From the IMG/VR virus record IMGVR_UViG_3300034407_003088, positions 15,131-79,130 of that record: a DNA stretch of 64,000 nt, one strand, 5' to 3'. How positions within the stretch are numbered: position 1 is the stretch's first letter; each line of letters begins with the position of its first letter. The translations under genes were made by a program, and so were the position numbers. Positions 1 through 64,000 of the stretch are shown here, piece by piece. The notes under the pieces are model-generated. The model did no database searches, was not told the DNA's origin, and saw only the letters and a list, made by a program, of their open reading frames with translations. This DNA is from a virus (Duplodnaviria > Caudoviricetes).

Positions 1-48
1 AAGTACCATATCCTTCAGTCCAACTACACCCACAAGTTACTAAGTATT

Positions 49-720
49 TTAAAACTTTGGCCATAGTTTCTCCTTAAGTTTATCAAATAAATAATTAGCC
101 CATTTCTTATGATTGTTTGGATTTGGATGACCATTTTCTGCACCAATGTATTCTCCTGAATCAAATCTATGTCTTCCACCACAAAAATCTTCCCAACTTA
201 AATCAACAAAATTTTTAAAATTATTTGGAACCTCTTTTAATATACCAGAAGTAGTATCAAATAAAATGTAATCAAGGTTTCTAATCCTAAAAAATGATTC
301 TAATAAATGAATATCTCTAACAAACTTGTCTCTCATAATCTTTTCATTATAAAAATTTTCTACAAAATATTTCCAATGTTTTACATAATTTAATCCATGA
401 AGTTTTTTTTCATTTTCTATCAAATTTGGTTCTGTAAAACTCATCGGATGTCCCTTTTTCCACTCTTCTTCTTTATCATCCCATATGTCCCATCTAAAGT
501 AACCTGCAAAACCCAAAACAAATAAATGATTTTTTGGTTCATTTTCTAATACATAATCTATTGTTTGTCTAATTACCCAATCATTTGATGCACCACCCTC
601 TGCAACATTTAACTCTTCACACTCAAGTAAATTAGAAAGATGATAACTGAATACCTCATCTTTTTCAACCCCATGACCTTGTACCCAACTGGCACCATTT
701 ACATATATTTTATCGTACAT
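49..720 (-). CDS. SGNH/GDSL hydrolase-like protein
   Basis: N-terminal NGASW (GxS block I), GGASN block and C-terminal HPN motif typical of phage SGNH-fold proteins. Confidence 0.6.
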   Translation of the reverse strand: MYDKIYVNGASWVQGHGVEKDEVFSYHLSNLLECEELNVAEGGASNDWVIRQTIDYVLENEPKNHLFVLGFAGYFRWDIWDDKEEEWKKGHPMSFTEPNLIENEKKLHGLNYVKHWKYFVENFYNEKIMRDKFVRDIHLLESFFRIRNLDYILFDTTSGILKEVPNNFKNFVDLSWEDFCGGRHRFDSGEYIGAENGHPNPNNHKKWANYLFDKLKEKLWPKF

Positions 721-1354
721 TTTTAATTACCCTATAAAGTTTTCTAAAAAACATATTATTTGATTTTCTACCAGGATGTGTTTTGTTATTACCATAGTCT
801 TCATATTCTAACTTTATATCATTATCTAAATGTTGTGAATCTTCAACTGATAACAATACACTTGGTATATCTTTTAATAAAATTTTTGTTGACTCAATAT
901 AATTTTCACTCATACTTTTTAATTTTTCTTCACCAATTAATTTAATAAGTTTTTCCCATTTTGAACTCCATGGGCCACCTGGTTCCTCTATAAAATCAAA
1001 ACGATGATGATATGTGAAGTAAACAACTACACATTTTATATTTTTTATATTTGGTAATTCTCTCTTTAAAGTGTTATAAATATATTCATTTGAACACGAA
1101 CCTTGAGATAAATTAATTAAATTACAATTCATTTTTTCTGATAATCTATGTGACCAAGTATCTTCTATATTTAATCCTAATCCAAAAGTAAAGCTATCTC
1201 CAATCACAACTAAGTTATCATCATACCATTTATCTGTACCATCATATCTATATCCACTTTCATTAAAATGATAATCTGTTTTATTTGATGTATCACCTGC
1301 ATAATATTTAGTATGAGTATTTATTGGATGTTCTCTGTTACCTATGTATTTCAT
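710..1354 (-). CDS. SGNH/GDSL hydrolase-like protein
   Basis: VVIGDSFTFG nucleophile motif, NLSQGSCSN, C-terminal THPG. Confidence 0.7.
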   Translation of the reverse strand: MKYIGNREHPINTHTKYYAGDTSNKTDYHFNESGYRYDGTDKWYDDNLVVIGDSFTFGLGLNIEDTWSHRLSEKMNCNLINLSQGSCSNEYIYNTLKRELPNIKNIKCVVVYFTYHHRFDFIEEPGGPWSSKWEKLIKLIGEEKLKSMSENYIESTKILLKDIPSVLLSVEDSQHLDNDIKLEYEDYGNNKTHPGRKSNNMFFRKLYRVIKNVR

Positions 1355-2157
1355 TTTTTAAATTCACTCCCAAATGCAGGTAAGTCTTTTATACTTTCAT
1401 CTACTTGTGTCTCTACAGATTGTTCCTCTCCAATGGTCGTACCTTTATATCGTATACCATTATTATAGGAATCCATATTATACCCAACCTTTGATTTTGG
1501 TTTTTTCCAATGTAACCATTTGGATTGTGGTAAGTTAAACATTACATTACCACCAAAATATTCATATACAGATTTAATAACACCCGCGTGTATATTTGGA
1601 ATGATATCACCATTAATATGTTCATACCCAAACCCATCAATAGTATCCTGTTCCAAGTCTTCTTTACTAACTTCACTAATTCTATTTAGATAATAATCAC
1701 CTGAATAATCATCTCCACACATAAATCCATTTACCTTTAATTTAGGATAACCAAGTTCAATGTCTTTTTTAACTATAGAATATTCGTGTGCACCATCAAT
1801 ATGAAATATATCAATAGAATCGTCTTCAATATCTTTAATTAAATCATTTGAATTACCAACTCTTAAATCAATAACTTTTTTATTATCAGGATGAATATTA
1901 CTCCAAAATAATTTTTTATTTTCTTCAATATTATCTTCATCATATTTTATATCACTATCATCAGTTACAGAAATATTACCCTTAAACCAATCAATAACAA
2001 TTAATTCACCATTCCAATATCTAACCATCTCTGCAATCTGATTTGTTTCATGACCATTCCATGCACCAATCTGAACTACTCTAATGTTCTCTTTACCAAA
2101 AACATTAACTAATGATGATGTCCAATATACTTTTGTATGACCTATCATCTTACCCAC
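1351..2157 (-). CDS. Class I SAM-dependent methyltransferase (Methyltransf_24-like)
   Basis: QIGAWNG motif I; DIFHIDGAHEY..VKKDI...YPKLKVNGFMCGDDY. Confidence 0.8.
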   Translation of the reverse strand: MGKMIGHTKVYWTSSLVNVFGKENIRVVQIGAWNGHETNQIAEMVRYWNGELIVIDWFKGNISVTDDSDIKYDEDNIEENKKLFWSNIHPDNKKVIDLRVGNSNDLIKDIEDDSIDIFHIDGAHEYSIVKKDIELGYPKLKVNGFMCGDDYSGDYYLNRISEVSKEDLEQDTIDGFGYEHINGDIIPNIHAGVIKSVYEYFGGNVMFNLPQSKWLHWKKPKSKVGYNMDSYNNGIRYKGTTIGEEQSVETQVDESIKDLPAFGSEFKK

Positions 2158-3653
2158 TCGGTTAAAAACTTTAGATGATTTTCAAATACATTATGATAAA
2201 AATCATTAATAAAATATTCATGATTATACACCATTTCTTTCTTATGACTATAAGTCAATTTATGTAATTCTTCTTTTGGCATATCAGTCAATCTTTTGAT
2301 ATTATCATAAATCATTTTAATTCTTTTATGTCCATCTTTTTCTTCATCAAAACTATAATCAAACATCTTATCATATATTTTAAATCCTTGTTTTTGTAAC
2401 GCCCTAATACTTCCTGGTTCTGAAACAGGTATGAATGGTGTTCCAAGTGCAAGTGGTCTATAAATCTTTTCAGTAAATACAGGCCCACCAGTTATCCTAT
2501 CATTCTTAAACCCACCTGAATATGTTTCTGCACATACATCAAAGTATACATTTAAATAAGAAATAGGATTATAATAAGGCCCATATGTACTATCGTAATG
2601 TGTCAATGTTCTTTTACCTTCATCCTCTAATGCATGTTCATATGAATGTGCCAAAGTCATTCCATCTGTGATTCTTGCAGTAGTGTAATCTAAATTATCT
2701 AAAGTATCTTCTTGTTTTAATCCTACCATATCGTGTGATAAAGGTAATACATCTCTAATTACATCAATATATTTTCGTTTAAAATCACTTTGGTCTTTTA
2801 AACTACTATTTGCATGACATATTTCGTAAATATTAAAAGACCTATCTGCAAAAGATGCATCTCCCATTGATGGAAAAAATATATTACCATCCTCACCTAT
2901 ATCTTGAAATGAACAAAAACCTTTTTTATGAATTTCTGATTTTATTATTTCTGCCATCAATATAACTCTTGCAAGTCTTGGCATAAAATTATTAAACATA
3001 AAATGTTTTGGTCTTAAAAAATATTCTTGATTTACAATTAACCTTGACCATAAATTATCTTTTGCTAATTTTTCAAAAGATTCCCATGCATTATTCATAT
3101 GTAATGGTAATACTTTTACATTTATATCTTTAGAGTATTTTTCAAATAATTCATCAACAAGTTGGTCACCATCTGTATATAAAATTGAACTATGTGGTAT
3201 TTTTTCTTTATCAAGAAAGTTAACTAATTCACCTATTGTGTCATGTACAATTCGTTCTTCAGGTGTACAATCAAGCCATAGTTTTGCAACACCTTTTTTT
3301 AAATTCTCTACATGTTTACCATCAAGACCCTCGGTAATTAGATATTTTATTTGTCTTGTTGGGCCTGGTGATGATGAATCTGGTTGATATTCTACATAAA
3401 TCAAATAAGGTTCATTTGTATTTAAAGTATTCTCATCATGGTGAATTTTAAATTTTTCACCACCACCATCAAAATAATAAAACATTTGTGATAGTGCATT
3501 ACCATATTTTTGTTCATCATCTACAGGATATAAATAATCATGGGTATCAAATTCTTCATTTAAATGTGTACTTTTTCTTGGTGGTTTACCAGACCTAAAT
3601 TCATTAAAACTAAGTTCTTGTGATGAGTATTTGAATGCTAATATATTAATCAT
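2145..3653 (-). CDS. Conserved phage protein with GT-B/GT10-like C-terminus
   Basis: AETY...FTEKIYRPLALGTPFI resembles the GT10 E...TEK signature; start refined to ATG 3653 (AGGA upstream). Confidence 0.4.
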   Translation of the reverse strand: MINILAFKYSSQELSFNEFRSGKPPRKSTHLNEEFDTHDYLYPVDDEQKYGNALSQMFYYFDGGGEKFKIHHDENTLNTNEPYLIYVEYQPDSSSPGPTRQIKYLITEGLDGKHVENLKKGVAKLWLDCTPEERIVHDTIGELVNFLDKEKIPHSSILYTDGDQLVDELFEKYSKDINVKVLPLHMNNAWESFEKLAKDNLWSRLIVNQEYFLRPKHFMFNNFMPRLARVILMAEIIKSEIHKKGFCSFQDIGEDGNIFFPSMGDASFADRSFNIYEICHANSSLKDQSDFKRKYIDVIRDVLPLSHDMVGLKQEDTLDNLDYTTARITDGMTLAHSYEHALEDEGKRTLTHYDSTYGPYYNPISYLNVYFDVCAETYSGGFKNDRITGGPVFTEKIYRPLALGTPFIPVSEPGSIRALQKQGFKIYDKMFDYSFDEEKDGHKRIKMIYDNIKRLTDMPKEELHKLTYSHKKEMVYNHEYFINDFYHNVFENHLKFLTEWVR

Positions 3654-3661
3654 AATTTTTC

Positions 3662-4354
3662 CTAAAACATTACCCAAGTACCAGTACCATGGTGTGGATA
3701 ATCACTTTTGTATTGATAATAAAAAACATCTTCAGGTACCTCTTGTTTCTTACCCCAAGTTTCTTCTGTTGGTGTATTGGTGGATAAGTTATTATCCTCA
3801 ATAACAAACTCTATTGGTAAATTATTATTACGAGAGTATTTATAAACTTCATGAAATATACCACTTTCAAATGTCATATCACCAATGAAACACCATACCT
3901 TTGGTAATTTATCCTCTATAGTTTTTTCATTTTTGAGTTTTATAGATTTTGCAACTCCTAATGCTATTGGTAATCCACCACCCACAATAGAAGTTGAGTA
4001 AAACTTTCTCTGATAATTAAGTGGTGGTTGTGTTTCATCTTCACTATAGAAATGATTTACACTCATACTCTTACCATGTACAATATCACCCATTAAAGTA
4101 TTACTATCAATACCATGAAGTAGTGCATGATAATGATTTCTCCAACTACTAAATACCCAATCTCTGTCACTTACATACTGAAATATTTCAATCAGTTGTT
4201 CTTCGTTATTTGAACTTAAATGTACAGGTGCTTTAATTTCACCATCATTATATTTTTGCTTGACTTCTTTCTCAAAGTTTATTAAATTATCTTTGGTTAA
4301 AGTTACCTCTCTAACCTTTCCACCCTCTATAATATGTTTAGGTATCTGTACCAT
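3662..4354 (-). CDS. TPP-dependent dehydrogenase E1 alpha-like subunit
   Basis: WRNHYHALLHG, SIVGGGLPIALGVA and the TPP-binding GDM...EDNN motif; start refined to ATG 4354. Confidence 0.85.
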   Translation of the reverse strand: MVQIPKHIIEGGKVREVTLTKDNLINFEKEVKQKYNDGEIKAPVHLSSNNEEQLIEIFQYVSDRDWVFSSWRNHYHALLHGIDSNTLMGDIVHGKSMSVNHFYSEDETQPPLNYQRKFYSTSIVGGGLPIALGVAKSIKLKNEKTIEDKLPKVWCFIGDMTFESGIFHEVYKYSRNNNLPIEFVIEDNNLSTNTPTEETWGKKQEVPEDVFYYQYKSDYPHHGTGTWVMF

Positions 4355-4856
4355 TTTTATCCCTCTCACTTAATATTGGATTGTCTATTGGCCAATTTAT
4401 TTTTAACATTGGGTCATTCCATCTGACTGATGTTTGTTCTTCCCAATCTACATAATCGTCAGGATAGGATTGAGTATAATGAAATACACATTCATCTGAT
4501 AAACACAGATGTCCATTTAGAAAACCTGGTGGAACCAATACACTTTTACAATTTTTGTCATCTAATGTAAAACTATCCCACTCCAAATAAGTTGGACTAT
4601 CTTCACGATAATCAACAACTACTAAATAAAATGCACCATAAACACAAGTGATATGTTTCCAAGTTACATCATCTCCATGTAAACCACGAAGTACATTTTT
4701 TCTTGAGTTTGTAAATTTAGAGATTTTGTGTTTGGGTGTGTCCCAAGGCCATTCCCAATTTGTCCACATTGTTCCACGATAATCTGTTTGTGTTTCTGGT
4801 TGAAATATCTTAATATCTTTTAAGATTTCACTTCTCCATGATGAATAATTAAACAT
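4338..4856 (-). CDS. rfbC: dTDP-4-dehydrorhamnose 3,5-epimerase family cupin
   Basis: DYRG, NVLRGLHG, VVVDYREDSPTY, VPPGFLNGH, ILSERD motifs. Confidence 0.9.
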   Translation of the reverse strand: MFNYSSWRSEILKDIKIFQPETQTDYRGTMWTNWEWPWDTPKHKISKFTNSRKNVLRGLHGDDVTWKHITCVYGAFYLVVVDYREDSPTYLEWDSFTLDDKNCKSVLVPPGFLNGHLCLSDECVFHYTQSYPDDYVDWEEQTSVRWNDPMLKINWPIDNPILSERDKNGTDT

Positions 4857-5821
4857 TATAATGATGCTCCATAACTTAATGGAAACGCATTTCTATAGTG
4901 TGAACTTTCATGTGGAACAATCATTTGATATGCCTTTATCAATTCTTCTATCCCATTGTCTAAACTAAAGTTTGGTTTCCATCCTGTTGATTCTATTTTT
5001 TTATTACTTACTATGTAATCTCTTTTATCAGGGTCTACAAAATAATCTGAATAGGTTACCGAAGTATCAGGAATATATTTTTGTATTCTCTCTACTAATT
5101 GTTTCTTATTTATATTTGTATCTGATAATCCTACATTGAATATCTCGTTTTGATATTCATTATATTTTAATGTCATATAACTAAATACTGATGCCACATC
5201 TTGAATATGAACAAAATTACGAACAAATTCTTTTTCAAATATAGTAATATATTTATCGGTCAATAATTTATAAACAAACTCATTAACTAATAAATCTAAT
5301 CTCATACGACTTGACACACCAAATACGGTTGCCAATCTAAAAGTTATTCCATTACTATTGTTCTTTATATAATCTTCTGAATTACACTTTGTAATACCAT
5401 AATGACTGATTGGTGTTAGTGAATTTGTCTCATCTACTTCACCTTTATTTGTTCTACTACCATAACCACTATTAGTATTTGGATAGAGTATTTGTTGATT
5501 TGGTGATAAATTATCTACGATATTTTTGATTTGATTAAAATTGACATCGGTTGCAAGTTGTTTGTCCTTTTCACAACTTGGAAAACCGACAAGAGCGGCA
5601 AGTGGAATAATAACATCATGTGTTTTTACTTGTTCAAGTAATAAGTTTTTGTCACGAACATCACCATAGATAAAATTAAAACCTGGTTTACCAAATAAAT
5701 CTAATAATGATGTTTGATTATACATCAAATTATCAATCACGGTAACCTCGTGATGTAACATTAGTTGTCTTGTGATAACTGAACCTAAATATCCAGCTCC
5801 ACCTGTTATTAATATTCGCAT
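4856..5821 (-). CDS. NAD-dependent NDP-sugar epimerase/dehydratase (WcaG-like extended SDR)
   Basis: ITGGAGYLG Rossmann motif and YGITK (YxxxK); true start ATG 5821 with GGAGG 7 nt upstream. Confidence 0.92.
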   Translation of the reverse strand: MRILITGGAGYLGSVITRQLMLHHEVTVIDNLMYNQTSLLDLFGKPGFNFIYGDVRDKNLLLEQVKTHDVIIPLAALVGFPSCEKDKQLATDVNFNQIKNIVDNLSPNQQILYPNTNSGYGSRTNKGEVDETNSLTPISHYGITKCNSEDYIKNNSNGITFRLATVFGVSSRMRLDLLVNEFVYKLLTDKYITIFEKEFVRNFVHIQDVASVFSYMTLKYNEYQNEIFNVGLSDTNINKKQLVERIQKYIPDTSVTYSDYFVDPDKRDYIVSNKKIESTGWKPNFSLDNGIEELIKAYQMIVPHESSHYRNAFPLSYGASL

Positions 5822-5846
5822 AAAAAAGCCTCCAATAAATAGAGGC
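5822..5846 (-). promoter_or_regulatory. Hairpin GCCTC-9nt-GAGGC plus T6, sequestering the GGAGG SD (attenuator or terminator-like)
   Basis: Minus strand reads GCCTCTATTTATTGGAGGCTTTTTTATG. Confidence 0.6.
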
Positions 5847-5938
5847 ATCTATAATAGTAAAACTATTTAAATGCCACCCTTGTTTTATAGTCTAAAGTAG
5901 TGGGTTAGGACTTTCTCCGAAGAGTGTTAGCACTACCT
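5844..5938 (-). ncRNA. Candidate structured cis-regulatory leader RNA
   Basis: AGGUAGUG/CACUACUU stem enclosing a CUC-UUCG-GAG hairpin, followed by a GGCAU...AUGCC hairpin that overlaps the SD hairpin. Confidence 0.4.
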
Positions 5939-5954
5939 GACTTATATATAAGTA

Positions 5955-6740
5955 TTAGTAATCATTAAAATTATCACTATATTTTAATAACTCAAAATCT
6001 TTTTTACACAACCTACTAACTATTTCTATTGTGTTATCATTATAGTAATCTTTCCAACTTGGTAAATATTTTTGTGATGGATTTTTAGATTCTTCTAATG
6101 TTCTACCATCATATAAATTATAATCTTTGAGTGGCAAATGTCCTTCATCGTTAAAAATTTTATTAAAGGTTTCTGATTCATGAACTTTTGATAATTTTAT
6201 AAGTTCAAATTCATCTGTGGGCATGTTACTAAATTCATTCCACATTGGATGTGCATGACTATCATGTATTTCACCTTTATCAAATCTTATACACCATTCT
6301 TCAAAACTTTCTTGCCAATCTTGTTGAGTCATATCTTCTAAAGTAGTCTTGAGTTTTATAGGTTTATATGTACTATAATCATCAATGACATCATATAAAT
6401 AGAATATTTCACCATCATTGTTATGTCTATGTTGTTCACTAATTTTTTGACCAAATGTCCAACAAGATAAAAATCGTTCATATGGATTTCTTGTGATACA
6501 TATTTTGTGTAGATTATTCCATACCTCTTTATCTATAGAGTTATACACCCAAGAAGTCCTTAATGGATGACCTTCTATTTCTAAATGTGTATCAACATAA
6601 GACCATTTTATACAATCTCCGATATAAGTAGAACCTGCTTTATTACCAACTATAATTACTGAATTTAATATTGAATCTGTTTCTTGTAGATTATTATGGG
6701 TGTCCATATAAAATCTTTGTTTTAGTGTTAAATAAATCAT
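5955..6740 (-). CDS. Sulfotransferase family 2-like protein
   Basis: KAGSTY (5'-PSB) and RNPYERFLS (3'-PB) motifs; typical YY...DF..LKY terminus. Confidence 0.75.
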   Translation of the reverse strand: MIYLTLKQRFYMDTHNNLQETDSILNSVIIVGNKAGSTYIGDCIKWSYVDTHLEIEGHPLRTSWVYNSIDKEVWNNLHKICITRNPYERFLSCWTFGQKISEQHRHNNDGEIFYLYDVIDDYSTYKPIKLKTTLEDMTQQDWQESFEEWCIRFDKGEIHDSHAHPMWNEFSNMPTDEFELIKLSKVHESETFNKIFNDEGHLPLKDYNLYDGRTLEESKNPSQKYLPSWKDYYNDNTIEIVSRLCKKDFELLKYSDNFNDY

Positions 6741-6741
6741 A

Positions 6742-8223
6742 TTAAAATACCTTTACATTATATTTTTTTTCAAATAAAACTCCATCTTGATAGGAATTTA
6801 CAATTGGTTGACCTTTGATGTTTAATGATGTATTCAATACCATTGGACAACCTGTCTCTTGATAAAATTTTTTTATCAAATTGTAATAACCGATGTTATC
6901 TTCTTTACTTACGGTTTGAACTCTTGATGTTCCATCCACATGACATATCGCAGGATACTTATCAGGATACTTACACTTTGCAACATACTGCATAAACTGA
7001 GATTTCTTTGTAGGCATTTCAAATATCTCGTGTGCATGTTCCTCTAATACACTTGGTGCAAATGGTCTGAACTTCTGTCTGTTTTTAATCTCGTTCATTT
7101 GGTCTTTTATATTTGTCCCTCGTGGGTCTGCCAATAAACTACGATTACCCAATGCTCTTGGCCCAAACTCTGCTCTACCATTTGCAACACCAACTATGTT
7201 ACCCTTTAGTAACTCACCCATTACCTCTTTTATTGGATACTCTCCCTTGATATTATATCCAAGAAAACAATTATTAAAATTTATATGTTCACCTAAGATT
7301 GAAGATGCACACCCTAATGAACTACCACCATCACCAGGATTAGGTAATATCCAAAGATTAGGATACTTCTCAACAATCAAACTATTTGCCACACAATTCA
7401 ATGCAACTCCACCACCATAACAATAGTTATCAGTTTCAGGAACTACTTCTTTTGCCTTTTCAAATATTTTTAGGATTTCCTCTTCACATATCGCCTGAAC
7501 ATTTGCCGCGATAGTGAACTTCCATTCATCTGAACCATCGTCTGGATAATAAACACTATCCCAACCTAAACAACCTCTATGTAGATTTTCTTTTAATTTT
7601 AAGTCAAGTCCTTTAACAAAGAAATCATCATACAACTCACTCATTATATTTCTATCTAACTTACCCCATGCAGCCATTCCCATAAGAATGTATTCATCTT
7701 CTTGTGGTTTCAATCCTAATCGTTGTGTCATGGCACTATACCAAAGACCAAGTGAGTTTGGATAATTTACAGAATATCTTTTCTCAAAGTGTGAACCCCA
7801 TGCATACCAAATTGTTAAAGTTTCCCATTCACCAATGGCATCAATAGTAATAATACATGCCTCATCATATGGACTTGAGTAGTAACTTGCAGCTGCATGA
7901 CTTTCGTGGTGTCCAACATAATGGTCAATCTTATCAATACCAAATTGTTTCAGATATTGTGATGGTAAGTTTCCACTTTGAAATACTTCACCATATTGTC
8001 CTGCCCACAATTGTCTTGATTTCTTTAACCAAGGTTTTTCAAACCAAACAACCTTATCCCACTTACCATATCTTTTGGCATCAGAAATCATCTCTTGAGT
8101 TAATAAGTGGTCATTTTTTATACCACTATATCTTTCCGAGTGTCCTGCAAACAATATCTCCTTACCATCAAGTAAAGTGATACATGCGTCATGGTTCAGT
8201 GCGTTAATTCCTAATATCTTCAT
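6742..8223 (-). CDS. Carbamoyltransferase (NodU/CmcH family)
   Basis: HDA, HHESHAA, GGVALNCVAN, EFGPRALGNRSLLADPR, RQKFRPFAP, LNTSLN. Confidence 0.95.
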   Translation of the reverse strand: MKILGINALNHDACITLLDGKEILFAGHSERYSGIKNDHLLTQEMISDAKRYGKWDKVVWFEKPWLKKSRQLWAGQYGEVFQSGNLPSQYLKQFGIDKIDHYVGHHESHAAASYYSSPYDEACIITIDAIGEWETLTIWYAWGSHFEKRYSVNYPNSLGLWYSAMTQRLGLKPQEDEYILMGMAAWGKLDRNIMSELYDDFFVKGLDLKLKENLHRGCLGWDSVYYPDDGSDEWKFTIAANVQAICEEEILKIFEKAKEVVPETDNYCYGGGVALNCVANSLIVEKYPNLWILPNPGDGGSSLGCASSILGEHINFNNCFLGYNIKGEYPIKEVMGELLKGNIVGVANGRAEFGPRALGNRSLLADPRGTNIKDQMNEIKNRQKFRPFAPSVLEEHAHEIFEMPTKKSQFMQYVAKCKYPDKYPAICHVDGTSRVQTVSKEDNIGYYNLIKKFYQETGCPMVLNTSLNIKGQPIVNSYQDGVLFEKKYNVKVF

Positions 8224-8320
8224 TTATAAATAAACGGGTCTCTTTTTTTAATCTCACGAAGTCTCTTTTTAAAAAGATACCATCTTTTAATTTTATTGTA
8301 ATATTTTTTTAATAACTTTA

Positions 8321-9775
8321 TCATATAACATCACCTTTTTTAATTTTAGAACACTCGTCCCAAAATTGTTTTAATTCAGGAAACACTCCTAATATATTAG
8401 TGTTTCTTCTTTTATCATGATTAGTAAAAAACTTATAAAAGTCATATCTGTTTCTGTTTAGTGTTTTTTCAGGTATATCTGATTTTGACCAATCATAAAT
8501 TCTTTGTAGTTTTTCCATTTCCATGTGTGAAAACACATCATCAGGCTTGTCTTCAAAACCTTTTTTGTGAATCTCTCTCATCAATTCAACTTGTTTTTTT
8601 ATCAACTCTTTAAATTCATCTGATAGTATTTGTACACTTTGATGAGATGGATGTCTTAAATACGAGATATCTGCAACTACCGCATTAGGTGTATATCTAT
8701 CTTTTGAATTAAACTTGTCTTTTAATAAATAGAGTTGTTCAATGAATATATCAAAATTAAATACACTAAGTGCATTATAAGTTACCATAAAAGTTAATGA
8801 TGGTTTTTTCAACTCGGTTAAAGTTCTCTCACAATTTTTCCAAAACTTTCTATAATTTAATCCATGTCTAATGTACTCTGCTTTCTTTCCCCAACCATCA
8901 ATACTTGTGAATATTTGAAAATCTTTTACTAATCCCTTTTCTGTAATAATCTTAACTTTCTCAATAAACTTATCCATCAATTCATCTGGTGCACCCATAT
9001 TAGTATTTACTGATAACACAAGATTCTTATTTGGTTTATCAGTTTCTATAATGTAATCTAATACTTTAAATGTATCTCTTGATAACAATGGTTCTCCACC
9101 TGTAATTCTGAATGTGTGTAAATCTTGATAAAGGTCTGGCCACCATTTCCAAAATGCCTCTACATAAGGATTTGGTTCATCCTTTGGAATTGGTAACAAG
9201 TCCATTTCTTTTAGTCCACCCAATGAATTAAATTTAGTAGTAGTTGGATAACCACCATGTTTTTTTACCTCTTGCATCCATTGTGTTGAAATGTGTGGTG
9301 CACAATAACTACATTTAAAATTACATGCACTTGAAAATACAACTTCTACATATGTTGGATTTACATTTTCTCTCCAATCAAGTAAATAGTTTTTACCATC
9401 TTTCTTATGTTGAAGTTTATTCCAAAATGGTTTTGCCCATGGTTCATTACTTTTTAATATTCTATCACTAAATACATCACTATTGTCTTCTACATTCCAA
9501 CAATAATCACATTCGGATGGTCTTTGGTCGGTTAACATTTCTTTACGAGCATGTTTTTTATACCAAGTATTGTGTAGTGCACTTGGATTCTTTTTAATTT
9601 CTTCCAAAGGTATTTTATGTGTTCTTGGATGATGACATGAATGTGTATGTCCATTTTGTAGATGAATAGTAACTTGCATCCATTTTGCAACACACATTCC
9701 ACAACCAACCGAATCTAATCTCCCTTTGGTTTTATTTAACTCATGGATATCTTTCTGTGCTTGTGTTATTGCCAT
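8321..9775 (-). CDS. Radical SAM protein with N-terminal twitch-type Cys cluster
   Basis: CNFKCSYC (CxxxCxxC), ITGGEPLL; N-terminal C...SCHH...CDYCW. Confidence 0.9.
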   Translation of the reverse strand: MAITQAQKDIHELNKTKGRLDSVGCGMCVAKWMQVTIHLQNGHTHSCHHPRTHKIPLEEIKKNPSALHNTWYKKHARKEMLTDQRPSECDYCWNVEDNSDVFSDRILKSNEPWAKPFWNKLQHKKDGKNYLLDWRENVNPTYVEVVFSSACNFKCSYCAPHISTQWMQEVKKHGGYPTTTKFNSLGGLKEMDLLPIPKDEPNPYVEAFWKWWPDLYQDLHTFRITGGEPLLSRDTFKVLDYIIETDKPNKNLVLSVNTNMGAPDELMDKFIEKVKIITEKGLVKDFQIFTSIDGWGKKAEYIRHGLNYRKFWKNCERTLTELKKPSLTFMVTYNALSVFNFDIFIEQLYLLKDKFNSKDRYTPNAVVADISYLRHPSHQSVQILSDEFKELIKKQVELMREIHKKGFEDKPDDVFSHMEMEKLQRIYDWSKSDIPEKTLNRNRYDFYKFFTNHDKRRNTNILGVFPELKQFWDECSKIKKGDVI

Positions 9776-11271
9776 TCTGGTATATTATCGTGTTTACATT
9801 TAAAATTAATAAAGTCATGACGACCCAATTTCTCTACTGAATCTACTTCATATTTTAAATCAGTTAATCCATCTTTTTTTGTATCCCAAAGTCCATATTG
9901 AACTTCTGTAAAAAATCTTTTTTCATTTCTACTTGTATCTTCTTGAAACACAAACCTATTATTTACTATTCCATTAATTGGATGTTTCAAAGATTTGTAT
10001 TTACCATTTCTACGATGTGGTACAATAGTATGAGATATATCATCTAAATTTTCTGTAGTGACTTCACACCCATGATTTATACCATGATTGTTATTACCAC
10101 TAATATCATAAACATATTTTTCATCTACATTAGAAAACTCATAATGTAATACACACCCATCATAATCATTACAATTAGTAATATCATTATTATAAAAATC
10201 TTTTATCTCACTATCATCAAGTACACGATTCCACATACCAACTTGTGCAACTTTACCATAGAAAAAATTACTTGGACTGACCTCATTTGGATTTTTGACA
10301 CCCAAGTAATATGGTACTCCACCATATCGTTTTGCATTACCACCCATAATTAGTGGTGATTCTACACCATGACCAAATCGTGCATCACTTTCTTCACCAT
10401 TTAAATAAAATCTTAAGGAATTATTTTCTGAATCATGTGTAATCATCAAATGACTCCATATATCAGGATTCCTTTTCAACCACATATAATTGTGATTATT
10501 TTTAAAATCATACATTGAGAAAGAAAAGGCTCTTGAGTTATCATATGCAAACCCCATTTGATATCCTGACCTACCAAGTATGTAATTATGAATATATTTT
10601 CTATTTTGTAGGTCACCTATTAAATACATTGGAACATCAAAGTTATCATATGGATTTACCAATATACTCCAAGTAAAACTATTATTAGTTAAATCTCTTA
10701 ATGTTTCAGATGGTGGTATCTCCACATATGAACCTAACCCATCAAATTGAATTGAGTTAATCATCGTGTTACTTTTTGGTAATTTATTATCAATAACATA
10801 ATTTTCTTGTTGACATCTCCACAACAAGTCATCATCTTCCATACCCCAATTCCAATAATCATTAGAGTACCCATTGATGTTTTCAAATTGTTCTTTTGTA
10901 AACAAAATAGCACCACCGAAATATTGTATTGATGGTAACATATAATCAAATTGACTTATATGAACTGCAAGATGTTGTGGATTGTCTGTAGGATAACTAT
11001 AATCACAAGTCTCATCTTCTGGTACCATATCAATATCATGAAAACAAAAATAATCAAATCCTTCTTTTAATGCCTCATTAAAGGCGATGTTCTTTGCAGT
11101 TCCACGATTAAATCTCAAAACCGTATCTGGTTCTATTTGATTTGCTACAAAAATCTTAAACTCTATATCAGGATGATATTTTTTCATAAAGTCTTCCATA
11201 TGTGGAATGAAAATATCTAAATGTTCTTTTCTTCTATAATGTGGAACACATATTGCTAATTTTTTACTCAT
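9766..11271 (-). CDS. GT7 (beta-1,4-galactosyltransferase-like) with inserted LamG domain
   Basis: FNRG, FHDIDMVP, YFGG, WNWGMEDDDL; LamG insert (WSHL...YLNG...FFYGKVAQVGMWNRVL); DGLTDLKY tail. Confidence 0.85.
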   Translation of the reverse strand: MSKKLAICVPHYRRKEHLDIFIPHMEDFMKKYHPDIEFKIFVANQIEPDTVLRFNRGTAKNIAFNEALKEGFDYFCFHDIDMVPEDETCDYSYPTDNPQHLAVHISQFDYMLPSIQYFGGAILFTKEQFENINGYSNDYWNWGMEDDDLLWRCQQENYVIDNKLPKSNTMINSIQFDGLGSYVEIPPSETLRDLTNNSFTWSILVNPYDNFDVPMYLIGDLQNRKYIHNYILGRSGYQMGFAYDNSRAFSFSMYDFKNNHNYMWLKRNPDIWSHLMITHDSENNSLRFYLNGEESDARFGHGVESPLIMGGNAKRYGGVPYYLGVKNPNEVSPSNFFYGKVAQVGMWNRVLDDSEIKDFYNNDITNCNDYDGCVLHYEFSNVDEKYVYDISGNNNHGINHGCEVTTENLDDISHTIVPHRRNGKYKSLKHPINGIVNNRFVFQEDTSRNEKRFFTEVQYGLWDTKKDGLTDLKYEVDSVEKLGRHDFINFKCKHDNIPEWQ

Positions 11272-12718
11272 TATCTATACTCACGAAGTTAATTTTTGCT
11301 TGACTTTCTTGTGATTTTATTGTATATTTTAAAGTGGATAATCCATCTTCTTTATAATCATCCATACCTGTTCTAACAAAATTAAAATATCGTATCTGAT
11401 TATCTCTTGAACGCCAATCTTTAAATTTGGTTTTTGACCAACCATTCTCTTTATGGTCTAAACAGGTAAATTTTCCATTTCTTCTTGTTGGTAATGACTT
11501 TGTTTCACCTATCACAAGTTCTTGTTTTTTTCTAATTCCACCAACTATTTCACCATTATGATTATACTTTGTTTTATCCATAACTCTTTCATTATCTATA
11601 TTTTCAAAATCATATGCACAAAATAAATCATCAACAAATGAATATTCATTTTTTGGTTTAGTAACATCCCAAGGAACACCATCATTAAATAATTGTCTAA
11701 CTGCTCTTCTGTCTACGGTTCTTCTCCACATACTAAATTGTGCAATGTTACCTTCAAACCAATTATTATCTCGTATTGATGTTGAGTCTACACATCCTAA
11801 GAAAAACTTATCACCTTTTATTTCTCTTAGATTACCAAAGTAAGATGTAGGTGAGTTTTGAACCTCTTCTCCATTAATATACATTTGTAATGTTTTTGTT
11901 GGTGCATCAACACAAACTACAATATGATTCCATTGTTCTGACATCTTATGACTAACCACCATATACTCATCATGATTCATATTCCACACACCATATTTAT
12001 ATTGTTGTGCACTTGTCCAACATAATCCTGTATGATATCCTGGTTGTGCAAGTATATGAAATTCATCATAATGTTTTTGATTATCAATCGTTAATAAGTC
12101 TGATGGTTGTACCCAAACTTCAAATGAATACGAACCTCTTGTTAGAATTTTTTGCCACAATGGTGAAATAGTTATATCTATATAATCACCCTTTTTAAAA
12201 CTCATTGACCTAACAAAAGGATTTGTTAAATGTTGAGTAGATACAATATCTTCCTCTAAAGGTAGACCTGTAGTTCTACATCTATATAACAAATCATCAT
12301 CTTCAAATCCCCATCCCCAATATTCATTTGAGTATCCATTAATTAATTCAAAATGTTGAATAGGAAACAAGGTTACCCCACCAAAGTATTCAGGATATGG
12401 TAATTTATATTTGTTGTTTGATAGTCGTGTTGATAATTGAGTTGGTCTATCTACCCATGAATAGTCACATGAATTATCTTCAGGTAACATATCCACATCG
12501 TGAAAGCACACATAATCACACTTGGCGTTTTTTGCCAGTGTGAATCCTATATTACATAACCATCCACGATTAAAAGGTAATTCATTATCTTGATTTACAA
12601 CAAATACTTCATAATCATCAATAGAAGTTTTTTCAAGATGAGATTCTATCTCTGGTATAAATCTTGATAAATGTTCTTCTCTATCTCGGTATGGTACAAT
12701 TATACCAAGTTTTGCCAC
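11264..12718 (-). CDS. GT7 (beta-1,4-galactosyltransferase-like) with inserted LamG domain
   Basis: VPYRDREEHL, FNRG, FHDVDMLP, YFGGV, WGWGFEDDDL; LamG insert; DGLSTLKY tail. Confidence 0.88.
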   Translation of the reverse strand: MAKLGIIVPYRDREEHLSRFIPEIESHLEKTSIDDYEVFVVNQDNELPFNRGWLCNIGFTLAKNAKCDYVCFHDVDMLPEDNSCDYSWVDRPTQLSTRLSNNKYKLPYPEYFGGVTLFPIQHFELINGYSNEYWGWGFEDDDLLYRCRTTGLPLEEDIVSTQHLTNPFVRSMSFKKGDYIDITISPLWQKILTRGSYSFEVWVQPSDLLTIDNQKHYDEFHILAQPGYHTGLCWTSAQQYKYGVWNMNHDEYMVVSHKMSEQWNHIVVCVDAPTKTLQMYINGEEVQNSPTSYFGNLREIKGDKFFLGCVDSTSIRDNNWFEGNIAQFSMWRRTVDRRAVRQLFNDGVPWDVTKPKNEYSFVDDLFCAYDFENIDNERVMDKTKYNHNGEIVGGIRKKQELVIGETKSLPTRRNGKFTCLDHKENGWSKTKFKDWRSRDNQIRYFNFVRTGMDDYKEDGLSTLKYTIKSQESQAKINFVSIDNE

Positions 12719-13029
12719 TATTTTTTACTACCAAATATACTTTTTAGTACACCACCATCGTTTTGTGATTGTTGAACAGATGGTTGTTGTGTCTGTACAG
12801 GTGGTTGTTGACCAACAGGTCGTTGAACTGGTTGGTTTGGTTGTGTAGATGAGTTTAATCCCATTTGATACATTTCCCATAACTTCCAATCAATAGCTTC
12901 CAACTTTTCTTCTATACTTGTCAATGCCTTTAACAAAAGTGCAAAATTATCACTACCTGTTAATCCACTATCAAGTGCATCTCTTGCATCTTTGATATCA
13001 GTATTTTCTGTTTTCTTCTTTGTTGCCAT
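12718..13029 (-). CDS. Hypothetical protein with Gln/Pro-rich tail
   Basis: ORF with AAGGAG SD that fits the operon. Confidence 0.6.
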   Translation of the reverse strand: MATKKKTENTDIKDARDALDSGLTGSDNFALLLKALTSIEEKLEAIDWKLWEMYQMGLNSSTQPNQPVQRPVGQQPPVQTQQPSVQQSQNDGGVLKSIFGSKK

Positions 13030-13039
13030 GTTTATCTCC

Positions 13040-14509
13040 TTAGGCTTGTATTGTTAATATTGAATGTTTATCAAAATATTTTTCGGTTTTTAAAACACGA
13101 AACCTACACTCTTGTAAATCATTCGTTACTTTATTACCTATTAACTTTGTTAAAATTTTGTAATTATTTTGAGAGTTAGAACCTTCATAATTTTCTTTAT
13201 TTAATTTATTATAATTTGTACCTATATAACCATAATTTCCTCTACTTCTTATAGGTAAATATAACTCATCTCCCTCTTTCACTATGTTTTTTTTAGGTGA
13301 AACAGGAATAGTTAAAATCATATTATTACCATTACCACTTTCATCCCAAATCATATTTTTATATCCTGCACTAAAATCATAATAACCAGATGGACATTCA
13401 ATTGTATACTCATTGTTAAAATTACCATTTTTATAAATTTTATTTAATGATATTTCATTTAAAAATATATCATAAAAACTTAAATCTCCAATTGAGATAT
13501 CACATCTGGCCTGTGATGTGTGTGTTTCTTCTGTTGCAATACCAACATAAAATGGTGTTTCTAATGGATATTTTTTAATTGAACTTTTAACTACCACACT
13601 ACTACATAATAATCCATTTACATACATGTTAGCAGTCTTATTATCTTTACTATAAGATAATCCTACATGTACCCATTCACCAATGTCTATTGGATAATCA
13701 CCTACTCTAATATATTCATTTTTAAAAGTCCAAAGATTTGTACTCAATGTGAAATGTGAATCTTCTTCATTGTATAAAAATTTTATACCTGAATGATAAC
13801 CTGGTCTACTAACTGCATATCCTTCCTTTACAACACCTTTATTTAATCTGACCCAACATGTGATGGTAAAACTATTATTCATAACATCCTTCATTGAACG
13901 AGTATTAGTCTGTATTTTTGTATAATTGTTGTAATCTATATCAATTGTATTTACTGATTTTGATTCTTCTATTGTTCTTATAGTAGGATAATTTAATTGG
14001 TTCATTTTATATAATAAATGTAAATCCTCGTAACCATCACCCCAAAAATTATTATAAAACCCACCTATGTTTTCAAATTCTTTTTTAGTAAACATCAACG
14101 CACCATTAAAAAAAAACTTACTTGGTAAACTATACCCTTCTGGTACAAAATCAGGATGAATACCAAATGATATTTCATTCAGAGAACCAACTAAACACTT
14201 AGGTCTTTCATCAAATGAGTAGTCACATTCATCATCTAAAGGTATAAAGTCACTACGATGGAATACAACATAATCCCAATCATAATCAATGTTGTATATA
14301 TTTTTAAAGACTTTAGTACCACTTAGAAATCCAACATTATATAACTTACCATAATTTACTAAATTTTTATTTGATTTCAAATCAACTAATATAATTCTAT
14401 ATTCTACATCTTTGTCTTTCATGAACTCATCAAAATGTGCAACAAAGTTTTCATTATATTGTTCATTAAAATCTGAAACTATTAATAATTTATTCATGAC
14501 GATAATCAA
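13040..14509 (-). CDS. Degenerate GT7-LamG paralogue
   Basis: Same architecture, but FHRSDFIP replaces FHDxD and WGDGYEDLHL replaces WGxxEDDD. Confidence 0.75.
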   Translation of the reverse strand: MIIVMNKLLIVSDFNEQYNENFVAHFDEFMKDKDVEYRIILVDLKSNKNLVNYGKLYNVGFLSGTKVFKNIYNIDYDWDYVVFHRSDFIPLDDECDYSFDERPKCLVGSLNEISFGIHPDFVPEGYSLPSKFFFNGALMFTKKEFENIGGFYNNFWGDGYEDLHLLYKMNQLNYPTIRTIEESKSVNTIDIDYNNYTKIQTNTRSMKDVMNNSFTITCWVRLNKGVVKEGYAVSRPGYHSGIKFLYNEEDSHFTLSTNLWTFKNEYIRVGDYPIDIGEWVHVGLSYSKDNKTANMYVNGLLCSSVVVKSSIKKYPLETPFYVGIATEETHTSQARCDISIGDLSFYDIFLNEISLNKIYKNGNFNNEYTIECPSGYYDFSAGYKNMIWDESGNGNNMILTIPVSPKKNIVKEGDELYLPIRSRGNYGYIGTNYNKLNKENYEGSNSQNNYKILTKLIGNKVTNDLQECRFRVLKTEKYFDKHSILTIQA

Positions 14510-15347
14510 TACATTTTTGTTTTATGTCTTCCCAATAGGAATACCAGTTATTATCACTTAAATCCTCTATCATAAAATCTTTTATATTTATTCTAAAGTT
14601 ATTATCTAATAGATATTCATACATTTTCTTATACTCAAAGTAATAAGAGTAATCTTGTTTTATCATTGTTACTTGTCTTAGTCTTTCAAAACAATCAAAG
14701 TCCCACTTCATATGATTAACTATTACAAAACACTCATCAACAGGATATTTCTTAGGATGATTCCATCTATCACCATATGTGTCTTGACCATCAATGATGG
14801 CATAATGTTGACCTGGTGTAACATCAATATATCCTTTACTTAATACTATTTTGTTAGGACATGCATTTGATATTGGTTCTCTAAAAAATCCACCCAATGG
14901 AAACTCTTCCCATATATTTGAGTCTCTATTTATTTTAGGAAATGTCCCATCAACTCCCAATCTATCAAGAAAACCACCACTTACAAAATCCCAACCATTC
15001 TCTTCACAATCATATATTATCTCTTCTAATGGTTTTGGATACTCATGAAACTCATCATCATCTGAAATAACCCACCAATCATTTGGTTTTGTTCGTTTAG
15101 TCTCGTTATACAAATGTGTTACATGATTCCAATCATATGGTGGGTGTTTACTAATATTATATATTTTTAATCCATAGTGACTTAAAACATCTTCAACCTC
15201 ACCCACGAGATTTTTATTCTTACCATTGTCATATACATTCACAAACACATCATCAACTATATCTTGATAGTGACCAATCATATGATATAACATATTAGGA
15301 TTATGACCACATACCGTAACTAAATTTTTGGGACTTTTACTGACCAA
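14490..15347 (-). CDS. GT-A (family 2-like) glycosyltransferase
   Basis: WWVISDDDEF DxD motif. Confidence 0.65.
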   Translation of the reverse strand: MVSKSPKNLVTVCGHNPNMLYHMIGHYQDIVDDVFVNVYDNGKNKNLVGEVEDVLSHYGLKIYNISKHPPYDWNHVTHLYNETKRTKPNDWWVISDDDEFHEYPKPLEEIIYDCEENGWDFVSGGFLDRLGVDGTFPKINRDSNIWEEFPLGGFFREPISNACPNKIVLSKGYIDVTPGQHYAIIDGQDTYGDRWNHPKKYPVDECFVIVNHMKWDFDCFERLRQVTMIKQDYSYYFEYKKMYEYLLDNNFRINIKDFMIEDLSDNNWYSYWEDIKQKCIDYRHE

Positions 15348-17620
15348 CTGGCTCTCCTACAATTTTCCCAAAATTCTGCAAGTTCAGGAAATGTTTCCAT
15401 AAAATTTTTATCTCTTCTATTATCATATTCATTGAAAAAATTAAAAAAGTCTCCACGATTCTTCACCAACCAATCAACATCATCCAATGGTGACTCCGCA
15501 TAATCAATCAATCGTCTAAACTTTTCTATTTCAAAATCATAGAATCCACTATGTCCATGACCATAAATGTGTAGATATTTATCTTCACGATATTTTTTCA
15601 TCAACTCAATATCTTCCTTCATCTTATCAATCCATTTAGTAGGTAAGATTCTCAATGATTGGTGTGATGGTTGTCTTAAATATGCAACATCTAATAAGAT
15701 TGCATAATGTCTGTATCGTTTACCATTGTAATGTTTTCTCTTTAGATGAAATACACCTTCAATAAGTTTATCAAAGTTTGGTGCACTTAATGCATTATAA
15801 GTTGACATAATTGTAACAGATGCCTTTGGAACTTCTGTTAAGAATCTGTCTATGTTATACCAAAACTTTTCAAAGTCTAATCCATCACGAATATATTCTG
15901 CCTGGTCTCCCCATGATTCTATACTTGTATAAACTGAATAATTCCAAACCAAATCATTCTCTGTAATGTATTTTGATTTCTCAATAAACTTATCAAACAA
16001 ATCATCAGGTGGACAAAAGTTTGAATTAATACTAATCTCTAATTCTGGATTAATATCAGGATTTTCAATAATATAGTCCAAGACCCTAAATGTTCCCTTA
16101 TGAAGAATTGGTTCACCACCAGTAATTCTCAATGTATGTAGGTCAGGATATAAATCTGGCCACCATTTCCAAAATGCTTGTTCATATGGATTGAATTGTT
16201 TGTAAGGTATCGGCATCATATCTGCTCTTTTCAACCAATCTGTATTATTGAATAATCCACTTGTTGGGTATGGGCCTTTCTTTTCTATCTCTTGTTGCCA
16301 TCTTGATGAACTCTTCACATCACAATAACTACATGCAAAGTTACATTGATTACTAAATGATATCTCAACATAAGGTGGATTGGTATCTTCTCTCCAATCT
16401 GAATCTCTAATCTTTCTAAAGTCTGGTAATGCCCATGCCTCTGCACTCTTCATATGTCTGTCACTAAATGCATCTTTATTTGCATCTTCTACTTTCCAAC
16501 AATAATCACATTCTTTAGGTCTTCCACCCTCTAACATCATTTTTCTTTGAAGTTTTTTAAACTTCGTATTATGTAGTGCAGATTTATTTTCTTCTAATTC
16601 CTCTAATGGTATTTTATGTGGAACAGGATGGTGACAACTATGAGTCATACCATTCTGTAATAATAATGAAACTTGATTCCATTTTGCCAAACAGAATCCT
16701 CTACCGACTTTATTTAATTCTCTTTTAAGAATATTAATTTCTTTTAAACCATGAAGACTTTTTTCTTTAAAAATATCAATATCTACTTCTTGTTTTTGTG
16801 CCTCTTCATCTTTTATTTCAAATTGTTCCAAATGAATTCTCATCTTTAATTCTTCACTTGGTTTTTTCAATTGTCCTTTTTCTTTTAGTCTATTTATTTC
16901 ATTCTCAATATAAGGTGATGAATGTTTTAATAAATGATATTTGTAAGTTTCAAAATCAACATCAAGACCTTGACATATTTCCATAAACAGAATATGTTTC
17001 ATTATATCAGAATTTTTGATATCATTTCTCTCTCTTTTCATTCTACTTAATTCTGATTCTGTATCTTTTCTTAAATCAGAGTTCAACATTTGAAGTCTTT
17101 TTCTTATTTCTTCTTTACCATACTCTGCATCTTTATCCATGTTCTCATACCAAACATCGGTATTTCTGTTATACTTATTTATAATAACAACTCGTTGTTC
17201 TAATTCTTGGTATGGACTTAAAACTTTATTAGATTTTTTTATTTTATTAATTTCTCTCTCAACTTCTGGTGAAGTATGTTTTAAACATTGTTTTATCGCA
17301 ACTCTATACTCAAGTTCTTGTGTAACATTTGTAATCTTTGCACTATCAGGAACATCGTGATAATATCTATAGATTTCCTCATCAATATATTCATTTTGAT
17401 ATTTTTCACACTCAGATAACTTAATTAAATAATAACACTCTTTATCAAATTGTTTTGTGAAGAAATCTTTATCTTGTGCACGATATAAATCCATTCTTTT
17501 TGAAACCCACTCTGTTGAATGTTGTTGTCTGATTTCATAATCAAATTGTTTTTCGGGCCATGCATTCAAATGGTTAAACTCTTTAATACCCTTAACTTCT
17601 ATTTGTACAAAATTGTTCAT
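15320..17620 (-). CDS. Twitch radical SAM protein with ~290-aa helical N-terminal extension
   Basis: CNFACSYC, ITGGEPIL, FCLAKW..SCHH..CDYCW; paralogous to 8321-9775. Confidence 0.88.
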   Translation of the reverse strand: MNNFVQIEVKGIKEFNHLNAWPEKQFDYEIRQQHSTEWVSKRMDLYRAQDKDFFTKQFDKECYYLIKLSECEKYQNEYIDEEIYRYYHDVPDSAKITNVTQELEYRVAIKQCLKHTSPEVEREINKIKKSNKVLSPYQELEQRVVIINKYNRNTDVWYENMDKDAEYGKEEIRKRLQMLNSDLRKDTESELSRMKRERNDIKNSDIMKHILFMEICQGLDVDFETYKYHLLKHSSPYIENEINRLKEKGQLKKPSEELKMRIHLEQFEIKDEEAQKQEVDIDIFKEKSLHGLKEINILKRELNKVGRGFCLAKWNQVSLLLQNGMTHSCHHPVPHKIPLEELEENKSALHNTKFKKLQRKMMLEGGRPKECDYCWKVEDANKDAFSDRHMKSAEAWALPDFRKIRDSDWREDTNPPYVEISFSNQCNFACSYCDVKSSSRWQQEIEKKGPYPTSGLFNNTDWLKRADMMPIPYKQFNPYEQAFWKWWPDLYPDLHTLRITGGEPILHKGTFRVLDYIIENPDINPELEISINSNFCPPDDLFDKFIEKSKYITENDLVWNYSVYTSIESWGDQAEYIRDGLDFEKFWYNIDRFLTEVPKASVTIMSTYNALSAPNFDKLIEGVFHLKRKHYNGKRYRHYAILLDVAYLRQPSHQSLRILPTKWIDKMKEDIELMKKYREDKYLHIYGHGHSGFYDFEIEKFRRLIDYAESPLDDVDWLVKNRGDFFNFFNEYDNRRDKNFMETFPELAEFWENCRRASWSVKVPKI

Positions 17621-18324
17621 TTCTTCCTCACTAAAGTTGTTCCTGTAGAGAATGGTAGTGGTGTTTTTGATTTAAAATCAAAGAAATCAAATACTTCCCA
17701 TTTCTTACTCTTTTTAAGTTTCTTGATTAACTTAGCTGGGCCTGACATATCATCAAACTTCTCACCTTTTGGTACAATTAAACTATCGTAATATTTTTCA
17801 TCTGTATCATGAATACTGATTATACCATTATCACTTAATCTTTCACTATATAATTCAAAATCTAATTCAACTTGTTCAAATGAATGACCTGCATCAATGT
17901 GTAAATAATCTATTTGAATATCTTTTCTTAAGAAAAAGTTATAATAGGCGTCATCTGTAAGTGCCTCTATGACTTTTGGTTGAAATGTTTCTACAAAATA
18001 ACTTTCATCGTTCCAATCAGGTTCACCATTAACACCATTTTTTGCATCAACAACATATGTGATACCATATATATCATCGGTGAAAACATCTAATTCTTTT
18101 AAATCCCATTGTGCAGCAATCATCATTCGTGGAACAAATCCACCACCACTTCCTAAACAAACACAAGTACGAGACTTCATTAAGTATGGTATTGTATAAA
18201 ACAATAAACCACCACCCAAGTAAATGTGTGTTGCACCATGTGTATCTCTGTATTTTACTGGTTCTTTTTCATCACCATTATGTAGTAATGAATCATATAT
18301 CCAGCCTTGATTTAATAACCCCAT
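17617..18324 (-). CDS. Class I SAM-dependent methyltransferase (Methyltransf_24-like)
   Basis: CLGSGGGF motif I; IDYLHIDAGHSFEQV..DF...LSDNGIISIHD. Confidence 0.8.
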   Translation of the reverse strand: MGLLNQGWIYDSLLHNGDEKEPVKYRDTHGATHIYLGGGLLFYTIPYLMKSRTCVCLGSGGGFVPRMMIAAQWDLKELDVFTDDIYGITYVVDAKNGVNGEPDWNDESYFVETFQPKVIEALTDDAYYNFFLRKDIQIDYLHIDAGHSFEQVELDFELYSERLSDNGIISIHDTDEKYYDSLIVPKGEKFDDMSGPAKLIKKLKKSKKWEVFDFFDFKSKTPLPFSTGTTLVRKK

Positions 18325-18353
18325 AATAAAACCTCTTTGTTATAAATATAATC

Positions 18354-19046
18354 CTACCATCTCAAACGATTATAAAATGTTGCAACATGGTCTGAAAAAT
18401 AAAATCTTTTTTCACATCCGTATTTCTCTTGGTCTTCTTTAAATGCATTTTGATAAAACCAATAGTCTGCATCATATAAATCATTATCTTTTGTTGGTTT
18501 TGTAGGATATGGTTTCCAAACTGAATGATGAAATACTACTTGTCCACTATCACATGTTGAAGGTCTTATATAAGTACCAGTATCATCATGTATAATCTGT
18601 GGATGATTATATCTACTTTCTCTTGATAAACTAACTTTAAATTGTTCACCTGTATCATGACCAAGAACTATAAATTTAACTTTATCGGTTAATGATGGAT
18701 TTTGTCCATTTAATATTGGATAAAGTACGGTATATAAGTCATAATGTAAAACATTATCATCATCAACAAGTAAAACCCATCCTTCATTTACATTTTCCAT
18801 TAATGCATTTTTACCTTGATTTCCCCAACAACCACATTCTGTTTCTGTAAATGAATACATATCATCAAATAAACTTGATTCAATATCCGACTTACTACAA
18901 ACTAAAGTATCAATAGAAACATGCCATCTTATATCAAACATTTCATCATTAACTAATGGTTGTTTAAAGATTGAATCTCTAATTAAATGTAAATTGTGTG
19001 GATTCAATCCACAAGGTGTTCCTATATTTATAACTATCGGTTTCAT
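18354..19046 (-). CDS. GT-A fold glycosyltransferase-like protein
   Basis: WVLLVDDDN DxD motif; DSGQ and YDADYWF motifs. Confidence 0.6.
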   Translation of the reverse strand: MKPIVINIGTPCGLNPHNLHLIRDSIFKQPLVNDEMFDIRWHVSIDTLVCSKSDIESSLFDDMYSFTETECGCWGNQGKNALMENVNEGWVLLVDDDNVLHYDLYTVLYPILNGQNPSLTDKVKFIVLGHDTGEQFKVSLSRESRYNHPQIIHDDTGTYIRPSTCDSGQVVFHHSVWKPYPTKPTKDNDLYDADYWFYQNAFKEDQEKYGCEKRFYFSDHVATFYNRLRW

Positions 19047-20530
19047 TATGGTGCTGAATTTGTTCCTTTATTATGTACTAATATTCCATTTACAAGATAT
19101 ACATCAGAAGGTTCTACATCAAGATTAACAACTTCAACTTCACCTTCTACTCTTGATATTTGGTCAATTAAAATTAATGATTTATCTTCACCCAATAAAG
19201 ATTGTCCAACTTTACAATTACCTGCCTTCATCCATTTCCATACATTGTCTGTATCTTTTATTAATAATTCATGTTCACCAGTAACTTTAAGTTCTGAGTT
19301 AAATCCTGTAGTATTGTTTACACCAAATAAAACATAATAATGTGATGCATAATCAAAATAATAATTATCAATTACTGCAGTACTTGATTCAAATCCATCT
19401 ATTGATGATGTTGTCCAAGTTGACCATTCTTCATATCCTAAATCCTCATCAGGTAAAGTTTGAATATTAAATGTATTTACCTCATCTCCAATATCTAAGT
19501 CCTCTATGTTTTTATCACCACTTGGTGTGGATACTTTTGAACCTGGTAGGAAACATGCAACCGTTTGTCCACCATATGTATCTTGTACCTCTACAACCTT
19601 TGTTACTGCGGTGTTATATCTTGTGGAATGGTCATTGAATCCATCCGATTGTCCATCATCATTATACTTACCAGATATTGTTACGGTTTGGTCATTGTAT
19701 TGTGGCCCTGCCCACTTCTTTAATGTAATATGGTCAATAAAAATATTACCTGCACTACCTGTAAACTCTAATCTTAAATCTACTGAAGTGGAACCACTTG
19801 TATAAAAGTTATCGGTAAATAAATTCCAATTGTTTGTATTGTTTGCACCATTTCTACCAAATGTATGTGAGTTACTTTTTAGTACAACTTGTATATTTCT
19901 ATCACCAGCACTTGTATTATAAAATCTTCCTTGAATTTCATAAGTAGAATATGCATCTACACTAATAGTTTGAGTCAATGCACCATCGTCAATCTGTGCT
20001 GCAAACGAAGAACCACTACCTGCAGGGTCTGCATTTGGTGTTCCACCACTATAAGTGTGTTTCGTAACTGCATCTACAACTTCCTTTGTCCATGTTCCTG
20101 GTGTAGAAAGATTTGTCCAAGTTGCAAAATTACTATTACCAACAAGATTACTACCAACTGCAGTTTTTAAATCCGATATGGTTCCTGCACTGAATGTTCT
20201 TTGATAACCACTATCTGTTGATAAACTAAATGCATCACTTTGATTTGTAGTCCATGTAAAGTTATCACTACGAGAACCAATTTTACTTAAGAATTTACTA
20301 CCAGCATTTTGAAAAGTCAAGTTATAATTCTCAGATGTTTGTTCATCAACATAGGCGAAACCATTTAATGTATTATCCACACTATCAATTGAAAACTCAG
20401 ACATCTTAGTTTGTCCACCACCACCTGCACTTGTAAGTGAAGTGTTTGCGGTCGTATAACTTGAGATAGACGAACTAACTGCTCTTCTTAGTTTTCCTAA
20501 TGATAAGTTTTGGTTTATTGTTGTACTCAT
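19046..20530 (-). CDS. Putative virion protein: CBM4/9-like jelly-roll plus C-terminal Hint domain
   Basis: NLVGNSNF...FIDHITLK CBM-like insert; Hint from CFLPGSKV (19553-19555) through TGEH to VHN (19070-19075). Confidence 0.8.
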   Translation of the reverse strand: MSTTINQNLSLGKLRRAVSSSISSYTTANTSLTSAGGGGQTKMSEFSIDSVDNTLNGFAYVDEQTSENYNLTFQNAGSKFLSKIGSRSDNFTWTTNQSDAFSLSTDSGYQRTFSAGTISDLKTAVGSNLVGNSNFATWTNLSTPGTWTKEVVDAVTKHTYSGGTPNADPAGSGSSFAAQIDDGALTQTISVDAYSTYEIQGRFYNTSAGDRNIQVVLKSNSHTFGRNGANNTNNWNLFTDNFYTSGSTSVDLRLEFTGSAGNIFIDHITLKKWAGPQYNDQTVTISGKYNDDGQSDGFNDHSTRYNTAVTKVVEVQDTYGGQTVACFLPGSKVSTPSGDKNIEDLDIGDEVNTFNIQTLPDEDLGYEEWSTWTTSSIDGFESSTAVIDNYYFDYASHYYVLFGVNNTTGFNSELKVTGEHELLIKDTDNVWKWMKAGNCKVGQSLLGEDKSLILIDQISRVEGEVEVVNLDVEPSDVYLVNGILVHNKGTNSAP

Positions 20531-20541
20531 AATTATAAATA

Positions 20542-21549
20542 TTACTCGTTGTAGATTCGTAGATATTTTTCAACCCATTCTTCTTTATTATCGTATTTTT
20601 TTAAATTTTTTCTCAACCCTTCAAGTAAAGTTTTTCTATGTAATTCTGATAATGTTTTTATCTCTTCTACACATTTATCAAACTCTTCCTTTGTGGTTGC
20701 TCTAAATGGATAATGCATATCATCACACCAATTATGTGGTAAAATTGGTAATTTACCATAGTCAATTGCCTCAAAAATACTATATCCAAAAGGTTCATTG
20801 AGATGTGCAGAATGACTTATTCCCCAATCATCTCTATCTAAAAACTTTTTTAAGAACTGATACTTAAATTGATAAAATCTTGTATCAGAAAATTTAATTT
20901 TTAGTTTCTTTTCCCACTCTTGAACATCAAAGATATCGGTGAATGCAAATGATTTATGTCCTAATAGGAAGTGTGGGGCCTTTCTCGTTTCCATTCTGGC
21001 GGCAAAACCAATAGTGTCATTCATCACGATATCTTTGTTTCGTTCAAATTCATAATAATTCGGTATATCAATTAAATCAAAATCTTTATGTAATGGTGTT
21101 TTTTGTACACCTATCCAAATCTTGTGTTTTGACCATTTCAAAACATCTCTTTCCCAATCTTTTGATGAGGCAAAGTGCATTAATCTCGGTAGATTTAAAG
21201 TAAACCCTGCCTGTAAACTTAAGTCTAAACTAACATGAACTACATTAGAATGTATCTTATCACGATGTTCAGATATTAATTTATGTGGTGTGTAGTATCC
21301 ATGAAGTATATTGATTCTTCTACACTCTTTTATGTATTGTTCAAACTTGATTGGGTCATCACTTTGCCATACCACCTCAACATCAGTATCAAACTCCACA
21401 TTTAAATCATCTATACGATTACGATGTATCAATAGTTTACTTGGATATGTAAGTTTTGGACTAACTTCTTTTAACCATTTGTTAACCCAAACATCACTTC
21501 CACCATAAACTAATGAACCACCACCTGTACTATAATATACATCAAACAT
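20542..21549 (-). CDS. GT-B (family 4-like) glycosyltransferase
   Basis: GGSDVW N-terminal motif and EPFGYSIFEA (Ex7E) motif. Confidence 0.7.
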   Translation of the reverse strand: MFDVYYSTGGGSLVYGGSDVWVNKWLKEVSPKLTYPSKLLIHRNRIDDLNVEFDTDVEVVWQSDDPIKFEQYIKECRRINILHGYYTPHKLISEHRDKIHSNVVHVSLDLSLQAGFTLNLPRLMHFASSKDWERDVLKWSKHKIWIGVQKTPLHKDFDLIDIPNYYEFERNKDIVMNDTIGFAARMETRKAPHFLLGHKSFAFTDIFDVQEWEKKLKIKFSDTRFYQFKYQFLKKFLDRDDWGISHSAHLNEPFGYSIFEAIDYGKLPILPHNWCDDMHYPFRATTKEEFDKCVEEIKTLSELHRKTLLEGLRKNLKKYDNKEEWVEKYLRIYNE

Positions 21550-21557
21550 AATAACCT

Positions 21558-22613
21558 CTATTTTGCGTGAACATTATGAGTCATATATCCTTGTGCAAAA
21601 TATACATCATAAGGTTCACAATTTAAATTAACAACCTCTACTTCTTCCTCTACTTTTTGTATAGTGACAATTTGTACTTCTGTTAAATCGTCTCTTATTA
21701 AATAGTCATCATACTGAACTAATTCATCAGTTCTTTTATATTGATAAATATATCCACTACCCTCTTCACCTCTACTGATAGCACTTTTAACTAACCATGG
21801 ATGTTCTTCTGTAGTATTGATAATACTATTGATTCTATAATAACTTTCATAATAATCAAAGTATAAATGTTTTACACTTCCTGTTACTATTCTTGTGTCT
21901 GATATATCATCATCACTCCACTCACCCCAAGTGTCTGTAGAGTCAAAGTCTAATGGAATATCATCATTGTGATATGCCACAATAGTATCACCTACATTTA
22001 CATCTTCAATATTTTTATAAAAAGTATTACCCTTTTCATCTTGTAAAGTGATAGAAGTACCAATCAATAAACATCCACCACCACCATAAGTGTCATATAC
22101 TGCACCATAAAATTCATCAAAGTGTATTGGATGTTGTGCACTACCACTTACTGGCCCACCTTGGTCATAATCAAAGTTAGGTTTATTGTCTGTTGCATCA
22201 GGTGAAATATTAACATTCTCACCTGCGTCATTTACACCACCTACTGAAGCAAAGTCTTGATACAAATCATGAATATCTGAGTTTGCACTATTGACTGCAA
22301 TACCCTTTTCTTGATTCATATCTGATATACTCATGGAAACATTTTGACCAATAACAGGAATTAACAATGCACCATGTCCTGGTGCATCCAATATACCTAA
22401 TGTTGTGGAACCACTTGAGTAGTTCTCACCATTATTAGTGATGTTTGTTGAGACGATAACACCACTACCATTACTTGTACAAGTACCTGCAAAACTTTGT
22501 CCATGTTTTGATTTAGTTCTTGCATTTAAAGTATAGGTTTGTGAACTACCATACCCACTACCACCATCGGTAATATTAATACTTAGTATTTTCCAACCAC
22601 TTTGAAGTGCCAC
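21558..22613 (-). CDS. Putative fibre-associated virion protein with C-terminal Hint domain
   Basis: Hint from CLLIGTSI (22071-22073) through TEEH to THN (21573-21578); SMSISD..EKG...FDEFYG resembles common small virion proteins. Confidence 0.8.
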   Translation of the reverse strand: MALQSGWKILSINITDGGSGYGSSQTYTLNARTKSKHGQSFAGTCTSNGSGVIVSTNITNNGENYSSGSTTLGILDAPGHGALLIPVIGQNVSMSISDMNQEKGIAVNSANSDIHDLYQDFASVGGVNDAGENVNISPDATDNKPNFDYDQGGPVSGSAQHPIHFDEFYGAVYDTYGGGGCLLIGTSITLQDEKGNTFYKNIEDVNVGDTIVAYHNDDIPLDFDSTDTWGEWSDDDISDTRIVTGSVKHLYFDYYESYYRINSIINTTEEHPWLVKSAISRGEEGSGYIYQYKRTDELVQYDDYLIRDDLTEVQIVTIQKVEEEVEVVNLNCEPYDVYFAQGYMTHNVHAK

Positions 22614-22615
22614 TT

Positions 22616-23197
22616 CTATAACCTCTTTTTAATTTCATCTAATTCTTTTTTCAAATCTTCTATTTGTTTTTGTTGGTCATTAATACCTTGAACCAATAAA
22701 GATACAACCTTATCATATTGTATTGCTTTATATCCATCTTTACGAGTAGTTACAATTTCAGGTAATACTTGTTCAACCTCTTGTGCAATCAGTCCAATAT
22801 CATGTCCCTTTTCTCTTTCAACGATATCTGCCTTTTCATTCCAATCAAACTCTACTCCTCGTAGTCTACTGATTTTAAATAGTGAATCCTCTATAGGTCT
22901 GATGTTATCTTTTAATCTTATATCTGAAGAATAGTAAGCTGTTAGATTACCAGTAAATCTACCTGCACCATCAACATCCAATGCAACACCAGGTGAAGTA
23001 TCATTAATACCCAAACCTGTATCTGAGATTGTTATTTGTGTTGATGTGGCATTATCATCTATCCCAAGAGAATTGAATTTCTTGATATTGATGTTATCAA
23101 AAGTAATAGTACCAGTTAGTGCATCATATAAATTAGTTATATGAGCCGTTGTGATTGTATTACCACTTGATATTCCTGATTTGTCTAAATTAGCCAT
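22616..23197 (-). CDS. Tail fibre protein with Peptidase S74 intramolecular chaperone
   Basis: SSDIRLKDNI...LRGVEFDW...GLIAQEV..VLPE plus terminal coiled coil. Confidence 0.9.
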   Translation of the reverse strand: MANLDKSGISSGNTITTAHITNLYDALTGTITFDNINIKKFNSLGIDDNATSTQITISDTGLGINDTSPGVALDVDGAGRFTGNLTAYYSSDIRLKDNIRPIEDSLFKISRLRGVEFDWNEKADIVEREKGHDIGLIAQEVEQVLPEIVTTRKDGYKAIQYDKVVSLLVQGINDQQKQIEDLKKELDEIKKRL

Positions 23198-23204
23198 TTA
23201 TATC

Positions 23205-23798
23205 CTAAACCTGTATTATTATTTCTTTACCATTTCCACCATTACTACCATTATTTCCATTTGATGCATTAGAGGCAGATGGGCCAGCTTTACTTCCACC
23301 AGTTCCACCTCTTCCTCTTCTTGTAGAAATATTACCATTTGAAGTAGAAGTACTATAACTTGCCGTATTACTTGTACCGACACTTGATACAGGTGTAGTG
23401 GTTATTATTACGATAGCACCACCTGTACCACCTCCACCTCCTCCACCTCCAGCGGATGAGGCTATTGTAGATGCAGTTCCATTTGTAGATGTACCACCAC
23501 TTCCACCTTGTGCAGAGTTACCTGGTATAATACTTCTTGTTACTGCACCACCACTCAATCCAGCACCACCATTTAAAGGAGTACCACTTACACTACCATC
23601 CATGGCACCACCACCACCACCTCCAGATGGGCCTGCACCTGGTGATAATCTACCAGTAGTATCTTCAGAACTTAATACATCTCTCATCATCTGTACTAAG
23701 TGTGGGTCAATTACATTTATTCTTGTGGTTCCAGATGCTGCAGATGAGGCACCACCAGCACCACCACTACCACCTATATTTCCAGTTGTTACTGCCAT
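23205..23798 (-). CDS. Glycine-rich fibre-tip/adhesin-like protein
   Basis: Multiple GGGGGG tracts; own AGGAG SD; resembles the C-terminus of the giant fibre. Confidence 0.55.
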   Translation of the reverse strand: MAVTTGNIGGSGGAGGASSAASGTTRINVIDPHLVQMMRDVLSSEDTTGRLSPGAGPSGGGGGGAMDGSVSGTPLNGGAGLSGGAVTRSIIPGNSAQGGSGGTSTNGTASTIASSAGGGGGGGGTGGAIVIITTTPVSSVGTSNTASYSTSTSNGNISTRRGRGGTGGSKAGPSASNASNGNNGSNGGNGKEIIIQV

Positions 23799-23825
23799 AT
23801 AATATCTCCTGTATTAAATTTTATG

Positions 23826-26800
23826 TTATGGTAAAAGTTCTTCACCATTTCCTCCATCACCACCTTTACCACCATCGGCCTTGAATCCATATCCAGTATT
23901 CGCATTATTAACAATTTTTCTTGAGGCTATAAACATTATACCACCTGAACCACCAGCACCACCACCGCCACCACCAGTTACATCTGCTGTACCACTATTT
24001 GGGCCACTATTTCCACCTTGTCCACCATCACTACCACTTACTAATGTTGTTGTTAAATTTGTTGAAACACTTTTTCCTTTAGCACCACCAGCACCACCAG
24101 CACCACCAGCTTTACCAGCACCACTCTGGCCAGCAGCTTGTCCATCAGTTCCATTTTCTCCACTGGCATCTATTAAACCTGTGGTATTAATTGTTAATGT
24201 ATCGTTTACATATAATCTAAATCCATTTGTGTATAAAGTTTTACCATTATCTACTATTAAGTTTGTAACATAAACATCCCTCACTAATGCAAAGGAATTA
24301 CTTCCGTCACCTTTTATAATTTCAGCACTATCATCTTCTGATGTGATACTTGTCTGACTAGCTAATGTTATTGTGGTTGAATTGTCTGTACCTGCACCGA
24401 ACAATCTACTTCTTTCAAGTAAATAATCTTTTGATTCAATATTACCCTCTGGTGTGAATCTAATTTGATTAGAACCAGTCATAAATGTTGCTTGTCCATC
24501 TGGTAATAATGCATAACCACTACTACTGATTTCTAAATTATTTCCTGAACTACTGATGTATGCGTTATCACTTCCTTTTGAACCTAAGAAAAATGTAGAT
24601 GAACTCATAATCAAATTAGTACCATCCCACGATATTCTATGTCCATTACCTTCACCAGCTCTGAAGTGTCCACTACTATTTAATAAGACTCCTGTACCAC
24701 TCGTTAAGGTTTGTGATGCTGCACTTGCACCATATATAAGTGTTGAATTATTCATTCGTAATGTTGTACTACCACTTAAATGGAAATCATCTGTAACTAA
24801 TTTAAGTGTGTTGGTTCCATCAAATGAAATCCTTGAACCTGTAGAACTACCAACTAATAATCTACCTTGACCATCTGCATAAAATCCATTACCACTATCA
24901 AAGGCAGTTGGTGGTGATACACCTAATGAAACTTTACCATTATTAGTTGCACTATCCATAATGATAGTCCCTGCATCTAATGCAAAAGTATCGGATTTTA
25001 ATTGTAAAGTGTTACCAACTGCATCAAACTTGATTAAATTATTGGCATCTCCTCGTACTAAGAAGTCTCCAGTACCATCCATGAAGATACCTTTATTAGT
25101 TCCACTAACACTTGTGTTTAAGGTTGCACCCATTGCAAATACTGGTGTACTTGCAGTGGAATCTAATTTGATTTTATTTGTACCTGTTGTTAATAAATCT
25201 ATATCTGTAGTTTTTATACTTAAGGTTGAACCATCAAAGTTAACATGGTTTGCACTTGTGTTTCCAAATAAGAATGTTCCATCACCTTTTAAGAAAATAC
25301 CACTACCTGCAGTTGCACTTTCTGGTGGTGTAGAACCAAGTGCAATTGTTCCAACACCAGACGAGGACGCAATCAATGTATTTGTGGTTAAATTAAAATC
25401 TCCTGTTACTATTTTTAAACTATCATCTCTACCATATGCAAATGATTGATAATTACTTTCACCGAAGTTTATTGTTGCATTGGTATCAACTGCCAAGTTC
25501 GTAGAGAATAGGAATGCACTTGCACTTAATGCACCTGCAGTAGAGACAAAGAAGTCACTACCACTTAACTCACCACCATCAACTTTGATTATTGGAACTC
25601 CACCTGTTCCACCATCTGCATCTAATACAATCTTACCACTACCCAAATCTATTTTTTGGTTTGTAGAACTTATATCAAGAGCTGCAGTATCTAATTCAAA
25701 TTGTGTTGTTTTAATGTTAAATGTACTACCACCATCAAAATTAATATGATTACCACTTGTATCACCAATTAAGAACTTACCTGTCCCATCCACATAAAAA
25801 CCATCACCATTATCATATGCAACTGGTGGTGTTGCACCTAATGCAATCACCCCACTATTAGATGATGATACTCTCATTGTTGAAACATCTAAATCAAGTT
25901 GTGTTGTTTTGATGTTAAATGTACTACTACCATCAAAGTTAATATGATTACCACTTGTATTACCGATTAGGAATTTACCTGTCCCATCTACATAGAATCC
26001 ATTACCATTATCATATGCAACTGGTGGTGTTGAACCAAGTGCAATTACTCCTGAATTAGATGATGATACTCTCATTGTTGAAACATCTAAATCAAAATTA
26101 GTTGTTCCAATCTCAATATTACTACCACTTATTTTTGCTCGTGTAGTTCTTAAATCTAAATCACCACCATTGAATTGTAAATATTTATTGGCACCTGCCT
26201 TGAAGATAAAGTCACCATCACCCTCAATGTATACACCTTTATTAGTTCCACCTGTATCTGTTACACTTGAAACACCATTACCAACTTGGATTGCACCATT
26301 ACCTGAACCATCAAGGTTAATCGCTCTATCATTACCAAGACTCATTGAGGCTTGTGTGGATGATATCTCAATACCACTTGATGTTACTTCAAGTCTTGAA
26401 GTTGATACTTGTAAATTATCTACAGCAAGGTCAAATGTACTACCAGTCATTATTAAGTAATTGGTTGGATTTCTATATATAGAAATTTCACCACTACCAC
26501 TCATGAATATTCCTTCAGTTCCAAATGTTGTTGCAGATGAACCAAGTGCGATTTTTCCACCACCATCTGTTTTAACATCAAATGTGGATGTATCTACATT
26601 TAAGTTTTCTGTTTTTACTTCTAAACCACTTGAATCAAATCTTATATATTCATTTGAGTCTTTTTGTAAATTAAATTCTCCACTACCACTTAAGAATATA
26701 CCATTACTTGATAAGTTTGTTGGGATTACACCACCCAATCCGATACTACCGCCTGCAGTACCTTTTAATTTTATTCCACCATCATTATTTGGGTCACTAT

Positions 26801-29800
26801 CGTGACCTAAACTCATTGATGCTTGTGTTGATGATATATGTAGGTCTGTTGCATCTAATTCAAATTTTTGTGATTGTATTTGTATATCACCACTACCATC
26901 ATGTGATAGGAAATTGGTTCCTGAACCTACTTTAAATTGTCCTGTAGTATACCAATAGTTATGGTCATTAACACTAATACCATCGTTACTACCATTTACA
27001 TCAGTACCAATTATAATCTTATTACTTGCACCAACTCCTGTATGTACAAATAACTTACCAGTAATAGAACCTGTAGTTGCAGTTATACCACCAGTAAAGT
27101 AACCATTACTTGTATAAATACCAAACCCTGCATTTGCTGGTGTGATACCAAACTCTGCAAACTCACTAACATTCACTCCACTTAAATCACCAACACGAGC
27201 TTTCAAATCTACATCATAAATCCCACTACCTGTTCTTTCTACAATATCAATGTATGGTGTGGTTACATCATTTGGATTTGCATTTAATTTAATGTATCCA
27301 CTTCCTGATGTATTTGTACCAGTTCCACTTACATAACGACCAGTACTAACAATTACTTGTCCTTCTTCATAGTCTTGTGCATTACTTGCCAAGTCTCCTA
27401 CAAAGGAACCTTGACCACCTGCACCCCAACTTCTTGAAACATAAAGTTTACCTGCAAAATTAGTAGCACTATCAGGAAAATCTCTTGAGGCACTTTGAAC
27501 TAATACATACTCTGTACTAAATCCTGTTGCTCCTATTTTCTTTATTTGTAAAATTTCACCATTTACAAGTGCTGCATTTGTCAATACACCTGATGAATTA
27601 AATCCATTATAACTACCTGTAAATCCAGTTGCATTTACTACCGACATAGTTGAGTAACTTGCAGATATTACACCTGAACCAGTTAATGATGTTGAGTTTG
27701 CAACATATAATTGTCCACCAACGGCATTTACGGTTTCTTTCTCAAAGACTGCCGTAGATAATGTACCACGAATTCTTGCATTTTCAAACTCTGCAGTTCC
27801 ATTACCCTCTGCAGATATTCTCCAACCTTTTAGATTAGATGCAAAGTCTGCAGTTTCTATTGTTCCTGTACTTCTTATAAATAAATTATCAGAGAATATA
27901 TTACCTGAGTCTATTGTCCACCCTGCAATCCTATTACCCTCTTCACCAAACTTAACTAAAGTATTACTATCGGCAGTTCCACTTCCATCATAGATTTTCA
28001 TCCCATAATCATCACTACCACCCGCATCACTTGTTTCACCAATTCTTATATATTCATCACCACTATCGTTAAATACTTGTATTCTTTTTGTAGATGTATT
28101 AATATCAATATTAGTTGTATCAATTTGTAATTGGTTTGAAACTATTGTAAAATCAGCACCATCAAATTGTATTCTATTACCATCATGTATACCAATTAAA
28201 AGTTTACCATTACCATCTGCATAGAAACCTGTTCCACTATTGTATGCAGTTGGTGGTGTACCACCTAATGCAATAATACCATTGTTGGTTCCACTATCTA
28301 ATATCAATGTTCCTGCATCTAAATCAAAATTTTCTGCCTTTATATCTAAATCTGCAAATGATTTTCTAATGTAGTTAGTGGCATTTGTATATGCAAGAAA
28401 GTCACCAGTACCATCCATATAGATACCAGCATTTGTACCACTACCAGTTGTGTTTGGTGTTGCCCCTAATGCTATCTGACCACTCTTTGTTCCACTATCT
28501 ATTACTAATGTAGAAGTTGCCAAGTCAAATGTACCTGCCTTGATATCAATACCACCACCATGGAATTTTAGATACTCTGCATTTGCACCACCTTGTTTAA
28601 TCAGTACATTACCACTTGAATCCACATGGAATCCTGTAGATGCATCTGCGATATCAGTAGCACTTGCCAATGTACCTATACTGATTTTATCATTTGATAT
28701 TTCTAAGTTTGTTCCTGTTAATGAGAATGTACCTGATTTTATTGTTACATTACCACTATTGAATTGTAGGTATTCAGCGTTTGCACCACCTTGTTTAATC
28801 AATACATTACCACTTGAGTCAACTAAGAAACCTGTAGATGTATCTGCAACATCGGTAATAGCACTTAATGTACCTATGCTAATTTTATCATTTGATATTT
28901 CTAAATCTGTTCCTGTTAATGAGAATGTTTCAGATTTTATTGTGAGTGCAGTACCTATCTTTCTTACTAAGTTTGTTGCATTACCTTGAAAATTAAAATC
29001 ACCACTACCACTTAATAATAATCCATCACTTGTTAGATTTTGTGGTATGGTATCACCCATGGCAATTGTTCCACCACCTGATGATGAGATAAACATTTTA
29101 GGTGCACTTAATTCAACATCAGTTCCATCAAATTTAAAAAATCTATCACTACCATCTCCAATATAACCTCTCGGTGTTCCACTATTATATTCTAATTGAA
29201 TCCCTTGATTTCCGAATGTGGTATTGTTTATTGTAATGGCCTTTGTTGCAGAATTTAAACCAACATTTGTTCCACTTTTAATCTCATCCGAATCAATTGT
29301 AAATCCACCAATTTTACCACCATCAAATAAAACTTTTGAACCTGTAATTTGTCCACTTGATTTTAATAATAAGTTATCACCTGTATCATTTATTTGTGTT
29401 GAAGTTAATTCAAAACCACCAATTTTACCACCATCAAAAAATACACTTGAACCACTTACATCACCGTCTGCCTCAACTTGGAAGTTAGAACTTGAGATAA
29501 AATAACTATTACCTGTTGCTCCACCATCTAAGTGAAATGATGTTCCTTGTTGTAATTTTGTTCCACTTATATCAAATCCAGCAATTTTACCACCAGTAAA
29601 TAATACATTTGAACCTGTTATATCTCCATCTTGTTTTACATTAAATTTTGATGTAGAGATAAACATATATGAAGCACTATCTTGACCACCTATTGTTGGT
29701 GAACCACTAATGAATATATTGGTACTACTAAATGAATGTGAATCAGTAGTGAATCCACCAATCAAACCTGCACTTGCAGTTATCGTACCTTCAAATTTTG

Positions 29801-32573
29801 CACCACTTGCAATCAACACACCATCTTTATCCACCATGAAGTTTGGCCCCATCTTGATATAAAAATTATCAGGACTTTCTTCAAGTGGTGTAAAGTCTAT
29901 GTAGTATTCATCTCTTAAATGGTCAAATGCTGCAGATGTATCAGAACCTGGGCCTTGGTCTGTTTTGAATATCGTGGAATTATTTGCATTCATTGTGATA
30001 TTACTACCACTAATTTGTCCATCTATTATTTGGAAATCTCCAATGTTACCAGCAGTAGCATTAATTGTACCACTCATGGTTACATCACCTTGTTGTGTTA
30101 GGTGAAAGTTACTTGAACTAATCTCTATGTTTCCACCACTACCACTAACAAATGCAGAACTTTCACTACCCAAGAAGAATGTATCAGTTACAACTTCAAA
30201 AATACTTGGTTGAGTTCTAAATCTTAAATATCTATCATTTGAACTATGAGCATCAACTAATTCTAATCCCACTCCATCATAACTTTGTGATGTACCTATT
30301 GATTCAGATACAGAACCACTAAACATTAAGAATCCACCTTTGTTCTCTGCTATTGTTCTATCAAAACCATTATACCCAATACTTCTAATATAGGCAGAAC
30401 CACCATGCATTTGGATACCACTACCTTCTACACTTCCCATATACATGGAACCACTAAGTAGATTACCATCACCATCAATGTTTATTGCAGCACCTACGAA
30501 TGGTACATTTTCTGTTAAGGCAATTGTCTCTGCAATATTATTATTTACATCAAAAAACTCTGCCAAGAAATCATATTGGTCTGGTTTTTTAGGCATTGGA
30601 TGAGGCATCGGTACGATTGCCTTAAAGAATTCAGGATTAAAGTTTGTTTCACTATAAGGTCGTAACATCACATCGGATATTACAAATCTACCTGCCTCTA
30701 CTCTAAATATAATTTGTGTTTTTGGGTCACCTGTTTTTGAAGATATAAATGTATTAAAGATGTTCTCAATTGTACCTTGTGGTGTAGAGTTATTAGTTGG
30801 TATATCAACTTCACCTAAGAAATGGTTATCTTCTCCACCTGTTCCAGTAATTGCAGAACCACTTAAAAATACTTTTAGAGTAGCTCTTTTTTCTATATCT
30901 CCACTTTGTTTTGATATTTGTTTATCTTCTTTTAAATAATGTGCATTGAACTGAATCGTATATGGTACATTATATTCTAACTCTACACTTTGTGATGTTA
31001 TTAAATCTACATTTTCAGTTAAACCTTTATTACTACCACTAATTAACATCCCATCAATGATATAATCATCATTTCGTGTTTTAGTACCATTACTTATTGT
31101 CCAATAATCATCTATGATATCTTGTTTATAAAAATATCCTGTGTTTGCAAAACCTGTTGTACCGAATGGGTCTATTAATAGTTGTGGTGATTCAATTGGT
31201 GTTTCATATATCTTCTCAAAGTCACCAAGAGTTCCTCTACTTTTTGCATAAATCTTAGTTTTATAAACATCACCACTAAATGTCCTTAAGTTACCAACCG
31301 TAATATCTGCAAATGACCTAAAGTGTGTATTACTTATGGATTGAGATGGTGCTGGTGTATATGACATTGTAACTTGTGATATTCCTGCCGTTTCATCAGG
31401 TTCAAGTAATATATCTGCAGGAAACTTTATACCTGAATCTTTTTCAATTACAAAGAATTGGTCTTCAGGTACACACACTCCACCATTTTTGACTTTTTTA
31501 ATTTTAGTTTCAAAACTTGTAGGTATTGTAAACTTGTCACTTGGAAATTTATTTGTATCTACTTTCGGATTATTAACCGTAAGTGTTCCACCAGTAAGTG
31601 CACTTGAGATTTTATTTGAATCATTTTCAGTTCCACTTTCTAAACCATTTATTACAAATTCTGACTTTTCTTGTTCAGGTGATTCCCTTCTAACAATTCT
31701 ACCACGAACTGCCAATGCTGGTTGTCGTATAACCTCAATCTTATTCTTTCTATTGTTTTTAAGTCTTTCTATATGATTGGTAATACTTTCAACACTATCA
31801 AAATCAATTGGTTTAATACCTTCAAATGGTAATGGGTCTGGTGGTGGTTTTTGACCTTCAGTATGGTCTGGTAGATTAACTATCTCACCACTACCTGTAA
31901 TCGTTACGGTTGTGTCTGCAGTACTATTATTTATAAATCCTTTAACAATTTCCCTTGCAGTTATTGTGGGTGCACCATGGAAAATAATTGGTTCTGTATT
32001 CGGTATAGTGGAATTAATAAAGATAGGTCTTACATATCTAACATTGTAAATACCTTGATAAGCCTGTGGTATATCTTGTACTTGTGCCTGTTGTTGATTA
32101 CCTTGTGATATATTTTTTATTTTCTCAAGTTCTTCAATTTCATCAAGAACATCATTACCGAATTTTGCTTGTTGTTTTAAGTCTTCTAATAGTGGGTCAA
32201 ATGGACTTTGATTTGGTGAAGTTGTTGTATCTACATGACCATCTTTTAATTCACCAACAATGTAAAGAAACCCATCACCTGGTGCAACATCATCATACAC
32301 TTCCATTGATATTCTACGAGCATTACCCTCAAGATAATTTGGAATAGGTTCTGTATATACGGTGTTACCTGCAGAGTCAAGTATTTCTATTTTTAACTCT
32401 ACATTTTCTTTTAGAAATCTTGAACCAGCAATAATAAAGGAAGAAGCACCTTTTGGAATGGCACTCGGAAAGTCTACTACATTGAAATATTTACTGGTAA
32501 GTCCAGATTCTTCAACGAGTACATCTAAATCTTTTAATCCTTGGAATTTATTTATCTTTTTTAATACTGGCAT
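23826..32573 (-). CDS. Giant (2915 aa) tail fibre/receptor-binding structural protein
   Basis: Gly/Ser/Thr-rich beta repeats, AEFENARIRG fibre-type motif, Gly-rich tip; position next to the S74 fibre gene. Confidence 0.75.
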   Translation of the reverse strand: MPVLKKINKFQGLKDLDVLVEESGLTSKYFNVVDFPSAIPKGASSFIIAGSRFLKENVELKIEILDSAGNTVYTEPIPNYLEGNARRISMEVYDDVAPGDGFLYIVGELKDGHVDTTTSPNQSPFDPLLEDLKQQAKFGNDVLDEIEELEKIKNISQGNQQQAQVQDIPQAYQGIYNVRYVRPIFINSTIPNTEPIIFHGAPTITAREIVKGFINNSTADTTVTITGSGEIVNLPDHTEGQKPPPDPLPFEGIKPIDFDSVESITNHIERLKNNRKNKIEVIRQPALAVRGRIVRRESPEQEKSEFVINGLESGTENDSNKISSALTGGTLTVNNPKVDTNKFPSDKFTIPTSFETKIKKVKNGGVCVPEDQFFVIEKDSGIKFPADILLEPDETAGISQVTMSYTPAPSQSISNTHFRSFADITVGNLRTFSGDVYKTKIYAKSRGTLGDFEKIYETPIESPQLLIDPFGTTGFANTGYFYKQDIIDDYWTISNGTKTRNDDYIIDGMLISGSNKGLTENVDLITSQSVELEYNVPYTIQFNAHYLKEDKQISKQSGDIEKRATLKVFLSGSAITGTGGEDNHFLGEVDIPTNNSTPQGTIENIFNTFISSKTGDPKTQIIFRVEAGRFVISDVMLRPYSETNFNPEFFKAIVPMPHPMPKKPDQYDFLAEFFDVNNNIAETIALTENVPFVGAAINIDGDGNLLSGSMYMGSVEGSGIQMHGGSAYIRSIGYNGFDRTIAENKGGFLMFSGSVSESIGTSQSYDGVGLELVDAHSSNDRYLRFRTQPSIFEVVTDTFFLGSESSAFVSGSGGNIEISSSNFHLTQQGDVTMSGTINATAGNIGDFQIIDGQISGSNITMNANNSTIFKTDQGPGSDTSAAFDHLRDEYYIDFTPLEESPDNFYIKMGPNFMVDKDGVLIASGAKFEGTITASAGLIGGFTTDSHSFSSTNIFISGSPTIGGQDSASYMFISTSKFNVKQDGDITGSNVLFTGGKIAGFDISGTKLQQGTSFHLDGGATGNSYFISSSNFQVEADGDVSGSSVFFDGGKIGGFELTSTQINDTGDNLLLKSSGQITGSKVLFDGGKIGGFTIDSDEIKSGTNVGLNSATKAITINNTTFGNQGIQLEYNSGTPRGYIGDGSDRFFKFDGTDVELSAPKMFISSSGGGTIAMGDTIPQNLTSDGLLLSGSGDFNFQGNATNLVRKIGTALTIKSETFSLTGTDLEISNDKISIGTLSAITDVADTSTGFLVDSSGNVLIKQGGANAEYLQFNSGNVTIKSGTFSLTGTNLEISNDKISIGTLASATDIADASTGFHVDSSGNVLIKQGGANAEYLKFHGGGIDIKAGTFDLATSTLVIDSGTKSGQIALGATPNTTGSGTNAGIYMDGTGDFLAYTNATNYIRKSFADLDIKAENFDLDAGTLILDSGTNNGIIALGGTPPTAYNSGTGFYADGNGKLLIGIHDGNRIQFDGADFTIVSNQLQIDTTNIDINTSTKRIQVFNDSGDEYIRIGETSDAGGSDDYGMKIYDGSGTADSNTLVKFGEEGNRIAGWTIDSGNIFSDNLFIRSTGTIETADFASNLKGWRISAEGNGTAEFENARIRGTLSTAVFEKETVNAVGGQLYVANSTSLTGSGVISASYSTMSVVNATGFTGSYNGFNSSGVLTNAALVNGEILQIKKIGATGFSTEYVLVQSASRDFPDSATNFAGKLYVSRSWGAGGQGSFVGDLASNAQDYEEGQVIVSTGRYVSGTGTNTSGSGYIKLNANPNDVTTPYIDIVERTGSGIYDVDLKARVGDLSGVNVSEFAEFGITPANAGFGIYTSNGYFTGGITATTGSITGKLFVHTGVGASNKIIIGTDVNGSNDGISVNDHNYWYTTGQFKVGSGTNFLSHDGSGDIQIQSQKFELDATDLHISSTQASMSLGHDSDPNNDGGIKLKGTAGGSIGLGGVIPTNLSSNGIFLSGSGEFNLQKDSNEYIRFDSSGLEVKTENLNVDTSTFDVKTDGGGKIALGSSATTFGTEGIFMSGSGEISIYRNPTNYLIMTGSTFDLAVDNLQVSTSRLEVTSSGIEISSTQASMSLGNDRAINLDGSGNGAIQVGNGVSSVTDTGGTNKGVYIEGDGDFIFKAGANKYLQFNGGDLDLRTTRAKISGSNIEIGTTNFDLDVSTMRVSSSNSGVIALGSTPPVAYDNGNGFYVDGTGKFLIGNTSGNHINFDGSSTFNIKTTQLDLDVSTMRVSSSNSGVIALGATPPVAYDNGDGFYVDGTGKFLIGDTSGNHINFDGGSTFNIKTTQFELDTAALDISSTNQKIDLGSGKIVLDADGGTGGVPIIKVDGGELSGSDFFVSTAGALSASAFLFSTNLAVDTNATINFGESNYQSFAYGRDDSLKIVTGDFNLTTNTLIASSSGVGTIALGSTPPESATAGSGIFLKGDGTFLFGNTSANHVNFDGSTLSIKTTDIDLLTTGTNKIKLDSTASTPVFAMGATLNTSVSGTNKGIFMDGTGDFLVRGDANNLIKFDAVGNTLQLKSDTFALDAGTIIMDSATNNGKVSLGVSPPTAFDSGNGFYADGQGRLLVGSSTGSRISFDGTNTLKLVTDDFHLSGSTTLRMNNSTLIYGASAASQTLTSGTGVLLNSSGHFRAGEGNGHRISWDGTNLIMSSSTFFLGSKGSDNAYISSSGNNLEISSSGYALLPDGQATFMTGSNQIRFTPEGNIESKDYLLERSRLFGAGTDNSTTITLASQTSITSEDDSAEIIKGDGSNSFALVRDVYVTNLIVDNGKTLYTNGFRLYVNDTLTINTTGLIDASGENGTDGQAAGQSGAGKAGGAGGAGGAKGKSVSTNLTTTLVSGSDGGQGGNSGPNSGTADVTGGGGGGAGGSGGIMFIASRKIVNNANTGYGFKADGGKGGDGGNGEELLP
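25743..26096. repeat. 198-nt (66-aa) tandem duplication in giant fibre
   Basis: aatatgattaccacttgtat... starts at both 25743 and 25941; differences mostly synonymous. Confidence 0.9.
28582..28928. repeat. Second 198-nt (66-aa) tandem duplication in giant fibre
   Basis: tttgcaccaccttgtttaatc starts at both 28582 and 28780. Confidence 0.9.
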
Positions 32574-32601
32574 TTTGTTCCCACAACTTAAGTGATTTAC
32601 T

Positions 32602-32634
32602 ATAAATATAAAACAAGGGCAGTTATATACTTAT
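32602..32634. promoter_or_regulatory. Back-to-back TAYTTAT promoter-like motifs
   Basis: TATTTAT on minus (32602-32608) faces the fibre gene; TACTTAT on plus (32628-32634) faces the RHH gene. Confidence 0.55.
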
Positions 32635-32636
32635 TA

Positions 32637-32655
32637 ATACACAAAAAGTGTGTAT
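32637..32655. promoter_or_regulatory. Inverted repeat ATACACA-N5-TGTGTAT, candidate RHH operator
   Basis: Perfect 7-bp arms 18 nt upstream of the RHH ATG. Confidence 0.5.
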
Positions 32656-32673
32656 AAAATATGTAGGATTATT

Positions 32674-32859
32674 ATGAATAAGAAAAGATATAACTTTACA
32701 TTAGATGAAGATTTAGTAAATTGGTTAAAAATGCATTGTAAAGAGAATAGAACTTCCCTTTCGTCATTTATAAATCAACAAATACATAAGGTTTATAGAG
32801 AAAACTCTGTTAGACCACAAAATGTTTTAAGGTCAACTTCTGGCAAACCTAACAGATGA
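32674..32859 (+). CDS. Ribbon-helix-helix DNA-binding protein
   Basis: KKRYNFTLDEDLVNWLK.HCKENRTSLSSFINQ is an Arc/CopG/MetJ pattern; ATG 32674 with AGGA upstream. Confidence 0.8.
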   Translation: MNKKRYNFTLDEDLVNWLKMHCKENRTSLSSFINQQIHKVYRENSVRPQNVLRSTSGKPNR

Positions 32860-35800
32860 ACTTCCCTTTACCTTCTTGATTTCCAATAAGGTATCTACAA
32901 AATCTCTCATTGTTTCAATGTGTGATACAACTAAATTAAACTGAAACTCTGATTTCAGATATTGGAATAGTTGTGCAACTGAGTTCAGATTATCACTATC
33001 CATTGTTCCCCAACCCTCATCAATAGCAAGGAAGTTACTTCGTGGTAAATTACTTACATTCATTAAACCAACTCTTATTGCAAGAGAACTAATGAATCGT
33101 TCCATACCACTTGATAATTCTAAAGGCCATACTCTATCATCATCATAAACAATATGTGTATCAATTTGTTTACCATCCATATTAAACACAATACTAAAGT
33201 CAACTATCTGTGCCAATATATCATTTACTGCACCTTCTACGGTAGGTAATGATTTACTAATCAAATCATAAGGTACACCATCTCGTTTGATGGCCTCTAA
33301 TAAATATTGATATGCCTGATGTGAATCTTCAAGTTCTGCAACTTTATCAATGTTATCATTGATTTGTTTTTCATTAGTTTTATGAACTTGTATTTCACCA
33401 TGAAGTTTAGTTAATTTATCACTAACCACATCTAATTGATAATCTAAATCAGTTAAACCATTTTCTAAATTGTCAATCTCTTCTAATACTTGAGAATTAA
33501 ACATTACATTTTGTTCTTGTGATTTAGACCTTTCCATATCACTTGTAATAAGATTAAATTGTGTAGTGATATTTTTTTGTTTTTCTTTTGTGATGTTTAT
33601 ATTAGATATGATGTTATCTTGATATCTTTGTTTTTCACTTAGTTTATCTTGTAATTCATCTAAATCTTTTTTGAATGCACGAACTTTGAAATGTTTCTGT
33701 ATTTCATCTTCCATCTCTTGTTTCTTCTGTACATACTCTTGTGCAAGAGTTTTATCTTTTTCAAGATTCTTTTTGGTTTCAATAGCATCTAATGTGAATG
33801 GATTACTCATACAATGTTCACAATTCTCATCGTGTGTCAAATTACCAAGTTTATCAATCTTATCTAATTTAACTCTTACATCTGCCTTTAGTTTATCTAA
33901 TTCTATTTGAAATAAATCTCGTTCCTCTTCAAGTTTTTCTAACTTGTAATAATTCTCTTCAACACCATCTTGTTTATAGATAACAATTTTATTCTCTATT
34001 TCTTGAACTGCTCTTTCAAAGTCATATTGTTCTACTTCATACTCTGCAAGTTTTTCCTTGACATTTTCTGATAATGTTGTTAACTTAGAGTGTTGAACTT
34101 CCAACTCTTCTATACTCTTTAGATTATCATCTACAGGTTTTAATCGTTTGGTTTGTTCCTTGATGTCACTTTGAACCTTTTTGATTTGAGTCTTTAAATC
34201 TTTTTCATCTTTTTTAAACTCTTTTTCTTTACCCTCAAGTAAAATTAAATCATCAGTAATTGTAGCAAGTTCTTTATCATAATCTGACTTTTTAAAATCA
34301 GTTAACAATGCATTAACTTCTCTGATGTCTTCGTTTGCCTGAATCCATAATGAATCAAATATCTTTAATCCCATAAACTGAGATAATAATTCTTTTCGTT
34401 CTTTCTGAGTTTTATTAATAAATACGGTAGAATCGTTTTGACTACTCATGGATGTAAGTATAAAATCATCAAAACTACCAATAACCCTTTGGATATTTTT
34501 TTGTGTAGTTCTTCTTTGGTCACCATTTAAACTTACATTTTCACCTGTTTCATCTACCATCCAAAAATCAATATCAACTTTAACATGACCTGTTCTTAGA
34601 TTTTTCTTACCAAACTTCTCAATAAAATAATCTATACCATCTATCTCAAAGTTTACTTTACAATGTAAATTGTTTTTTGACTTGTTAATAATATTATCTG
34701 CTTTATATGCACGAGAACTTAAATCAAATAAGTTAAAACATAATGCATCTAACAATGCAGATTTACCACTTGCATTAGGAGCAAACAATCCAATCATTCC
34801 ATTTAGTTTAGTGAAGTCAACTATATTATCTTCACCATAACTGAATAGGTTACTAAATTCAAACTTCTTTAACTTCCAACTAATATTTCTTTGTACATCT
34901 GCATCAGGTATAACTTGATTTAATTCTTTCAATATATCTTTAATCTTAATCATAGTATCATCATCAACAATATAATTGTTTTTTAAATACTCACTAACTA
35001 AATCATATTGATAGTCAGGATTATTTACATCACCAATATTAATCTTTTTATCACGAATCTTTTCGGTACTTAGTCCATCTACTTTTGTGATAACACTTTC
35101 TTGAATCTTAGCCTTCTTCTGTAATTGTGTCATCAACTTTTTTAATTGTGATGGTTTTGTATTACTTACTCTAATACGAACTCTTGGTTTTGCTGGAAAG
35201 TCTGGTAGTTCAGGTAGTTTACCATTATCAATGTTGATTGTGTAATAACCATATTCATTTGGAATCTCAATGTATTCTGATTTAAGAGTTTCCATATCCC
35301 ATAACAAATAACCTTTACCAATATCTTCACCATGATTCTGTTGAACTAATGAACCACAATATGCAATCCTTTCATCTTTATCAAGGAATTGTCTTTTGTG
35401 AATATCACCAAGTAATCCTAAGTCATATCCTTTGAACATACTCATCTTTACTTTAGATGGTAACTTGAATCCTAAATCAGTTTCACTTCTATCTACCGTA
35501 CCATGAAATAATACAACTTTCTTCCTATCACCAGGTACATCCTTTGCCTTGATATAATCTTTTTCTTTATCCCATACATCCCATACGATTAAATCAGTAT
35601 CAGCACAAGTGTAAATACCTGTTTTCTTTAGGTAATGTAAGTTTGGATGATTAAGGTTTTCAACAATAGGTGTTAAAACATCCATACGACTTAAATTATT
35701 TAGATTTGCATCGTGATTACCTGCGATAATAACTAATGGACATATGTCTGCCAAGTTCTTAAATAAACGAGATAATTGGTCTACTAACTCTGGTGACATT

Positions 35801-35994
35801 TCTGTTTTACTATGTGCAATATCACCACCAATATACGATATTGCATTCTTAGGATTCTTCTTTACTTCTTTGTAAAGTCCTTCAAATACTTGTTCGTATT
35901 CTTTATGTCGTTGTAAATTTCTAATCTGTATATCACTTATGTGATGTATGTGTTTTAGTTTCCTAAAGGAAACTTTTAATTTATCTGTTACCAT
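32833..35994 (-). CDS. Fused Mre11/SbcD(gp47)-Rad50/SbcC(gp46) recombination nuclease-ATPase
   Basis: SDIQ, GGD, GNHD, FHG, GDIH phosphoesterase motifs; Walker A APNASGKS, CEHC hook, LSSGME signature, Walker B AIDEG. Confidence 0.92.
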   Translation of the reverse strand: MVTDKLKVSFRKLKHIHHISDIQIRNLQRHKEYEQVFEGLYKEVKKNPKNAISYIGGDIAHSKTEMSPELVDQLSRLFKNLADICPLVIIAGNHDANLNNLSRMDVLTPIVENLNHPNLHYLKKTGIYTCADTDLIVWDVWDKEKDYIKAKDVPGDRKKVVLFHGTVDRSETDLGFKLPSKVKMSMFKGYDLGLLGDIHKRQFLDKDERIAYCGSLVQQNHGEDIGKGYLLWDMETLKSEYIEIPNEYGYYTINIDNGKLPELPDFPAKPRVRIRVSNTKPSQLKKLMTQLQKKAKIQESVITKVDGLSTEKIRDKKINIGDVNNPDYQYDLVSEYLKNNYIVDDDTMIKIKDILKELNQVIPDADVQRNISWKLKKFEFSNLFSYGEDNIVDFTKLNGMIGLFAPNASGKSALLDALCFNLFDLSSRAYKADNIINKSKNNLHCKVNFEIDGIDYFIEKFGKKNLRTGHVKVDIDFWMVDETGENVSLNGDQRRTTQKNIQRVIGSFDDFILTSMSSQNDSTVFINKTQKERKELLSQFMGLKIFDSLWIQANEDIREVNALLTDFKKSDYDKELATITDDLILLEGKEKEFKKDEKDLKTQIKKVQSDIKEQTKRLKPVDDNLKSIEELEVQHSKLTTLSENVKEKLAEYEVEQYDFERAVQEIENKIVIYKQDGVEENYYKLEKLEEERDLFQIELDKLKADVRVKLDKIDKLGNLTHDENCEHCMSNPFTLDAIETKKNLEKDKTLAQEYVQKKQEMEDEIQKHFKVRAFKKDLDELQDKLSEKQRYQDNIISNINITKEKQKNITTQFNLITSDMERSKSQEQNVMFNSQVLEEIDNLENGLTDLDYQLDVVSDKLTKLHGEIQVHKTNEKQINDNIDKVAELEDSHQAYQYLLEAIKRDGVPYDLISKSLPTVEGAVNDILAQIVDFSIVFNMDGKQIDTHIVYDDDRVWPLELSSGMERFISSLAIRVGLMNVSNLPRSNFLAIDEGWGTMDSDNLNSVAQLFQYLKSEFQFNLVVSHIETMRDFVDTLLEIKKVKGSSSVRFARS

Positions 35995-36904
35995 ATATTT
36001 TCATTCTCATTAGTTCTTTAAAATTAACCTCGGTTGATTCATTTAAGTGATGTATCATCTTTTTATACCCTAAATCACTTGGGTCTTTTCCTTCAAGTTT
36101 AACAAAGTCTACTTGTATTCCCATGTTAAGAAACTTGTCAATCATCTTCAAAGAGTCCTTAAATGCATCATCATCCAAAACGATGACGATATTTTTCACT
36201 CTCTTTTCAACGATTTTTTTCTCAAGTTTAGGAAGTATTGTTTTTCCAAAAAGTGGAATCGTATTATTCTTGATGGCCATTGCATCAAACACGCCTTCAC
36301 AAAGGATAATCGGTTCACTCCAATCTACATATAGGTCAAAACCGATGATGTCCTTTTGTATAGGTGGATTTTTGTATTTCATGGTAGACTTATAAAAGTC
36401 TCTACCTACAAAGTAATTCAATATACCATCTGAATCATAACTTGGTATAATGATTCTATTCTGATATTGTCCATGTAAACAATAATGTAGATTATATCGT
36501 ATGATGTCACTCATATCTAATCCTCTTTCCATGACGAACTTCAATGCATGTAACTTCTGAAGTGAATCACCACCATTCCATAATGGTTTGGCTTCCTTTG
36601 GAAGATTTAATATTGTTTGTTTGGTTTCTTTTTTATCTGATGAATAGAATGTACCACCGATACTATCACTTAATTCTTTAAATAATTCTCTTGGTGCACC
36701 CACCTGTTTTAACAATTGGAATAAGTTGTGTCCACCTTGATTACTTACCCAACAATGCCACTTACCTGTTTGTATATTTACTTGTAATTTAGGTTTGTGA
36801 TGTGATACAAAAGGACTCCAATACATATACTCATTGGTTTTCTTAAGAGATTGTCCTTTTGTTTTTAGTGCTTTATCTAATATGTTTATAACTAATTGAC
36901 TCAA
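35981..36904 (-). CDS. DNA primase-like Toprim protein
   Basis: RIIIPSYD..G.L.YFVGR, CEGVFDA, LDDDA, KDPSD; degenerate Zn ribbon. Confidence 0.85.
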   Translation of the reverse strand: MSQLVINILDKALKTKGQSLKKTNEYMYWSPFVSHHKPKLQVNIQTGKWHCWVSNQGGHNLFQLLKQVGAPRELFKELSDSIGGTFYSSDKKETKQTILNLPKEAKPLWNGGDSLQKLHALKFVMERGLDMSDIIRYNLHYCLHGQYQNRIIIPSYDSDGILNYFVGRDFYKSTMKYKNPPIQKDIIGFDLYVDWSEPIILCEGVFDAMAIKNNTIPLFGKTILPKLEKKIVEKRVKNIVIVLDDDAFKDSLKMIDKFLNMGIQVDFVKLEGKDPSDLGYKKMIHHLNESTEVNFKELMRMKIYGNR

Positions 36905-37063
36905 TTAAAACTCATTTTTGTTTAATTTCTTTTTACCTATTCTATACTTCCACAAATCTTTTGTATCTGGTACTGGCATATCACTAAACTCTTCCATTCG
37001 TTTTTTCAATATATCAATAGACTTAACTGCTCTTATAAATTCGTCTGAATGTCTATCTTTCAT
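36905..37063 (-). CDS. Small hypothetical protein (52 aa, not in ORF track)
   Basis: MKDRHSDEFIRAVKSIDILKKRMEEF...NEF; ATGA overlap upstream and abuts the primase start. Confidence 0.6.
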   Translation of the reverse strand: MKDRHSDEFIRAVKSIDILKKRMEEFSDMPVPDTKDLWKYRIGKKKLNKNEF

Positions 37064-38376
37064 GGTTTTGGTAAGTGGTGTGTTGTTGTTATAATAGTAT
37101 TCTCCAAATAATAATTGTCATAACCTTCAATTTGTAATCCATAAAAAGACATAGGTTCCTCATGTAATTCTACATGTGTTATTGGATTATCTAAAAACCT
37201 ATCTCCAACTTTTACATCTGTAGTTTTTACAAATTGGAATTCATTGTCTCTATTAATATATATAAACTCAATTGGTGAAAACATAAAATTATTTATCTCA
37301 ACCCAAGTTTTAAAAGTATACTGATGGATATTACTTACTTTTCCATAATCACATATGTCATTGTGTTGTTTTTCTTTATAATCTACCCATGGTCTGTTTA
37401 TATCAACTATTGTATCATCATTTACTTTATTTAATATAAAAGGTTTTGCAGGTGTTGGATAGTGATGTCCCACTAATTCTTTTATTGTACTTACTTTTAC
37501 CTTATCACCTATTTCTACTTCTCGTATTGGTTTATCAATTACAAAAGTTGAAGATTCAAGTACCTCTACTTTTGTCTCACCACCTACTTGAGCCCATATC
37601 CCACTTCTTACAAATGTACTATTTTCAAATTTCATTTCAAACATATTGTCTAACTTAGGATTTTTATTTACATGAGTTGGATTACCAACTAAATTAATAA
37701 TTTCTGAATAACTTATATTTGAACTTTGTGGTCTAATAGGTATCATTCCTAACTTATCCATTAAAAATAAACACTTCAATACTATTGGATTCCCATACTC
37801 GTCTGTATATGGTTTGATATATTCTTCACAATAATCACTATCATCATATTGACAATTAGGCATATAATCATAATAAGGTGTAGTTTTTAGAAAGTCTCTG
37901 AATAGATTCTTATATCTTGATAAAGTAATTAAACCTTCACCATGTTTTGTTGTGGGTAAATTTTTTATATAATATGTGTCATCGTCTTTTGAAAAATTTT
38001 CTCTTGATTTTGCATAAATTACTTGACATTGTGGTAATTCCTTTGTAAGTTTAGATATAAATTGTGGTTCTGGATTGAATCCTTTATCCTCTTCTCTTAT
38101 AACTAATTTTACTTTTTCATAACCCTTAACCCACAAATGTTTTTTTATTCGTTCAAAGTCTATTCCCGCAGAACCATATAACATTAAATCAGTAAGTGCA
38201 AGGTCTGTATTTATTTCTAACAAATATAACTTTTTATCTTCAGACAAAATCCAATCAAAAGTTAATAACTCACCCTCATTTACATCATTACTTACATAAT
38301 CACTAAGATAAAGTGGTGTACCAATCTGTAGTGATTTGATAATTGCCTCATTTATGATATGGAAACTTCTGACCAC
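37060..38376 (-). CDS. Circularly permuted ATP-grasp-like N-terminus fused to an inactive Hint-like domain
   Basis: FDWIL...LYLLEINTD near the N-terminus; C-terminal KPIREVEIGDKV...DVKVGD...YGLQIEGYDNYY matches Hint blocks but lacks Cys1, TxxH and HN. Confidence 0.55.
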   Translation of the reverse strand: MVRSFHIINEAIIKSLQIGTPLYLSDYVSNDVNEGELLTFDWILSEDKKLYLLEINTDLALTDLMLYGSAGIDFERIKKHLWVKGYEKVKLVIREEDKGFNPEPQFISKLTKELPQCQVIYAKSRENFSKDDDTYYIKNLPTTKHGEGLITLSRYKNLFRDFLKTTPYYDYMPNCQYDDSDYCEEYIKPYTDEYGNPIVLKCLFLMDKLGMIPIRPQSSNISYSEIINLVGNPTHVNKNPKLDNMFEMKFENSTFVRSGIWAQVGGETKVEVLESSTFVIDKPIREVEIGDKVKVSTIKELVGHHYPTPAKPFILNKVNDDTIVDINRPWVDYKEKQHNDICDYGKVSNIHQYTFKTWVEINNFMFSPIEFIYINRDNEFQFVKTTDVKVGDRFLDNPITHVELHEEPMSFYGLQIEGYDNYYLENTIITTTHHLPKP

Positions 38377-38926
38377 TTGGTATCTCTCTTTTTAAAAATT
38401 TACATAATACTTCCCAACCATCACCTTTTGATAAATCCATATGTAAGATGTTTTTGGGATTCACTCTCTTATTTAACCAAAGTAAATTACTTTGATGTTT
38501 AAAATCTGTTTTACCTTTTATCCAATCTTTTTGATATTGTGGATAATTTTCAAATACTTCTTTACCACCAACTCCTAACCAATTCCAAGAATCAACGATA
38601 CCATCATCTAATCTTTTTATCTTATCTCTCAATACCGATTCTACATAGTCATCAAGTGGTCGTGTTAAGGATATGTATCTTGCCCATGGATAATCATCTA
38701 CTAAATGTGGAAATACTATTGGGTCATAAATAGGATAATCAAGAAATGCTTCATACTCATCGTAATCAGTTAATAGTTTCTTTTTGGTTTTCATATATTG
38801 ATATACTGATTCAAGAAGTTCTCCACCACCACCTGTATGATATACTTTGAACCCAAGAATACTTAATGCATCTGATAAACTTTTTGTACCTGTCTTATTG
38901 TAACCTAAAACAAATATTTTAGTCAT
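38348..38926 (-). CDS. Sulfotransferase family (P-loop) protein
   Basis: KIFVLGYNKTGTKSL..AL..LG; YPWARYISLTR; GDGWEVLCKFL. Confidence 0.8.
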   Translation of the reverse strand: MTKIFVLGYNKTGTKSLSDALSILGFKVYHTGGGGELLESVYQYMKTKKKLLTDYDEYEAFLDYPIYDPIVFPHLVDDYPWARYISLTRPLDDYVESVLRDKIKRLDDGIVDSWNWLGVGGKEVFENYPQYQKDWIKGKTDFKHQSNLLWLNKRVNPKNILHMDLSKGDGWEVLCKFLKREIPSGQKFPYHK

Positions 38927-39254
38927 CTAATAAGTCCAATAAGTCATTTATCTCTAATGCAATATATGTTTTACTTCTGTTTCTCTTAAATACTAATAGT
39001 GGTTTATGACCACCTGCATTTGTTTCTGCTTGTTCAAGAGAACTCCATATGTTTAATTTTTCTTGGTTTTTACACTCTACTGAGAATGGGAATAATTTAC
39101 GAGCTGCTGGTGATAATAATATATCTTCACCACTATCTCCCATAGTAGTTGAACGAACATCGTCTGGTTCTAATTGTGTGAATTTCTCCAAGATTAAATC
39201 TCGGACATTGTTTTGTAACCGTTTTCCTTTGTTCTTTGCTGAACGAGTTTTCAT
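38919..39254 (-). CDS. Holliday junction resolvase-like PD-(D/E)XK nuclease
   Basis: SAKNKGKRLQ...GEDI...SVECKNQE. Confidence 0.8.
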   Translation of the reverse strand: MKTRSAKNKGKRLQNNVRDLILEKFTQLEPDDVRSTTMGDSGEDILLSPAARKLFPFSVECKNQEKLNIWSSLEQAETNAGGHKPLLVFKRNRSKTYIALEINDLLDLLDD

Positions 39255-39279
39255 ATAAAACCTAATTTAGTTATGCAAT

Positions 39280-39308
39280 TGCTTTATTGCTTTTGCTTTT
39301 AATGCTTT
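39280..39308. repeat. Four TGCTTT direct repeats in an intergenic region
   Basis: Copies at 39280, 39288, 39294 and 39303. Confidence 0.6.
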
Positions 39309-39464
39309 AGTTATTAATAAGTATATTATAAATCTCTCAGAATGTAATTTTTATTTAGAATTAGGCGTATTTATTTCAGAGAAAAATAAGGTTGGATTTT
39401 TCTTAAAACCTTTAATGTTAACATAACTATAGTTAATAATATATATAAGACAAGAGAAGAAAAA

Positions 39465-39857
39465 TTAGAATTTATTTTTCCATTTTCTGGAATATTCTTG
39501 TTTTGCCCAATTCTCAGCTTTTCTTTCCCATTTATTGGCCCAATATCTATCTTTACCATCTAAGTCTGCCATATTGGAAGCTTGTTGGTATTTCTTTATA
39601 AACTTTTTTCTACCATATTTTGATATTTGTTTTGCATGATGTATCTCATGTAATACGGTAATAATAAACTCAGAAACCTTTGGATAAAATTTATTCAACA
39701 TTATTGTATCTTTTGTCCAATCATACCCACCTTCATCTTTACCATATGTTCCAAATTTAACTTTAGATTTCAATCCATAGTATTTTACTAATTCAGATGC
39801 AACAAATAGTAAATCAACTCTTTCTTGTAATAAAAATATTTTCTTTAATGATGTCAC
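39465..39857 (-). CDS. Zincin-like metallopeptidase (HEXXH)
   Basis: TVLHEIHHAKQ plus downstream WERKAE. Confidence 0.7.
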   Translation of the reverse strand: MTSLKKIFLLQERVDLLFVASELVKYYGLKSKVKFGTYGKDEGGYDWTKDTIMLNKFYPKVSEFIITVLHEIHHAKQISKYGRKKFIKKYQQASNMADLDGKDRYWANKWERKAENWAKQEYSRKWKNKF

Positions 39858-40477
39858 TTCTTCATACCTCTGAATAAAGCTTTTGCAACTTGTTTACCAT
39901 AATCTCTATCACTTGGATAGTGTGCCTTTGCAATAATTCTTGATTCAGCGATATCAGAACCTTTTCCCAAATATTCTTCAGAGTTAGATGGGTCTTTATA
40001 TGATAGATACTCACCAATTAAATAACCTTGGATTGCATGTCCACTTGGATAACTTGGTGTTTTCATACTATCTAATGTAGTACCATTTAAATCAATATCA
40101 TAGAACTCTGCAATTTGATATGGTCGTGGTCTATTGTAATGATATTTTAACTCCATAATAAACTTGACACTTTCTTTTACAATTTTTTTAATATCTTTTC
40201 TACTGATATCTAAACTATTTTTTTCTATTAACTCCATAAATGAATCTACAACATCATCATGTGATTTTGCAAACTCTTCATTGGGTTTAACATTTGATAA
40301 ATATTTTATTTCTTTTAATGTTAGTGATGCATCATTTTCAGGTGGTTGTCGTCTTGGTAATACCAAATTTTCATCCCACAATTCTAATTTACGAGACATT
40401 CTTTTTTCGTCTTTAGGTCTAACACTTTCTGCATACACCATATTACGAAGTTCTAATAATTCTTTTAATTTAATCAT
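39854..40477 (-). CDS. PAP2/vanadium haloperoxidase-type phosphatase
   Basis: KYHYNRPRP, PSYPSGHA, SRIIAKAHYPSD: all three PAP2 motifs. Confidence 0.9.
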   Translation of the reverse strand: MIKLKELLELRNMVYAESVRPKDEKRMSRKLELWDENLVLPRRQPPENDASLTLKEIKYLSNVKPNEEFAKSHDDVVDSFMELIEKNSLDISRKDIKKIVKESVKFIMELKYHYNRPRPYQIAEFYDIDLNGTTLDSMKTPSYPSGHAIQGYLIGEYLSYKDPSNSEEYLGKGSDIAESRIIAKAHYPSDRDYGKQVAKALFRGMKK

Positions 40478-41130
40478 TTCTTAACATTACCTATAACTAC
40501 TGGTTTAGAACTTTTATTTTTTGTATGACTATTAATGTAATAATGTGCATCACTCAAATTAAAATCAAAACCTTTTTTATTAAGTGCAAATCCTTTAATA
40601 TCAAAAATCTTTGTAAGATATTCATCATTCATAAATGAACCTATCTTTTGATTACCAATATCTGATTGTTTTGCCTTTGGAAATACCTTTGATACTTTTT
40701 GACTATTGAATTTCTCAAGGTTCTTAACAATACTACTTATCTTTTTATATTTAGGCATAAATAATTTTGTAAAACTTTTACCACCTGGTAATGCATTTAT
40801 TACTCTGTTTGGTTCTTTAAAGTTTTTCTTAGGATTTTTTAATGCCTGTTCTAATTTCTTTACAGAAGTTAAGATTGGTTCTTTTATTGGTCTTTTTTTC
40901 CAATCACCTAAATTATAAAATGGTTTTAATAATTCTCTATCATCAAAATCAGTAGCAACTATATCTACTTTCCTACATAATTCATATAGTTCTTTCATTG
41001 CCTGACCTAATGGTTTAAGGTAAAACTTACCATAATTAATGTGTCCAAATGCAATAACCCCACCCTTTTCTCTTGGTGGCGACATTGTTGATATTGGATT
41101 CTCTACTAATAAATCTTTTAATTTAATCAT
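40474..41130 (-). CDS. Hypothetical protein with MIKLKDLLVE N-terminus
   Basis: Start refined to ATG 41130, which forms a TAATG overlap with the upstream microgene. Confidence 0.65.
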   Translation of the reverse strand: MIKLKDLLVENPISTMSPPREKGGVIAFGHINYGKFYLKPLGQAMKELYELCRKVDIVATDFDDRELLKPFYNLGDWKKRPIKEPILTSVKKLEQALKNPKKNFKEPNRVINALPGGKSFTKLFMPKYKKISSIVKNLEKFNSQKVSKVFPKAKQSDIGNQKIGSFMNDEYLTKIFDIKGFALNKKGFDFNLSDAHYYINSHTKNKSSKPVVIGNVKK

Positions 41131-41276
41131 TATCTTCCCCAACGATTTTGTTGTTGTGCATCAGGATTCTTTGCTTTCCACTTTTTATGTTGGTTTGCAG
41201 TTCTTCCCTCTCGTGCCCACTTTTTATTTAATGCATGTCTTTTTTGTTTTCTACTTTTTGCTTCTCTATTTGGCAT
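41130..41276 (-). CDS. Small basic protein (48 aa, not in ORF track)
   Basis: MPNREAKSRKQKRHALNKKWAREGRTANQHKKWKAKNPDAQQQNRWGR; TATTTAT motif upstream; TAATG overlap downstream. Confidence 0.7.
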   Translation of the reverse strand: MPNREAKSRKQKRHALNKKWAREGRTANQHKKWKAKNPDAQQQNRWGR

Positions 41277-41348
41277 ATCATGTATTCCTTATCCATATAT
41301 AAATAGTAATCGTAGTAAAGATTACCGCTGTTCCTAATGCTAAATCTA

Positions 41349-42101
41349 TCATCTCCAATCCCATACTTTAAGTGCATTATAGGTGATTCCAAATCCAACT
41401 ACTGGTTCTGTTAAACCTGTAGTTTGGTCATATGTGATTCCAAAAAACGGCCCAACACTTATTTGGTTTCTCGGTGGTTTAATTTTAAAGGGATTACTTC
41501 TTCTACTATTCAATCTTATACCATCAAATTGTCTTTCAGGTACAATTGCATACCATTCACCTTTAATTTCACCTTCTTCTATAAAAGGTTCTCCTTGTTG
41601 AATACTACCATCAAATCCTAAATCTGTTTCTGAATCTACAATACTATCATTTACTATTGCAACACCAGTTCTACCAAAGATTCTTAAGTAGTCATCTTGT
41701 CTACCAAATTCTTTTTCAAATGGAACTACTCCAGCACCACTTGAATGTGATTCTCTATTATCATAAATAGAAGCCTTCTTAGAAAGTTGTTCCTTAATAG
41801 TATCTAATTCTACTTGGAACTCATCCATTTTTTTCTTTAGATTTCTATTCTCAATACCACGAGTTTTATCATGGTCGTGTAAATCTTTTAATAAATTGTT
41901 ATTTTGTTTTACCAAAATCTCAACCGAGTCTTGTAACTCTGTAATCATTACATCTTGTCGTGCAGAATCTTCTCTCAAGAAATCCATCTCTTCTTGAGCA
42001 TAATAATAACGAATTCCCACGATACATAAAATAAAGAGAATATTTAGGAATCCACCTATTACCCACTCTCTTCTTTTTTGTGGCCAATGTTTTAACAACA
42101 T
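41349..42101 (-). CDS. Membrane-anchored coiled-coil protein with amphipathic beta C-terminus
   Basis: N-terminal TM segment, ~75-aa heptad region, terminal SVGPFFGITY...VGFGITY. Confidence 0.55.
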   Translation of the reverse strand: MLLKHWPQKRREWVIGGFLNILFILCIVGIRYYYAQEEMDFLREDSARQDVMITELQDSVEILVKQNNNLLKDLHDHDKTRGIENRNLKKKMDEFQVELDTIKEQLSKKASIYDNRESHSSGAGVVPFEKEFGRQDDYLRIFGRTGVAIVNDSIVDSETDLGFDGSIQQGEPFIEEGEIKGEWYAIVPERQFDGIRLNSRRSNPFKIKPPRNQISVGPFFGITYDQTTGLTEPVVGFGITYNALKVWDWR

Positions 42102-42109
42102 ATGAACTC

Positions 42110-42628
42110 CTATTCTATATTTTCAAGAGCATCCTCAATGGCCTTCTTCAAAGAACCACCTAACTCACTCTTACCAAACTCCACATCCTCTTGAATTTGT
42201 AAACCTGCAGCTGATACTTGTGTAGTTGTTTCACCAATACCACGATAACTTCTCTGTACACCTTCTTTGTTTTGTACTAAGTTTAAAAGTAATCTAACTT
42301 CGGTTTTTTGATTTCTACGATTAAATAAACCTGCAATACTAAATGCTTCATTAGGTTTACCAATATATAGAATCTCTACATTTGCAGTATAATCGGCATT
42401 ATCATCATCTGTTAATCTATATCGTGTATCTTGAAATTGTTCTTCAAGTAATTGTTTCACACCTAAAGTTACTCTTTCATCAACCACACCAATCGTTTCA
42501 TCTACTTTAACAAATTGTGATATTTTTAATGTAGGAAACTCAACATCTTTACCAACCACTGCTGGTTGTGGTAATGATTGTGAATATCCAAATCCTATCA
42601 ATAATAACATCATAATTAGTTTCTTCAT
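42110..42628 (-). CDS. Secreted CsgG/HfaB-like alpha/beta protein
   Basis: Sec signal peptide; aligns by eye with 43628-44266. Confidence 0.5.
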   Translation of the reverse strand: MKKLIMMLLLIGFGYSQSLPQPAVVGKDVEFPTLKISQFVKVDETIGVVDERVTLGVKQLLEEQFQDTRYRLTDDDNADYTANVEILYIGKPNEAFSIAGLFNRRNQKTEVRLLLNLVQNKEGVQRSYRGIGETTTQVSAAGLQIQEDVEFGKSELGGSLKKAIEDALENIE

Positions 42629-42638
42629 TTTGTTCTCC

Positions 42639-43622
42639 TTAAAAGTATGTTCCGAACATTATAGCATAAGTTTTAGTTCTTTCACCATAATCGTTCACAA
42701 CCGTATTGTATCCCATTGAGAATCCTAAGTTCACCTTAAATGCTTGACTCAATTGAAAATCAAAAGAAATCGTAGGCATAAGTATGATAGGACTCTTCAA
42801 TAATAAATATTGTTTTCCTGAATTTAATCCCTTATAATATCTTAATAATGTATAAGATACATAGTTAGTAAGTGTTATTTTACCAAATGATAAATCTAAT
42901 GGCATTCTCATACCATATAATACTGATAAATTACCAAATGCATTTTTACTAACATTTCCATATGCAGTTGTTAAGACAATTACTTCAGAATTTTGTTTAA
43001 CAAGTGACTTTGCATATGAACTTGATAATAACCAATCAGTTCCTTCAAATGTTCTAAAGAAAACACCTGATGCACTTATCACTTGATTTTGTTTCTTTGC
43101 AAGAAAATTTATTCCTTGACCATATGATGCATTAAATCTACTGAAATCATCAGTAAAACTAAAGTTACCATCGTATCTTGATTTACCATCAAAACTTTCT
43201 CTTGTATAAATACTATTAAAAGATGTTACCCAACTACTATCTATGGTTGGTGAAGTTTTAATACCATAATTAACTGCACCCACATCATTACTTACATCTT
43301 GTTTTGTGAATTGTTCTGTAGCGTTACTTGCCAGAACTGACGATAATATTTCTTCTGCAACCCTTACTGCACATGGAAATAAATCTTCAAAATCTCGGTA
43401 GACATTTTCAGTCCATGTCTCCAATGTTCCATTTGTTATTTGTTCAAATGTAAAAAATTTAGATTTATTATAGTATGTAACATAAAATCCACCATTAGTG
43501 GGTTCAAGATTATAATTATCACGAACCACTATCTGATTACATGGGTCAATATAACTATAAAGAAAACCTTGGGCAGAGACACTACCCCATAAAAGTATTA
43601 TTAATAATAATCTCTGCCACAT
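42639..43622 (-). CDS. Outer-membrane beta-barrel-like protein
   Basis: Signal peptide, alternating amphipathic strands, terminal Phe (YAIMFGTYF). Confidence 0.6.
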   Translation of the reverse strand: MWQRLLLIILLWGSVSAQGFLYSYIDPCNQIVVRDNYNLEPTNGGFYVTYYNKSKFFTFEQITNGTLETWTENVYRDFEDLFPCAVRVAEEILSSVLASNATEQFTKQDVSNDVGAVNYGIKTSPTIDSSWVTSFNSIYTRESFDGKSRYDGNFSFTDDFSRFNASYGQGINFLAKKQNQVISASGVFFRTFEGTDWLLSSSYAKSLVKQNSEVIVLTTAYGNVSKNAFGNLSVLYGMRMPLDLSFGKITLTNYVSYTLLRYYKGLNSGKQYLLLKSPIILMPTISFDFQLSQAFKVNLGFSMGYNTVVNDYGERTKTYAIMFGTYF

Positions 43623-43627
43623 TCATT

Positions 43628-44266
43628 CTACCAACCTCTTCTGTCAATTGCTTTAATAACATTGACAACAGCTGTTTCCATAGCCTTGTTAGATGCAGAA
43701 CTTAAAGAACTTTGATTCCATTCCATATTAGGATTCTTTAAAAATCCTTGTCCTATGGTGGATGCTCTTCCTTGTCCACTTCCAACAACATACTGAGTAT
43801 TCTCATTATTGATTACTTTAACTTGGATACCAACAATAGTTTCATTTATTGTTTGAACTTTACCAGTTTTGATATCTTCTTTCAAGTTAACAGCGAAATC
43901 ATAAATAGTTACATACGCAGTGTATTTAGTTTTCTCTATTTTAGCTTCGTTGGCTTTAAGGTCGTTCAACATAGATAATTGTATATCTCTGTCCGCCTCT
44001 ACGAGATTGAATCTACCAATGAAAGAAATAACATTTGCAAGTTCTTGGTTTAACCCAAATGCAACTCGTTTATCTCCAAGTTCTGGATATCTATCCTCAA
44101 GTTCTTTATTGAACTTAACATCCAAAATCTTTAGATTATCAACTTTAGTTATTTCAACTTCATCAAGAGATTTCTGTTTCTCATACTCACCAACATATTG
44201 TTCAGTTGATACTGATGCAGCACATCCCATAAAAACCATTAACGATAATAGTAATAGTTTTTTCAT
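43628..44266 (-). CDS. CsgG/HfaB family lipoprotein
   Basis: Lipobox VFMG-C; GRFNLVE..R, VGIQVKVIN...GSGQG, terminal A..KA...AV helix. Confidence 0.7.
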   Translation of the reverse strand: MKKLLLLSLMVFMGCAASVSTEQYVGEYEKQKSLDEVEITKVDNLKILDVKFNKELEDRYPELGDKRVAFGLNQELANVISFIGRFNLVEADRDIQLSMLNDLKANEAKIEKTKYTAYVTIYDFAVNLKEDIKTGKVQTINETIVGIQVKVINNENTQYVVGSGQGRASTIGQGFLKNPNMEWNQSSLSSASNKAMETAVVNVIKAIDRRGW

Positions 44267-44610
44267 TACTTTGCTCCTATATGATAACCAACTACCATCC
44301 CCATAAGGAAGTTAATTAGTCGTCTTTGTTTTACTTTTCGTTTGAACTTCTTTCGTTGTTCATGTTTATTCTTATGAACATTCATCTTATGTTTCATACG
44401 AATTTTGTGATGTCGGTTGTGTTGAAACCTCATCTTATCCTCTTTCCATCTTTTGTTTTCATCTTGAATACGATAATGGTTGTCTCTTTGTTCTTGTTTT
44501 TGAATAGCCTTATCAACTTCTTCAGGTGTCATATAGGCATCTTGTCCAAATAACTGAGAACTCACACTAAACAAAACCACAGCAATTAGTAGTTTTACAA
44601 ATTTACTCAT
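44266..44610 (-). CDS. Secreted His/Lys/Arg-rich protein with C-terminal hydrophobic Gly segment
   Basis: Signal peptide; HNRHHKIRMKHKMNVHKNKH; FLMGMVVGYHIG. Confidence 0.55.
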   Translation of the reverse strand: MSKFVKLLIAVVLFSVSSQLFGQDAYMTPEEVDKAIQKQEQRDNHYRIQDENKRWKEDKMRFQHNRHHKIRMKHKMNVHKNKHEQRKKFKRKVKQRRLINFLMGMVVGYHIGAK

Positions 44611-44619
44611 AAGTACTCC

Positions 44620-45000
44620 TTACTTGAAATCAGACAATGGGTCTTTTAATAACTTCTCTAATCTTGAGATTTCACTTTTTAATTTATCAATCTCATTCTG
44701 TAGTTTAATTATATCACCATCGTATGATTTCACTTTTGGTGTTTTTAAACCATCTACTTTTTCTCGTAGATATTTTAATTCTTCATCAATATTGTTAAAG
44801 TTATTCGTTACAATTTCAATATCACTTGCTTCTGCAAATCCTTGTACTACTTCTTCCAACGAATCAATACGGCCAGTAAAACTATACCAACCAGCAATTG
44901 CGGTAGAAAGAAAAGTAACAATAGCAATAATATTGTTAATTGATACTCCGAACTTTTTCCCTTTAACATCTTCAATAGCTTGTTCTATATCTTTTGCCAT
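44620..45000 (-). CDS. Single-TM coiled-coil membrane protein
   Basis: IIAIVTFLSTAIAGWY TM segment followed by heptads; AAGGAG SD. Confidence 0.6.
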   Translation of the reverse strand: MAKDIEQAIEDVKGKKFGVSINNIIAIVTFLSTAIAGWYSFTGRIDSLEEVVQGFAEASDIEIVTNNFNNIDEELKYLREKVDGLKTPKVKSYDGDIIKLQNEIDKLKSEISRLEKLLKDPLSDFK

Positions 45001-45011
45001 TTTATTTCTCC

Positions 45012-45068
45012 TTAATTACAACAACCACATTCACAACCGCAGTCACAATTACAATTTGTTTTTTTCAT
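45012..45068 (-). CDS. Cys-rich micropeptide MKKTNCNCDCGCECGCCN (18 aa, not in ORF track)
   Basis: GGAG 7 nt upstream of ATG; fills the gap between two genes exactly; 7 Cys. Confidence 0.65.
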   Translation of the reverse strand: MKKTNCNCDCGCECGCCN

Positions 45069-45069
45069 T

Positions 45070-45939
45070 TTATATCTCCATGTTTATTGTTAACAATAAT
45101 GTGTTTTTTAATGGATGGGTTTCATTACCATTTAATACACCCAATCCAAACTTCCACTTTTCAAATTTAAAATCAAATCCTAATGATGAGTAATTTAAAT
45201 CATGTTCTACATCATTATAGTACCCAGCATTTACCCAAAACATATTTTTTAAGTTATAGGAAATACCTTGTCCATGAGTATGATATCCATCATAAAGATT
45301 CCATTGATTATAAATATCCCACTTATCTTTTATTGGTATGTGTAAACCAACATTAAATGCAGATGGTTGTGTTATTTCAAATCCATTCATCTTGGTCATA
45401 TAACCAACATTAGATATTCCTAAATCTAAATTAACCATTCCATATAATTTATGAAAATGTAAACCTACATCAAGTAACAAACCATCAGTTTTTTCAGTAT
45501 ATAAATCGTGGAATATTGCCTTACCTCTAAGTCCAATAGATACACTATCTACTCGTTTACCTTTGTTAAGTAAATCAGTTCCCCAACCTATTCCTAATAC
45601 TAAAGTACTTGGTGAAAAGTTACCATTTATAATACCACTTTCATCTGCGAAGTTTTGTTCACCATAATTAAAATATAAAAGTGAATAATCAAGTTTACCT
45701 TTTTCAACTTCTATATAATTGTATCCCATATCATCTACAATGTTACCTAACCATTGTACATTAGTGAAACTAACATTAGTAGTAGTATCAAGGTTTAAAT
45801 TGTTAAGTGCAGGATTTCTAAATGCAAGTGATTGGTTACCCAATATTGTTTCACTTGTAGTAGGTGAAAGTGTAAGGACACTATTTACCTGTCCAAACAA
45901 ACTACCAATCATTAATAATCCTATTAATATATTTTTCAT
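45070..45939 (-). CDS. PorV/PorQ family outer-membrane beta-barrel
   Basis: Signal peptide; AFRNPA, QWL..., YFNYGE...DESG...G.F.P, SIGLRGK, LLLDVGL; aromatic strand pattern. Confidence 0.75.
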   Translation of the reverse strand: MKNILIGLLMIGSLFGQVNSVLTLSPTTSETILGNQSLAFRNPALNNLNLDTTTNVSFTNVQWLGNIVDDMGYNYIEVEKGKLDYSLLYFNYGEQNFADESGIINGNFSPSTLVLGIGWGTDLLNKGKRVDSVSIGLRGKAIFHDLYTEKTDGLLLDVGLHFHKLYGMVNLDLGISNVGYMTKMNGFEITQPSAFNVGLHIPIKDKWDIYNQWNLYDGYHTHGQGISYNLKNMFWVNAGYYNDVEHDLNYSSLGFDFKFEKWKFGLGVLNGNETHPLKNTLLLTINMEI

Positions 45940-46043
45940 TTTCTGTTCTCCAATTTTTCAGATATCCAAACAATACCCTTTAGAGTCAAATACCCTAATG
46001 GTAGTATTAAAAATAATAATCCAAAAAATTTTATAGTTTCCAT
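45936..46043 (-). CDS. Small single-TM protein (35 aa, not in ORF track)
   Basis: METIKFFGLLFLILPLGYLTLKGIVWISEKLENRK; TAATG overlap upstream and ATGA overlap downstream. Confidence 0.65.
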   Translation of the reverse strand: METIKFFGLLFLILPLGYLTLKGIVWISEKLENRK

Positions 46044-48922
46044 TATTTTACCACCGTAAATTTATTAGCTTTTATTTTCTTGTCTGTTTCAAGAACAAAT
46101 ATATAAACACCTGGTTCTAAAGTTTGATGATTCTCATATACACTTACTTCAGGTAACCAAACACTTGGTTCATTTGTAAAGTCAAATGTATGTATTCCTG
46201 AATCAACTACTTCATCTAATAATGTTCCAATGTATTGTCCATTAGAATTTAATATATAAAGTTTTACTTGTTCCGTTTGGTCTAAGAAGAATTGGAACTT
46301 AGTGTTTTCTGTAAAAGGATTTGGGTAGTTATAAGTTATCTCATCATCACCTGGTTCTCCACCACCGAATGCCCAATACTTATTCCATACCATCACTTTA
46401 CCACTTTCTCTTTTCATATTTAAATCATCACCATTTGGATTACCTGCTGCATATTTACCAATGAATCTAATAGGAGCTTCACTCCATTCTTCATCAGGAA
46501 ACTCTGCTCTGAACATTAATTTTAATGCACTCATCGGTTCATTAATCCAATAATTATTTGGTGAGTTACCTGGTGAATAATCCATACCACCAAATCTTAC
46601 TCTTTGCCATCCCTCTTCAACTTCACCTACATTAACATAGGTCATCCATGGGCCTGGTAGATTACCAGTCTTCATATCAATAAATGTTAATTCATTTGTA
46701 TTAAACTCAACTTCAAATTCAAACCCTGCAATATCAATACCCTCTGTTGGTGTGATATTTAATGGTACTTCAATTACCTCACCACTTTGAACTCTTACGG
46801 TTGAATCAGGTGGGAATGATAATGTTACATCATGGTCTGTCATGAATGATTTCATTGCCATTCTATTATTTCCACCACCAACTATTCTTGCCCACTCATC
46901 AGGTGCGTCTCCATTACCCCAACGATAATATGTTGTTCCGTCTACGGTTGGTGTAATTGCAGTTCCATTGTTATCAACTTTTAAACCTGTTAAATTCACA
47001 TCACCTGTAAAGTAGTATGCAATATCTGAGTCATTATCAGTTCCAACAATATCTACTTGTTTAGAACCATCTTGTGTTTCTGTATCATTGAAGTAATAAT
47101 CAGGATTAGCATCACTACCAAATGTAGAACTACCTGCCCCAACTTTAATACTTAATACATCTAATCTGGTCTCAACATCATTCATCAATGGATTCAATCT
47201 AATAATACCACCACCATCAGTAGTTAGTTCTGTAGTTTCTTGTGCTAAATCACCATCAACAAATATACTGAACTCTCCTCTTTGGTTTCTTGTGTATCCA
47301 TCATAATCTTCTTTGTAAGTATAAGAGTCATCACTTCCATTTAAATTATCTATACTTGACCATTGTTGATAAGTTTCTCCATTGTAGTGTGTGTATGATG
47401 TTTCAAACACTCCACTTGTGTATGCCCATAAGAAGTAGGCATCATTTAATTGGAACTTATCATCACCATCAACATCACCAACTAAATATCCACTTGGTGA
47501 TTCTATTTCTATATCTGTTTCGTTATCAAATTTATTTGATTGAAAATTAAATCCTGCAATAGCATCATTAATATTTGTAATTGCATCTCTATCTAATAGA
47601 TAAGTGGTATGGTCTCCAACCACATCATCTGCTTCTGGTGGCCAGAATGATACTTTATATCTGTTGTTTCGTGGTAAAGAAATATTGAAATATCCTTTAT
47701 CATCTGTGTATGTCCAATACGAATAAGTTACATCTCTAAATCCTTGATTCTGAATCTTTTGGTCTGATGTTGTTCCGGCATTTTGTTCATAGTATCTCAT
47801 ATGTTGATACCCTAATGCAAAATTTCCAAACTCATCGTAAGTTCCCATAACATCATCATTTAAAGATTCATCTGTTAAACTTGTTGGATAATTAATATCT
47901 CGTATGTTTCTCCAATTAGAAAGATTATCTGTATTAGTTTCATCTACTTCAAAGATAACTTTCATCATTGCATATTTGTTTTGTGAAAAATCTTCACCAC
48001 TATCTTTTGTTCCATCTTTATCAGTATCAATCCATTCACCAATGTATCTTAAGTATCCCTCAAGTTGTACAAGTTTTGGATGTAGTGTGATATCTCCACG
48101 AGCACCACCATTGTAAGTTCTTTCTGCTGAATAGTAATCACCCCAATTACCATCAATGTAAACTTTATAATCTAAAAGATAATCATCTGAAACATATGTG
48201 TAGTATCCCTCACTACCATCGTATTGAGTTGCAACTCTAAATGCTCTTGGTGCAAAATCATCAACTACATCATTAATTAAAAATTCAAGTTTTAAAATTT
48301 GTTTCTGAACTCCATCACCACCACCAAACATTTTATCTGGTGTTCCATCGTTATCTGAATCAACTCCGTGAGATACTGCAGTTATTCTTAACCAATCATA
48401 TCTTGTATCTGTTATGGACTCTTCTACTAATGATTCAGAACTACCAACTGCTAATGAATCTTGATATCCTACATTTGGATAATGAACTACTTCAAAAGAA
48501 TAATCTGCATTAGATGATTCATCACCTTCAGTCCAACCACTTATGTGTGAACCTTTAATAACTCTTGAATTTCCTTGTGTCCAAGCATTAACTGATGTTT
48601 CACCACTCTCCACCCAAGTGATTAAATCATTATCAAATGCTATATCTATTCTGAATGTTGTGATATCTGCACCATTATCATCAAGTGTAACTTCCATCTC
48701 CAATACTTTATCTCTCCAAATATCAAAGTTATTATTATCTTCAGCTGGTTTAGTTACATCTTGTGCTAAGAAATCGTCTAAATCTTGTGTAACTGAGTCT
48801 TTCCACCACATTGCTGGCGTAGACCAATTACCTAATTGTTTTACTCTAATAATTGGGTCTTGTGCAAACAATATCCCAAACATAGTCATATACATAACCG
48901 TTGTTTTAACGAAACGAATCAT
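46043..48922 (-). CDS. Secreted cohesin/dockerin protein with T9SS type A-like C-terminal sorting domain
   Basis: Signal peptide ending LFA-Q; cohesin-like IAGFEFEVEFN and ITTFRIDIAFD; dockerin-like GDVDGDDKFQLNDA; YPNPF...LEPGVYIFVL...KFTVVK terminus; start refined to ATG 48922 after GGAG. Confidence 0.8.
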   Translation of the reverse strand: MIRFVKTTVMYMTMFGILFAQDPIIRVKQLGNWSTPAMWWKDSVTQDLDDFLAQDVTKPAEDNNNFDIWRDKVLEMEVTLDDNGADITTFRIDIAFDNDLITWVESGETSVNAWTQGNSRVIKGSHISGWTEGDESSNADYSFEVVHYPNVGYQDSLAVGSSESLVEESITDTRYDWLRITAVSHGVDSDNDGTPDKMFGGGDGVQKQILKLEFLINDVVDDFAPRAFRVATQYDGSEGYYTYVSDDYLLDYKVYIDGNWGDYYSAERTYNGGARGDITLHPKLVQLEGYLRYIGEWIDTDKDGTKDSGEDFSQNKYAMMKVIFEVDETNTDNLSNWRNIRDINYPTSLTDESLNDDVMGTYDEFGNFALGYQHMRYYEQNAGTTSDQKIQNQGFRDVTYSYWTYTDDKGYFNISLPRNNRYKVSFWPPEADDVVGDHTTYLLDRDAITNINDAIAGFNFQSNKFDNETDIEIESPSGYLVGDVDGDDKFQLNDAYFLWAYTSGVFETSYTHYNGETYQQWSSIDNLNGSDDSYTYKEDYDGYTRNQRGEFSIFVDGDLAQETTELTTDGGGIIRLNPLMNDVETRLDVLSIKVGAGSSTFGSDANPDYYFNDTETQDGSKQVDIVGTDNDSDIAYYFTGDVNLTGLKVDNNGTAITPTVDGTTYYRWGNGDAPDEWARIVGGGNNRMAMKSFMTDHDVTLSFPPDSTVRVQSGEVIEVPLNITPTEGIDIAGFEFEVEFNTNELTFIDMKTGNLPGPWMTYVNVGEVEEGWQRVRFGGMDYSPGNSPNNYWINEPMSALKLMFRAEFPDEEWSEAPIRFIGKYAAGNPNGDDLNMKRESGKVMVWNKYWAFGGGEPGDDEITYNYPNPFTENTKFQFFLDQTEQVKLYILNSNGQYIGTLLDEVVDSGIHTFDFTNEPSVWLPEVSVYENHQTLEPGVYIFVLETDKKIKANKFTVVK

Positions 48923-48959
48923 CGTATTCTCCATTGTATCTGTGTCTATAAACATTCCC

Positions 48960-49010
48960 TGAACTATGGGGAAGATTGTGTGTAGCCTTAATTTAGTTCA
49001 ATAATAAATA
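48960..49010 (-). promoter_or_regulatory. TATTTAT motif followed by TGAACTA/TAGTTCA leader hairpin
   Basis: Motif at 49004-49010; 7-bp stem arms at 48994-49000 and 48960-48966. Confidence 0.45.
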
Positions 49011-49029
49011 TAAAGAAAGGAAAAATTAT

Positions 49030-50022
49030 TTAAACATCAAAGCGAACTACGAATGTAGTATCTAACTCATCACTTAGTTTAATTGGATGTGCTAACTTCC
49101 CTACTACCAGTAGGTTATTCTTATCATCATATAGTCCTATCGTTGAGACATATGGATAAAAATCTGAACCAGTTACAAATGACAATTGTGTGTCGGTTGG
49201 TTCATAAGTTTCATTAAAACTACCTGTACCGCTTGCAGGATTATCTCCTGGCGGAAAGAATCTGTGTACTTCTTTTGTACCACTTTTTATATCAATACTT
49301 CCACTATATCCTTCTGTTATACTAACATTCATACTTGTATTGAAATTATTTGCGGGAACATGAACTTCATAAAAATGTTCATAATGTCTGTGTGTTGCTT
49401 TATATTTTACATCAAAACCTGTACCAAAACCAACATCACCATAAGAACCTGTATTGTTAACTACGGCGATTCCATGTTCATAAAATATATTACCAACTTG
49501 TGAACCACTATTATTAGCTAACACTCCTTGTCCTTGAGTAAAGGAACTTGATTTATATGCCACAAAACTTGCAGAATGTGCAAAGTCATATAAATTACCA
49601 TCACCATCATCTCTGATATCAAATGTTGAACCTCTTGATGTATCACTTAACTCAAATGAACCAGGTTTTATTCTTTCACCAAATAAATCTTTTGCTATAC
49701 TAAATACAGACGCACTTGTGTGTAGTTCTCTTTTTATTTTTGAAGTGTTAGTATTACCAAATACACCGACTGGATTATTTGGGTCTTTATAGTACATTTT
49801 ATTAATGGTGTGCCATGTAGGAAGTGCATAATAATTCGTGGTTATAGAACCTGATGTGATTGTTGTAACCATATCAGAACCAGAATCATAATTGTAAAGG
49901 GATTTTGAAACCGCTCTTACTGCAAACAAACCACTCCCACTATCGTTATGAGTGAGAGTGAATGTTTTGTTGGTTTCAAATCTTTTGATGGAAACATTTT
50001 TTCTGTCAATGTCTCTGAACAT
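49030..50022 (-). CDS. Tail/baseplate structural protein (tail-collar fibre-like C-terminus)
   Basis: YVSTIGLYDDKNNLLVVGKL; paralogous to 50032-51069. Confidence 0.55.
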   Translation of the reverse strand: MFRDIDRKNVSIKRFETNKTFTLTHNDSGSGLFAVRAVSKSLYNYDSGSDMVTTITSGSITTNYYALPTWHTINKMYYKDPNNPVGVFGNTNTSKIKRELHTSASVFSIAKDLFGERIKPGSFELSDTSRGSTFDIRDDGDGNLYDFAHSASFVAYKSSSFTQGQGVLANNSGSQVGNIFYEHGIAVVNNTGSYGDVGFGTGFDVKYKATHRHYEHFYEVHVPANNFNTSMNVSITEGYSGSIDIKSGTKEVHRFFPPGDNPASGTGSFNETYEPTDTQLSFVTGSDFYPYVSTIGLYDDKNNLLVVGKLAHPIKLSDELDTTFVVRFDV

Positions 50023-50031
50023 TAGATTGTC

Positions 50032-51069
50032 CTAAAAATCAAGTTTGACTTTGATAATAGCTTCTCTTGAATAAGATTTTAATAGTGGTTTACTAACTTT
50101 TGCTACTGCCAATAAGTCATTGTTATCATTATAAAGACCAACTTGTGTAATAAAAGTTTTAGGGTCTCTAACAAAAGTTTGTTGTGTTAAGTCACCATTA
50201 GTATCCGAAAAAGTAGGATTATTACTAAAGTTAAATTTCTGATTGTTAACTCTACAGAAAAAGTTAGTAGAACTAATTTCTTCTTCTCTACGAACTTGGA
50301 AGTAAGAACCTGTTGCGACTGACAAGAAGAAGTTATGTGGATTATTTCCATATGAATCTACTGCTCTGTTTGCTTTCAGTCCACCATTAAGTTCTAATGT
50401 ATGTGGGTGTAATAATATAATACCCAAGTCAGGATAGAATAGTCCATATGCTCCACCTGTTTGAGATGATGCTGCAGTTTTCGTTACTGCAGTACCTGTA
50501 CCGATAGAACCACTAACAATATTAAATACCCTACCTGCTTCATTTACGGTTGGGTTTGTTGTAGCACCACTATCATCAATTAGTCTAATTCCACCTTCAG
50601 TATTACCACTTCCACTTAATACTAATTCCCAATTACCTGGGTCAATCTTTTCTCTTTGTCGTGCTCTTTGGAAAGTTATAAAATAAAAATCATGACTACC
50701 TGTAGTGGTATTTGTAAATGTAAATCTTGAAGTTAATGAAGGTAAGATGACATTTGCAAATTGTCTGTAAAGTGCTGCAGTTTGTCTACCACCACTATTT
50801 AATTTAGTTGTGTTACCTGCGGAACCACTTCCATCAATGTGTGCATATCCTAATGAGAATTGTATCTCTGCAGTGTCTGCAGTTGCAGCTCCTGCTGTTG
50901 GGTCTTGATGATATACATCTATATAAGAACCTGTTGATGCACCTTGTGCGGATTGACTAAAGAATGATGTTAGTGTTCCACTTCCACCAGTAAATACACC
51001 ACTTGAAACAATGGTTCTCTGATTTTTTACTACATCATTATCTTCATCAAATCTTTGAAATACTGACAT
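50032..51069 (-). CDS. Tail/baseplate structural protein (tail-collar fibre-like C-terminus)
   Basis: FITQVGLYNDNNDLLAVAKVSKP. Confidence 0.55.
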   Translation of the reverse strand: MSVFQRFDEDNDVVKNQRTIVSSGVFTGGSGTLTSFFSQSAQGASTGSYIDVYHQDPTAGAATADTAEIQFSLGYAHIDGSGSAGNTTKLNSGGRQTAALYRQFANVILPSLTSRFTFTNTTTGSHDFYFITFQRARQREKIDPGNWELVLSGSGNTEGGIRLIDDSGATTNPTVNEAGRVFNIVSGSIGTGTAVTKTAASSQTGGAYGLFYPDLGIILLHPHTLELNGGLKANRAVDSYGNNPHNFFLSVATGSYFQVRREEEISSTNFFCRVNNQKFNFSNNPTFSDTNGDLTQQTFVRDPKTFITQVGLYNDNNDLLAVAKVSKPLLKSYSREAIIKVKLDF

Positions 51070-51082
51070 TCCTCAATCTCCC

Positions 51083-51724
51083 TTAATTAGTTGAACTATT
51101 CACGGCTGTTTGAACTGAGATATTAGAAACCACACCAGTTCCAAGTCCTTGAATAGTTAAATTTGTTGTTATTGCCGAATTCAAACTCTTACCAATTAGT
51201 TTTGCAGATTTTGCATTTATAGTTATTGATTTGGTTGAGTCTAATGGTGCTGTAAAGTTTATGGTTTGACCAGTATCTGGTTCTGTACCTGCTACTTGTA
51301 CTTCAAGAGTTGCTGCGTCACTATTATGTAGTGTGAATCTATATCCAACTTGGTCATCTAAAGTAGAATTATCAGTTGATGGTGTTATGATTGCAGTTGT
51401 ACCTGAATTTAAAGGTACTGGTGAAGTTGCACCAATGTTAATTTTTGGCATCTTTGTTGTATTTTTGTTCAAAGTAATAAGTTTGTATCTCATTATTTGA
51501 TTCTCATCTACGAAAGATTCTAATAGAGGCATGTTTTCAATCACTGCTCCATAATATGATGAACCATTAGGATGTGTTACATCCCAAAGATTATAATCAA
51601 TCTCATCATCTGCTAATGCAAATTTCGTGATGTTAAATTCGTTCTGTCCTCTTGCTAAAAGTTCACGACCTTTTTTAGTAAGAACAGCATCTACCGTTAT
51701 ACTTGTATTATCTAAAAATCCCAT
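51083..51724 (-). CDS. Tail/baseplate structural protein (tail-collar fibre-like N-terminus)
   Basis: AVLTKKGRELLARG...ITKFALADD. Confidence 0.55.
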   Translation of the reverse strand: MGFLDNTSITVDAVLTKKGRELLARGQNEFNITKFALADDEIDYNLWDVTHPNGSSYYGAVIENMPLLESFVDENQIMRYKLITLNKNTTKMPKINIGATSPVPLNSGTTAIITPSTDNSTLDDQVGYRFTLHNSDAATLEVQVAGTEPDTGQTINFTAPLDSTKSITINAKSAKLIGKSLNSAITTNLTIQGLGTGVVSNISVQTAVNSSTN

Positions 51725-51794
51725 TATTTTTACTCCTGTTGAATAGATATAACTTTACTATAGATAAATAGTGTTATACCTAATTTTTCTTAAA

Positions 51795-54700
51795 TTAATT
51801 TACTTTTAATTTTGAATCACCTGGTTCTTTTGTTATAAGTTGTGTTGGTGTTGTAGTTGTTGTTTCAACTGGTTCTCCACCATCAAATGTATTTGATGAT
51901 ACGGTTAATTGTCCACTTCCAAGACTTACACTACCAATAAATGGTGATTTACTTGAAGTAGGATGACTTGTTTGTCCATCATCTCTTGTTACTGAACCAC
52001 CAATAAATGACCTAAATAATCTTGTATCATAATAAACACTCTGATGTTCACTTGGTACAAATGAAGAACTATAATGTAGTCCTCTTGATGCACTCAAACT
52101 TGATGAATAAAAGAATACTTTTTCTTGATTATGTTCTGCCAATCTTGAACCTGTTATTACTGGTTGTAATACTTCACCAAATGTTATACCTTCTCCACCA
52201 AATGTTACACTTGCAGTTGCATAGTTGTAAGAGTGTGGTGTTTTTGCATCTATGACACCTAACTTAACTAATGTAGGTTCTCCCAATCCACCAAGTGAAC
52301 CACTATTATCATGATAGACTGCATTCAATCCACTTTCATAATATTTTTGTTCACCACCTATATCAAAGTATGCATCATCTTTTGAACCACTAATAAATCT
52401 TGTTACTGGTACACCATCTTCAAACTCATTTGCATTTTCAAAGTAACGATTATCAAACTCAGGTCTATCACCTATTACTTGTTTACTTCTTTCTAAAATA
52501 TTTGGTTCTATCAATACACCTGTAGTTGCCTTACTTCTTGCAGGAACCCAATTCTTTAATTGTGTAAATACACTTGGGTCATAGAATGTTAAAATTCTTA
52601 AATAATCAAAAAAGTTATTTGGACTTGAATATTTTTGAAAATATTCAGTTTGTAATCTTTTAAGACCTCTATAGTTTAATTTGTATTGGTCTCGTGGGTC
52701 ACCGATATAATCATCAAAATTAAAGTCTGCAATACTATATAATATATCCTCATTAACAACATCAACTGGTGAAAAATAAATACCAACTTTCTCACTATCT
52801 ATTGGTGCAAAATCTTGTGATGATTTTTCTTTTCTTTCATCAGGTGATAAATTACCAATAATAGTACTATCTTCTACCCTAACTTTAGTTGCATTTCTTC
52901 TTGTAGGGCCAATGTTTGGTACTTTCAATTGTTCCTTATCAACTAAACTTCTAAATGTATTACTTGTAAATCCATTTACTGAACCTGTTGTATCCATTTG
53001 TGATGTTACGAAATAGTTTTGTCTATTACTAACACTACTAACAAATGAAGTTGATGATAAATTAACATTATTATCAAGTGGATATCTTACTAACAAGTCG
53101 TGGTATGAAGAACTATATGAATTACCATTATAAGCTCTTGGTGCCCTAACATGATTATCAAATACACTTTGTGATAATGGTTCTGACCATAGACGATACT
53201 CCATTAATGAACCACTATATCTTGAACCGAAGTTTGTATTTTGTCCACCAAGATAAACAAATTTTGAACCAACACTACCTGTAAATGCAGCATTGATTGC
53301 ACTACTACTTGCGTGTCCGATACCAGTTGTTAAACTTGAACTTGTTTGGAACTTAATTTTTTCTCTTGTTGAGTCATATTGTTTTGTAGTTAATTCATAT
53401 TTTACATTTCTTGTGATTAAATCATCAGTCATTTGTGCACCACTTGCACTTACTCGTGTTAACATCACACTCCACATCTCATCATTATAGAATGGTAAGA
53501 GTGAAGAAGTTATACCATAAACTCCTGTTGATGCACTAACACTAAATTTTAAATACCCATAATCATCTGTAGTACCATTGTCTTTTAAATGTATTGCCCA
53601 ATCATTTTCTTTTTGTGCAATCACCATACTACCAGAACTTCCTACACTATTTGGTGTTCTAAATCTTAATTCTAAAGCTTGTGGATATTGACTATTTAAA
53701 TCGGTTGTCCATAAACTTTTTACATATTGTGAACTATGAAAATCTAATGCATATGTAAATTTTCTTTTTACTTCATAACTTACTCGTTCTTGATTATCAG
53801 GCCCACCATATTCTCTAACTCTTAATATAGAACTTGGAATACCATAACAATTTAAAATCCCTTTTAAACATCTGACACTACCTTTTGACTTGATAAAGAA
53901 TGGAATGTTATTTAATAATCGTTTCCATATTTCTTCCGTTACTTCTTCTTGTGGTGTTTCATACTTTGTGGAACCATCAGGATTTTTACCCTCAAGATAT
54001 TCAGGTAATATCAATAAGTCATTACCATTTGTAAGTTCCAATCCAAGTGATTTCGCAAACTCTGATGCAATGTCTTTACTTATACCCTCTGAAACATTAG
54101 GTGAAAGATTATTAACATCTGTAAAGTGTTTTGTATATGTCCATATCTCATCAAATTGTTGACCAGTCATATCCATAAATTCTATAAATGTATTGTTCAT
54201 CGTATCATCTTTAACATGCATAGGTAAATTATTACCAAGTCTATCATTATTAGTAGAATCGTAAGTTGACGCAGACAATATCATATTGTCAAACCAATTA
54301 CTTACTTCAGAACCACTTGAATGATAAAGTACATATGGTTTAGAACTATTTTGTTTAGGCCAACTATTTTCATGATATTGTCCAGCCGATGAACTTACAT
54401 AAGATGAACTTTCAAAATACATATAATGTTCAAATGGGTCAAAGGAATTAATTACTCTTGCTCTTTTATCTTCATTTGATTGTATGTCACTTAGTGAACC
54501 TGTTAGACTTACCAATGATGAACTTGTTTCACTATATGTTTCTATATACTCAATTTTTTTCTTAAAATTTCTTAATCTTCTCTCTGCACTTGAGTAATGT
54601 ATGAAATTACCAAATCCAATATCATCAGATTCTAAATTTAAATCTACTGATGTTCTATTAAACTCTGTATTAACTTGTACATCTAATAAACTACCACTTA

Positions 54701-56957
54701 CTAATTTTCTTTCAATATCTTTATTAAGTTGGTTGTCACTTCCTAATAATGTGTTATGTGTTTCAAATCTTGTTGACCTAAAATTAATTGGATTATCAAC
54801 TGAATTTAAATTAGGTAATTGTAAAAATAAACCATCTGGTTCTTCATCTATAAATGGTATTAATCTAACCACCTCAACATGAGATGGTAATCTTTTTTCT
54901 ACAAAATATACTTTGTCTAATTCTTCTTTGTCACCTGCCAATGGTAGTTTTAATTTAAATACTCTTTTTGAATCTTGAGTTTCAAAGAAGTTTTTATTTT
55001 CATTTGTGATTAAATAATAATCATCATCACAAACCATATAGGTTTTAAATCTTTCTATATTATTTTTCTCATATAAAACATTCCATCCATACCAATCAGT
55101 ATCTCTACCACTTGGGCCATCATGACCAACATTATCTGCAGCATCTTGATATGATATACTTACTCTTACTTTATTATAATCAAGAACCTCTGTAATTGTT
55201 GCAACATAATCAAAGTGAAATGTTTCATTTTCAAATCTTTCAACCCAACTTTCAACAACACGAGTTTCGTACTCTATTGTTACTTCGTCTTCAGGTGAAA
55301 TAGGTAATGGTGTTTGTCTAATGAATTCTTCTAATGCAGGTAACTCTGCATGTAATACCACCTCTTCTTTAATGTCTGGTACAATAACTTCGTTTTGATA
55401 TATGTTGTTATTGTTTGCACCATATAAACCCCATCCATCTCCACCATCTATTAATCCACCTTGTGGTAAACCATTACCTGGTGTTAATGGGTCTGTACCT
55501 TCTTCACCTAAATCTGCATTACCTGTTACATCAAAATCAATGTATGCAGGTCTGGCAGAACCTTGTCTACTTGCACGATATGGGTCAACATAACCACTTG
55601 CTGCTCTTTGTTCTGCAAGTTGTTGTGCTCTTTTTGACTGACCCATTCTAAATCTATTTCTGTCTTCAAGAAATCTTTCTTGCCAATGTTTAGTCTCAGT
55701 AGTCTTCCATTTACCAAGAGTCGCTGCAACTATATTGTTTGCAAAAATTGTGTGGTCTTTATCTAATACTAAGTTCCACACTTTAAAAGGTGGTTTCTGA
55801 TAATATACTTTACCAATCTCTCTTGACATGAACCAACCATCTTTTGTTCTGATAGGATGGTGGTCGGTAACGATAAGGTTTTTATATTTAACCATCAAGT
55901 CACCAAAACCTCTTTCACTCTTTATGACTTTCTTAACTCTTGCAACACCTTTATCTGTTCTGACTTTCATACCAATCTTCATCATCTTGATTGGAACTTG
56001 TCTACCACTACTTAATGTTACTTTTGTATTAGGATGAAAACAAACTCCATCGTAATCAAACATACCACCATAATCCTCATCTTCTTCATCAGGTAGGTCT
56101 GGTGGTGGTGGGTCTGGTTCAGGTTCAGGTGGTAACTCTTCATAAGGTGGTGGAGGTGGAGGCGGGTCTGGAATACTATCATCTAAACTATGAGTAATCT
56201 CAACAGGAACCTCTATCGTTTCTACCACACTTTCAAGATATTGTCTTGTTATTGTTTTTTCAAATATTCTTGGTAATCTAATTTCACCACCAACCATATT
56301 TTGTGTAAACCCTCTATCATTATCTTGTAGGTTTGCAACTAATATTCCTGGTTCATTTTCATCAAACTTAATAGAACCATTTGCTCCACTACCTGCAGTA
56401 AGAAATGGTTGAAACTTTACAATAGAATTCATCTCTCTAAAGTTTTTATGATATGTTTGGTTTTTAAAATCTTGTGTTTTAACTACGATTTCTGTTCTAT
56501 CACCACTAATCTTATCAAGTGAATATTTTAAATCTCGTATAAATAATTCTTTTGGTGGATTATCTGCAAGTGATTGAGCAGATGCATTTGGTGGTGGGGC
56601 AGTATAATATCTTGTTTCACCATTTACATTTTTTGTGACAACTTTACCTGCATATAATTCACCATCACCATTTACCATTACTAAATGGTCTCTACCTGCT
56701 AACTTTCTTAGAAATCTATATTGTACAATATATTCACCATCCGATAATCCATTATCTCTTAGATGTTGACCAACATTTAAATCTAAAAACCCTTCAGTAT
56801 TTACATCAGGATTAAACTTATCTGTGAGCACAAGTTCATCATTTTGGAAAACTTCTAAAACTATATAGTCTTTACTATCTCTTCCAAAACTACTATATAC
56901 CCTTTCAGGTTTATAATATTGTTCTCTCTCTTGATTATTAAATCCGTATTCTGCCAT
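51795..56957 (-). CDS. Large baseplate wedge-like protein (gp7/P2 I-like segment, LamG) with internal Vint-type Hint domain
   Basis: IWKRLLNNIP..IKSKGS..C..GIL..YG wedge motif; LamG-like WSVML...LMEYRLW; CFHPNTKV...VTDHHPI...VWNLVL...IVAATLG. Confidence 0.75.
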   Translation of the reverse strand: MAEYGFNNQEREQYYKPERVYSSFGRDSKDYIVLEVFQNDELVLTDKFNPDVNTEGFLDLNVGQHLRDNGLSDGEYIVQYRFLRKLAGRDHLVMVNGDGELYAGKVVTKNVNGETRYYTAPPPNASAQSLADNPPKELFIRDLKYSLDKISGDRTEIVVKTQDFKNQTYHKNFREMNSIVKFQPFLTAGSGANGSIKFDENEPGILVANLQDNDRGFTQNMVGGEIRLPRIFEKTITRQYLESVVETIEVPVEITHSLDDSIPDPPPPPPPYEELPPEPEPDPPPPDLPDEEDEDYGGMFDYDGVCFHPNTKVTLSSGRQVPIKMMKIGMKVRTDKGVARVKKVIKSERGFGDLMVKYKNLIVTDHHPIRTKDGWFMSREIGKVYYQKPPFKVWNLVLDKDHTIFANNIVAATLGKWKTTETKHWQERFLEDRNRFRMGQSKRAQQLAEQRAASGYVDPYRASRQGSARPAYIDFDVTGNADLGEEGTDPLTPGNGLPQGGLIDGGDGWGLYGANNNNIYQNEVIVPDIKEEVVLHAELPALEEFIRQTPLPISPEDEVTIEYETRVVESWVERFENETFHFDYVATITEVLDYNKVRVSISYQDAADNVGHDGPSGRDTDWYGWNVLYEKNNIERFKTYMVCDDDYYLITNENKNFFETQDSKRVFKLKLPLAGDKEELDKVYFVEKRLPSHVEVVRLIPFIDEEPDGLFLQLPNLNSVDNPINFRSTRFETHNTLLGSDNQLNKDIERKLVSGSLLDVQVNTEFNRTSVDLNLESDDIGFGNFIHYSSAERRLRNFKKKIEYIETYSETSSSLVSLTGSLSDIQSNEDKRARVINSFDPFEHYMYFESSSYVSSSAGQYHENSWPKQNSSKPYVLYHSSGSEVSNWFDNMILSASTYDSTNNDRLGNNLPMHVKDDTMNNTFIEFMDMTGQQFDEIWTYTKHFTDVNNLSPNVSEGISKDIASEFAKSLGLELTNGNDLLILPEYLEGKNPDGSTKYETPQEEVTEEIWKRLLNNIPFFIKSKGSVRCLKGILNCYGIPSSILRVREYGGPDNQERVSYEVKRKFTYALDFHSSQYVKSLWTTDLNSQYPQALELRFRTPNSVGSSGSMVIAQKENDWAIHLKDNGTTDDYGYLKFSVSASTGVYGITSSLLPFYNDEMWSVMLTRVSASGAQMTDDLITRNVKYELTTKQYDSTREKIKFQTSSSLTTGIGHASSSAINAAFTGSVGSKFVYLGGQNTNFGSRYSGSLMEYRLWSEPLSQSVFDNHVRAPRAYNGNSYSSSYHDLLVRYPLDNNVNLSSTSFVSSVSNRQNYFVTSQMDTTGSVNGFTSNTFRSLVDKEQLKVPNIGPTRRNATKVRVEDSTIIGNLSPDERKEKSSQDFAPIDSEKVGIYFSPVDVVNEDILYSIADFNFDDYIGDPRDQYKLNYRGLKRLQTEYFQKYSSPNNFFDYLRILTFYDPSVFTQLKNWVPARSKATTGVLIEPNILERSKQVIGDRPEFDNRYFENANEFEDGVPVTRFISGSKDDAYFDIGGEQKYYESGLNAVYHDNSGSLGGLGEPTLVKLGVIDAKTPHSYNYATASVTFGGEGITFGEVLQPVITGSRLAEHNQEKVFFYSSSLSASRGLHYSSSFVPSEHQSVYYDTRLFRSFIGGSVTRDDGQTSHPTSSKSPFIGSVSLGSGQLTVSSNTFDGGEPVETTTTTPTQLITKEPGDSKLKVN

Positions 56958-56965
56958 TACTTACC

Positions 56966-57478
56966 TTATTCTAAAACTATGTTATCTTTTAATGGAATTC
57001 TTGGTTGATAACCTGATGGTGCTTCAGGAGTACCAAAGGTATCATCTCTACCACCTATTGGTTCTTCATCAGGTTCTGGTAAATTAATTGGTGGATTAAA
57101 CGATACTTCAGGTCTTGGTTGTTTTTTCTTTCCATCTGTAGATGAATAAAAATTATTAAAATTATCAATGATAAATTCAGAAAATTCTCTTTCTTTATCT
57201 ATTTCTGGTAACATATCATCATTAAAATATTGTTGTTGATTGATAACACGAACATTTTGATAAACTTGTTCAACTGCATTACCAAGATTGTCTGGGTCTT
57301 CATAAGATAATATTATACCATTACCATCTCTTAATGGATTTGTTGCATCCCAAGACCCACTTATTTTCATAAGTTCTCTATTGGTTTGTATTTCACGATT
57401 TAAGGCTATTCGTTCCTCATTAATAATTCTATCGTATAATTCGGAATTTAATACTGCCTCATCTTTTGTATATGGCAT
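56966..57478 (-). CDS. Hypothetical structural-cluster protein
   Basis: ORF within the baseplate operon. Confidence 0.55.
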   Translation of the reverse strand: MPYTKDEAVLNSELYDRIINEERIALNREIQTNRELMKISGSWDATNPLRDGNGIILSYEDPDNLGNAVEQVYQNVRVINQQQYFNDDMLPEIDKEREFSEFIIDNFNNFYSSTDGKKKQPRPEVSFNPPINLPEPDEEPIGGRDDTFGTPEAPSGYQPRIPLKDNIVLE

Positions 57479-57480
57479 TG

Positions 57481-58656
57481 TTATCTCTCAATGTTTCTTA
57501 CAACCTTAAATGACCATGCTGGGTCACTATAGTAATTTATCAATTCATCTGTGGTTCCACTACCACTAACTACTTTAAGATGTATGTCATAATGTCTTTC
57601 TGATTGGAAACTATCCATTCTTAAATTAAAGTAATTACCAGTACCATCACAACTAACAATTGAACCTGTACCAAATGGTACTATTGTTTCTTCAGTTACA
57701 GAATCTTTAATTGAATAGAAAGTTGAACCACTTGGTAATGTTCGTACGGTAAGACCTTCAGGTGTTGTACCAAACACTCTATCATTGTATCTTGGTCTAC
57801 CAACTAATCTAAATCTTGATATTGATTTTTCTAAATATTCCTCTCGTATACCTTTAAAATAAATTACGGTATCGTCTAATGCACTACCTGTAAGTTGTGC
57901 TAAACTTCCTGTTGTCCACTTTGAATCATCCCAAACAACTTCTAATGATGGTGGATAAATTGTATGTGTTTCTCTTGAAAAGAATTGTAGTGTACCAAGT
58001 CGTGAAGTTCCACCTTCATCTGAGGTAGTATCACCACTATATGAATAAGTTGTTCCATATGAACCTGTAGATTCTCTCTTAATTATAAATCCATTATTTG
58101 GATAAATAGAACTTGAAAAAATATGATTTCTAACCAAATCAGTTACATCAAATCTAACATCTCGTTTATCATAAGTTAAACCAAAAGACCCACTTATGTT
58201 ATATTGTGAATAAGAATCTTGTGAACCACTAAACCAAGAACCACCATCTGTCAAGAGTGAACCTGTCACCCATGGTAATTTTTGGTCTTGGTCTCTGTAT
58301 TGATATGATGCACCATTTGTAGTTATAGGACTATCAAACTTTTTACCAGTTCCTGATTTCCAACTTCCACTAACCATATAGATAACAAGGTTTTGTTCTG
58401 CCTCTATATCTTTTGAACCTGCATCATATAAATTTAAATAAAATTTTGCATCTGTAGGTATCTTACCATCTTGAATTGACTTAGATACATACGAGTAGTC
58501 TGCACTTAATAATATACGAGATACATTTATTGTACTACCATCTGAACTTACTTCTTTTACAACTTCTAATATTTCATCATGACCAGCATTTAACGATGAT
58601 GTTGTACCACCTGAATAAATTGTTGTGTCTCTGTTTATGTATTCAAAATAATGCAT
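57481..58656 (-). CDS. DNRLRE-like beta-sandwich structural protein
   Basis: FDVTDLV, NNGFIIK, FFSRET...PPSLEVVW pattern. Confidence 0.5.
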   Translation of the reverse strand: MHYFEYINRDTTIYSGGTTSSLNAGHDEILEVVKEVSSDGSTINVSRILLSADYSYVSKSIQDGKIPTDAKFYLNLYDAGSKDIEAEQNLVIYMVSGSWKSGTGKKFDSPITTNGASYQYRDQDQKLPWVTGSLLTDGGSWFSGSQDSYSQYNISGSFGLTYDKRDVRFDVTDLVRNHIFSSSIYPNNGFIIKRESTGSYGTTYSYSGDTTSDEGGTSRLGTLQFFSRETHTIYPPSLEVVWDDSKWTTGSLAQLTGSALDDTVIYFKGIREEYLEKSISRFRLVGRPRYNDRVFGTTPEGLTVRTLPSGSTFYSIKDSVTEETIVPFGTGSIVSCDGTGNYFNLRMDSFQSERHYDIHLKVVSGSGTTDELINYYSDPAWSFKVVRNIER

Positions 58657-60629
58657 TAAAAGTCTCCTACTACTCTACCCTCAATATCTGTATTGGGTAG
58701 TTTGACCTCAAAACAACTTGGGTCTAATGATGGATAAAGAACACCATCTCGTAGTGCAGATTGTATATCGTATATGTTTCCACTATATCCTTCTGCAACT
58801 ACATGTTTGTTTTCAATTACAATTATATCTTTATTTGGATTATTGTCTTCAGGTGGAACTAAACTTGCCACACCTTCTACCAATGAAATCTGATATGCAA
58901 TATCACTCAAGACAATCGGTTGACCTATTTGCCATTTTTGTATATCAAAGTATTCTTTAACTTTTTGGATTGCCTTAAATAATACATCATTTTTGTTATA
59001 ATTTCTTTTTGTAATAATACTAAATTTTACACCAATGTTTATAATATATGCATTTTTAATATTGATTGCATCTGTTACCATTCTGTATTGTGAAAGGTAA
59101 GTTCTTAAATTTTCTTTTACTGCTCTATTAATTGGTGTTAGTTTTCTATCTACATCATATCCAAGAACATACATGTTTAGTGCCAATGGATTATCTGCAG
59201 TACTTACATTTTCATTTTCTACAACTTTACCTGTTACACTATCTACATATGTTTCTGTTTTCTTTTCTAATTGTTCATCTTGAACTACAAATGCCTTTGC
59301 AATATTACCATACTTCTGTGGTAATGAATAAACACGAGTAATGTAATCTTTTTGTGTTACTGCACGACCTTGAGCATTATGGTTAGCTGCCGCATTGAGA
59401 CGAATTTGTTGTAATGATTCTTCACCACTACCACCACTTGCAGGATTTGGATTAGTAAACGATAAACTCTGTTCTGACTCTCCTACTTTCGTACTATCAA
59501 GTCCTTCTGAATTTATAGTAAATACTACATCATTTTGATTTTGTATTGTATTTGACCTTACATTATGTTCAACTGCTCCACCATAATTATAAGTTACGGT
59601 AAGTGTTGTATTACTTGGTGCCAAACCAAATGTCTTTGTTTTTAAAAAGTTACTTGGGTCAAATGTAGCATCTATTTTAGATACACCAGTTGCCAAAGAT
59701 GAACCTACATTATCTGGATTTGGAATTATTTCCTCGTCAGGATTATCACTAACACCTGAACCAAATAGTATTTCTGTTTTTAAATCTTCACCTCTAACAT
59801 GTGTTGCAAATCTTCTTGATGTTTTAATAAGTTTTAACAAATACGGTGTATCATTGAAGAATTGTGCAAGTGCTGGGTCATTGTCTGTATTATTTTCTTC
59901 ATCTTCAAATACGGTGTCTTGTGCTAAGAAAGGAACATGATACCATTTGTTACCATTACTATCTGTTACAGAAATAACCTCAGTAACATTAGGTTCTGAT
60001 AAAACTATCTTATCAAACTTAACAGCGTTTGAAAATGTAAATGTTTCTGATTTTCTTGTTCCACTTTTTGAACCTATAGTTTTTGTTAATTTAAATTTTT
60101 CTGGTATAGTACCTGATGATGGTTGAACTATTTCAACTTTCATTGGGTCTAACGAACTTGATACTTTAAAATTAACTGAATCTTGTAAAGTAAATGTAGT
60201 ACCATTGTTTGAACTTAAGATAGCATTCTCAGTTATTATACCTGCGTATTTTAAATCAGGTGCATAACTATCACCATTTGTTCTAGCCGGTACGGTTTGT
60301 GATACTTCTATTTTTGCACTTGCAGGTGAAGAAGTTTTAGGTGTATATCCCATTGATTGTGCAATCTCATAAATATTTTTTTTCTCTTCTGCCTGTAATA
60401 TTAATGTTTCCCTAAACTGATTATCTATATAAAAGTTAAGTACATCACCAACATATGCTGCCATCTCAATAAACATCATACCAGGGTCTGCCTCATTAAA
60501 ATCATTATATGTGTTTGGAAAATATGATTTTGCAAACTCTATGATATTTTGTCTAATGGAAGAAAAGTCTCTACCGAGATAATTTACTTCTTTTGAAATT
60601 GTTTTTTTATTTGTCCCATAGTCTGGCAT
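58656..60629 (-). CDS. Baseplate wedge subunit (T4 gp6/baseplate J-like)
   Basis: YLGRDFSSIRQ, FIEMAAYVGDVLNFY, GGSGEES..QIR, RAVTQKDY. Confidence 0.9.
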   Translation of the reverse strand: MPDYGTNKKTISKEVNYLGRDFSSIRQNIIEFAKSYFPNTYNDFNEADPGMMFIEMAAYVGDVLNFYIDNQFRETLILQAEEKKNIYEIAQSMGYTPKTSSPASAKIEVSQTVPARTNGDSYAPDLKYAGIITENAILSSNNGTTFTLQDSVNFKVSSSLDPMKVEIVQPSSGTIPEKFKLTKTIGSKSGTRKSETFTFSNAVKFDKIVLSEPNVTEVISVTDSNGNKWYHVPFLAQDTVFEDEENNTDNDPALAQFFNDTPYLLKLIKTSRRFATHVRGEDLKTEILFGSGVSDNPDEEIIPNPDNVGSSLATGVSKIDATFDPSNFLKTKTFGLAPSNTTLTVTYNYGGAVEHNVRSNTIQNQNDVVFTINSEGLDSTKVGESEQSLSFTNPNPASGGSGEESLQQIRLNAAANHNAQGRAVTQKDYITRVYSLPQKYGNIAKAFVVQDEQLEKKTETYVDSVTGKVVENENVSTADNPLALNMYVLGYDVDRKLTPINRAVKENLRTYLSQYRMVTDAINIKNAYIINIGVKFSIITKRNYNKNDVLFKAIQKVKEYFDIQKWQIGQPIVLSDIAYQISLVEGVASLVPPEDNNPNKDIIVIENKHVVAEGYSGNIYDIQSALRDGVLYPSLDPSCFEVKLPNTDIEGRVVGDF

Positions 60630-60630
60630 T

Positions 60631-61086
60631 TTAACTTCCCTTATTTATCGGTGCTTCTTGTGTAAACTCTTCCGATGCAAACTGACCAAAATTAAATGTA
60701 ATGGTCTGTAAAGATTCTTTATCAGTTTGTATTGTATATTCTAATTGAACCAATACAGCATTTTGATTTCTTTCGTCACTCCTAACGATTATTTCATTAA
60801 CAATAACATATGGTAACCATCTTTCTATTGCATCAGTAATTGCAACTTCAATCCTATCTTCTAAGTCTGGAGTATATTGTTCAAAAATTAATCTTGTTAA
60901 ATCACTACCAAACTCTGGTTGAAATACTCGTTCACCTTTTGTGGTTAATAATAAGTTTCTAAGATTTGATTTAGTTTGTTGTAAAAGAGTTTTACTTTGT
61001 TCAAAAGTAGAGAACGCAGTTAAGTCTAATGGAAATGTTAAACCTACAAACTTATCAGGATTTTTATCTGTTTCTCTTACACTCAT
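60631..61086 (-). CDS. Baseplate wedge subunit gp25/GPW-like
   Basis: NLRNLLLTTKGERVFQPEFGSDL...AIERWLPYV. Confidence 0.92.
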   Translation of the reverse strand: MSVRETDKNPDKFVGLTFPLDLTAFSTFEQSKTLLQQTKSNLRNLLLTTKGERVFQPEFGSDLTRLIFEQYTPDLEDRIEVAITDAIERWLPYVIVNEIIVRSDERNQNAVLVQLEYTIQTDKESLQTITFNFGQFASEEFTQEAPINKGS

Positions 61087-61089
61087 TTA

Positions 61090-61569
61090 TTATTTTTTCC
61101 CTTTGAACTTATCGTGTTTCATCAAATCACTATAGTCACGAGTTAATGCATTTACTAATGATTCAGGTACTTGTTCAGAATTAACTCCTGCTTCTTTCAT
61201 AGTCATTGCAGCATTTATATTTCTTTGAGCTTCTTTATCACCACCTGCCATCATAGAATCACCATAACCTAATAACTCTGAAGCTCTACTTGAATCAAAT
61301 ACACCACCACCTAATGTTGGATACTCTTCGGTATCACCTTTGGATAGACCTACCGTTTCATTTAAAATTTCATTCAATGAATCATTTGATGTGTAGGTAA
61401 CCTTTTCATGTTTCTTAACAACAGGTTTTGGTTTTTGTTGTATTGTTTCTTGTGCGAGAGACTTAAGAGATTTTTGTCTGTTCTCCTTAATAAATATCTC
61501 GTTAACTTGTTTTTTTACTTCTTTACGAACTATTAATTCTATTACTTTTATTAGTTCTCGTTTTTTCAT
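61090..61569 (-). CDS. Conserved hypothetical protein
   Basis: ORF with AGGAG SD correctly spaced for ATG 61569. Confidence 0.6.
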   Translation of the reverse strand: MKKRELIKVIELIVRKEVKKQVNEIFIKENRQKSLKSLAQETIQQKPKPVVKKHEKVTYTSNDSLNEILNETVGLSKGDTEEYPTLGGGVFDSSRASELLGYGDSMMAGGDKEAQRNINAAMTMKEAGVNSEQVPESLVNALTRDYSDLMKHDKFKGKK

Positions 61570-61581
61570 TTTCATACTCCT

Positions 61582-62016
61582 TTATGTAACCGTATAGACA
61601 CCACTAAATGTGGCACCACTCGCTGTATTAGTAAATATCACCGAGTCTAAATGTTCTTTAAAATAATCTCCAATATTTGATAAAAATCCATCCAATGTAT
61701 CATCTTCCCATGTTGATGTTGGTGGTACTCCACCTGCAGTCACAAATGTACCATTAGTCAATGCTGTCCAATATAAAACTAATCCTGCACCAACACCACT
61801 AAGTAATACTGATGTAGATTGTGATAATAGTCCTGCCTTCATTGGTGTTAATATTAAATCTTTTTGACCAAGAGTCATATTGTATGCACCACCACCTGCT
61901 GTTATAGCAGTATGATATTCATCTACAATAAACTCTGCACATTCATCAGTAGTGTTGAAGAACTGACCATTGTTCATTCTATTTCTATAATTATTTTGTA
62001 ATGTATCAAACGCCAT
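61582..62016 (-). CDS. Hypothetical baseplate-cluster protein
   Basis: ORF coupled to the gp5-like gene. Confidence 0.5.
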   Translation of the reverse strand: MAFDTLQNNYRNRMNNGQFFNTTDECAEFIVDEYHTAITAGGGAYNMTLGQKDLILTPMKAGLLSQSTSVLLSGVGAGLVLYWTALTNGTFVTAGGVPPTSTWEDDTLDGFLSNIGDYFKEHLDSVIFTNTASGATFSGVYTVT

Positions 62017-63197
62017 TATTTATCAATTCTATGTTTCTCACTTAATGCATCTTTGACTGCACTTAATGCAGATGTTACAGCTGGCCAACTTGGTGCTGCA
62101 CTTACAGGTCCTGGTGTTGGGCCTGTTGGTGTTGGTATACCAGTAACATTACCAATTGCAGTTACTAATGCATCTAATTTATCATATAGTGTTTGACCTA
62201 ATACTTGTGGTTCTTCTGCAGTCTCACTACCAATTTTTACTTCTGTTGATTGTATAACAACAAGTGGTGATTCAACATAAACATCGTTGACCGAACCTAT
62301 TGATATTTTATCACCTGAAAATATTCCAATTGAATTTCCTTCAGATTTTTTTGTAGTAAAAATTAATCTATCACTACGAATTTGAACTTGTGCCTTATCA
62401 TAATCTTTTACATCTTGTATTCTTATAGATTCAATTGGTAAATCAAAATTTTGTTTTTCGTTATAAGTTAAGTGAATTGAATTTAAATCACTTTTAATAT
62501 TTTCTAATGTTAAATTATTATTATTAGTGTATCCTGTTAATCCACTTGTAATTTTTATGTTAGTTGAACCTATTTGTTCATCATGTTGATTACTTCCCAA
62601 ACGAATAGAGTTTCCAAATCTTCCTTGTATTATTGTATCACCTTCAAAGAGTTTCAAAGGTCGTACTGGACTAAGTGCTTCGTAATAATATCCTGGTTTA
62701 TACTTACCTACATTTGGTGAATTAGTATATTTTTTATCGTCATTTGAAATGTTTGTACCAATTTTATCTAAGGTTGAAATATTTGGTTGTGCATTATTAG
62801 TTACAGAAAAATTATTAAAAATATTACCAAAATAAAATCTATCACCTTCATCCTCAAACCCAAAAAATATTTCACCTATTATTGGTACTCGTGTCATATT
62901 ATTGTTTAATGGTCTGAAAAATTTACATTTATCTATTTCAAGATTTTGTTCAGAATAAACATATCTACCTAAAATAGAACCATAGTAAGAATAATCAGGA
63001 TTTCCTTTAGTATCTGGTGGTAAATCTTTTTCGGTCAAACAAACATTAAGAACTTCTACTGGTTCTAATTCATTAAATCTATTTCTATCTGCCATTAATT
63101 TCATAGCAGTTTGTAATGAATCTACATTAATAATTCCTTTTTTATTAGAAGATAAACCTACTGGTTGTGATGTGACATTTTTTTTAGTATAACCCAT
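62016..63197 (-). CDS. Baseplate hub/central spike (gp5/gpV-like)
   Basis: PIIGE OB-fold motif; EGDTIIQGRFGNSIRLGS; IRSDRLIF; beta-helix then VLGQTL..PTPTGP tip. Confidence 0.7.
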   Translation of the reverse strand: MGYTKKNVTSQPVGLSSNKKGIINVDSLQTAMKLMADRNRFNELEPVEVLNVCLTEKDLPPDTKGNPDYSYYGSILGRYVYSEQNLEIDKCKFFRPLNNNMTRVPIIGEIFFGFEDEGDRFYFGNIFNNFSVTNNAQPNISTLDKIGTNISNDDKKYTNSPNVGKYKPGYYYEALSPVRPLKLFEGDTIIQGRFGNSIRLGSNQHDEQIGSTNIKITSGLTGYTNNNNLTLENIKSDLNSIHLTYNEKQNFDLPIESIRIQDVKDYDKAQVQIRSDRLIFTTKKSEGNSIGIFSGDKISIGSVNDVYVESPLVVIQSTEVKIGSETAEEPQVLGQTLYDKLDALVTAIGNVTGIPTPTGPTPGPVSAAPSWPAVTSALSAVKDALSEKHRIDK

Positions 63198-63586
63198 TAA
63201 TCACCTTTGATTGAAGATATAATTTTATCTTGATGGTCTTGTAAATCGTGAACATCTCCTTCTATGGCATCCATTAATTGTTTCTTTTCTGCATCGGTTA
63301 GTCCAAATTCACTACCACTATCATCACTTATTCTACCCTCGGCAGCCATGATTCTTTGTACAACCGTAGCAAGTTTAACTAATTGTTCATCATTTTTTAC
63401 ATTGATTTCTAAATATTCTTTTAACATAGGAATGATTTGCACAGCCGTGTCACCATCCTTAATAAACCCAACTACTTCTTTCATAAGTACTTCTAATTGT
63501 TGTTTATTAGTTTTGGAATTGTCATAGATGTCTTTGAACACATCGGATAAGGTTTTACCTTCAAATATTTCGTAATCGTTTGCCAT
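63197..63586 (-). CDS. Conserved helical hypothetical protein
   Basis: ORF first in the operon, downstream of a TATTTAT motif. Confidence 0.6.
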   Translation of the reverse strand: MANDYEIFEGKTLSDVFKDIYDNSKTNKQQLEVLMKEVVGFIKDGDTAVQIIPMLKEYLEINVKNDEQLVKLATVVQRIMAAEGRISDDSGSEFGLTDAEKKQLMDAIEGDVHDLQDHQDKIISSIKGD

Positions 63587-63685
63587 AATTTTGCCTGTTC
63601 GTTATCATTAATAAATATTAAAACTTCAAAAAATAGTTGTATATAAATATATATTAGACCATAAAAGTCCAATATATATAATAGT

Positions 63686-63709
63686 TATTTATGTCGGTGA
63701 AAATCCGAC
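63686..63709 (+). promoter_or_regulatory. TATTTAT motif plus GTCGG/CCGAC leader hairpin
   Basis: Motif at 63686-63692 directly followed by a 5-bp stem (63693-63709) and then the GGAG SD. Confidence 0.5.
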
Positions 63710-63727
63710 TATAACGGAGAAACATAA

Positions 63728-63949
63728 ATGAAGGAAATCATAACAATAGTTAAGGGATATATCAATGACCTAGCGGATTTGATGTTATCTTTGGTAGCCA
63801 TAGGTGCGATTTCTGAAGTAATATTTGGAAGTGGTATCTTCGGTGTAAATGTTATCGGTAACCTAACATCAATCATAAACACATTCGGCGAATCCGGTTT
63901 CGCTGGGTTAGTCGCGTTGTTGGTGTTGGTGGGTTTATTCCGTAAATAG
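63728..63949 (+). CDS. Small two-TM membrane protein
   Basis: Two hydrophobic segments; GGAG SD; own terminator. Confidence 0.75.
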   Translation: MKEIITIVKGYINDLADLMLSLVAIGAISEVIFGSGIFGVNVIGNLTSIINTFGESGFAGLVALLVLVGLFRK

Positions 63950-63969
63950 TACTAATTCGGATAGAAATG

Positions 63970-64000
63970 AAAAAGGGAAGTGTAAAAACTTCCCTTTTTT
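63970..64000 (+). terminator. Intrinsic (probably bidirectional) terminator
   Basis: AAAAAGGGAAGT-GTAAAA-ACTTCCCTTTTTT. Confidence 0.88.

What the first reader, a model, noticed from the sequence alone, without database searches (positions are those of the whole stretch)
19046..22613. Hint autoprocessing domains at the C-termini of two virion-type proteins, with a shared DTYGG pre-site motif
Both Hints keep Cys1, TxxH and the terminal HN. They are followed only by KGTNSAP* or VHAK*, with no Cys/Ser/Thr at +1 and no real C-extein, so canonical splicing is not expected. Upstream junctions are DTYGGQTVA|C and DTYGGGG|C, and the baseplate Hint has DYGGMFDYDGV|C. N-terminal cleavage through a thioester, as in Hedgehog and BIL domains, would let each protein be ligated to a nucleophile; one would end in a ubiquitin-like Gly-Gly. 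Inference: a covalent virion cross-linking or tagging system.
Basis: partly seen in the sequence, partly recalled or inferred. Interest (0 to 1): 0.85.

Follow-up and report, generated by a model that had tools for sequence, protein, structure and literature searches.

The report
Self-processing Hint caps on phage proteins
Two neighbouring fibre-type proteins of an uncultured marine phage end in intact intein-like (Hint) domains, each followed by a tiny tail with one always-conserved lysine, so they probably cut themselves out after translation and may re-join the protein's new end to that lysine, a chemistry untested in phages.

Summary
Genes 19046-20530 and 21558-22613 (minus strand) each end in a roughly 165-residue Hint domain with Cys1, TxxH and a terminal His-Asn, followed by only 7 or 4 residues. 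Models match bacterial intein-like (BIL) domains best: 2LWY and Tetrahymena BIL2.

The catalytic residues, the D-x-Y-[GA]-G pre-site and the tails are invariant in about 190 homologues that are only 40-47% identical. No Hint-less orthologue was found, so this is a fixed module and not a mobile intein.

- The tails are not junk. Among 81 diverged C-terminal Hint caps, 80 tails carry lysine (19 expected), and 77 carry exactly one.
- The YGG of the third, internal Vint-type Hint is not conserved in close relatives.

Both junctions appear to be under selection. I therefore favour self-excision, with the thioester either hydrolysed or caught by the tail lysine as in BIL2. Cross-linking to other virion proteins remains possible but has no specific support.

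The order S74-capped protein / Hint protein / putative glycosyltransferase / Hint protein is kept in 11 of 11 related contigs.

This scan has already found the same glycine-Hint-lysine cap on other phage DNA several times. I found no paper describing it, and nothing has been tested at the bench.

The parts
19046..20530 (-). Gene for P0001 (494 aa): an N-part with a CBM4-like sugar-binding sandwich, then a C-terminal Hint and a tail
   Evidence: ORF and translation. Foldseek matches CBM4-2 and a hyaluronan-binding module as well as Hint structures; about 180 full-length homologues.
19568..19582 (-). DTYGG pre-site motif of P0001 (residues 317-321)
   Evidence: D317, Y319 and G321 are invariant and residue 320 is G or A in 48 aligned homologues (121 listed).
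19070..19555 (-). Hint domain of P0001, Cys326 to Asn487 (block B TGEH at 417-420; conserved acidic loop LPDEDLGY.EW)
   Evidence: Cys1 and HN present in 121 of 121.
19049..19069 (-). Tail KGTNSAP of P0001; K488 and G489 invariant, one Lys only
20542..21549 (-). P0002 (335 aa), a putative CAP10-like glycosyltransferase lying between the two Hint genes
   Evidence: No Pfam, PHROG or NCBIfam hit. Atlas feature score 0.99 to viral clusters auto-named 'Glycosyl transferase CAP10 domain'. Kept between the two Hint genes in 11 of 11 loci.
21558..22613 (-). Gene for P0003 (351 aa): beta-sandwich at residues 8-89, a conserved but low-confidence segment at 118-178, then a C-terminal Hint and a tail
22080..22094 (-). 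DTYGG pre-site motif of P0003 (residues 174-178), followed by GG|C
   Evidence: Y176, G178 and G180 are invariant.
21573..22073 (-). Hint domain of P0003, Cys181 to Asn347 (block B TEEH at 268-271)
   Evidence: Cys1 present in 72 of 72 and HN in 70 of 72; the other two are truncated.
21561..21572 (-). Tail VHAK of P0003; V348 and K351 invariant, one Lys only
22616..23197 (-). 193-aa fibre-end protein with a Peptidase_S74 self-cleaving chaperone domain, immediately upstream of P0003
   Evidence: Pfam PF13884 at 65 bits against a cut-off of 22, plus PHROG tail-fibre C-terminal families. Kept in 11 of 11 loci.
55713..56042 (-). Internal Vint-type Hint in the 1720-aa baseplate-region protein P0004 (Cys306, TDHH, ends IVAATLG, no His-Asn)
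   Evidence: Pfam PF14623 at 60.9 bits against a cut-off of 27..
37063..37566 (-). Catalytically dead Hint at the C-terminus of P0009 (Cys1 replaced by Glu271, TxxH by SNIH, HN by TT)
   Evidence: hmmsearch E 1.6e-8 with a seed Hint profile. Alignment.

Best explanation
P0001 and P0003 are fibre- or decoration-type phage proteins. Each carries a fixed, catalytically competent, BIL-type Hint domain as a self-excising C-terminal cap.

Proposed steps:
1. After folding, Cys1 attacks the preceding peptide bond (Ala325 or Gly180) and makes a thioester.
2. The invariant terminal Asn cyclises and cuts the Hint from its 4-7 residue tail.
3. The thioester is either hydrolysed or, as I think somewhat more likely, attacked by an amine of the tail. 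The nucleophile would be the single conserved lysine side chain, as in Tetrahymena BIL2, or the freed alpha-amine, as in A-type BILs.
4. The mature protein is then the N-part, with or without the small lysine tail, and the Hint is discarded.

Functionally the cap would act like the S74 self-cleaving chaperone on the neighbouring fibre gene: a temporary end-module that controls folding or assembly.

What is shown: the fold, the catalytic residues, their conservation, the fixed presence of the domain, the lysine rule and the conserved gene order.

What is inferred: that cleavage happens, which nucleophile resolves the thioester, and that the proteins sit in the virion.
For: - Fold: the best PDB matches are BIL domains 2LWY (TM 0.88 and 0.80) and BIL2 6TMM/6Y75, then inteins and Hedgehog.
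- Catalytic set: Cys1, T..H and HN are invariant in 121 and 70 homologues that are only 40-47% identical in the Hint.
- Conservation: the Hint is about as conserved as the N-part (47.6 vs 44.7% in one family, 46.5 vs 54.8% in the other).
- Dead-copy control: a copy in the same window (P0009) has lost all three catalytic motifs, which shows what drift looks like.
- Fixed domain: a search with the N-part alone returned 120 listed homologues. All 63 new ones checked (59 complete, 4 truncated inside the Hint) and those already tabulated carry the Hint.
- Lysine rule: in 81 diverged C-terminal caps from 1.84 billion representatives, 80 tails hold Lys (expected 19.3, z 16.8). With +1 not Lys the count is 52 of 53, and 77 of 81 hold exactly one Lys.
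- Pre-site: -1 is Gly in 43 of 71 caps.
- Terminal Asn: its conservation is not needed for N-cleavage alone. Hedgehog and Vint domains lack it, as does P0004 here.
- Precedents: BILs mostly cleave (PMC7664689), and BIL2 forms a Lys isopeptide (PMC8616854).
- Context: the cassette with an S74-capped fibre protein is kept in 11 of 11 loci.
Against: - No experiment exists on any member. No virion proteomics of a relative was accessible.
- Both Hints score below the Pfam gathering cut-offs for every Hint family.
- The tail lysine could be catalytic or structural rather than the acceptor.
- I could not measure its distance to the scissile bond. The tools give no coordinates, and the tails have low pLDDT.
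- A biological reason for re-attaching 4-7 residues is not obvious.
- Virion location rests on gene neighbourhood and on annotations of distant relatives that share only the Hint.
Confidence: 0.55

Rival explanations
1. Plain pro-domain removal. The thioester is simply hydrolysed, giving an N-part with a free Gly or Ala carboxyl end. The tail lysine serves the Hint itself, in catalysis or in holding the C-terminal strand, and is discarded with it or as a free peptide.
For: - BIL domains without a +1 nucleophile give mainly cleaved products (PMC7664689).
- Lys is often directly at +1, also between tandem Hints (HN-K-G(n)-C). This fits a role as part of the Hint's last motif.
- The analogy with the adjacent S74 cap.
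Against: - When +1 is not Lys, the single Lys sits anywhere from +2 to +14, often at the very end. That is odd for a fixed catalytic or structural residue.
- Hydrolysis alone does not explain the invariant terminal Asn.
Confidence: 0.25
2. The thioester is passed to a nucleophile on another molecule, such as a lysine of a virion protein, and covalently anchors or cross-links the fibre or decoration.
For: - BIL2 can conjugate its N-flank to other proteins without ATP (PMC8616854).
- Gly-rich, unhindered -1 sites resemble those of Hedgehog and ubiquitin.
- A strongly conserved but poorly modelled 25-60 residue segment lies just before Cys1 and could be a docking element.
Against: - No candidate acceptor was identified.
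- The built-in single lysine and the conserved Asn point to an intramolecular outcome.
- The downstream neighbours are enzymes (a methyltransferase and a radical SAM protein by Pfam; P0002 is a putative glycosyltransferase), not structural partners. They are unrelated to the neighbours in AD1 and NCTB.
Confidence: 0.12
3. The Hints are not processed. They stay on the mature proteins as structural or binding domains.
For: A dead Hint is retained at the end of P0009, so Hint folds can be kept for non-catalytic roles.
Against: Complete conservation of Cys1, T..H, HN and the lysine tail over hundreds of diverged sequences, which contrasts with the dead copy.
Confidence: 0.06
4. Decaying selfish inteins that landed near the 3' ends of the genes.
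For: Phages are rich in inteins.
Against: - No homing endonuclease domain.
- No +1 nucleophile.
- No Hint-less allele in the N-part search.
- The same cassette is kept in 11 of 11 loci down to 40% identity.
Confidence: 0.02

Closest known systems
A-type bacterial intein-like (BIL) domains / Pfam PT-HINT (e.g. the Clostridium thermocellum BIL, PDB 2LWY)
   Same: - Best structural match.
- Cys1, TxxH and a terminal His-Asn.
- No +1 nucleophile and no endonuclease.
- Sits in variable, surface-type proteins.
- Known to cleave, and sometimes to ligate without a nucleophilic side chain (PMC7664689).
   Different: - Here the domain is the very end of the protein, with only a 4-7 residue single-lysine tail, not a toxin or other C-terminal domain.
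- The hosts are phage fibre-type proteins.
- The PT-HINT score is 21.9 bits, below the 27.7 cut-off, for P0001, and there is no hit for P0003.
BIL2 of the Tetrahymena thermophila BUBL1 polyubiquitin-like locus (PDB 6TMM, 6Y75)
   Same: - Top Foldseek hit for P0003 and second for P0001.
- A glycine-ended N-flank.
- The product is an isopeptide between the N-flank's C-terminus and a lysine of the C-flank or of another protein (PMC8616854).
   Different: - The N-flanks here are not ubiquitin-like domains.
- The C-flank is a 4-7 residue tail, not a folded Ubl.
- No chemistry has been shown.
- About 15-19% sequence identity.
Hedgehog C-terminal autoprocessing (Hog) domain (PDB 1AT0)
   Same: - A C-terminal Hint that cleaves at a Gly|Cys-Phe type junction.
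- It passes the N-part to a nucleophile via a thioester.
   Different: - Hog has a sterol-recognition region and no catalytic terminal Asn.
- Here there is HN plus a lysine tail and no such region.
Peptidase S74 intramolecular chaperone of phage tail fibres and spikes
   Same: - A self-removing C-terminal module on fibre proteins.
- One is encoded on the gene next door (22616-23197).
   Different: - Unrelated fold and chemistry: a Ser-Lys dyad protease with no thioester.
- This is a functional analogy only.
Vint (vWA-Hint) domains, Pfam PF14623 (for the third Hint, in P0004)
   Same: - Scores 60.9 bits, above the cut-off.
- Cys1 and TDHH are present and there is no terminal His-Asn, so only N-terminal cleavage is possible.
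   Different: - No vWA domain was detected.
- It sits inside a 1720-aa phage baseplate-region protein behind a proline/acidic linker.

Membership tests
Hint (Hedgehog/intein) superfamily | Hint fold | tested here: met
   AF2 models have Hint-part pLDDT mostly 80-95. Foldseek probability is 1.00 to BILs, inteins and Hedgehog.
Hint (Hedgehog/intein) superfamily | N-terminal nucleophile (Cys1) and block B Thr-x-x-His | tested here: met
   C326 with T417/H420, and C181 with T268/H271. These are invariant or nearly so in alignments A1 and A2.
Class 1 inteins | Cys, Ser or Thr at +1 and a real C-extein that is ligated | tested here: not met
   +1 is Lys in 121 of 121 and Val in 70 of 70. Only 4-9 residues follow the Hint.
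Class 1 inteins | Mobile insertion with intein-less alleles, often carrying a homing endonuclease | tested here: not met
   No Hint-less orthologue appeared in the search with the N-part alone. The domain is about 165 aa with no endonuclease.
A-type BIL / PT-HINT | Cys1 plus C-terminal His-Asn, without a +1 nucleophile | tested here: met
A-type BIL / PT-HINT | Match to the family profile (Pfam PF07591) above its gathering score | tested here: not met
   P0001 scores 21.9 bits against 27.7, and P0003 has no hit. Many homologues carry a precomputed PF07591 hit, so these look like borderline relatives.
A-type BIL / PT-HINT | Autocleavage or ligation activity | not testable with these tools
   Needs expression and mass spectrometry.
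BUBL-type BIL2 conjugation module | Ubiquitin-like N-flank ending in Gly-Gly | tested here: not met
   The N-parts are a CBM4-like sandwich (P0001) and a beta-sandwich plus a low-confidence segment (P0003). The ends are ...[IV]A|C and GGxG|C.
BUBL-type BIL2 conjugation module | Lysine acceptor in the C-flank | tested here: inconclusive
   A single invariant Lys is present. The family-wide rule is 80 of 81 tails. Its role as the nucleophile is untested.
Hedgehog Hog domain | Sterol-recognition region after the Hint, with no need for a terminal Asn | tested here: not met
   Only 4-7 residues follow the Hint, and HN is invariant.
Vint (PF14623), third Hint only | Profile match above the gathering score | tested here: met
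   60.9 bits against 27, E 1.7e-16.
Vint (PF14623), third Hint only | vWA domain N-terminal to the Hint | tested here: not met
   No vWA hit in the Pfam scan of P0004.

The most novel reading that the evidence does not exclude
The Hint caps act as self-contained, ATP-free conjugation devices. The Gly- or Ala-thioester is handed to an external nucleophile, either a lysine of another virion protein or an amino or hydroxyl group of a glycan made by the flanking sugar-modifying genes. The fibre or decoration protein is then covalently anchored, making this a phage counterpart of Hedgehog cholesteroylation or BUBL ubiquitin-like tagging.
Probability: 0.12. Interest if true: 0.9.

Novelty: new variant of a known kind. 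Interest (0 to 1): 0.66.

Why it matters
- If these caps are active, thioester (intein-type) chemistry is a routine step in maturing phage fibre and decoration proteins. That role is so far credited only to S74-type protease chaperones.
- If the single tail lysine is the acceptor, this would be a natural 'isopeptide splicing' module of about 165 residues that needs no cofactor. Protein chemists could use it as a ligation or capping tool.
- The family is large: 2468 clusters at E <= 1e-3, although weaker hits will include ordinary inteins.
- The prediction can be tested with one expression construct and a mass spectrometer.
- The conserved pairing of two such proteins with a putative protein glycosyltransferase gives a concrete small system to study.

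Tried and rejected
- Literature: eight full-text searches found nothing on C-terminal Hint caps of phage fibres. The jumbo-phage overview (PMC7824862) mentions only S74 and ordinary inteins. The phiCbK and CBB papers concern terminase inteins.
- Virion proteomics of cultured relatives: the RAY/Deimos-Minion table (PMC6690015) covers a different phage group. The Dickeya AD1 paper has no virion data. The Erwinia Y3 proteome paper is not in the library.
- Kinship with the PaBG/AD1/NCTB jumbo phages: only the Hint is shared. The N-parts and neighbouring genes show no similarity.
- P0002 as GT4, as another first-stage note suggested: no Pfam, PHROG or NCBIfam hit. Only the Atlas feature search points to CAP10-like transferases.
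- N-part of P0003: the Atlas feature search scored 0.83, below the useful range. NCBIfam gave nothing.
- Complex prediction (a trimer of the P0003 N-part) was not available.
- Fold search library 'atlas' was not available.
- The distance from the tail lysine to the scissile bond could not be measured, because models are returned without coordinates.
- A shared YGG motif including the baseplate Hint was rejected, because it is not conserved there.


Full report
**What is there**

The window is 64 kb of a 79-kb, roughly 30% G+C contig with all genes on the minus strand.

At the finding's coordinates lie three genes:
- P0003: 21558-22613, 351 aa.
- P0002: 20542-21549, 335 aa.
- P0001: 19046-20530, 494 aa.

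- P0001 reads DTYGGQTVA|C326, has TGEH at 417-420 and ends VHN487|KGTNSAP.
- P0003 reads DTYGGGG|C181, has TEEH at 268-271 and ends THN347|VHAK.

**Are they Hint domains?**

Pfam sees Hint_2, PT-HINT, Intein_splicing and Hint, but all below their gathering scores. PHROG 38766 ('virion structural protein') matches only the Hint part.

AF2 models built on 48 and 50 homologues give confident Hint parts. Foldseek against the PDB puts bacterial intein-like domains first:
- C. thermocellum BIL 2LWY: TM 0.88, rmsd 2.0 A for P0001.
- Tetrahymena BIL2 6TMM/6Y75.
- Then mini-inteins and Hedgehog 1AT0.

The middle of P0001 also matches CBM4-type sugar-binding modules. P0003 has a beta-sandwich at residues 8-89 and a conserved but low-confidence segment at 118-178, just before the Hint.

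**Conservation**

A search with the Hint region of P0001 gave 293 relatives. In the 120 listed:
- Cys1, HN, +1 Lys and +2 Gly never change.
- The pre-site is EIQDTY[GA]G..[IV]A|C.
- The tail is KG..S.P, although Hint identity is only about 45%.

For P0003, 70 relatives keep EFYG..YD.YGG.G|C and HN|VH.K.

Searching with the N-part of P0001 alone again returned only Hint-bearing proteins. The four shorter ones break off inside the Hint. The Hint is therefore fixed and not a mobile intein.

The Hint is about as conserved as the cargo. In contrast, a fourth Hint-like domain in the window, at the end of P0009, has lost Cys1, TxxH and HN.

**The pre-site motif**

Profile-profile alignment shows that homology between the two proteins begins about 25 residues before Cys1 and includes D.YGG. 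Pre-site plus Hint were therefore duplicated as one unit and both copies are kept under selection.

The third 'YGG' lies before the internal Hint of the 1720-aa protein P0004 and is not conserved in relatives that are 83-91% identical. There the conserved junction is FDYDGV|C306.

That domain is a Vint-type Hint: PF14623 at 60.9 bits, TDHH present, no His-Asn. It can only cleave at its N-terminus.

**The wider family and the lysine rule**

A profile of the two Hints, run against 1.84 billion representative proteins, found 2468 clusters at E <= 1e-3. Weaker hits will include ordinary inteins.

Of the 146 best new proteins, 83 end in a Hint with at most 16 residues after HN, on cargos of 119 to 3399 aa. 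For these terminal caps:
- -1 is Gly in 43 of 71 and Gly-Gly in 32 of 71.
- Eighty of 81 non-empty tails contain lysine, against 19.3 expected from composition (z = 16.8). No other residue comes close.
- The rule holds for 52 of 53 tails whose +1 is not Lys. That lysine lies outside the profile alignment, so profile bias does not explain the result.
- Seventy-seven of 81 tails have exactly one lysine.

The short tails are therefore a functional element. The other top hits are mostly tandem Hint arrays joined by HN-K-G(n)-C linkers.

**Context**

Upstream of P0003 lie a 193-aa fibre-end protein with a Peptidase_S74 self-cleaving chaperone domain and a 2915-aa protein. Downstream of P0001 lie a 230-aa ORF, a methyltransferase and a radical SAM protein.

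P0002 has no family hit. By Atlas features it resembles viral clusters named CAP10-type glycosyltransferase; this is a lead only.

The order S74 protein / Hint-B / P0002 / Hint-A / methyltransferase is kept in 11 of 11 IMG/VR contigs, down to about 40% identity.

In the cultured-phage collection the Hint also caps collagen-like tail-fibre proteins of Dickeya AD1 and Erwinia jumbo phages and of phage NCTB. In NCTB the pre-sites are poly-glycine (GGGG|C and GGGGGG|C) and the tails carry lysine; in AD1 the pre-site is STSG|C and the tail also carries lysine. Apart from the Hint, those proteins and their neighbours are unrelated to the ones here.

**How it most likely works**

Established knowledge:
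- BIL domains lacking a +1 nucleophile mainly give N- and C-cleavage (PMC7664689).
- Tetrahymena BIL2 resolves its thioester on a lysine side chain and forms an isopeptide without ATP (PMC8616854, section 2.4).

Both junctions are conserved here: Cys1 and TxxH at one end, and His-Asn plus a one-lysine tail at the other. I therefore infer that both junctions react.

The product is then the N-part with a free end or, somewhat more likely, the N-part re-joined to the tail through its lysine or its freed alpha-amine. The Hint is discarded.

**Prior sightings**

This scan has already reported the same glycine-Hint-lysine cap on other phage DNA many times. My counts were made independently and agree with those notes. 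I found no publication describing the module.

Noticed in passing
window 37060-38376 (-), Hint-like part 37063-37566: P0009 (438 aa) ends in a catalytically dead Hint: Cys1 is replaced by Glu, TxxH by SNIH and HN by TT. The N-terminal domain has no Pfam, PHROG or NCBIfam match. It is the fourth Hint-superfamily domain in this window.
   Followed up: partly
window 51795-56957 (-), Hint at 55713-56042: The 1720-aa baseplate-region protein carries an internal Vint-type Hint behind a polyproline/acidic linker. N-terminal cleavage would detach the first 305 residues as a thioester. The C-terminal two-thirds resemble proteins of Microcystis phage Mel-JY01 and Flavobacterium phages that lack this N-part.
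   Followed up: partly
window 22616-23197 (-): A stand-alone 193-aa protein made of a short fibre-end segment plus a Peptidase_S74 self-cleaving chaperone domain. It is translationally coupled to the Hint-capped P0003 and conserved in 11 of 11 related contigs.
   Followed up: partly
window 20542-21549 (-) and 18354-19046 (-): P0002 resembles CAP10-type (protein O-) glycosyltransferases by language-model features only. The 230-aa ORF after P0001 has a VDDD (DxD-like) motif but no family hit. Together with the methyltransferase (17617-18324) and the radical SAM protein (15320-17620), they suggest that the Hint-capped proteins are modified, or that they border a glycan island.
   Followed up: partly
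representative proteins P0201, P0202, P0259, P0310 and others: Proteins made of 3 to more than 10 tandem Hint domains joined only by HN-K-G(n)-C linkers, so that each 'extein' would be a Lys-(Gly)n peptide. Their origin and purpose are unknown.
   Followed up: no
L006 5129-5542, L013 12817-13317; L002 6492-6953 (phage NCTB gene 135): Stand-alone Hint-only genes of about 137-166 aa, with HN and a short tail, sit next to Hint-capped fibre genes in related contigs and in phage NCTB.
   Followed up: no
window 19426-19458 (-) (P0001 residues 358-368) and 21918-21956 (-) (P0003 residues 220-232): An invariant acidic, Trp-containing loop (LPDEDLGY.EW, and PLDFD..DTW..W) is inserted between Hint blocks A and B in both families and in NCTB. 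It could be a metal site or a docking site for the tail lysine.
   Followed up: no

Follow-up and report, generated by a model that had tools for sequence, protein, structure and literature searches.

In type IX secretion systems (T9SS), exported proteins bearing a sorting domain (CTD) are encoded with, or held by, outer-membrane barrels: PorV holds PorU, PorQ holds PorZ, and PorP/SprF hold cargo with a type B CTD (PMC12365241, PMC12618676, PMC5562754); in pairs of the SprB/SprF type, cargo and barrel are genetically linked. Phage CsgG genes, too, have already been published: large marine myophages, namely the pelagimyophages of the HTVC008M group and the Methylophilales phage Melnitz, have a gene of CsgG fold but none for curlin subunits, and a lysis-timing hypothesis was put forward for Melnitz (PMC9004378). 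A reduced version of the locus considered here is a set of genes of the cultured Flavobacterium phage vB_FspM_immuto, gp015–gp019 (NC_055915), arranged in the order cohesin protein with type A CTD (TIGR04183, 44.8 bits), small transmembrane (TM) protein, CsgG-like protein, barrel homologue and paralogue; gp015 is annotated as a cohesin domain protein, gp016–gp019 as hypothetical. Immuto was the only one of 50,697 phage records matched at the BLAST level. The literature searched yielded neither a phage PorV nor a phage T9SS cargo, and no description or test of the operon analyzed below.

The operon occupies the minus strand, positions 41349–48955, of a 64,000-nucleotide stretch (the window, to which all coordinates refer) of a 79-kb IMG/VR phage record; the source is a large uncultured marine phage infecting Flavobacteria, and the window contains baseplate, RusA, primase and SbcC genes. 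All ORFs of the single operon outlined in a preliminary description were recovered. Neighbouring genes overlap or sit 5–10 nt apart, ∼70-nt gaps border the operon at both ends, and its GC content (0.30–0.33) matches that of the flanks, as previously noted. Apart from an 18-aa Cys-rich peptide, all operon products carry a signal peptide or a membrane anchor; judged by hydropathy, the flanking gene products have neither, and envelope targeting is limited to the operon. The preliminary description had placed the operon between baseplate and head-associated genes. On one side there are indeed baseplate-side structural genes (a baseplate wedge at 58656–61086, 40% identical to that of immuto, and a 1720-aa Vint-Hint protein); instead of head-associated genes, the opposite flank carries PAP2, RusA, sulfotransferase, primase and SbcC genes, with those for PAP2 and sulfotransferase just downstream of the operon. 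T9SS translocon genes were not found in the phage record.

The reading that we put forward, tentatively and at somewhat less than even chances, is that of a phage-encoded host-envelope module, which would remodel the surface of the infected Flavobacteriales cell. Phage origin and host phylum are indicated by the virus record itself, the phage genes in the window, the likeness of the baseplate wedge to that of immuto, and a fragment binned in a Flavobacteriales MAG whose own PorV scores 495 bits.

The first gene of the operon (46043–48955) codes for a putative cargo of 970 aa, composed of a Sec signal peptide, a ∼670-aa N-terminal part, a cohesin region (∼715–860) and a T9SS type A sorting domain (877–968); its true start is likely M8 or M12, as orthologue alignments begin there. 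HMM searches supported the CTD (TIGR04183, 27.1 bits over a cut-off of 23), in agreement with the surface-type cargo proposed earlier, and the cohesin (PF00963, 24.5 against a cut-off of 24.1, a partial match to profile positions 7–54 of 139); orthologues bear out both calls, and the CTD motifs YPNPF, GxY and KFTVxK are invariant across 10 of them. A single dockerin-like Ca-loop motif at residues 489–520 is likewise invariant. Cellulosome-type assemblies come to mind, with their cohesin on a surface-anchored protein; here, however, the cohesin match is partial, neither the cargo nor its orthologues have a dockerin HMM match, and both elements reside in one polypeptide. The cohesin–CTD protein of immuto differs in being just 243 aa long, and lectin-type genes stand separately upstream of it.

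In 50 of 50 viral loci the cargo gene is directly followed by that of an outer-membrane barrel (here 45070–45939, 289 aa, with signal peptide). Its match to the PorV/PorQ family model NF033709 (E 2e-21, 76.9 bits) lies below the cut-off of 90, which orthologues at the equivalent position pass with 125, 95 and 90 bits, supporting assignment to the family by sequence. The 289-aa protein fails both equivalog models (PorQ, 54 bits; PorV, 39.8 bits), so that orthology to PorV or PorQ was rejected: of the PorV-like barrel of the preliminary description the family stands, the identity with PorV does not. Being below the family cut-off and matching neither equivalog, the phage barrel, also ∼80–100 aa shorter than PorV, could differ in role from PorV/PorQ. 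Unlike the T9SS pairs cited above, the present, putative pair is phage-encoded and combines a type A CTD with a barrel of its own next to it.

Two CsgG-like proteins had been proposed, and both calls gained support. The larger (43628–44266) is a 212-aa outer-membrane lipoprotein with lipobox FMGC. It has no direct Pfam match itself, and the call depended on profile and fold evidence: Pfam CsgG was matched by 11 of 30 remote homologues, hhalign aligned the protein with Escherichia coli CsgG at 93.3% over 237 columns, and an AF2 model (pLDDT 81) had CsgG as its best fold match (Z 12.3–13.5); together these support a CsgG fold. The second (42110–42628, 172 aa) has a signal peptide with no Cys in it and is a non-lipidated, remote paralogue (hhalign between the two families 95.5%, E 1.3e-8, 122 columns). 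The 212-aa lipoprotein aligns by profile over its full length with the curli channel CsgG of type VIII secretion, which is also its best structural match, and has a lipobox and the constriction-loop YP in common with it; it differs in being ∼65 residues shorter and, in a 13%-identity alignment, in having short, polar equivalents of the TM1 and TM2 hairpins. CsgA/B/E/F partners were not found alongside. With such hairpins and no Csg partners, a secretion pore made of the CsgG-like proteins is predicted only. Compared with the pelagimyophage and Melnitz proteins there is no BLAST-level similarity and no CsgF, the host phylum is Bacteroidota, and the lipoprotein is accompanied by its paralogue, the T9SS cargo, the PorV-family barrel and a second, orphan barrel. 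In immuto, gp017 lacks the lipobox Cys.

Between the two CsgG-like genes lies that of a 327-aa orphan (42639–43622), with a signal peptide, a ∼110-aa N-terminal domain containing a conserved Cys pair, and a predicted barrel ending in FGTYF. Profile searches, orthologues included, returned no family match. Although of poor quality (pLDDT 48), the AF2 model has ∼13 strands, and all 50 VIA matches listed were outer-membrane barrels (Z 10–14) with no one family standing out; the second barrel of the preliminary description is thus retained with low confidence. Hydropathy predicts two bitopic inner-membrane proteins. The one of 126 aa (44620–45000) would be N-in, with a single TM segment at ∼17–42 and a periplasmic coiled coil; its sole matches are weak and of coiled-coil type, and its identity is 45–99% over both sublineages. 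The other, of 250 aa (41349–42101), would have one TM segment, a periplasmic coiled coil and a beta-rich C-terminal domain; its PDB matches are of coiled-coil type only, and an alignment of 11 orthologues showed an invariant 45-aa tail ending in WDWR.

In 51 viral contigs drawn from many metagenomes the module keeps its genomic position and gene order, at 26–91% identity, and wherever a contig continues, cargo and barrel are followed by the remainder of the module. Near-identical contigs from four independent studies, with 0–1 differences, bridge both operon junctions; synteny and continuity, on which the preliminary description depended, were therefore confirmed. Over 21 unique loci, one divergence pattern is common to the cohesin region, the CTD, the PorV-like barrel and the 126-, 212-, 327-, 172- and 250-aa proteins (r 0.75–0.95), outside which fall the N-terminal part of the cargo and the upstream gene (r 0.26–0.60). 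The module is conserved as a unit; its shared divergence could also be explained by physical linkage alone.

The Sec signal and type A sorting domain, both read directly from the sequence, show a cargo built to pass the outer membrane by way of the type IX translocon of the host. Shuttle, pore and display functions we infer as follows. The PorV/PorQ-family barrel may serve the cargo as a dedicated receptor or anchor in the outer membrane, for which PorV/PorQ and cognate shuttles provide precedents (PMC12365241, PMC12618676); with the barrel as anchor, the cohesin protein would remain on display at the cell surface instead of being released. Both CsgG-like proteins and the orphan barrel could form an outer-membrane assembly, which the two coiled-coil proteins would reach from below, giving the cohesin anchor on display an envelope-spanning support or partner. 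This anchor would carry the first two thirds of the cargo, its N-terminal part, as an exchangeable head, and the net effect would be a remodelled surface of the infected cell, with adhesion or aggregation through head and cohesin. Immuto has neither a PorV-like nor a 250-like gene, so the proposed cohesin anchor can work without them. Masking, shielding, aggregation and egress, the outcomes suggested previously, cannot be told apart from sequence.

Of the other explanations, superinfection exclusion or receptor masking survives best, though we consider it unlikely: on infected cells and lysis debris, a lipoprotein ring, barrels and a bulky surface protein would block the receptors used by the phage itself or by its competitors, in the manner of T5 Llp, Cor or plasmid TraT. 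Exclusion is a common role of outer-membrane lipoproteins in phages. The 212-aa lipoprotein shares its fold with TraT decamers (Z 7.6–7.8), Pfam TraT is faintly matched by the 172-aa protein (E 0.048), and among close relatives the surface-facing PorV-like protein and cargo vary most, as expected under arms-race pressure, with the 212- and 126-aa proteins 90–99% conserved. However, a Z of 7.7 is within the range of common arrangements and well under the 13.5 of CsgG, and seven co-conserved genes are many, as known exclusion lipoproteins act alone.

Less probable still is export of a polymer, a phage-made glycan or lipid-linked product crossing the outer membrane through lipoprotein and adjacent barrel, as in PelC–PelB or LptE–LptD, with the coiled-coil proteins co-polymerase-like. 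In these pairs, too, the lipoprotein has this fold and its gene neighbours that of an outer-membrane barrel; PelC was the best Foldseek match of the 212-aa lipoprotein (E 6e-8), PelC and LptE reached Z 8–10, the PelB porin was among the tied top matches of the 327-aa model (Z 13.1), and the PAP2 and sulfotransferase genes are nearby. Yet the likeness is at fold level only, CsgG was clearly better than PelC or LptE in both second-look alignment and sequence profile, the PelB likeness of the barrel is generic, and profile searches of the operon products gave no Wza, Wzc or Pel family matches and no other pathway partners; in immuto, moreover, the set adjoins a cohesin–CTD gene, tying it to a protein cargo.

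We regard a lysis or egress device as very unlikely: either a spanin-like complex of coiled-coil proteins and lipoprotein, or a CsgG-like ring that would render the outer membrane leaky and so time lysis, the proposal made for CsgG/CsgF of Melnitz. A bitopic inner-membrane coiled coil with an outer-membrane lipoprotein does resemble i- and o-spanins, but the Rz-like spanin PHROG matches of the 126-, 212- and 250-aa proteins (E about 0.006) are at chance level and reflect coiled coils and signal peptides; the 212-aa protein, with its globular CsgG fold, does not resemble small o-spanins, tests of neighbour genes turned up neither endolysin nor holin, and T9SS cargo and PorV-like barrel have no place in lysis.

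An assembly chimera, or captured host DNA without a role in the phage, could be suspected from the bacterial nature of the T9SS and CsgG families and from one module copy binned in a Flavobacteriales MAG with its own PorV (495 bits), but has practically no chance: synteny in the 51 viral contigs and the junction-bridging contigs exclude a chimera, composition equals that of the flanks, the contig binned in the MAG is a phage fragment of 9 kb, and the 212-aa profile matched only 2 of 150 other Flavobacteriales genomes, each in a different, four-lipoprotein operon.

A motif had been said to be common to the operon and flanking phage genes. An exact minus-strand copy of TTTATATTTAT (49004–49014) lies within the 74-nt gap upstream of the operon's first gene, a second (32602–32612) is 29 nt upstream of a 2915-aa gene, and near-exact copies precede other minus-strand gene starts; their count across the window is not above chance, so that this gives only a hint of a candidate phage promoter element.

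Three small ORFs complete the operon. The 18-aa Cys-rich micro-ORF (45011–45067), read off the sequence, has CxC repeats and no signal peptide; 25 of 45 related loci have a CxC/CC-rich ORF of 11–27 aa at the equivalent spot. The other two are variable accessories: a 35-aa single-TM peptide (45936–46043; hydrophobic core at residues 3–28), present in loci L003, L008 and L011 and missing from L004 and the sister lineage; and a 114-aa protein (44266–44610) with signal peptide, very basic middle and hydrophobic C-terminal segment, also missing from L004, while L024 has a similar 99-aa ORF between the barrel and the 172-like gene.

The operon, read from 48955 to 41349 on the minus strand (as is every long ORF of the window), is composed of ten ORFs that either overlap or stand 5–10 nt apart, with gaps of ∼70 nt at both ends. 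In reading order they encode a 970-aa protein (the cargo, 46043–48955), a 35-aa transmembrane (TM) peptide, a 289-aa protein (the PorV-like barrel, 45070–45939), an 18-aa Cys-rich peptide, membrane proteins of 126 and 114 aa, a 212-aa lipoprotein and proteins of 327, 172 and 250 aa. All products but the 18-aa peptide have a signal peptide or a membrane anchor; neither was found in the three products encoded upstream of the operon or in the downstream ones checked. Such signals, as read from sequence, mark the operon products as directed to the envelope. A scan for sigma-70 promoters gave fewer sites than expected from shuffling, and five terminator-like sites were all situated within genes.

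The GC content of the operon is that of its flanks, in agreement with the preliminary description, which had also placed the operon between baseplate and head-associated genes. The baseplate side of this setting was borne out (baseplate wedge genes and a giant Vint-Hint protein); the head side was not, as the other flank carries genes for PAP2, RusA, a sulfotransferase, a primase and SbcC. With baseplate-type genes on one side and RusA, primase and SbcC on the other, the operon lies between structural and replication genes.

The IMG/VR source record comprises 79,130 bases, of which the window takes up 15131–79130, with completeness of 41% (CheckV). Contigs from four studies bridged both operon junctions with 0–1 differences, so the sequence is continuous where a chimeric join might have been suspected. 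In a first scan, six further viral contigs had the complete block in an unchanged neighbourhood; a second scan, seeded with a distant relative of the 212-aa lipoprotein, led to a sister sublineage, whose module proteins are only 26–50% identical to those of the window, with SbcC and RusA at 72–88%. A profile scan picked out PorV-like genes in 51 viral contigs; directly upstream lay the cargo gene in 50 out of 50, and the other genes followed where the contig extended. Near-identical sequence was present in 18 seawater or marine runs from at least eight studies, the four with bridging contigs among them, and no RNA run was listed; relatives of the lineage occur in Tara data. The operon is genuine phage DNA.

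The sole match in bacterial genomes was a phage fragment of 9 kb, assigned to a Flavobacteriales MAG that has a PorV of its own (495 bits). The compared module proteins of this contig (L011, NZWA01000008.1) are 80–99% identical to those of the phage lineage; it may have entered the MAG by faulty binning, or it may hint at the host. When the 212-aa profile was run against 150 Flavobacteriales genomes, the only bacterial match was an unrelated operon of four lipoproteins, seen at two loci (L018 and L019, in genomes G101 and G116). Its proteins have 308–311, 111–113, 113–114 and 229–230 aa, and the longer, CsgG-type protein leads. A locus search seeded with entry P0250 returned no related loci.

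The proposed T9SS type A C-terminal domain (CTD) of the cargo was confirmed. TIGR04183 scored 27.1 bits (cut-off 23) at the extreme C-terminus, residues 877–968 of 970; scores were 35.6 bits for an orthologue (L024) and 44.8 bits for gp015 of the cultured Flavobacterium phage vB_FspM_immuto. PF18962 was below its gathering threshold (GA) of 27 in the cargo (17.8) and above it in another orthologue (L026, 27.4); across orthologues the usual CTD motifs do not vary. At the N-terminus a hydrophobic leader ending in FAQ, kept in orthologues, reads as a Sec signal peptide. The cargo thus carries predicted signals for Sec export and then for T9SS export.

Ahead of the CTD, the cohesin family PF00963 scored 24.5 (GA 24.1), with the match covering profile positions 7–54 of 139; three orthologues scored 25.4, 25.8 and 28.3, others were under GA, and the match reached up to position 77 of 139. 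A dockerin-like Ca-loop segment at residues 489–520 (47396–47491) exists in a single copy, is invariant in 10 orthologues and shares its polypeptide with the cohesin; six cargo orthologues searched for dockerin families (PF00404), at E up to 0.01–1, gave no match. The segment is similar to part of immuto gp013 (30 columns, E 0.07), outside which the N-terminal part of the cargo did not significantly resemble either gp013 or gp014 of immuto.

The 289-aa protein had been called PorV-like. On this protein NF033709, the profile of the PorV/PorQ family, gave 76.9 bits (E 2e-21; curated cut-off 90), and on its positional orthologues in the sister lineage 125.4, 95.1 and 90.2 bits with the whole profile covered. 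The equivalog profiles were far from satisfied: for PorV (NF033710, cut-off 250) the score was 39.8 bits in the window and at most 80.9 in orthologues, for PorQ (NF033711, cut-off 220) 54 and at most 61.5. By its profile scores the protein is best read as a divergent PorV/PorQ-family barrel, neither PorV nor PorQ. Directly 3′ of its gene is the 18-aa Cys-rich micro-ORF with CxC repeats, 45011–45067 (−). At the same spot 25 of 45 related loci (L030–L072) have an ORF of 11–27 aa rich in CxC or CC; the sequences differ, and none of these micro-ORFs has a signal peptide. A role in metal or redox binding would be a guess.

Direct search with Pfam CsgG (PF03783) did not match either the 212-aa or the 172-aa protein at E up to 1; the assignment of the 212-aa protein held through intermediates, profile comparison and fold. 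Exhaustive phmmer with this protein collected 103 relatives; among 30 that were aligned, 11 matched PF03783 (best 1.9e-17; relative P0266 scored 27.2 bits against GA 20.8) and five matched LpoB. Profile alignment (hhalign) of the family with Escherichia coli CsgG gave 93.3%, E 2.7e-7 over 237 columns. The lipobox, whose Cys is kept in both sublineages, and the constriction-loop YP fall at matching positions, while the N and F of the loop are not kept; at 13% identity, equivalents of the TM1/TM2 hairpins appear shorter and polar or charged. An AF2 model (pLDDT 81) matched PelC and CsgG in Foldseek, and a second structural alignment to CsgG chains gave Z of 12.3–13.5 (rmsd 2.8–3.6 over 158–182 residues), above the Z of 7.6–10 for LptE, PelC and TraT. 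By hhalign (95.5%), the 172-aa protein is a distant paralogue of this lipoprotein that is not itself lipidated. Pfam and NCBIfam gave no match to the curli substrates CsgA/B or partners CsgE/F among the operon products.

For the 327-aa protein no family match was found; a Cys pair is conserved in its N-terminal domain and a C-terminal FGT(Y/N)F is invariant. Its AF2 model is poor (pLDDT 48) and has ∼13 strands; all 50 structural matches listed were outer-membrane barrels (Z 10–14) with no family standing out, so we assign it, at low confidence, a generic likeness to such barrels. Aligned by hhalign, the families of the 327-aa protein and the PorV-like barrel showed no relation outside the signal peptide. 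The 126-aa and 250-aa products each span the inner membrane once and have a coiled coil in the periplasm; in the 250-aa family a C-terminal tail of 45 residues is invariant. Sequence and profile searches of the PDB gave nothing useful for the 212-aa, 172-aa, PorV-like, 327-aa and 250-aa families. A small protein with a signal peptide, a basic stretch and a C-terminal hydrophobic segment changes its place in the module (44266–44610 in the window, 11695–11994 in L024) and is absent in some lineages. One contig of the sister lineage has a 95-aa 4Fe-4S-ferredoxin-like ORF between the 126-like and 212-like genes (L026, 9709–9996).

Comparison of distance matrices over 21 unique loci separated two patterns of divergence. 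The cohesin region, the CTD, the PorV-like barrel and the 126-, 212-, 327-, 172- and 250-aa proteins follow a common pattern (r 0.75–0.95); a second pattern (r 0.26–0.60) is that of the upstream gene and of the cargo up to residue ∼670. The two patterns indicate a mosaic boundary inside the cargo gene, near window position 46860 (cargo residue ∼700). Judged from these divergence data, the unit is the cohesin-CTD anchor with all downstream genes, and the N-terminal part of the cargo is exchanged separately; the cargo may thus combine a conserved anchor with a head that can be swapped. That the PorV-like barrel and the CTD diverge together was rejected as evidence of their binding: linkage within the block of shared divergence explains it, and the partial correlation was ∼0 after controlling for the other parts.

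A unit so delimited fits the arrangement in immuto, whose baseplate wedge is 40% identical to that of the window. Like the window, immuto encodes a cohesin protein with a type A CTD (gp015, 243 aa, 44.8 bits), aligned to cargo residues 720–963 and followed by a small TM protein, the 212-aa homologue, a barrel homologue and the 172-aa homologue. It differs in having separate lectin-type genes ahead of the cohesin-CTD gene and in lacking PorV-like and 250-like genes. With immuto and Flavobacterium sp. LMO8, the core set is available in a cultured phage–host pair. Among cultured phages, Microcystis phage Mel-JY01 (H1, PP395634.1) has the baseplate wedge nearest to that of the window (47.5% identity), but nothing in it matched when the PorV-like, 212-aa, 327-aa and cohesin-CTD sequences served as queries. 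Across 50,697 phage records, tblastn with the PorV-like protein, the 327-aa protein or the cohesin-CTD part was likewise negative.

In known systems the PorV barrel keeps PorU on the outer membrane, PorQ does so for PorZ, and cognate carriers hold type B T9SS cargo (PMC12365241; PMC12618676). By analogy, the phage barrel could be a private receptor or anchor keeping the cohesin protein on the cell surface. From fold and topology, the CsgG-like lipoprotein might form, with its paralogue and the 327-aa barrel-like protein, an outer-membrane assembly reached by the two inner-membrane coiled-coil proteins. Among possible functions we rank first, tentatively and at somewhat less than even odds, the display or remodelling of the surface for adhesion or aggregation. 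As the lineage is widespread in seawater metagenomes, surface remodelling of infected Flavobacteria could affect particle attachment, aggregation and phage–phage competition in the ocean. Exclusion of other phages ranks second and seems unlikely. Export of a phage-made polymer, third, we find more doubtful still. A role in lysis, fourth, is improbable, since for the two-component spanin Rz/Rz1 PHROG gave E ∼0.006 with no matched stretch passing alone, and the globular CsgG fold of the 212-aa protein is not that of a small o-spanin lipoprotein.

One could go further and see in the seven co-inherited proteins a single phage-built, envelope-spanning machine plugging into the host type IX secretion system, a view to which we give little credence. 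Phage cargo would pass from the host translocon to the private PorV-family receptor, and its display would be held or energised by the CsgG-like ring with its barrel, which the two coiled-coil proteins would tie to the inner membrane. If one machine, it would be a virus-encoded accessory secretion or attachment complex of a kind undescribed for any phage or T9SS.

Handling of T9SS cargo is thought to depend on host shuttles and anchors. A virus bringing a PorV-family barrel along with tagged cargo would be the first example known to us of a phage programming the T9SS, and the two would offer a natural, minimal pair for recognition studies; the literature searched contained no account of a PorV-family gene or a T9SS cargo in a phage. 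CsgG/CsgF genes unaccompanied by curlin are on record for pelagimyophages and phage Melnitz, where the roles proposed are speculative (PMC9004378). Their CsgG has no BLAST-level similarity to the proteins described here and the partners differ; the unexplained phage CsgG genes gain a second, independent context. To what is known the window contributes the PorV/PorQ-family barrel, the Cys-rich micro-ORF and the 250-aa protein, along with a single 970-aa cargo in which head and cohesin anchor are fused.

Just downstream of the operon, a PAP2-family phosphatase (39854–40477) and a sulfotransferase (38348–38926) may act on envelope or glycans too. Elsewhere in the window, a 1720-aa protein (51795–56957) has a Vint-type Hint domain at residues 305–417 (PF14623, E 1.7e-16). 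A 2915-aa ORF (23826–32573), with no match in Pfam or PHROG, is preceded by the motif TTTATATTTAT, the same as is found ahead of the operon.

What the first reader, a model, noticed from the sequence alone, without database searches (positions are those of the whole stretch)
55200..56260. Vint-type Hint domain inserted in the baseplate wedge protein behind a polyproline/acidic linker
PDPPPPPPPYEELPPEPEPDPPPP and an acidic YGG segment precede CFHPNTKV (Cys at 56040-56042). The domain keeps TDHH and ends IVAATLG, as in eukaryote-associated VWA-Hint (Vint) proteins, with no HN. It can therefore plausibly cleave only at its N-terminus, cutting off the first ~305 aa as an activated thioester. It is a different Hint subtype from the fibre ones, implying independent recruitment of the same chemistry.
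Basis: partly seen in the sequence, partly recalled or inferred. Interest (0 to 1): 0.78.

Follow-up and report, generated by a model that had tools for sequence, protein, structure and literature searches.

The report
Self-cutting Vint domain joins two phage genes
A marine phage makes two tail-baseplate proteins as one 1720-residue chain joined by a Vint-type, Hedgehog/intein-like domain that probably cuts the chain, at the exact point where most related phages have two separate genes.

Summary
ORF 51795..56957 (-), 1720 aa, carries a Hint domain at residues 306-415. It scores Pfam Vint 60.9 bits (cut-off 27), while every other Hint model is below threshold. Its profile finds the solved Tetrahymena Vint domain 8r2c, and the AlphaFold model has the Hint fold (Z 14-16). 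Cys306 and T364-x-x-H367 are invariant. There is no terminal His-Asn.

The new result is comparative. The 132-residue cassette (Hint plus a helical tail) sits between two modules, A (1-305) and B (438-1720). In 52 of 79 related viral loci these are two separate, overlapping genes with no Hint. Met438 aligns with the start Met of gene B. The Pro/acidic "linker" is the normal tail of A.

About 76 IMG/VR contigs keep the in-frame A-Hint-B form. The core is under strong purifying selection (dN/dS 0.02-0.18). In one relative (L086) the same cassette ends a different gene of the module and is followed by a stop codon.

Best reading: a non-splicing self-cleaving linker cuts at Val305|Cys306 and gives A plus Hint-B. 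Cleavage itself is inferred. "Baseplate wedge" is not established.

Earlier scan notes on other phage genomes describe similar Hint "caps" on split baseplate genes. This in-frame, Vint-type form is a new variant.

The parts
51795..56957 (-). Whole ORF, 1720 aa: module A, Vint-type Hint cassette and module B in one frame
   Evidence: The same in-frame architecture occurs in about 76 IMG/VR contigs.
56175..56957 (-). Module A core, residues 1-261. It corresponds to a separate gene of about 290-318 aa in most relatives.
   Evidence: tblastn and ORF maps. AF2 model pLDDT 69, with no convincing fold match.
56043..56174 (-). Pro-rich/acidic C-terminal tail of module A, residues 262-305, ending in Val305 (the -1 residue)
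   Evidence: Split relatives have similar acidic/Pro tails at the end of gene A, including the motif PPPPDLPDE. Val at -1 in 35 of 37 unique cassettes.
56040..56042 (-). Cys306, the predicted catalytic nucleophile (Hint block A, Cys1)
   Evidence: Present in every cassette found by tblastn. Invariant in 37 unique sequences.
55713..56042 (-). Hint core, residues 306-415, Vint type
   Evidence: Pfam Vint 60.9 bits. PDB 8r2c profile E 1.5e-6. AF2 pLDDT 82.9. Foldseek and VIA matches to Hint folds, Z 14-16. dN/dS 0.02-0.18.
55857..55868 (-). Block B motif T364-D-H-H367 (TxxH)
   Evidence: Thr364, His367 and Pro368 are invariant in 37 unique cassettes. These positions were not part of the regex used to collect the cassettes.
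55647..55712 (-). Conserved helical tail of the cassette, residues 416-437 (KW...F...R.R..)
   Evidence: Helix in the AF2 model. K416, W417, F429 and R433 are invariant. The tail is kept in L086, where a stop codon follows it. The 8r2c structural alignment extends into it.
55644..55646 (-). Met438, which aligns with the initiator Met of gene B in split relatives
   Evidence: tblastn hits from q438 start at the gene B start codon in L018, L019, L040, L043, L053 and others. Met in 36 of 37 unique cassettes.
51798..55646 (-). Module B, residues 438-1720. It corresponds to a separate gene of 1160-1670 aa in most relatives.
   Evidence: 31-32% identical to proteins of Microcystis phage Mel-JY01 and Flavobacterium phage immuto. 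Atlas look-alike clusters are viral, and one of them carries Laminin_G_3 in 57% of its members.
56966..57478 (-). Upstream 170-aa gene. Its homologue in L086 carries the same Vint cassette at its C-terminus.
58656..61086 (-). gp6/J-like (58656-60629) and gp25-like (60631-61086) baseplate genes, which place the locus in a contractile-tail baseplate module
   Evidence: Pfam GPW_gp25 E 2.3e-16. PHROG baseplate wedge families E 1e-20 to 6e-25.

Best explanation
The 1720-aa product is a self-processing polyprotein. Residues 306-437 form a Vint-type Hint cassette: a 110-aa Hint core plus a 22-aa helix. The cassette lies between module A (residues 1-305, including A's own Pro/acidic tail) and module B (from Met438).

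Proposed mechanism:
- Cys306 attacks the Val305 carbonyl (N-S acyl shift), assisted by Thr364 and His367, and forms a thioester.
- The thioester is resolved, most simply by water. This frees A with a C-terminus close to that of stand-alone A proteins.
- There is no Asn at the end of the Hint core, so there is no splicing and no C-terminal cut. The Hint stays on the N-terminus of B.

The phage thereby obtains the same two virion polypeptides that most of its relatives encode as two translationally coupled genes.

Shown: domain identity, fold, motif conservation, purifying selection, exact junction position, and occurrence of the same cassette as a terminal cap on another gene of the module.

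Inferred: the cleavage itself, its site, and the fate of the thioester.
For: - Domain identity: Pfam Vint 60.9 bits. The cassette profile hits PDB 8r2c at E 1.5e-6. All 72 top non-self hits of the profile carry Pfam Vint.
- Fold: AF2 pLDDT 82.9. VIA Z is 15.6 to BIL2 6y75, 14.4 to Vint 8r2c and 12.9 to Hedgehog 1at0.
- Catalytic residues: Cys306, Thr364 and His367 are invariant in 37 unique cassettes from 86 loci.
- Selection: dN/dS of the core is 0.02-0.18.
- Gene structure in relatives: of 79 related loci, 52 encode A and B as separate overlapping genes without any Hint, and 18 have the in-frame Hint form.
- Junction: Met438 aligns with B's start Met, and A's tail ends about where Val305 lies.
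- No terminal Asn: Ala412-Thr413 are in place of His-Asn.
- Terminal cap elsewhere: in L086 the same cassette with the same tail ends the homologue of the upstream 170-aa gene and is followed by a stop codon.
Against: - No protein-level data exist, so cleavage is inferred from motifs only.
- A clade of relatives (L056, L059, L063, L066, L081, L083) and probably Mel-JY01 have A-like and B parts in one chain without any Hint. Physical separation of A and B is therefore not obligatory in this family.
- After N-terminal cleavage B would keep a 132-aa appendage that stand-alone B proteins lack.
- The Pfam match covers only positions 1-116 of the 166-position Vint model.
Confidence: 0.68

Rival explanations
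1. Thioester hand-off instead of plain hydrolysis. The Hint makes the Val305 thioester and the helical tail acts like a small adduct-recognition region. The C-terminus of A would then be covalently attached to a nucleophile, such as a lysine or hydroxyl of another baseplate protein, a glycan or a lipid, in the way Hedgehog attaches cholesterol.
For: - The conserved helix directly follows the Hint core and is kept even where nothing follows it (L086).
- Asp353 is conserved in 35 of 37 cassettes, at a position similar to the Hedgehog Asp that serves transfer. This comparison is from my own knowledge and the alignment was not tested.
- Thr413 is nearly invariant next to the active site.
Against: - Most relatives do without any Hint on A, so a covalent adduct on A is not needed for the structure.
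- No acceptor is identifiable.
- The tail is only about 22 aa, against about 50-70 aa in the Vint and Hog C-terminal regions.
Confidence: 0.15
2. Inactive relic. The Hint is a folded spacer that no longer cleaves, and the protein functions as one 1720-aa chain.
For: - Some relatives have A-like and B parts in one chain with no Hint.
- The terminal Asn is already lost.
Against: - The catalytic Cys, Thr and His are invariant across cassettes that are only about 48-55% identical.
- dN/dS is 0.02-0.18.
- The Hint is better conserved than the flanking parts of A. Window versus L010 is 86% in the Hint core, against 61% over residues 1-438.
Confidence: 0.1
3. True protein splicing. The cassette is an intein that ligates A to B.
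For: The Hint fold resembles mini-inteins (Z 13-14). Thr413 could be read as a +1 nucleophile.
Against: - There is no C-terminal Asn or His-Asn.
- Relatives without the cassette have two genes, not one continuous host protein.
- A 22-aa helix lies between the core and B.
- Intein Pfam models are below threshold.
Confidence: 0.02

Closest known systems
Eukaryotic VWA-Vwaint-Vint proteins (Pfam PF14623; Burglin 2008, PMC2362128; Tetrahymena Vint structure PDB 8r2c)
   Same: - Best HMM family, at 60.9 bits.
- Shared motifs: C-F at the start, T-x-x-H-P-I...W, H-T-[IM], and the closing A/C-x-T-L-G.
- 24-25% identity to 8r2c, Z 14.4 over 121 aligned residues including the first helix after the core.
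   Different: - No VWA, Vwaint or U-box upstream.
- Only positions 1-116 of the 166-position model are matched; the C-terminal third is replaced by a short helix.
- The host is a tailed phage, and the domain is internal and fused to a downstream 1283-aa module.
Hedgehog/Hog C-terminal autoprocessing domain (Hint plus sterol/adduct recognition region; PDB 1at0)
   Same: - N-terminal cleavage only, through a Cys thioester.
- No terminal Asn.
- A helical segment follows the Hint core.
- Fold Z 12.9.
   Different: - Pfam Hint PF01079 scores only 12.9 bits, against a cut-off of 29.7.
- The tail is far shorter than an SRR.
- No evidence of an adduct.
- Here the domain is followed by a large protein module.
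Bacterial intein-like (BIL) and PT-HINT domains, which cleave but do not splice
   Same: Non-splicing Hint domains that release a neighbouring module. The structural match to BIL2 6y75 has Z 15.6.
   Different: Hint_2 (16.8 bits) and PT-HINT (12.0 bits) are below threshold. BIL and PT-HINT domains usually keep a C-terminal Asn or His-Asn; this one does not.
Terminal Hint 'caps' on split phage baseplate genes noted earlier in this scan (AI notes e1-5739359, e1-5667051, e1-5832427, e1-5739353)
   Same: A Hint plus helical tail at a break between two virion-protein genes, while close relatives are split the same way without it. L086 shows this terminal-cap layout for the present cassette.
   Different: - Those caps end the first gene; here the cassette reads through into the second module in about 76 contigs.
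- The host gene family is different (no VrlC/DUF4815 hit).
- I could not compare the sequences.
Self-cleaving C-terminal chaperone domains of phage tail spikes and fibres (Peptidase_S74 type)
   Same: Autoproteolytic maturation of a phage tail protein.
   Different: Unrelated fold and chemistry (Ser-Lys dyad). Stated from general knowledge, not tested here.

Membership tests
Hint superfamily (Hedgehog/intein fold) | All-beta Hint fold | tested here: met
   AF2 pLDDT 82.9. Foldseek E 1e-7 to 1e-6 to BIL2, Vint and inteins. VIA Z 15.6, 14.4 and 14.1, with rmsd 1.7-2.9 over 106-121 residues.
Hint superfamily (Hedgehog/intein fold) | Nucleophile (Cys/Ser) at position 1 and block B T-x-x-H | tested here: met
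   Cys306 and Thr364..His367 are invariant in 37 unique cassettes.
Pfam Vint (PF14623) | HMM score above the gathering threshold, and best among the Hint models | tested here: met
   60.9 bits against a cut-off of 27; other Hint models score at most 16.8 bits. In the reverse direction, 72 of 72 top non-self hits of the cassette profile are Vint.
Pfam Vint (PF14623) | Full-length domain (model positions 1-166) | tested here: not met
   Only positions 1-116 are matched. Eukaryotic members match to about 150-166.
VWA-Vint protein family (Burglin 2008) | VWA then Vwaint then Vint architecture, in eukaryotes | tested here: not met
   No VWA or Vwaint hit in P0001. The contig is an IMG/VR phage contig with gp25-like and gp6-like genes.
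Inteins (protein splicing) | C-terminal Asn (usually His-Asn) followed by a Cys/Ser/Thr +1 | tested here: not met
   The last strand ends ...N-I-V-A-A-T-L-G. There is no Asn at the terminal position in any of the 37 cassettes.
Inteins (protein splicing) | Insert-free homologues form one continuous host protein across the insertion point | tested here: not met
   Insert-free relatives have two genes, with a stop and a start at this point.
Hedgehog/Hog domain | Pfam Hint PF01079 match plus a sterol/adduct recognition region | tested here: not met
   PF01079 scores 12.9 bits, against a cut-off of 29.7. Only a 22-aa helix follows the core.
BIL / Hint_2 / PT-HINT | HMM score above threshold | tested here: not met
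   Hint_2 scores 16.8 against 28.4, and PT-HINT 12.0 against 27.7. The resemblance is at fold level only.
Baseplate wedge proteins (T4 gp6/gp7/gp25 type), for the host protein | Sequence or fold match to a known wedge family | tested here: inconclusive
   No Pfam or PHROG hit apart from Vint. No PDB sequence hit. The module A model gave only weak beta-sandwich matches, Z at most 5. Module B was not folded.
Baseplate wedge proteins (T4 gp6/gp7/gp25 type), for the host protein | Position in a baseplate gene module | tested here: met
   The gene order is gp25-like, gp6-like, 391 aa, 170 aa, then this gene. The same order is seen in the phage immuto and Mel-JY01 records.

The most novel reading that the evidence does not exclude
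The Vint cassette is a portable junction module of phage baseplate operons. It can sit at the end of one virion gene (L086) or read through into the next (here), so that gene pairs and self-cleaving polyproteins interconvert during evolution. Its thioester may also be used to attach module A covalently to another baseplate component. Phage cassettes of this kind would then be the prokaryote-side relatives of eukaryotic Vint that earlier work did not find.
Probability: 0.2. Interest if true: 0.85.

Novelty: new variant of a known kind. Interest (0 to 1): 0.64.

Why it matters
Hint chemistry is well known. Three aspects of this case are not described in the papers I could search.

- Vint was defined as a eukaryotic family with no known origin (PMC2362128). 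Here a Vint-type domain sits in a tailed phage.
- A non-splicing Hint is used as an in-frame linker between two virion proteins. Sister lineages carry the same two proteins as separate genes. This is a natural comparison between gene fission and post-translational fission.
- The same cassette occurs at two different gene junctions of one baseplate module, which suggests a movable end-cap.

The case gives a compact (about 130 aa) candidate N-cleaving tag, and a concrete test system for what Vint domains do.

Tried and rejected
- **PHROGs on the whole protein:** no family.
- **phmmer of the whole protein against PDB:** only noise apart from 8r2c.
- **Protein Atlas look-alikes:** nothing usable for module A. 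Module B gave only viral hypothetical clusters, one of which carries Laminin_G_3 in 57% of its members.
- **Module A structure:** the AF2 model is mediocre (pLDDT 69). Foldseek pdb found nothing at E <= 0.001, and pdb_via_wide gave only small beta-sandwich matches with Z at most 5. A has no assignable fold.
- **Pfam on split relatives:** Pfam on the extra middle genes, on the N-terminal extensions of B in split relatives, and on the fused-without-Hint proteins found no Hint or other domain, except PKD in L073.
- **L086:** I first read the 381-aa gene as the A homologue. BLAST showed it is the homologue of the upstream 170-aa gene, and A is the next gene of 243 aa.
- **Direction of evolution:** the PMSF tree makes the Hint-bearing rows paraphyletic (95% SH-aLRT), but the AU test does not reject them as one clade (p 0.21). 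Gain versus loss is unresolved.
- **Literature:** searches for Vint or Hint with phage terms found only classical terminase inteins and the 2008 Vint paper. No paper for 8r2c or Mel-JY01 is in the library.
- **Not run:** Complex prediction, because no binding claim is made.
Full report
**What is there**

The finding lies in one long ORF, window 51795..56957 on the minus strand, 1720 aa. The window is part of a 79-kb IMG/VR viral contig estimated to be about 41% complete. It has about 30% G+C and nearly all genes are on one strand.

Upstream, in transcription order, are:
- a gp25-like gene (Pfam GPW_gp25 E 2.3e-16);
- a gp6/J-like gene (PHROG baseplate wedge families, E 1e-20);
- a 391-aa gene and a 170-aa gene without matches.

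The Pro-rich and acidic stretch is at residues 262-305. Cys306 is at 56040-56042. TDHH is at 364-367. The closing NNIVAATLG ends at residue 415, and no His-Asn follows.

**Is it a Vint-type Hint domain?**

Yes, on four independent lines of evidence.
- **Pfam.** Vint matches residues 305-417 at 60.9 bits (cut-off 27), and at 66.2 bits on the isolated domain. Hint_2, Hom_end_hint, Hint and PT-HINT all stay below 17 bits.
- **Solved structure.** A profile of 11 orthologous cassettes (A1) finds one solved structure above noise, the Tetrahymena Vint domain 8r2c, at E 1.5e-6. The motifs line up: T-x-x-H-P-I...W and H-T-[IM].
- **Large-library search.** The same profile searched against 1.84 billion representative proteins gives 809 hits. 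After the phage's own orthologues, all 72 of the best hits I scanned carry Pfam Vint. Of these, 35 carry Vwaint, 28 carry VWA and 14 carry U-box, which is the eukaryotic VWA-Vint family defined by Burglin 2008 (PMC2362128).
- **Fold.** The AlphaFold model (pLDDT 82.9) is a Hint fold. Foldseek gives TMq 0.70 to 8r2c. VIA gives Z 15.6 to BIL2 6y75, 14.4 to 8r2c over 121 residues, 13-14 to mini-inteins and 12.9 to Hedgehog 1at0.

Membership has limits. Only positions 1-116 of the 166-position Vint model are matched. There is no VWA or Vwaint. The organism is a phage. So it belongs to the Vint sequence type of Hint domain, but it is not a VWA-Vint protein.

**The surroundings change the picture**

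A scan of IMG/VR with the whole protein returned 79 related loci. I mapped the ORFs under the matches. They fall into these classes:

| Class | Loci |
|---|---|
| One in-frame ORF with the Hint at the same place | 18 |
| Two genes with no Hint | 52 (16 of them with a third small gene in between) |
| Single ORF without a Hint | 6 |
| Too truncated to tell | 3 |

In the two-gene class, gene A is about 290-318 aa and matches query residues 1 to about 235-286. Gene B is 1160-1670 aa and matches query residues from 438 or 583 to 1719. The stop of A overlaps the start of B by one base.

Neither an iterated profile of the cassette nor Pfam finds any Hint in the split loci, their middle genes or the other fused forms.

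The alignment at the junction is exact.
- In L018, L019, L040, L043, L053 and others, the tblastn match that begins at query residue 438 starts at the start codon of gene B.
- The first residues of B are collinear with ours from Met438 (M-A-x-S-x-R-A-K-Q-L, then A-Y-I-D-F-D-V-T-G).
- The C-terminal tails of stand-alone A proteins are also acidic and Pro-rich. Some contain the same PPPPDLPDE motif, and they end about where our Val305 lies.

So the "linker" belongs to A. The inserted unit is residues 306-437, which is 132 aa: a Hint core of 110 aa plus a conserved 22-aa helix.

**How widespread and how constrained**

A second scan with the cassette profile found it in about 76 IMG/VR contigs. 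It is always in the A-Hint-B reading-through form. ORFs are 1595-1707 aa, the Cys is at position 287-315, and there is never a stop after the tail.

Across 37 unique cassettes, which are down to about 48% identical to ours, conservation is as follows:
- Invariant: Cys306, Phe307, Thr364, His367, Pro368, Trp375, His402, Thr403, Asn408, Ala412, Lys416, Trp417, Phe429 and Arg433.
- Asp353: 35 of 37.
- Thr413: 36 of 37.
- Met438: 36 of 37.

Cys, Phe, Thr311 and K-W were part of the pattern I used to collect the cassettes, so their invariance is partly by construction. However, one search was based on tblastn alone and also shows C-F in every locus.

Among the close relatives, dN/dS of the Hint core is 0.02-0.18. 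The Hint is better conserved than module A around it. Window versus L010 is 86% in the core, against 61% over residues 1-438.

**A second location for the same cassette**

The best non-orthologous hit of the profile, P0011 (381 aa, E 1e-19), lies on metagenome contig L086 in the same module. I first took it for the A homologue, and BLAST corrected this. The L086 gene order is:
- the end of a gp6-like gene;
- a homologue of our 391-aa gene (47% identical);
- the 381-aa gene;
- a 243-aa homologue of module A (E 4e-17);
- a 1254-aa homologue of B (40% identical);
- homologues of our next two genes.

The N-terminus of the 381-aa protein matches our 170-aa protein (E 7e-5). It then has an Ig-like domain, then the Vint cassette (34% identical to ours) with the same G-K-W...R-N tail, and then a stop codon.

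So the cassette also exists as a terminal cap on a different gene of this module, next to an A|B pair that is split. This fits a self-removing end module and argues against a structural part of B.

**Evolution**

I built trees of an 800-residue core of B, rooted on Mel-JY01 and immuto. The Hint-bearing rows form a basal grade, and all Hint-less rows of the marine group form one well-supported clade (100% SH-aLRT). With the site-heterogeneous model, the window's own Hint group is closer to the Hint-less clade than to the other Hint clade (95%).

Read literally, this implies one gain and one loss. However, the AU test does not reject a single Hint clade (p 0.21), and the outgroups are on very long branches. 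I therefore claim only this: the two states changed into each other once or twice, and the direction is open.

Either way, lineages moved between "A-Hint-B" and "A plus B" while the rest of the protein stayed collinear. That is what one expects if the two forms give equivalent products.

**Mechanism**

My best reading, with confidence about 0.68, is a non-splicing, N-terminally self-cleaving linker.
- Cys306 forms a thioester with Val305, helped by Thr364 and His367.
- The thioester is hydrolysed and A is freed.
- The place of the intein His-Asn is taken by Ala412-Thr413, so no succinimide-driven C-terminal cut or splicing can follow, and the Hint stays on B.

The steps from thioester formation onward are inferred from the established chemistry of Hint domains, not shown here.

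Rival readings:
- **Hand-off of the thioester to another nucleophile, Hedgehog-like (0.15).** The conserved helix and the nearly invariant Asp353 and Thr413 allow it, but most relatives need no Hint at all.
- **An inactive spacer (0.10).** This is hard to square with the invariant catalytic residues and the low dN/dS. It is kept alive by the clade of L056-like proteins, and probably Mel-JY01, where A-like and B parts are joined without any Hint.
- **True splicing (0.02).**

The claim of a different subtype from the fibre Hint domains holds. The 494-aa protein (19046..20530) and its neighbours match Hint_2, PT-HINT and Intein_splicing weakly and do not match Vint. BLAST between the two kinds of Hint gives E 1.5.

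"Baseplate wedge protein" is not established. The gene follows wedge genes, but neither A nor B matches any named family. In P2- and Mu-like gene orders this position could equally hold a fibre or a peripheral baseplate protein. That comparison is from general knowledge.

**Novelty**

Hint domains on phage and giant-virus proteins are visible in BFVD annotations. Earlier AI notes of this scan report Hint-plus-helix caps at breaks of split baseplate genes in other phages. I could not check those notes, and they are leads only.

I did not find the following described in the searchable literature:
- the Vint sequence type in a phage;
- the in-frame polyprotein form conserved in about 76 contigs;
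- the residue-exact correspondence to a gene boundary in sister lineages;
- the same cassette at two junctions of one module.

I rate this a new variant of a known kind.

Noticed in passing
window 19046-20530 (-) and 21558-22613 (-): Two other proteins (494 and 351 aa) end in Hint-like domains of a different subtype. They give sub-threshold matches to Hint_2, PT-HINT and Intein_splicing and no Vint match.
   Followed up: partly
window 37060-38376 (-): The C-terminal part of this 438-aa protein gives weak Intein_splicing and PT-HINT matches. I did not check this.
   Followed up: no
window 23826-32573 (-): A giant ORF of 2915 aa with no Pfam match at E <= 0.01.
   Followed up: no
window 32833-35994 (-): A 1053-aa protein that joins a Metallophos (Mre11/SbcD-like) nuclease domain to an AAA_23/SMC_N (Rad50/SbcC-like) ATPase in one chain.
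   Followed up: no
window 6742-14509 (-): A run of five ORFs of very similar size (484-501 aa), possibly a paralogous array. I did not compare them.
   Followed up: no
L086:2299-3444 (+): The same Vint cassette plus helical tail ends the homologue of the window's 170-aa gene, after an Ig-like domain, and is followed by a stop codon. A and B are separate genes on this contig.
   Followed up: yes
L056, L059, L063, L066, L081, L083: This clade is nested among the split relatives. An A-like domain (27-30% identical) and B are in one ORF with no Hint. The acidic tail of A and the first segment of B are replaced by unrelated sequence.
   Followed up: partly
L014 / L093 (same contig), residues around 430-440: This is the only cassette in which the Met438 equivalent is Cys. 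About the first 30 residues of B are deleted, so the tail runs straight into A-Y-I-D-V-D.
   Followed up: no
L146:3804-7766: The Hint-B ORF starts only a few residues before the Cys, and the A part is not in the same frame. This could be a real Hint-B gene or a frameshift in the assembly.
   Followed up: no
L161, L162, L163 (the last a giant-virus MAG), about 6480-7400: Proteins of about 300 aa whose C-terminal half starts V-C-F-H-P-[DN]-T-K-V-K-L, has a T-G-x-H block, and ends in F-W-D-W-E-D. They appear to be a related terminal Hint on large eukaryote-virus-like contigs.
   Followed up: no
L073:5794-9129: In this distant relative the gene in the A position is 1111 aa and contains a PKD domain. 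B is a separate gene.
   Followed up: no
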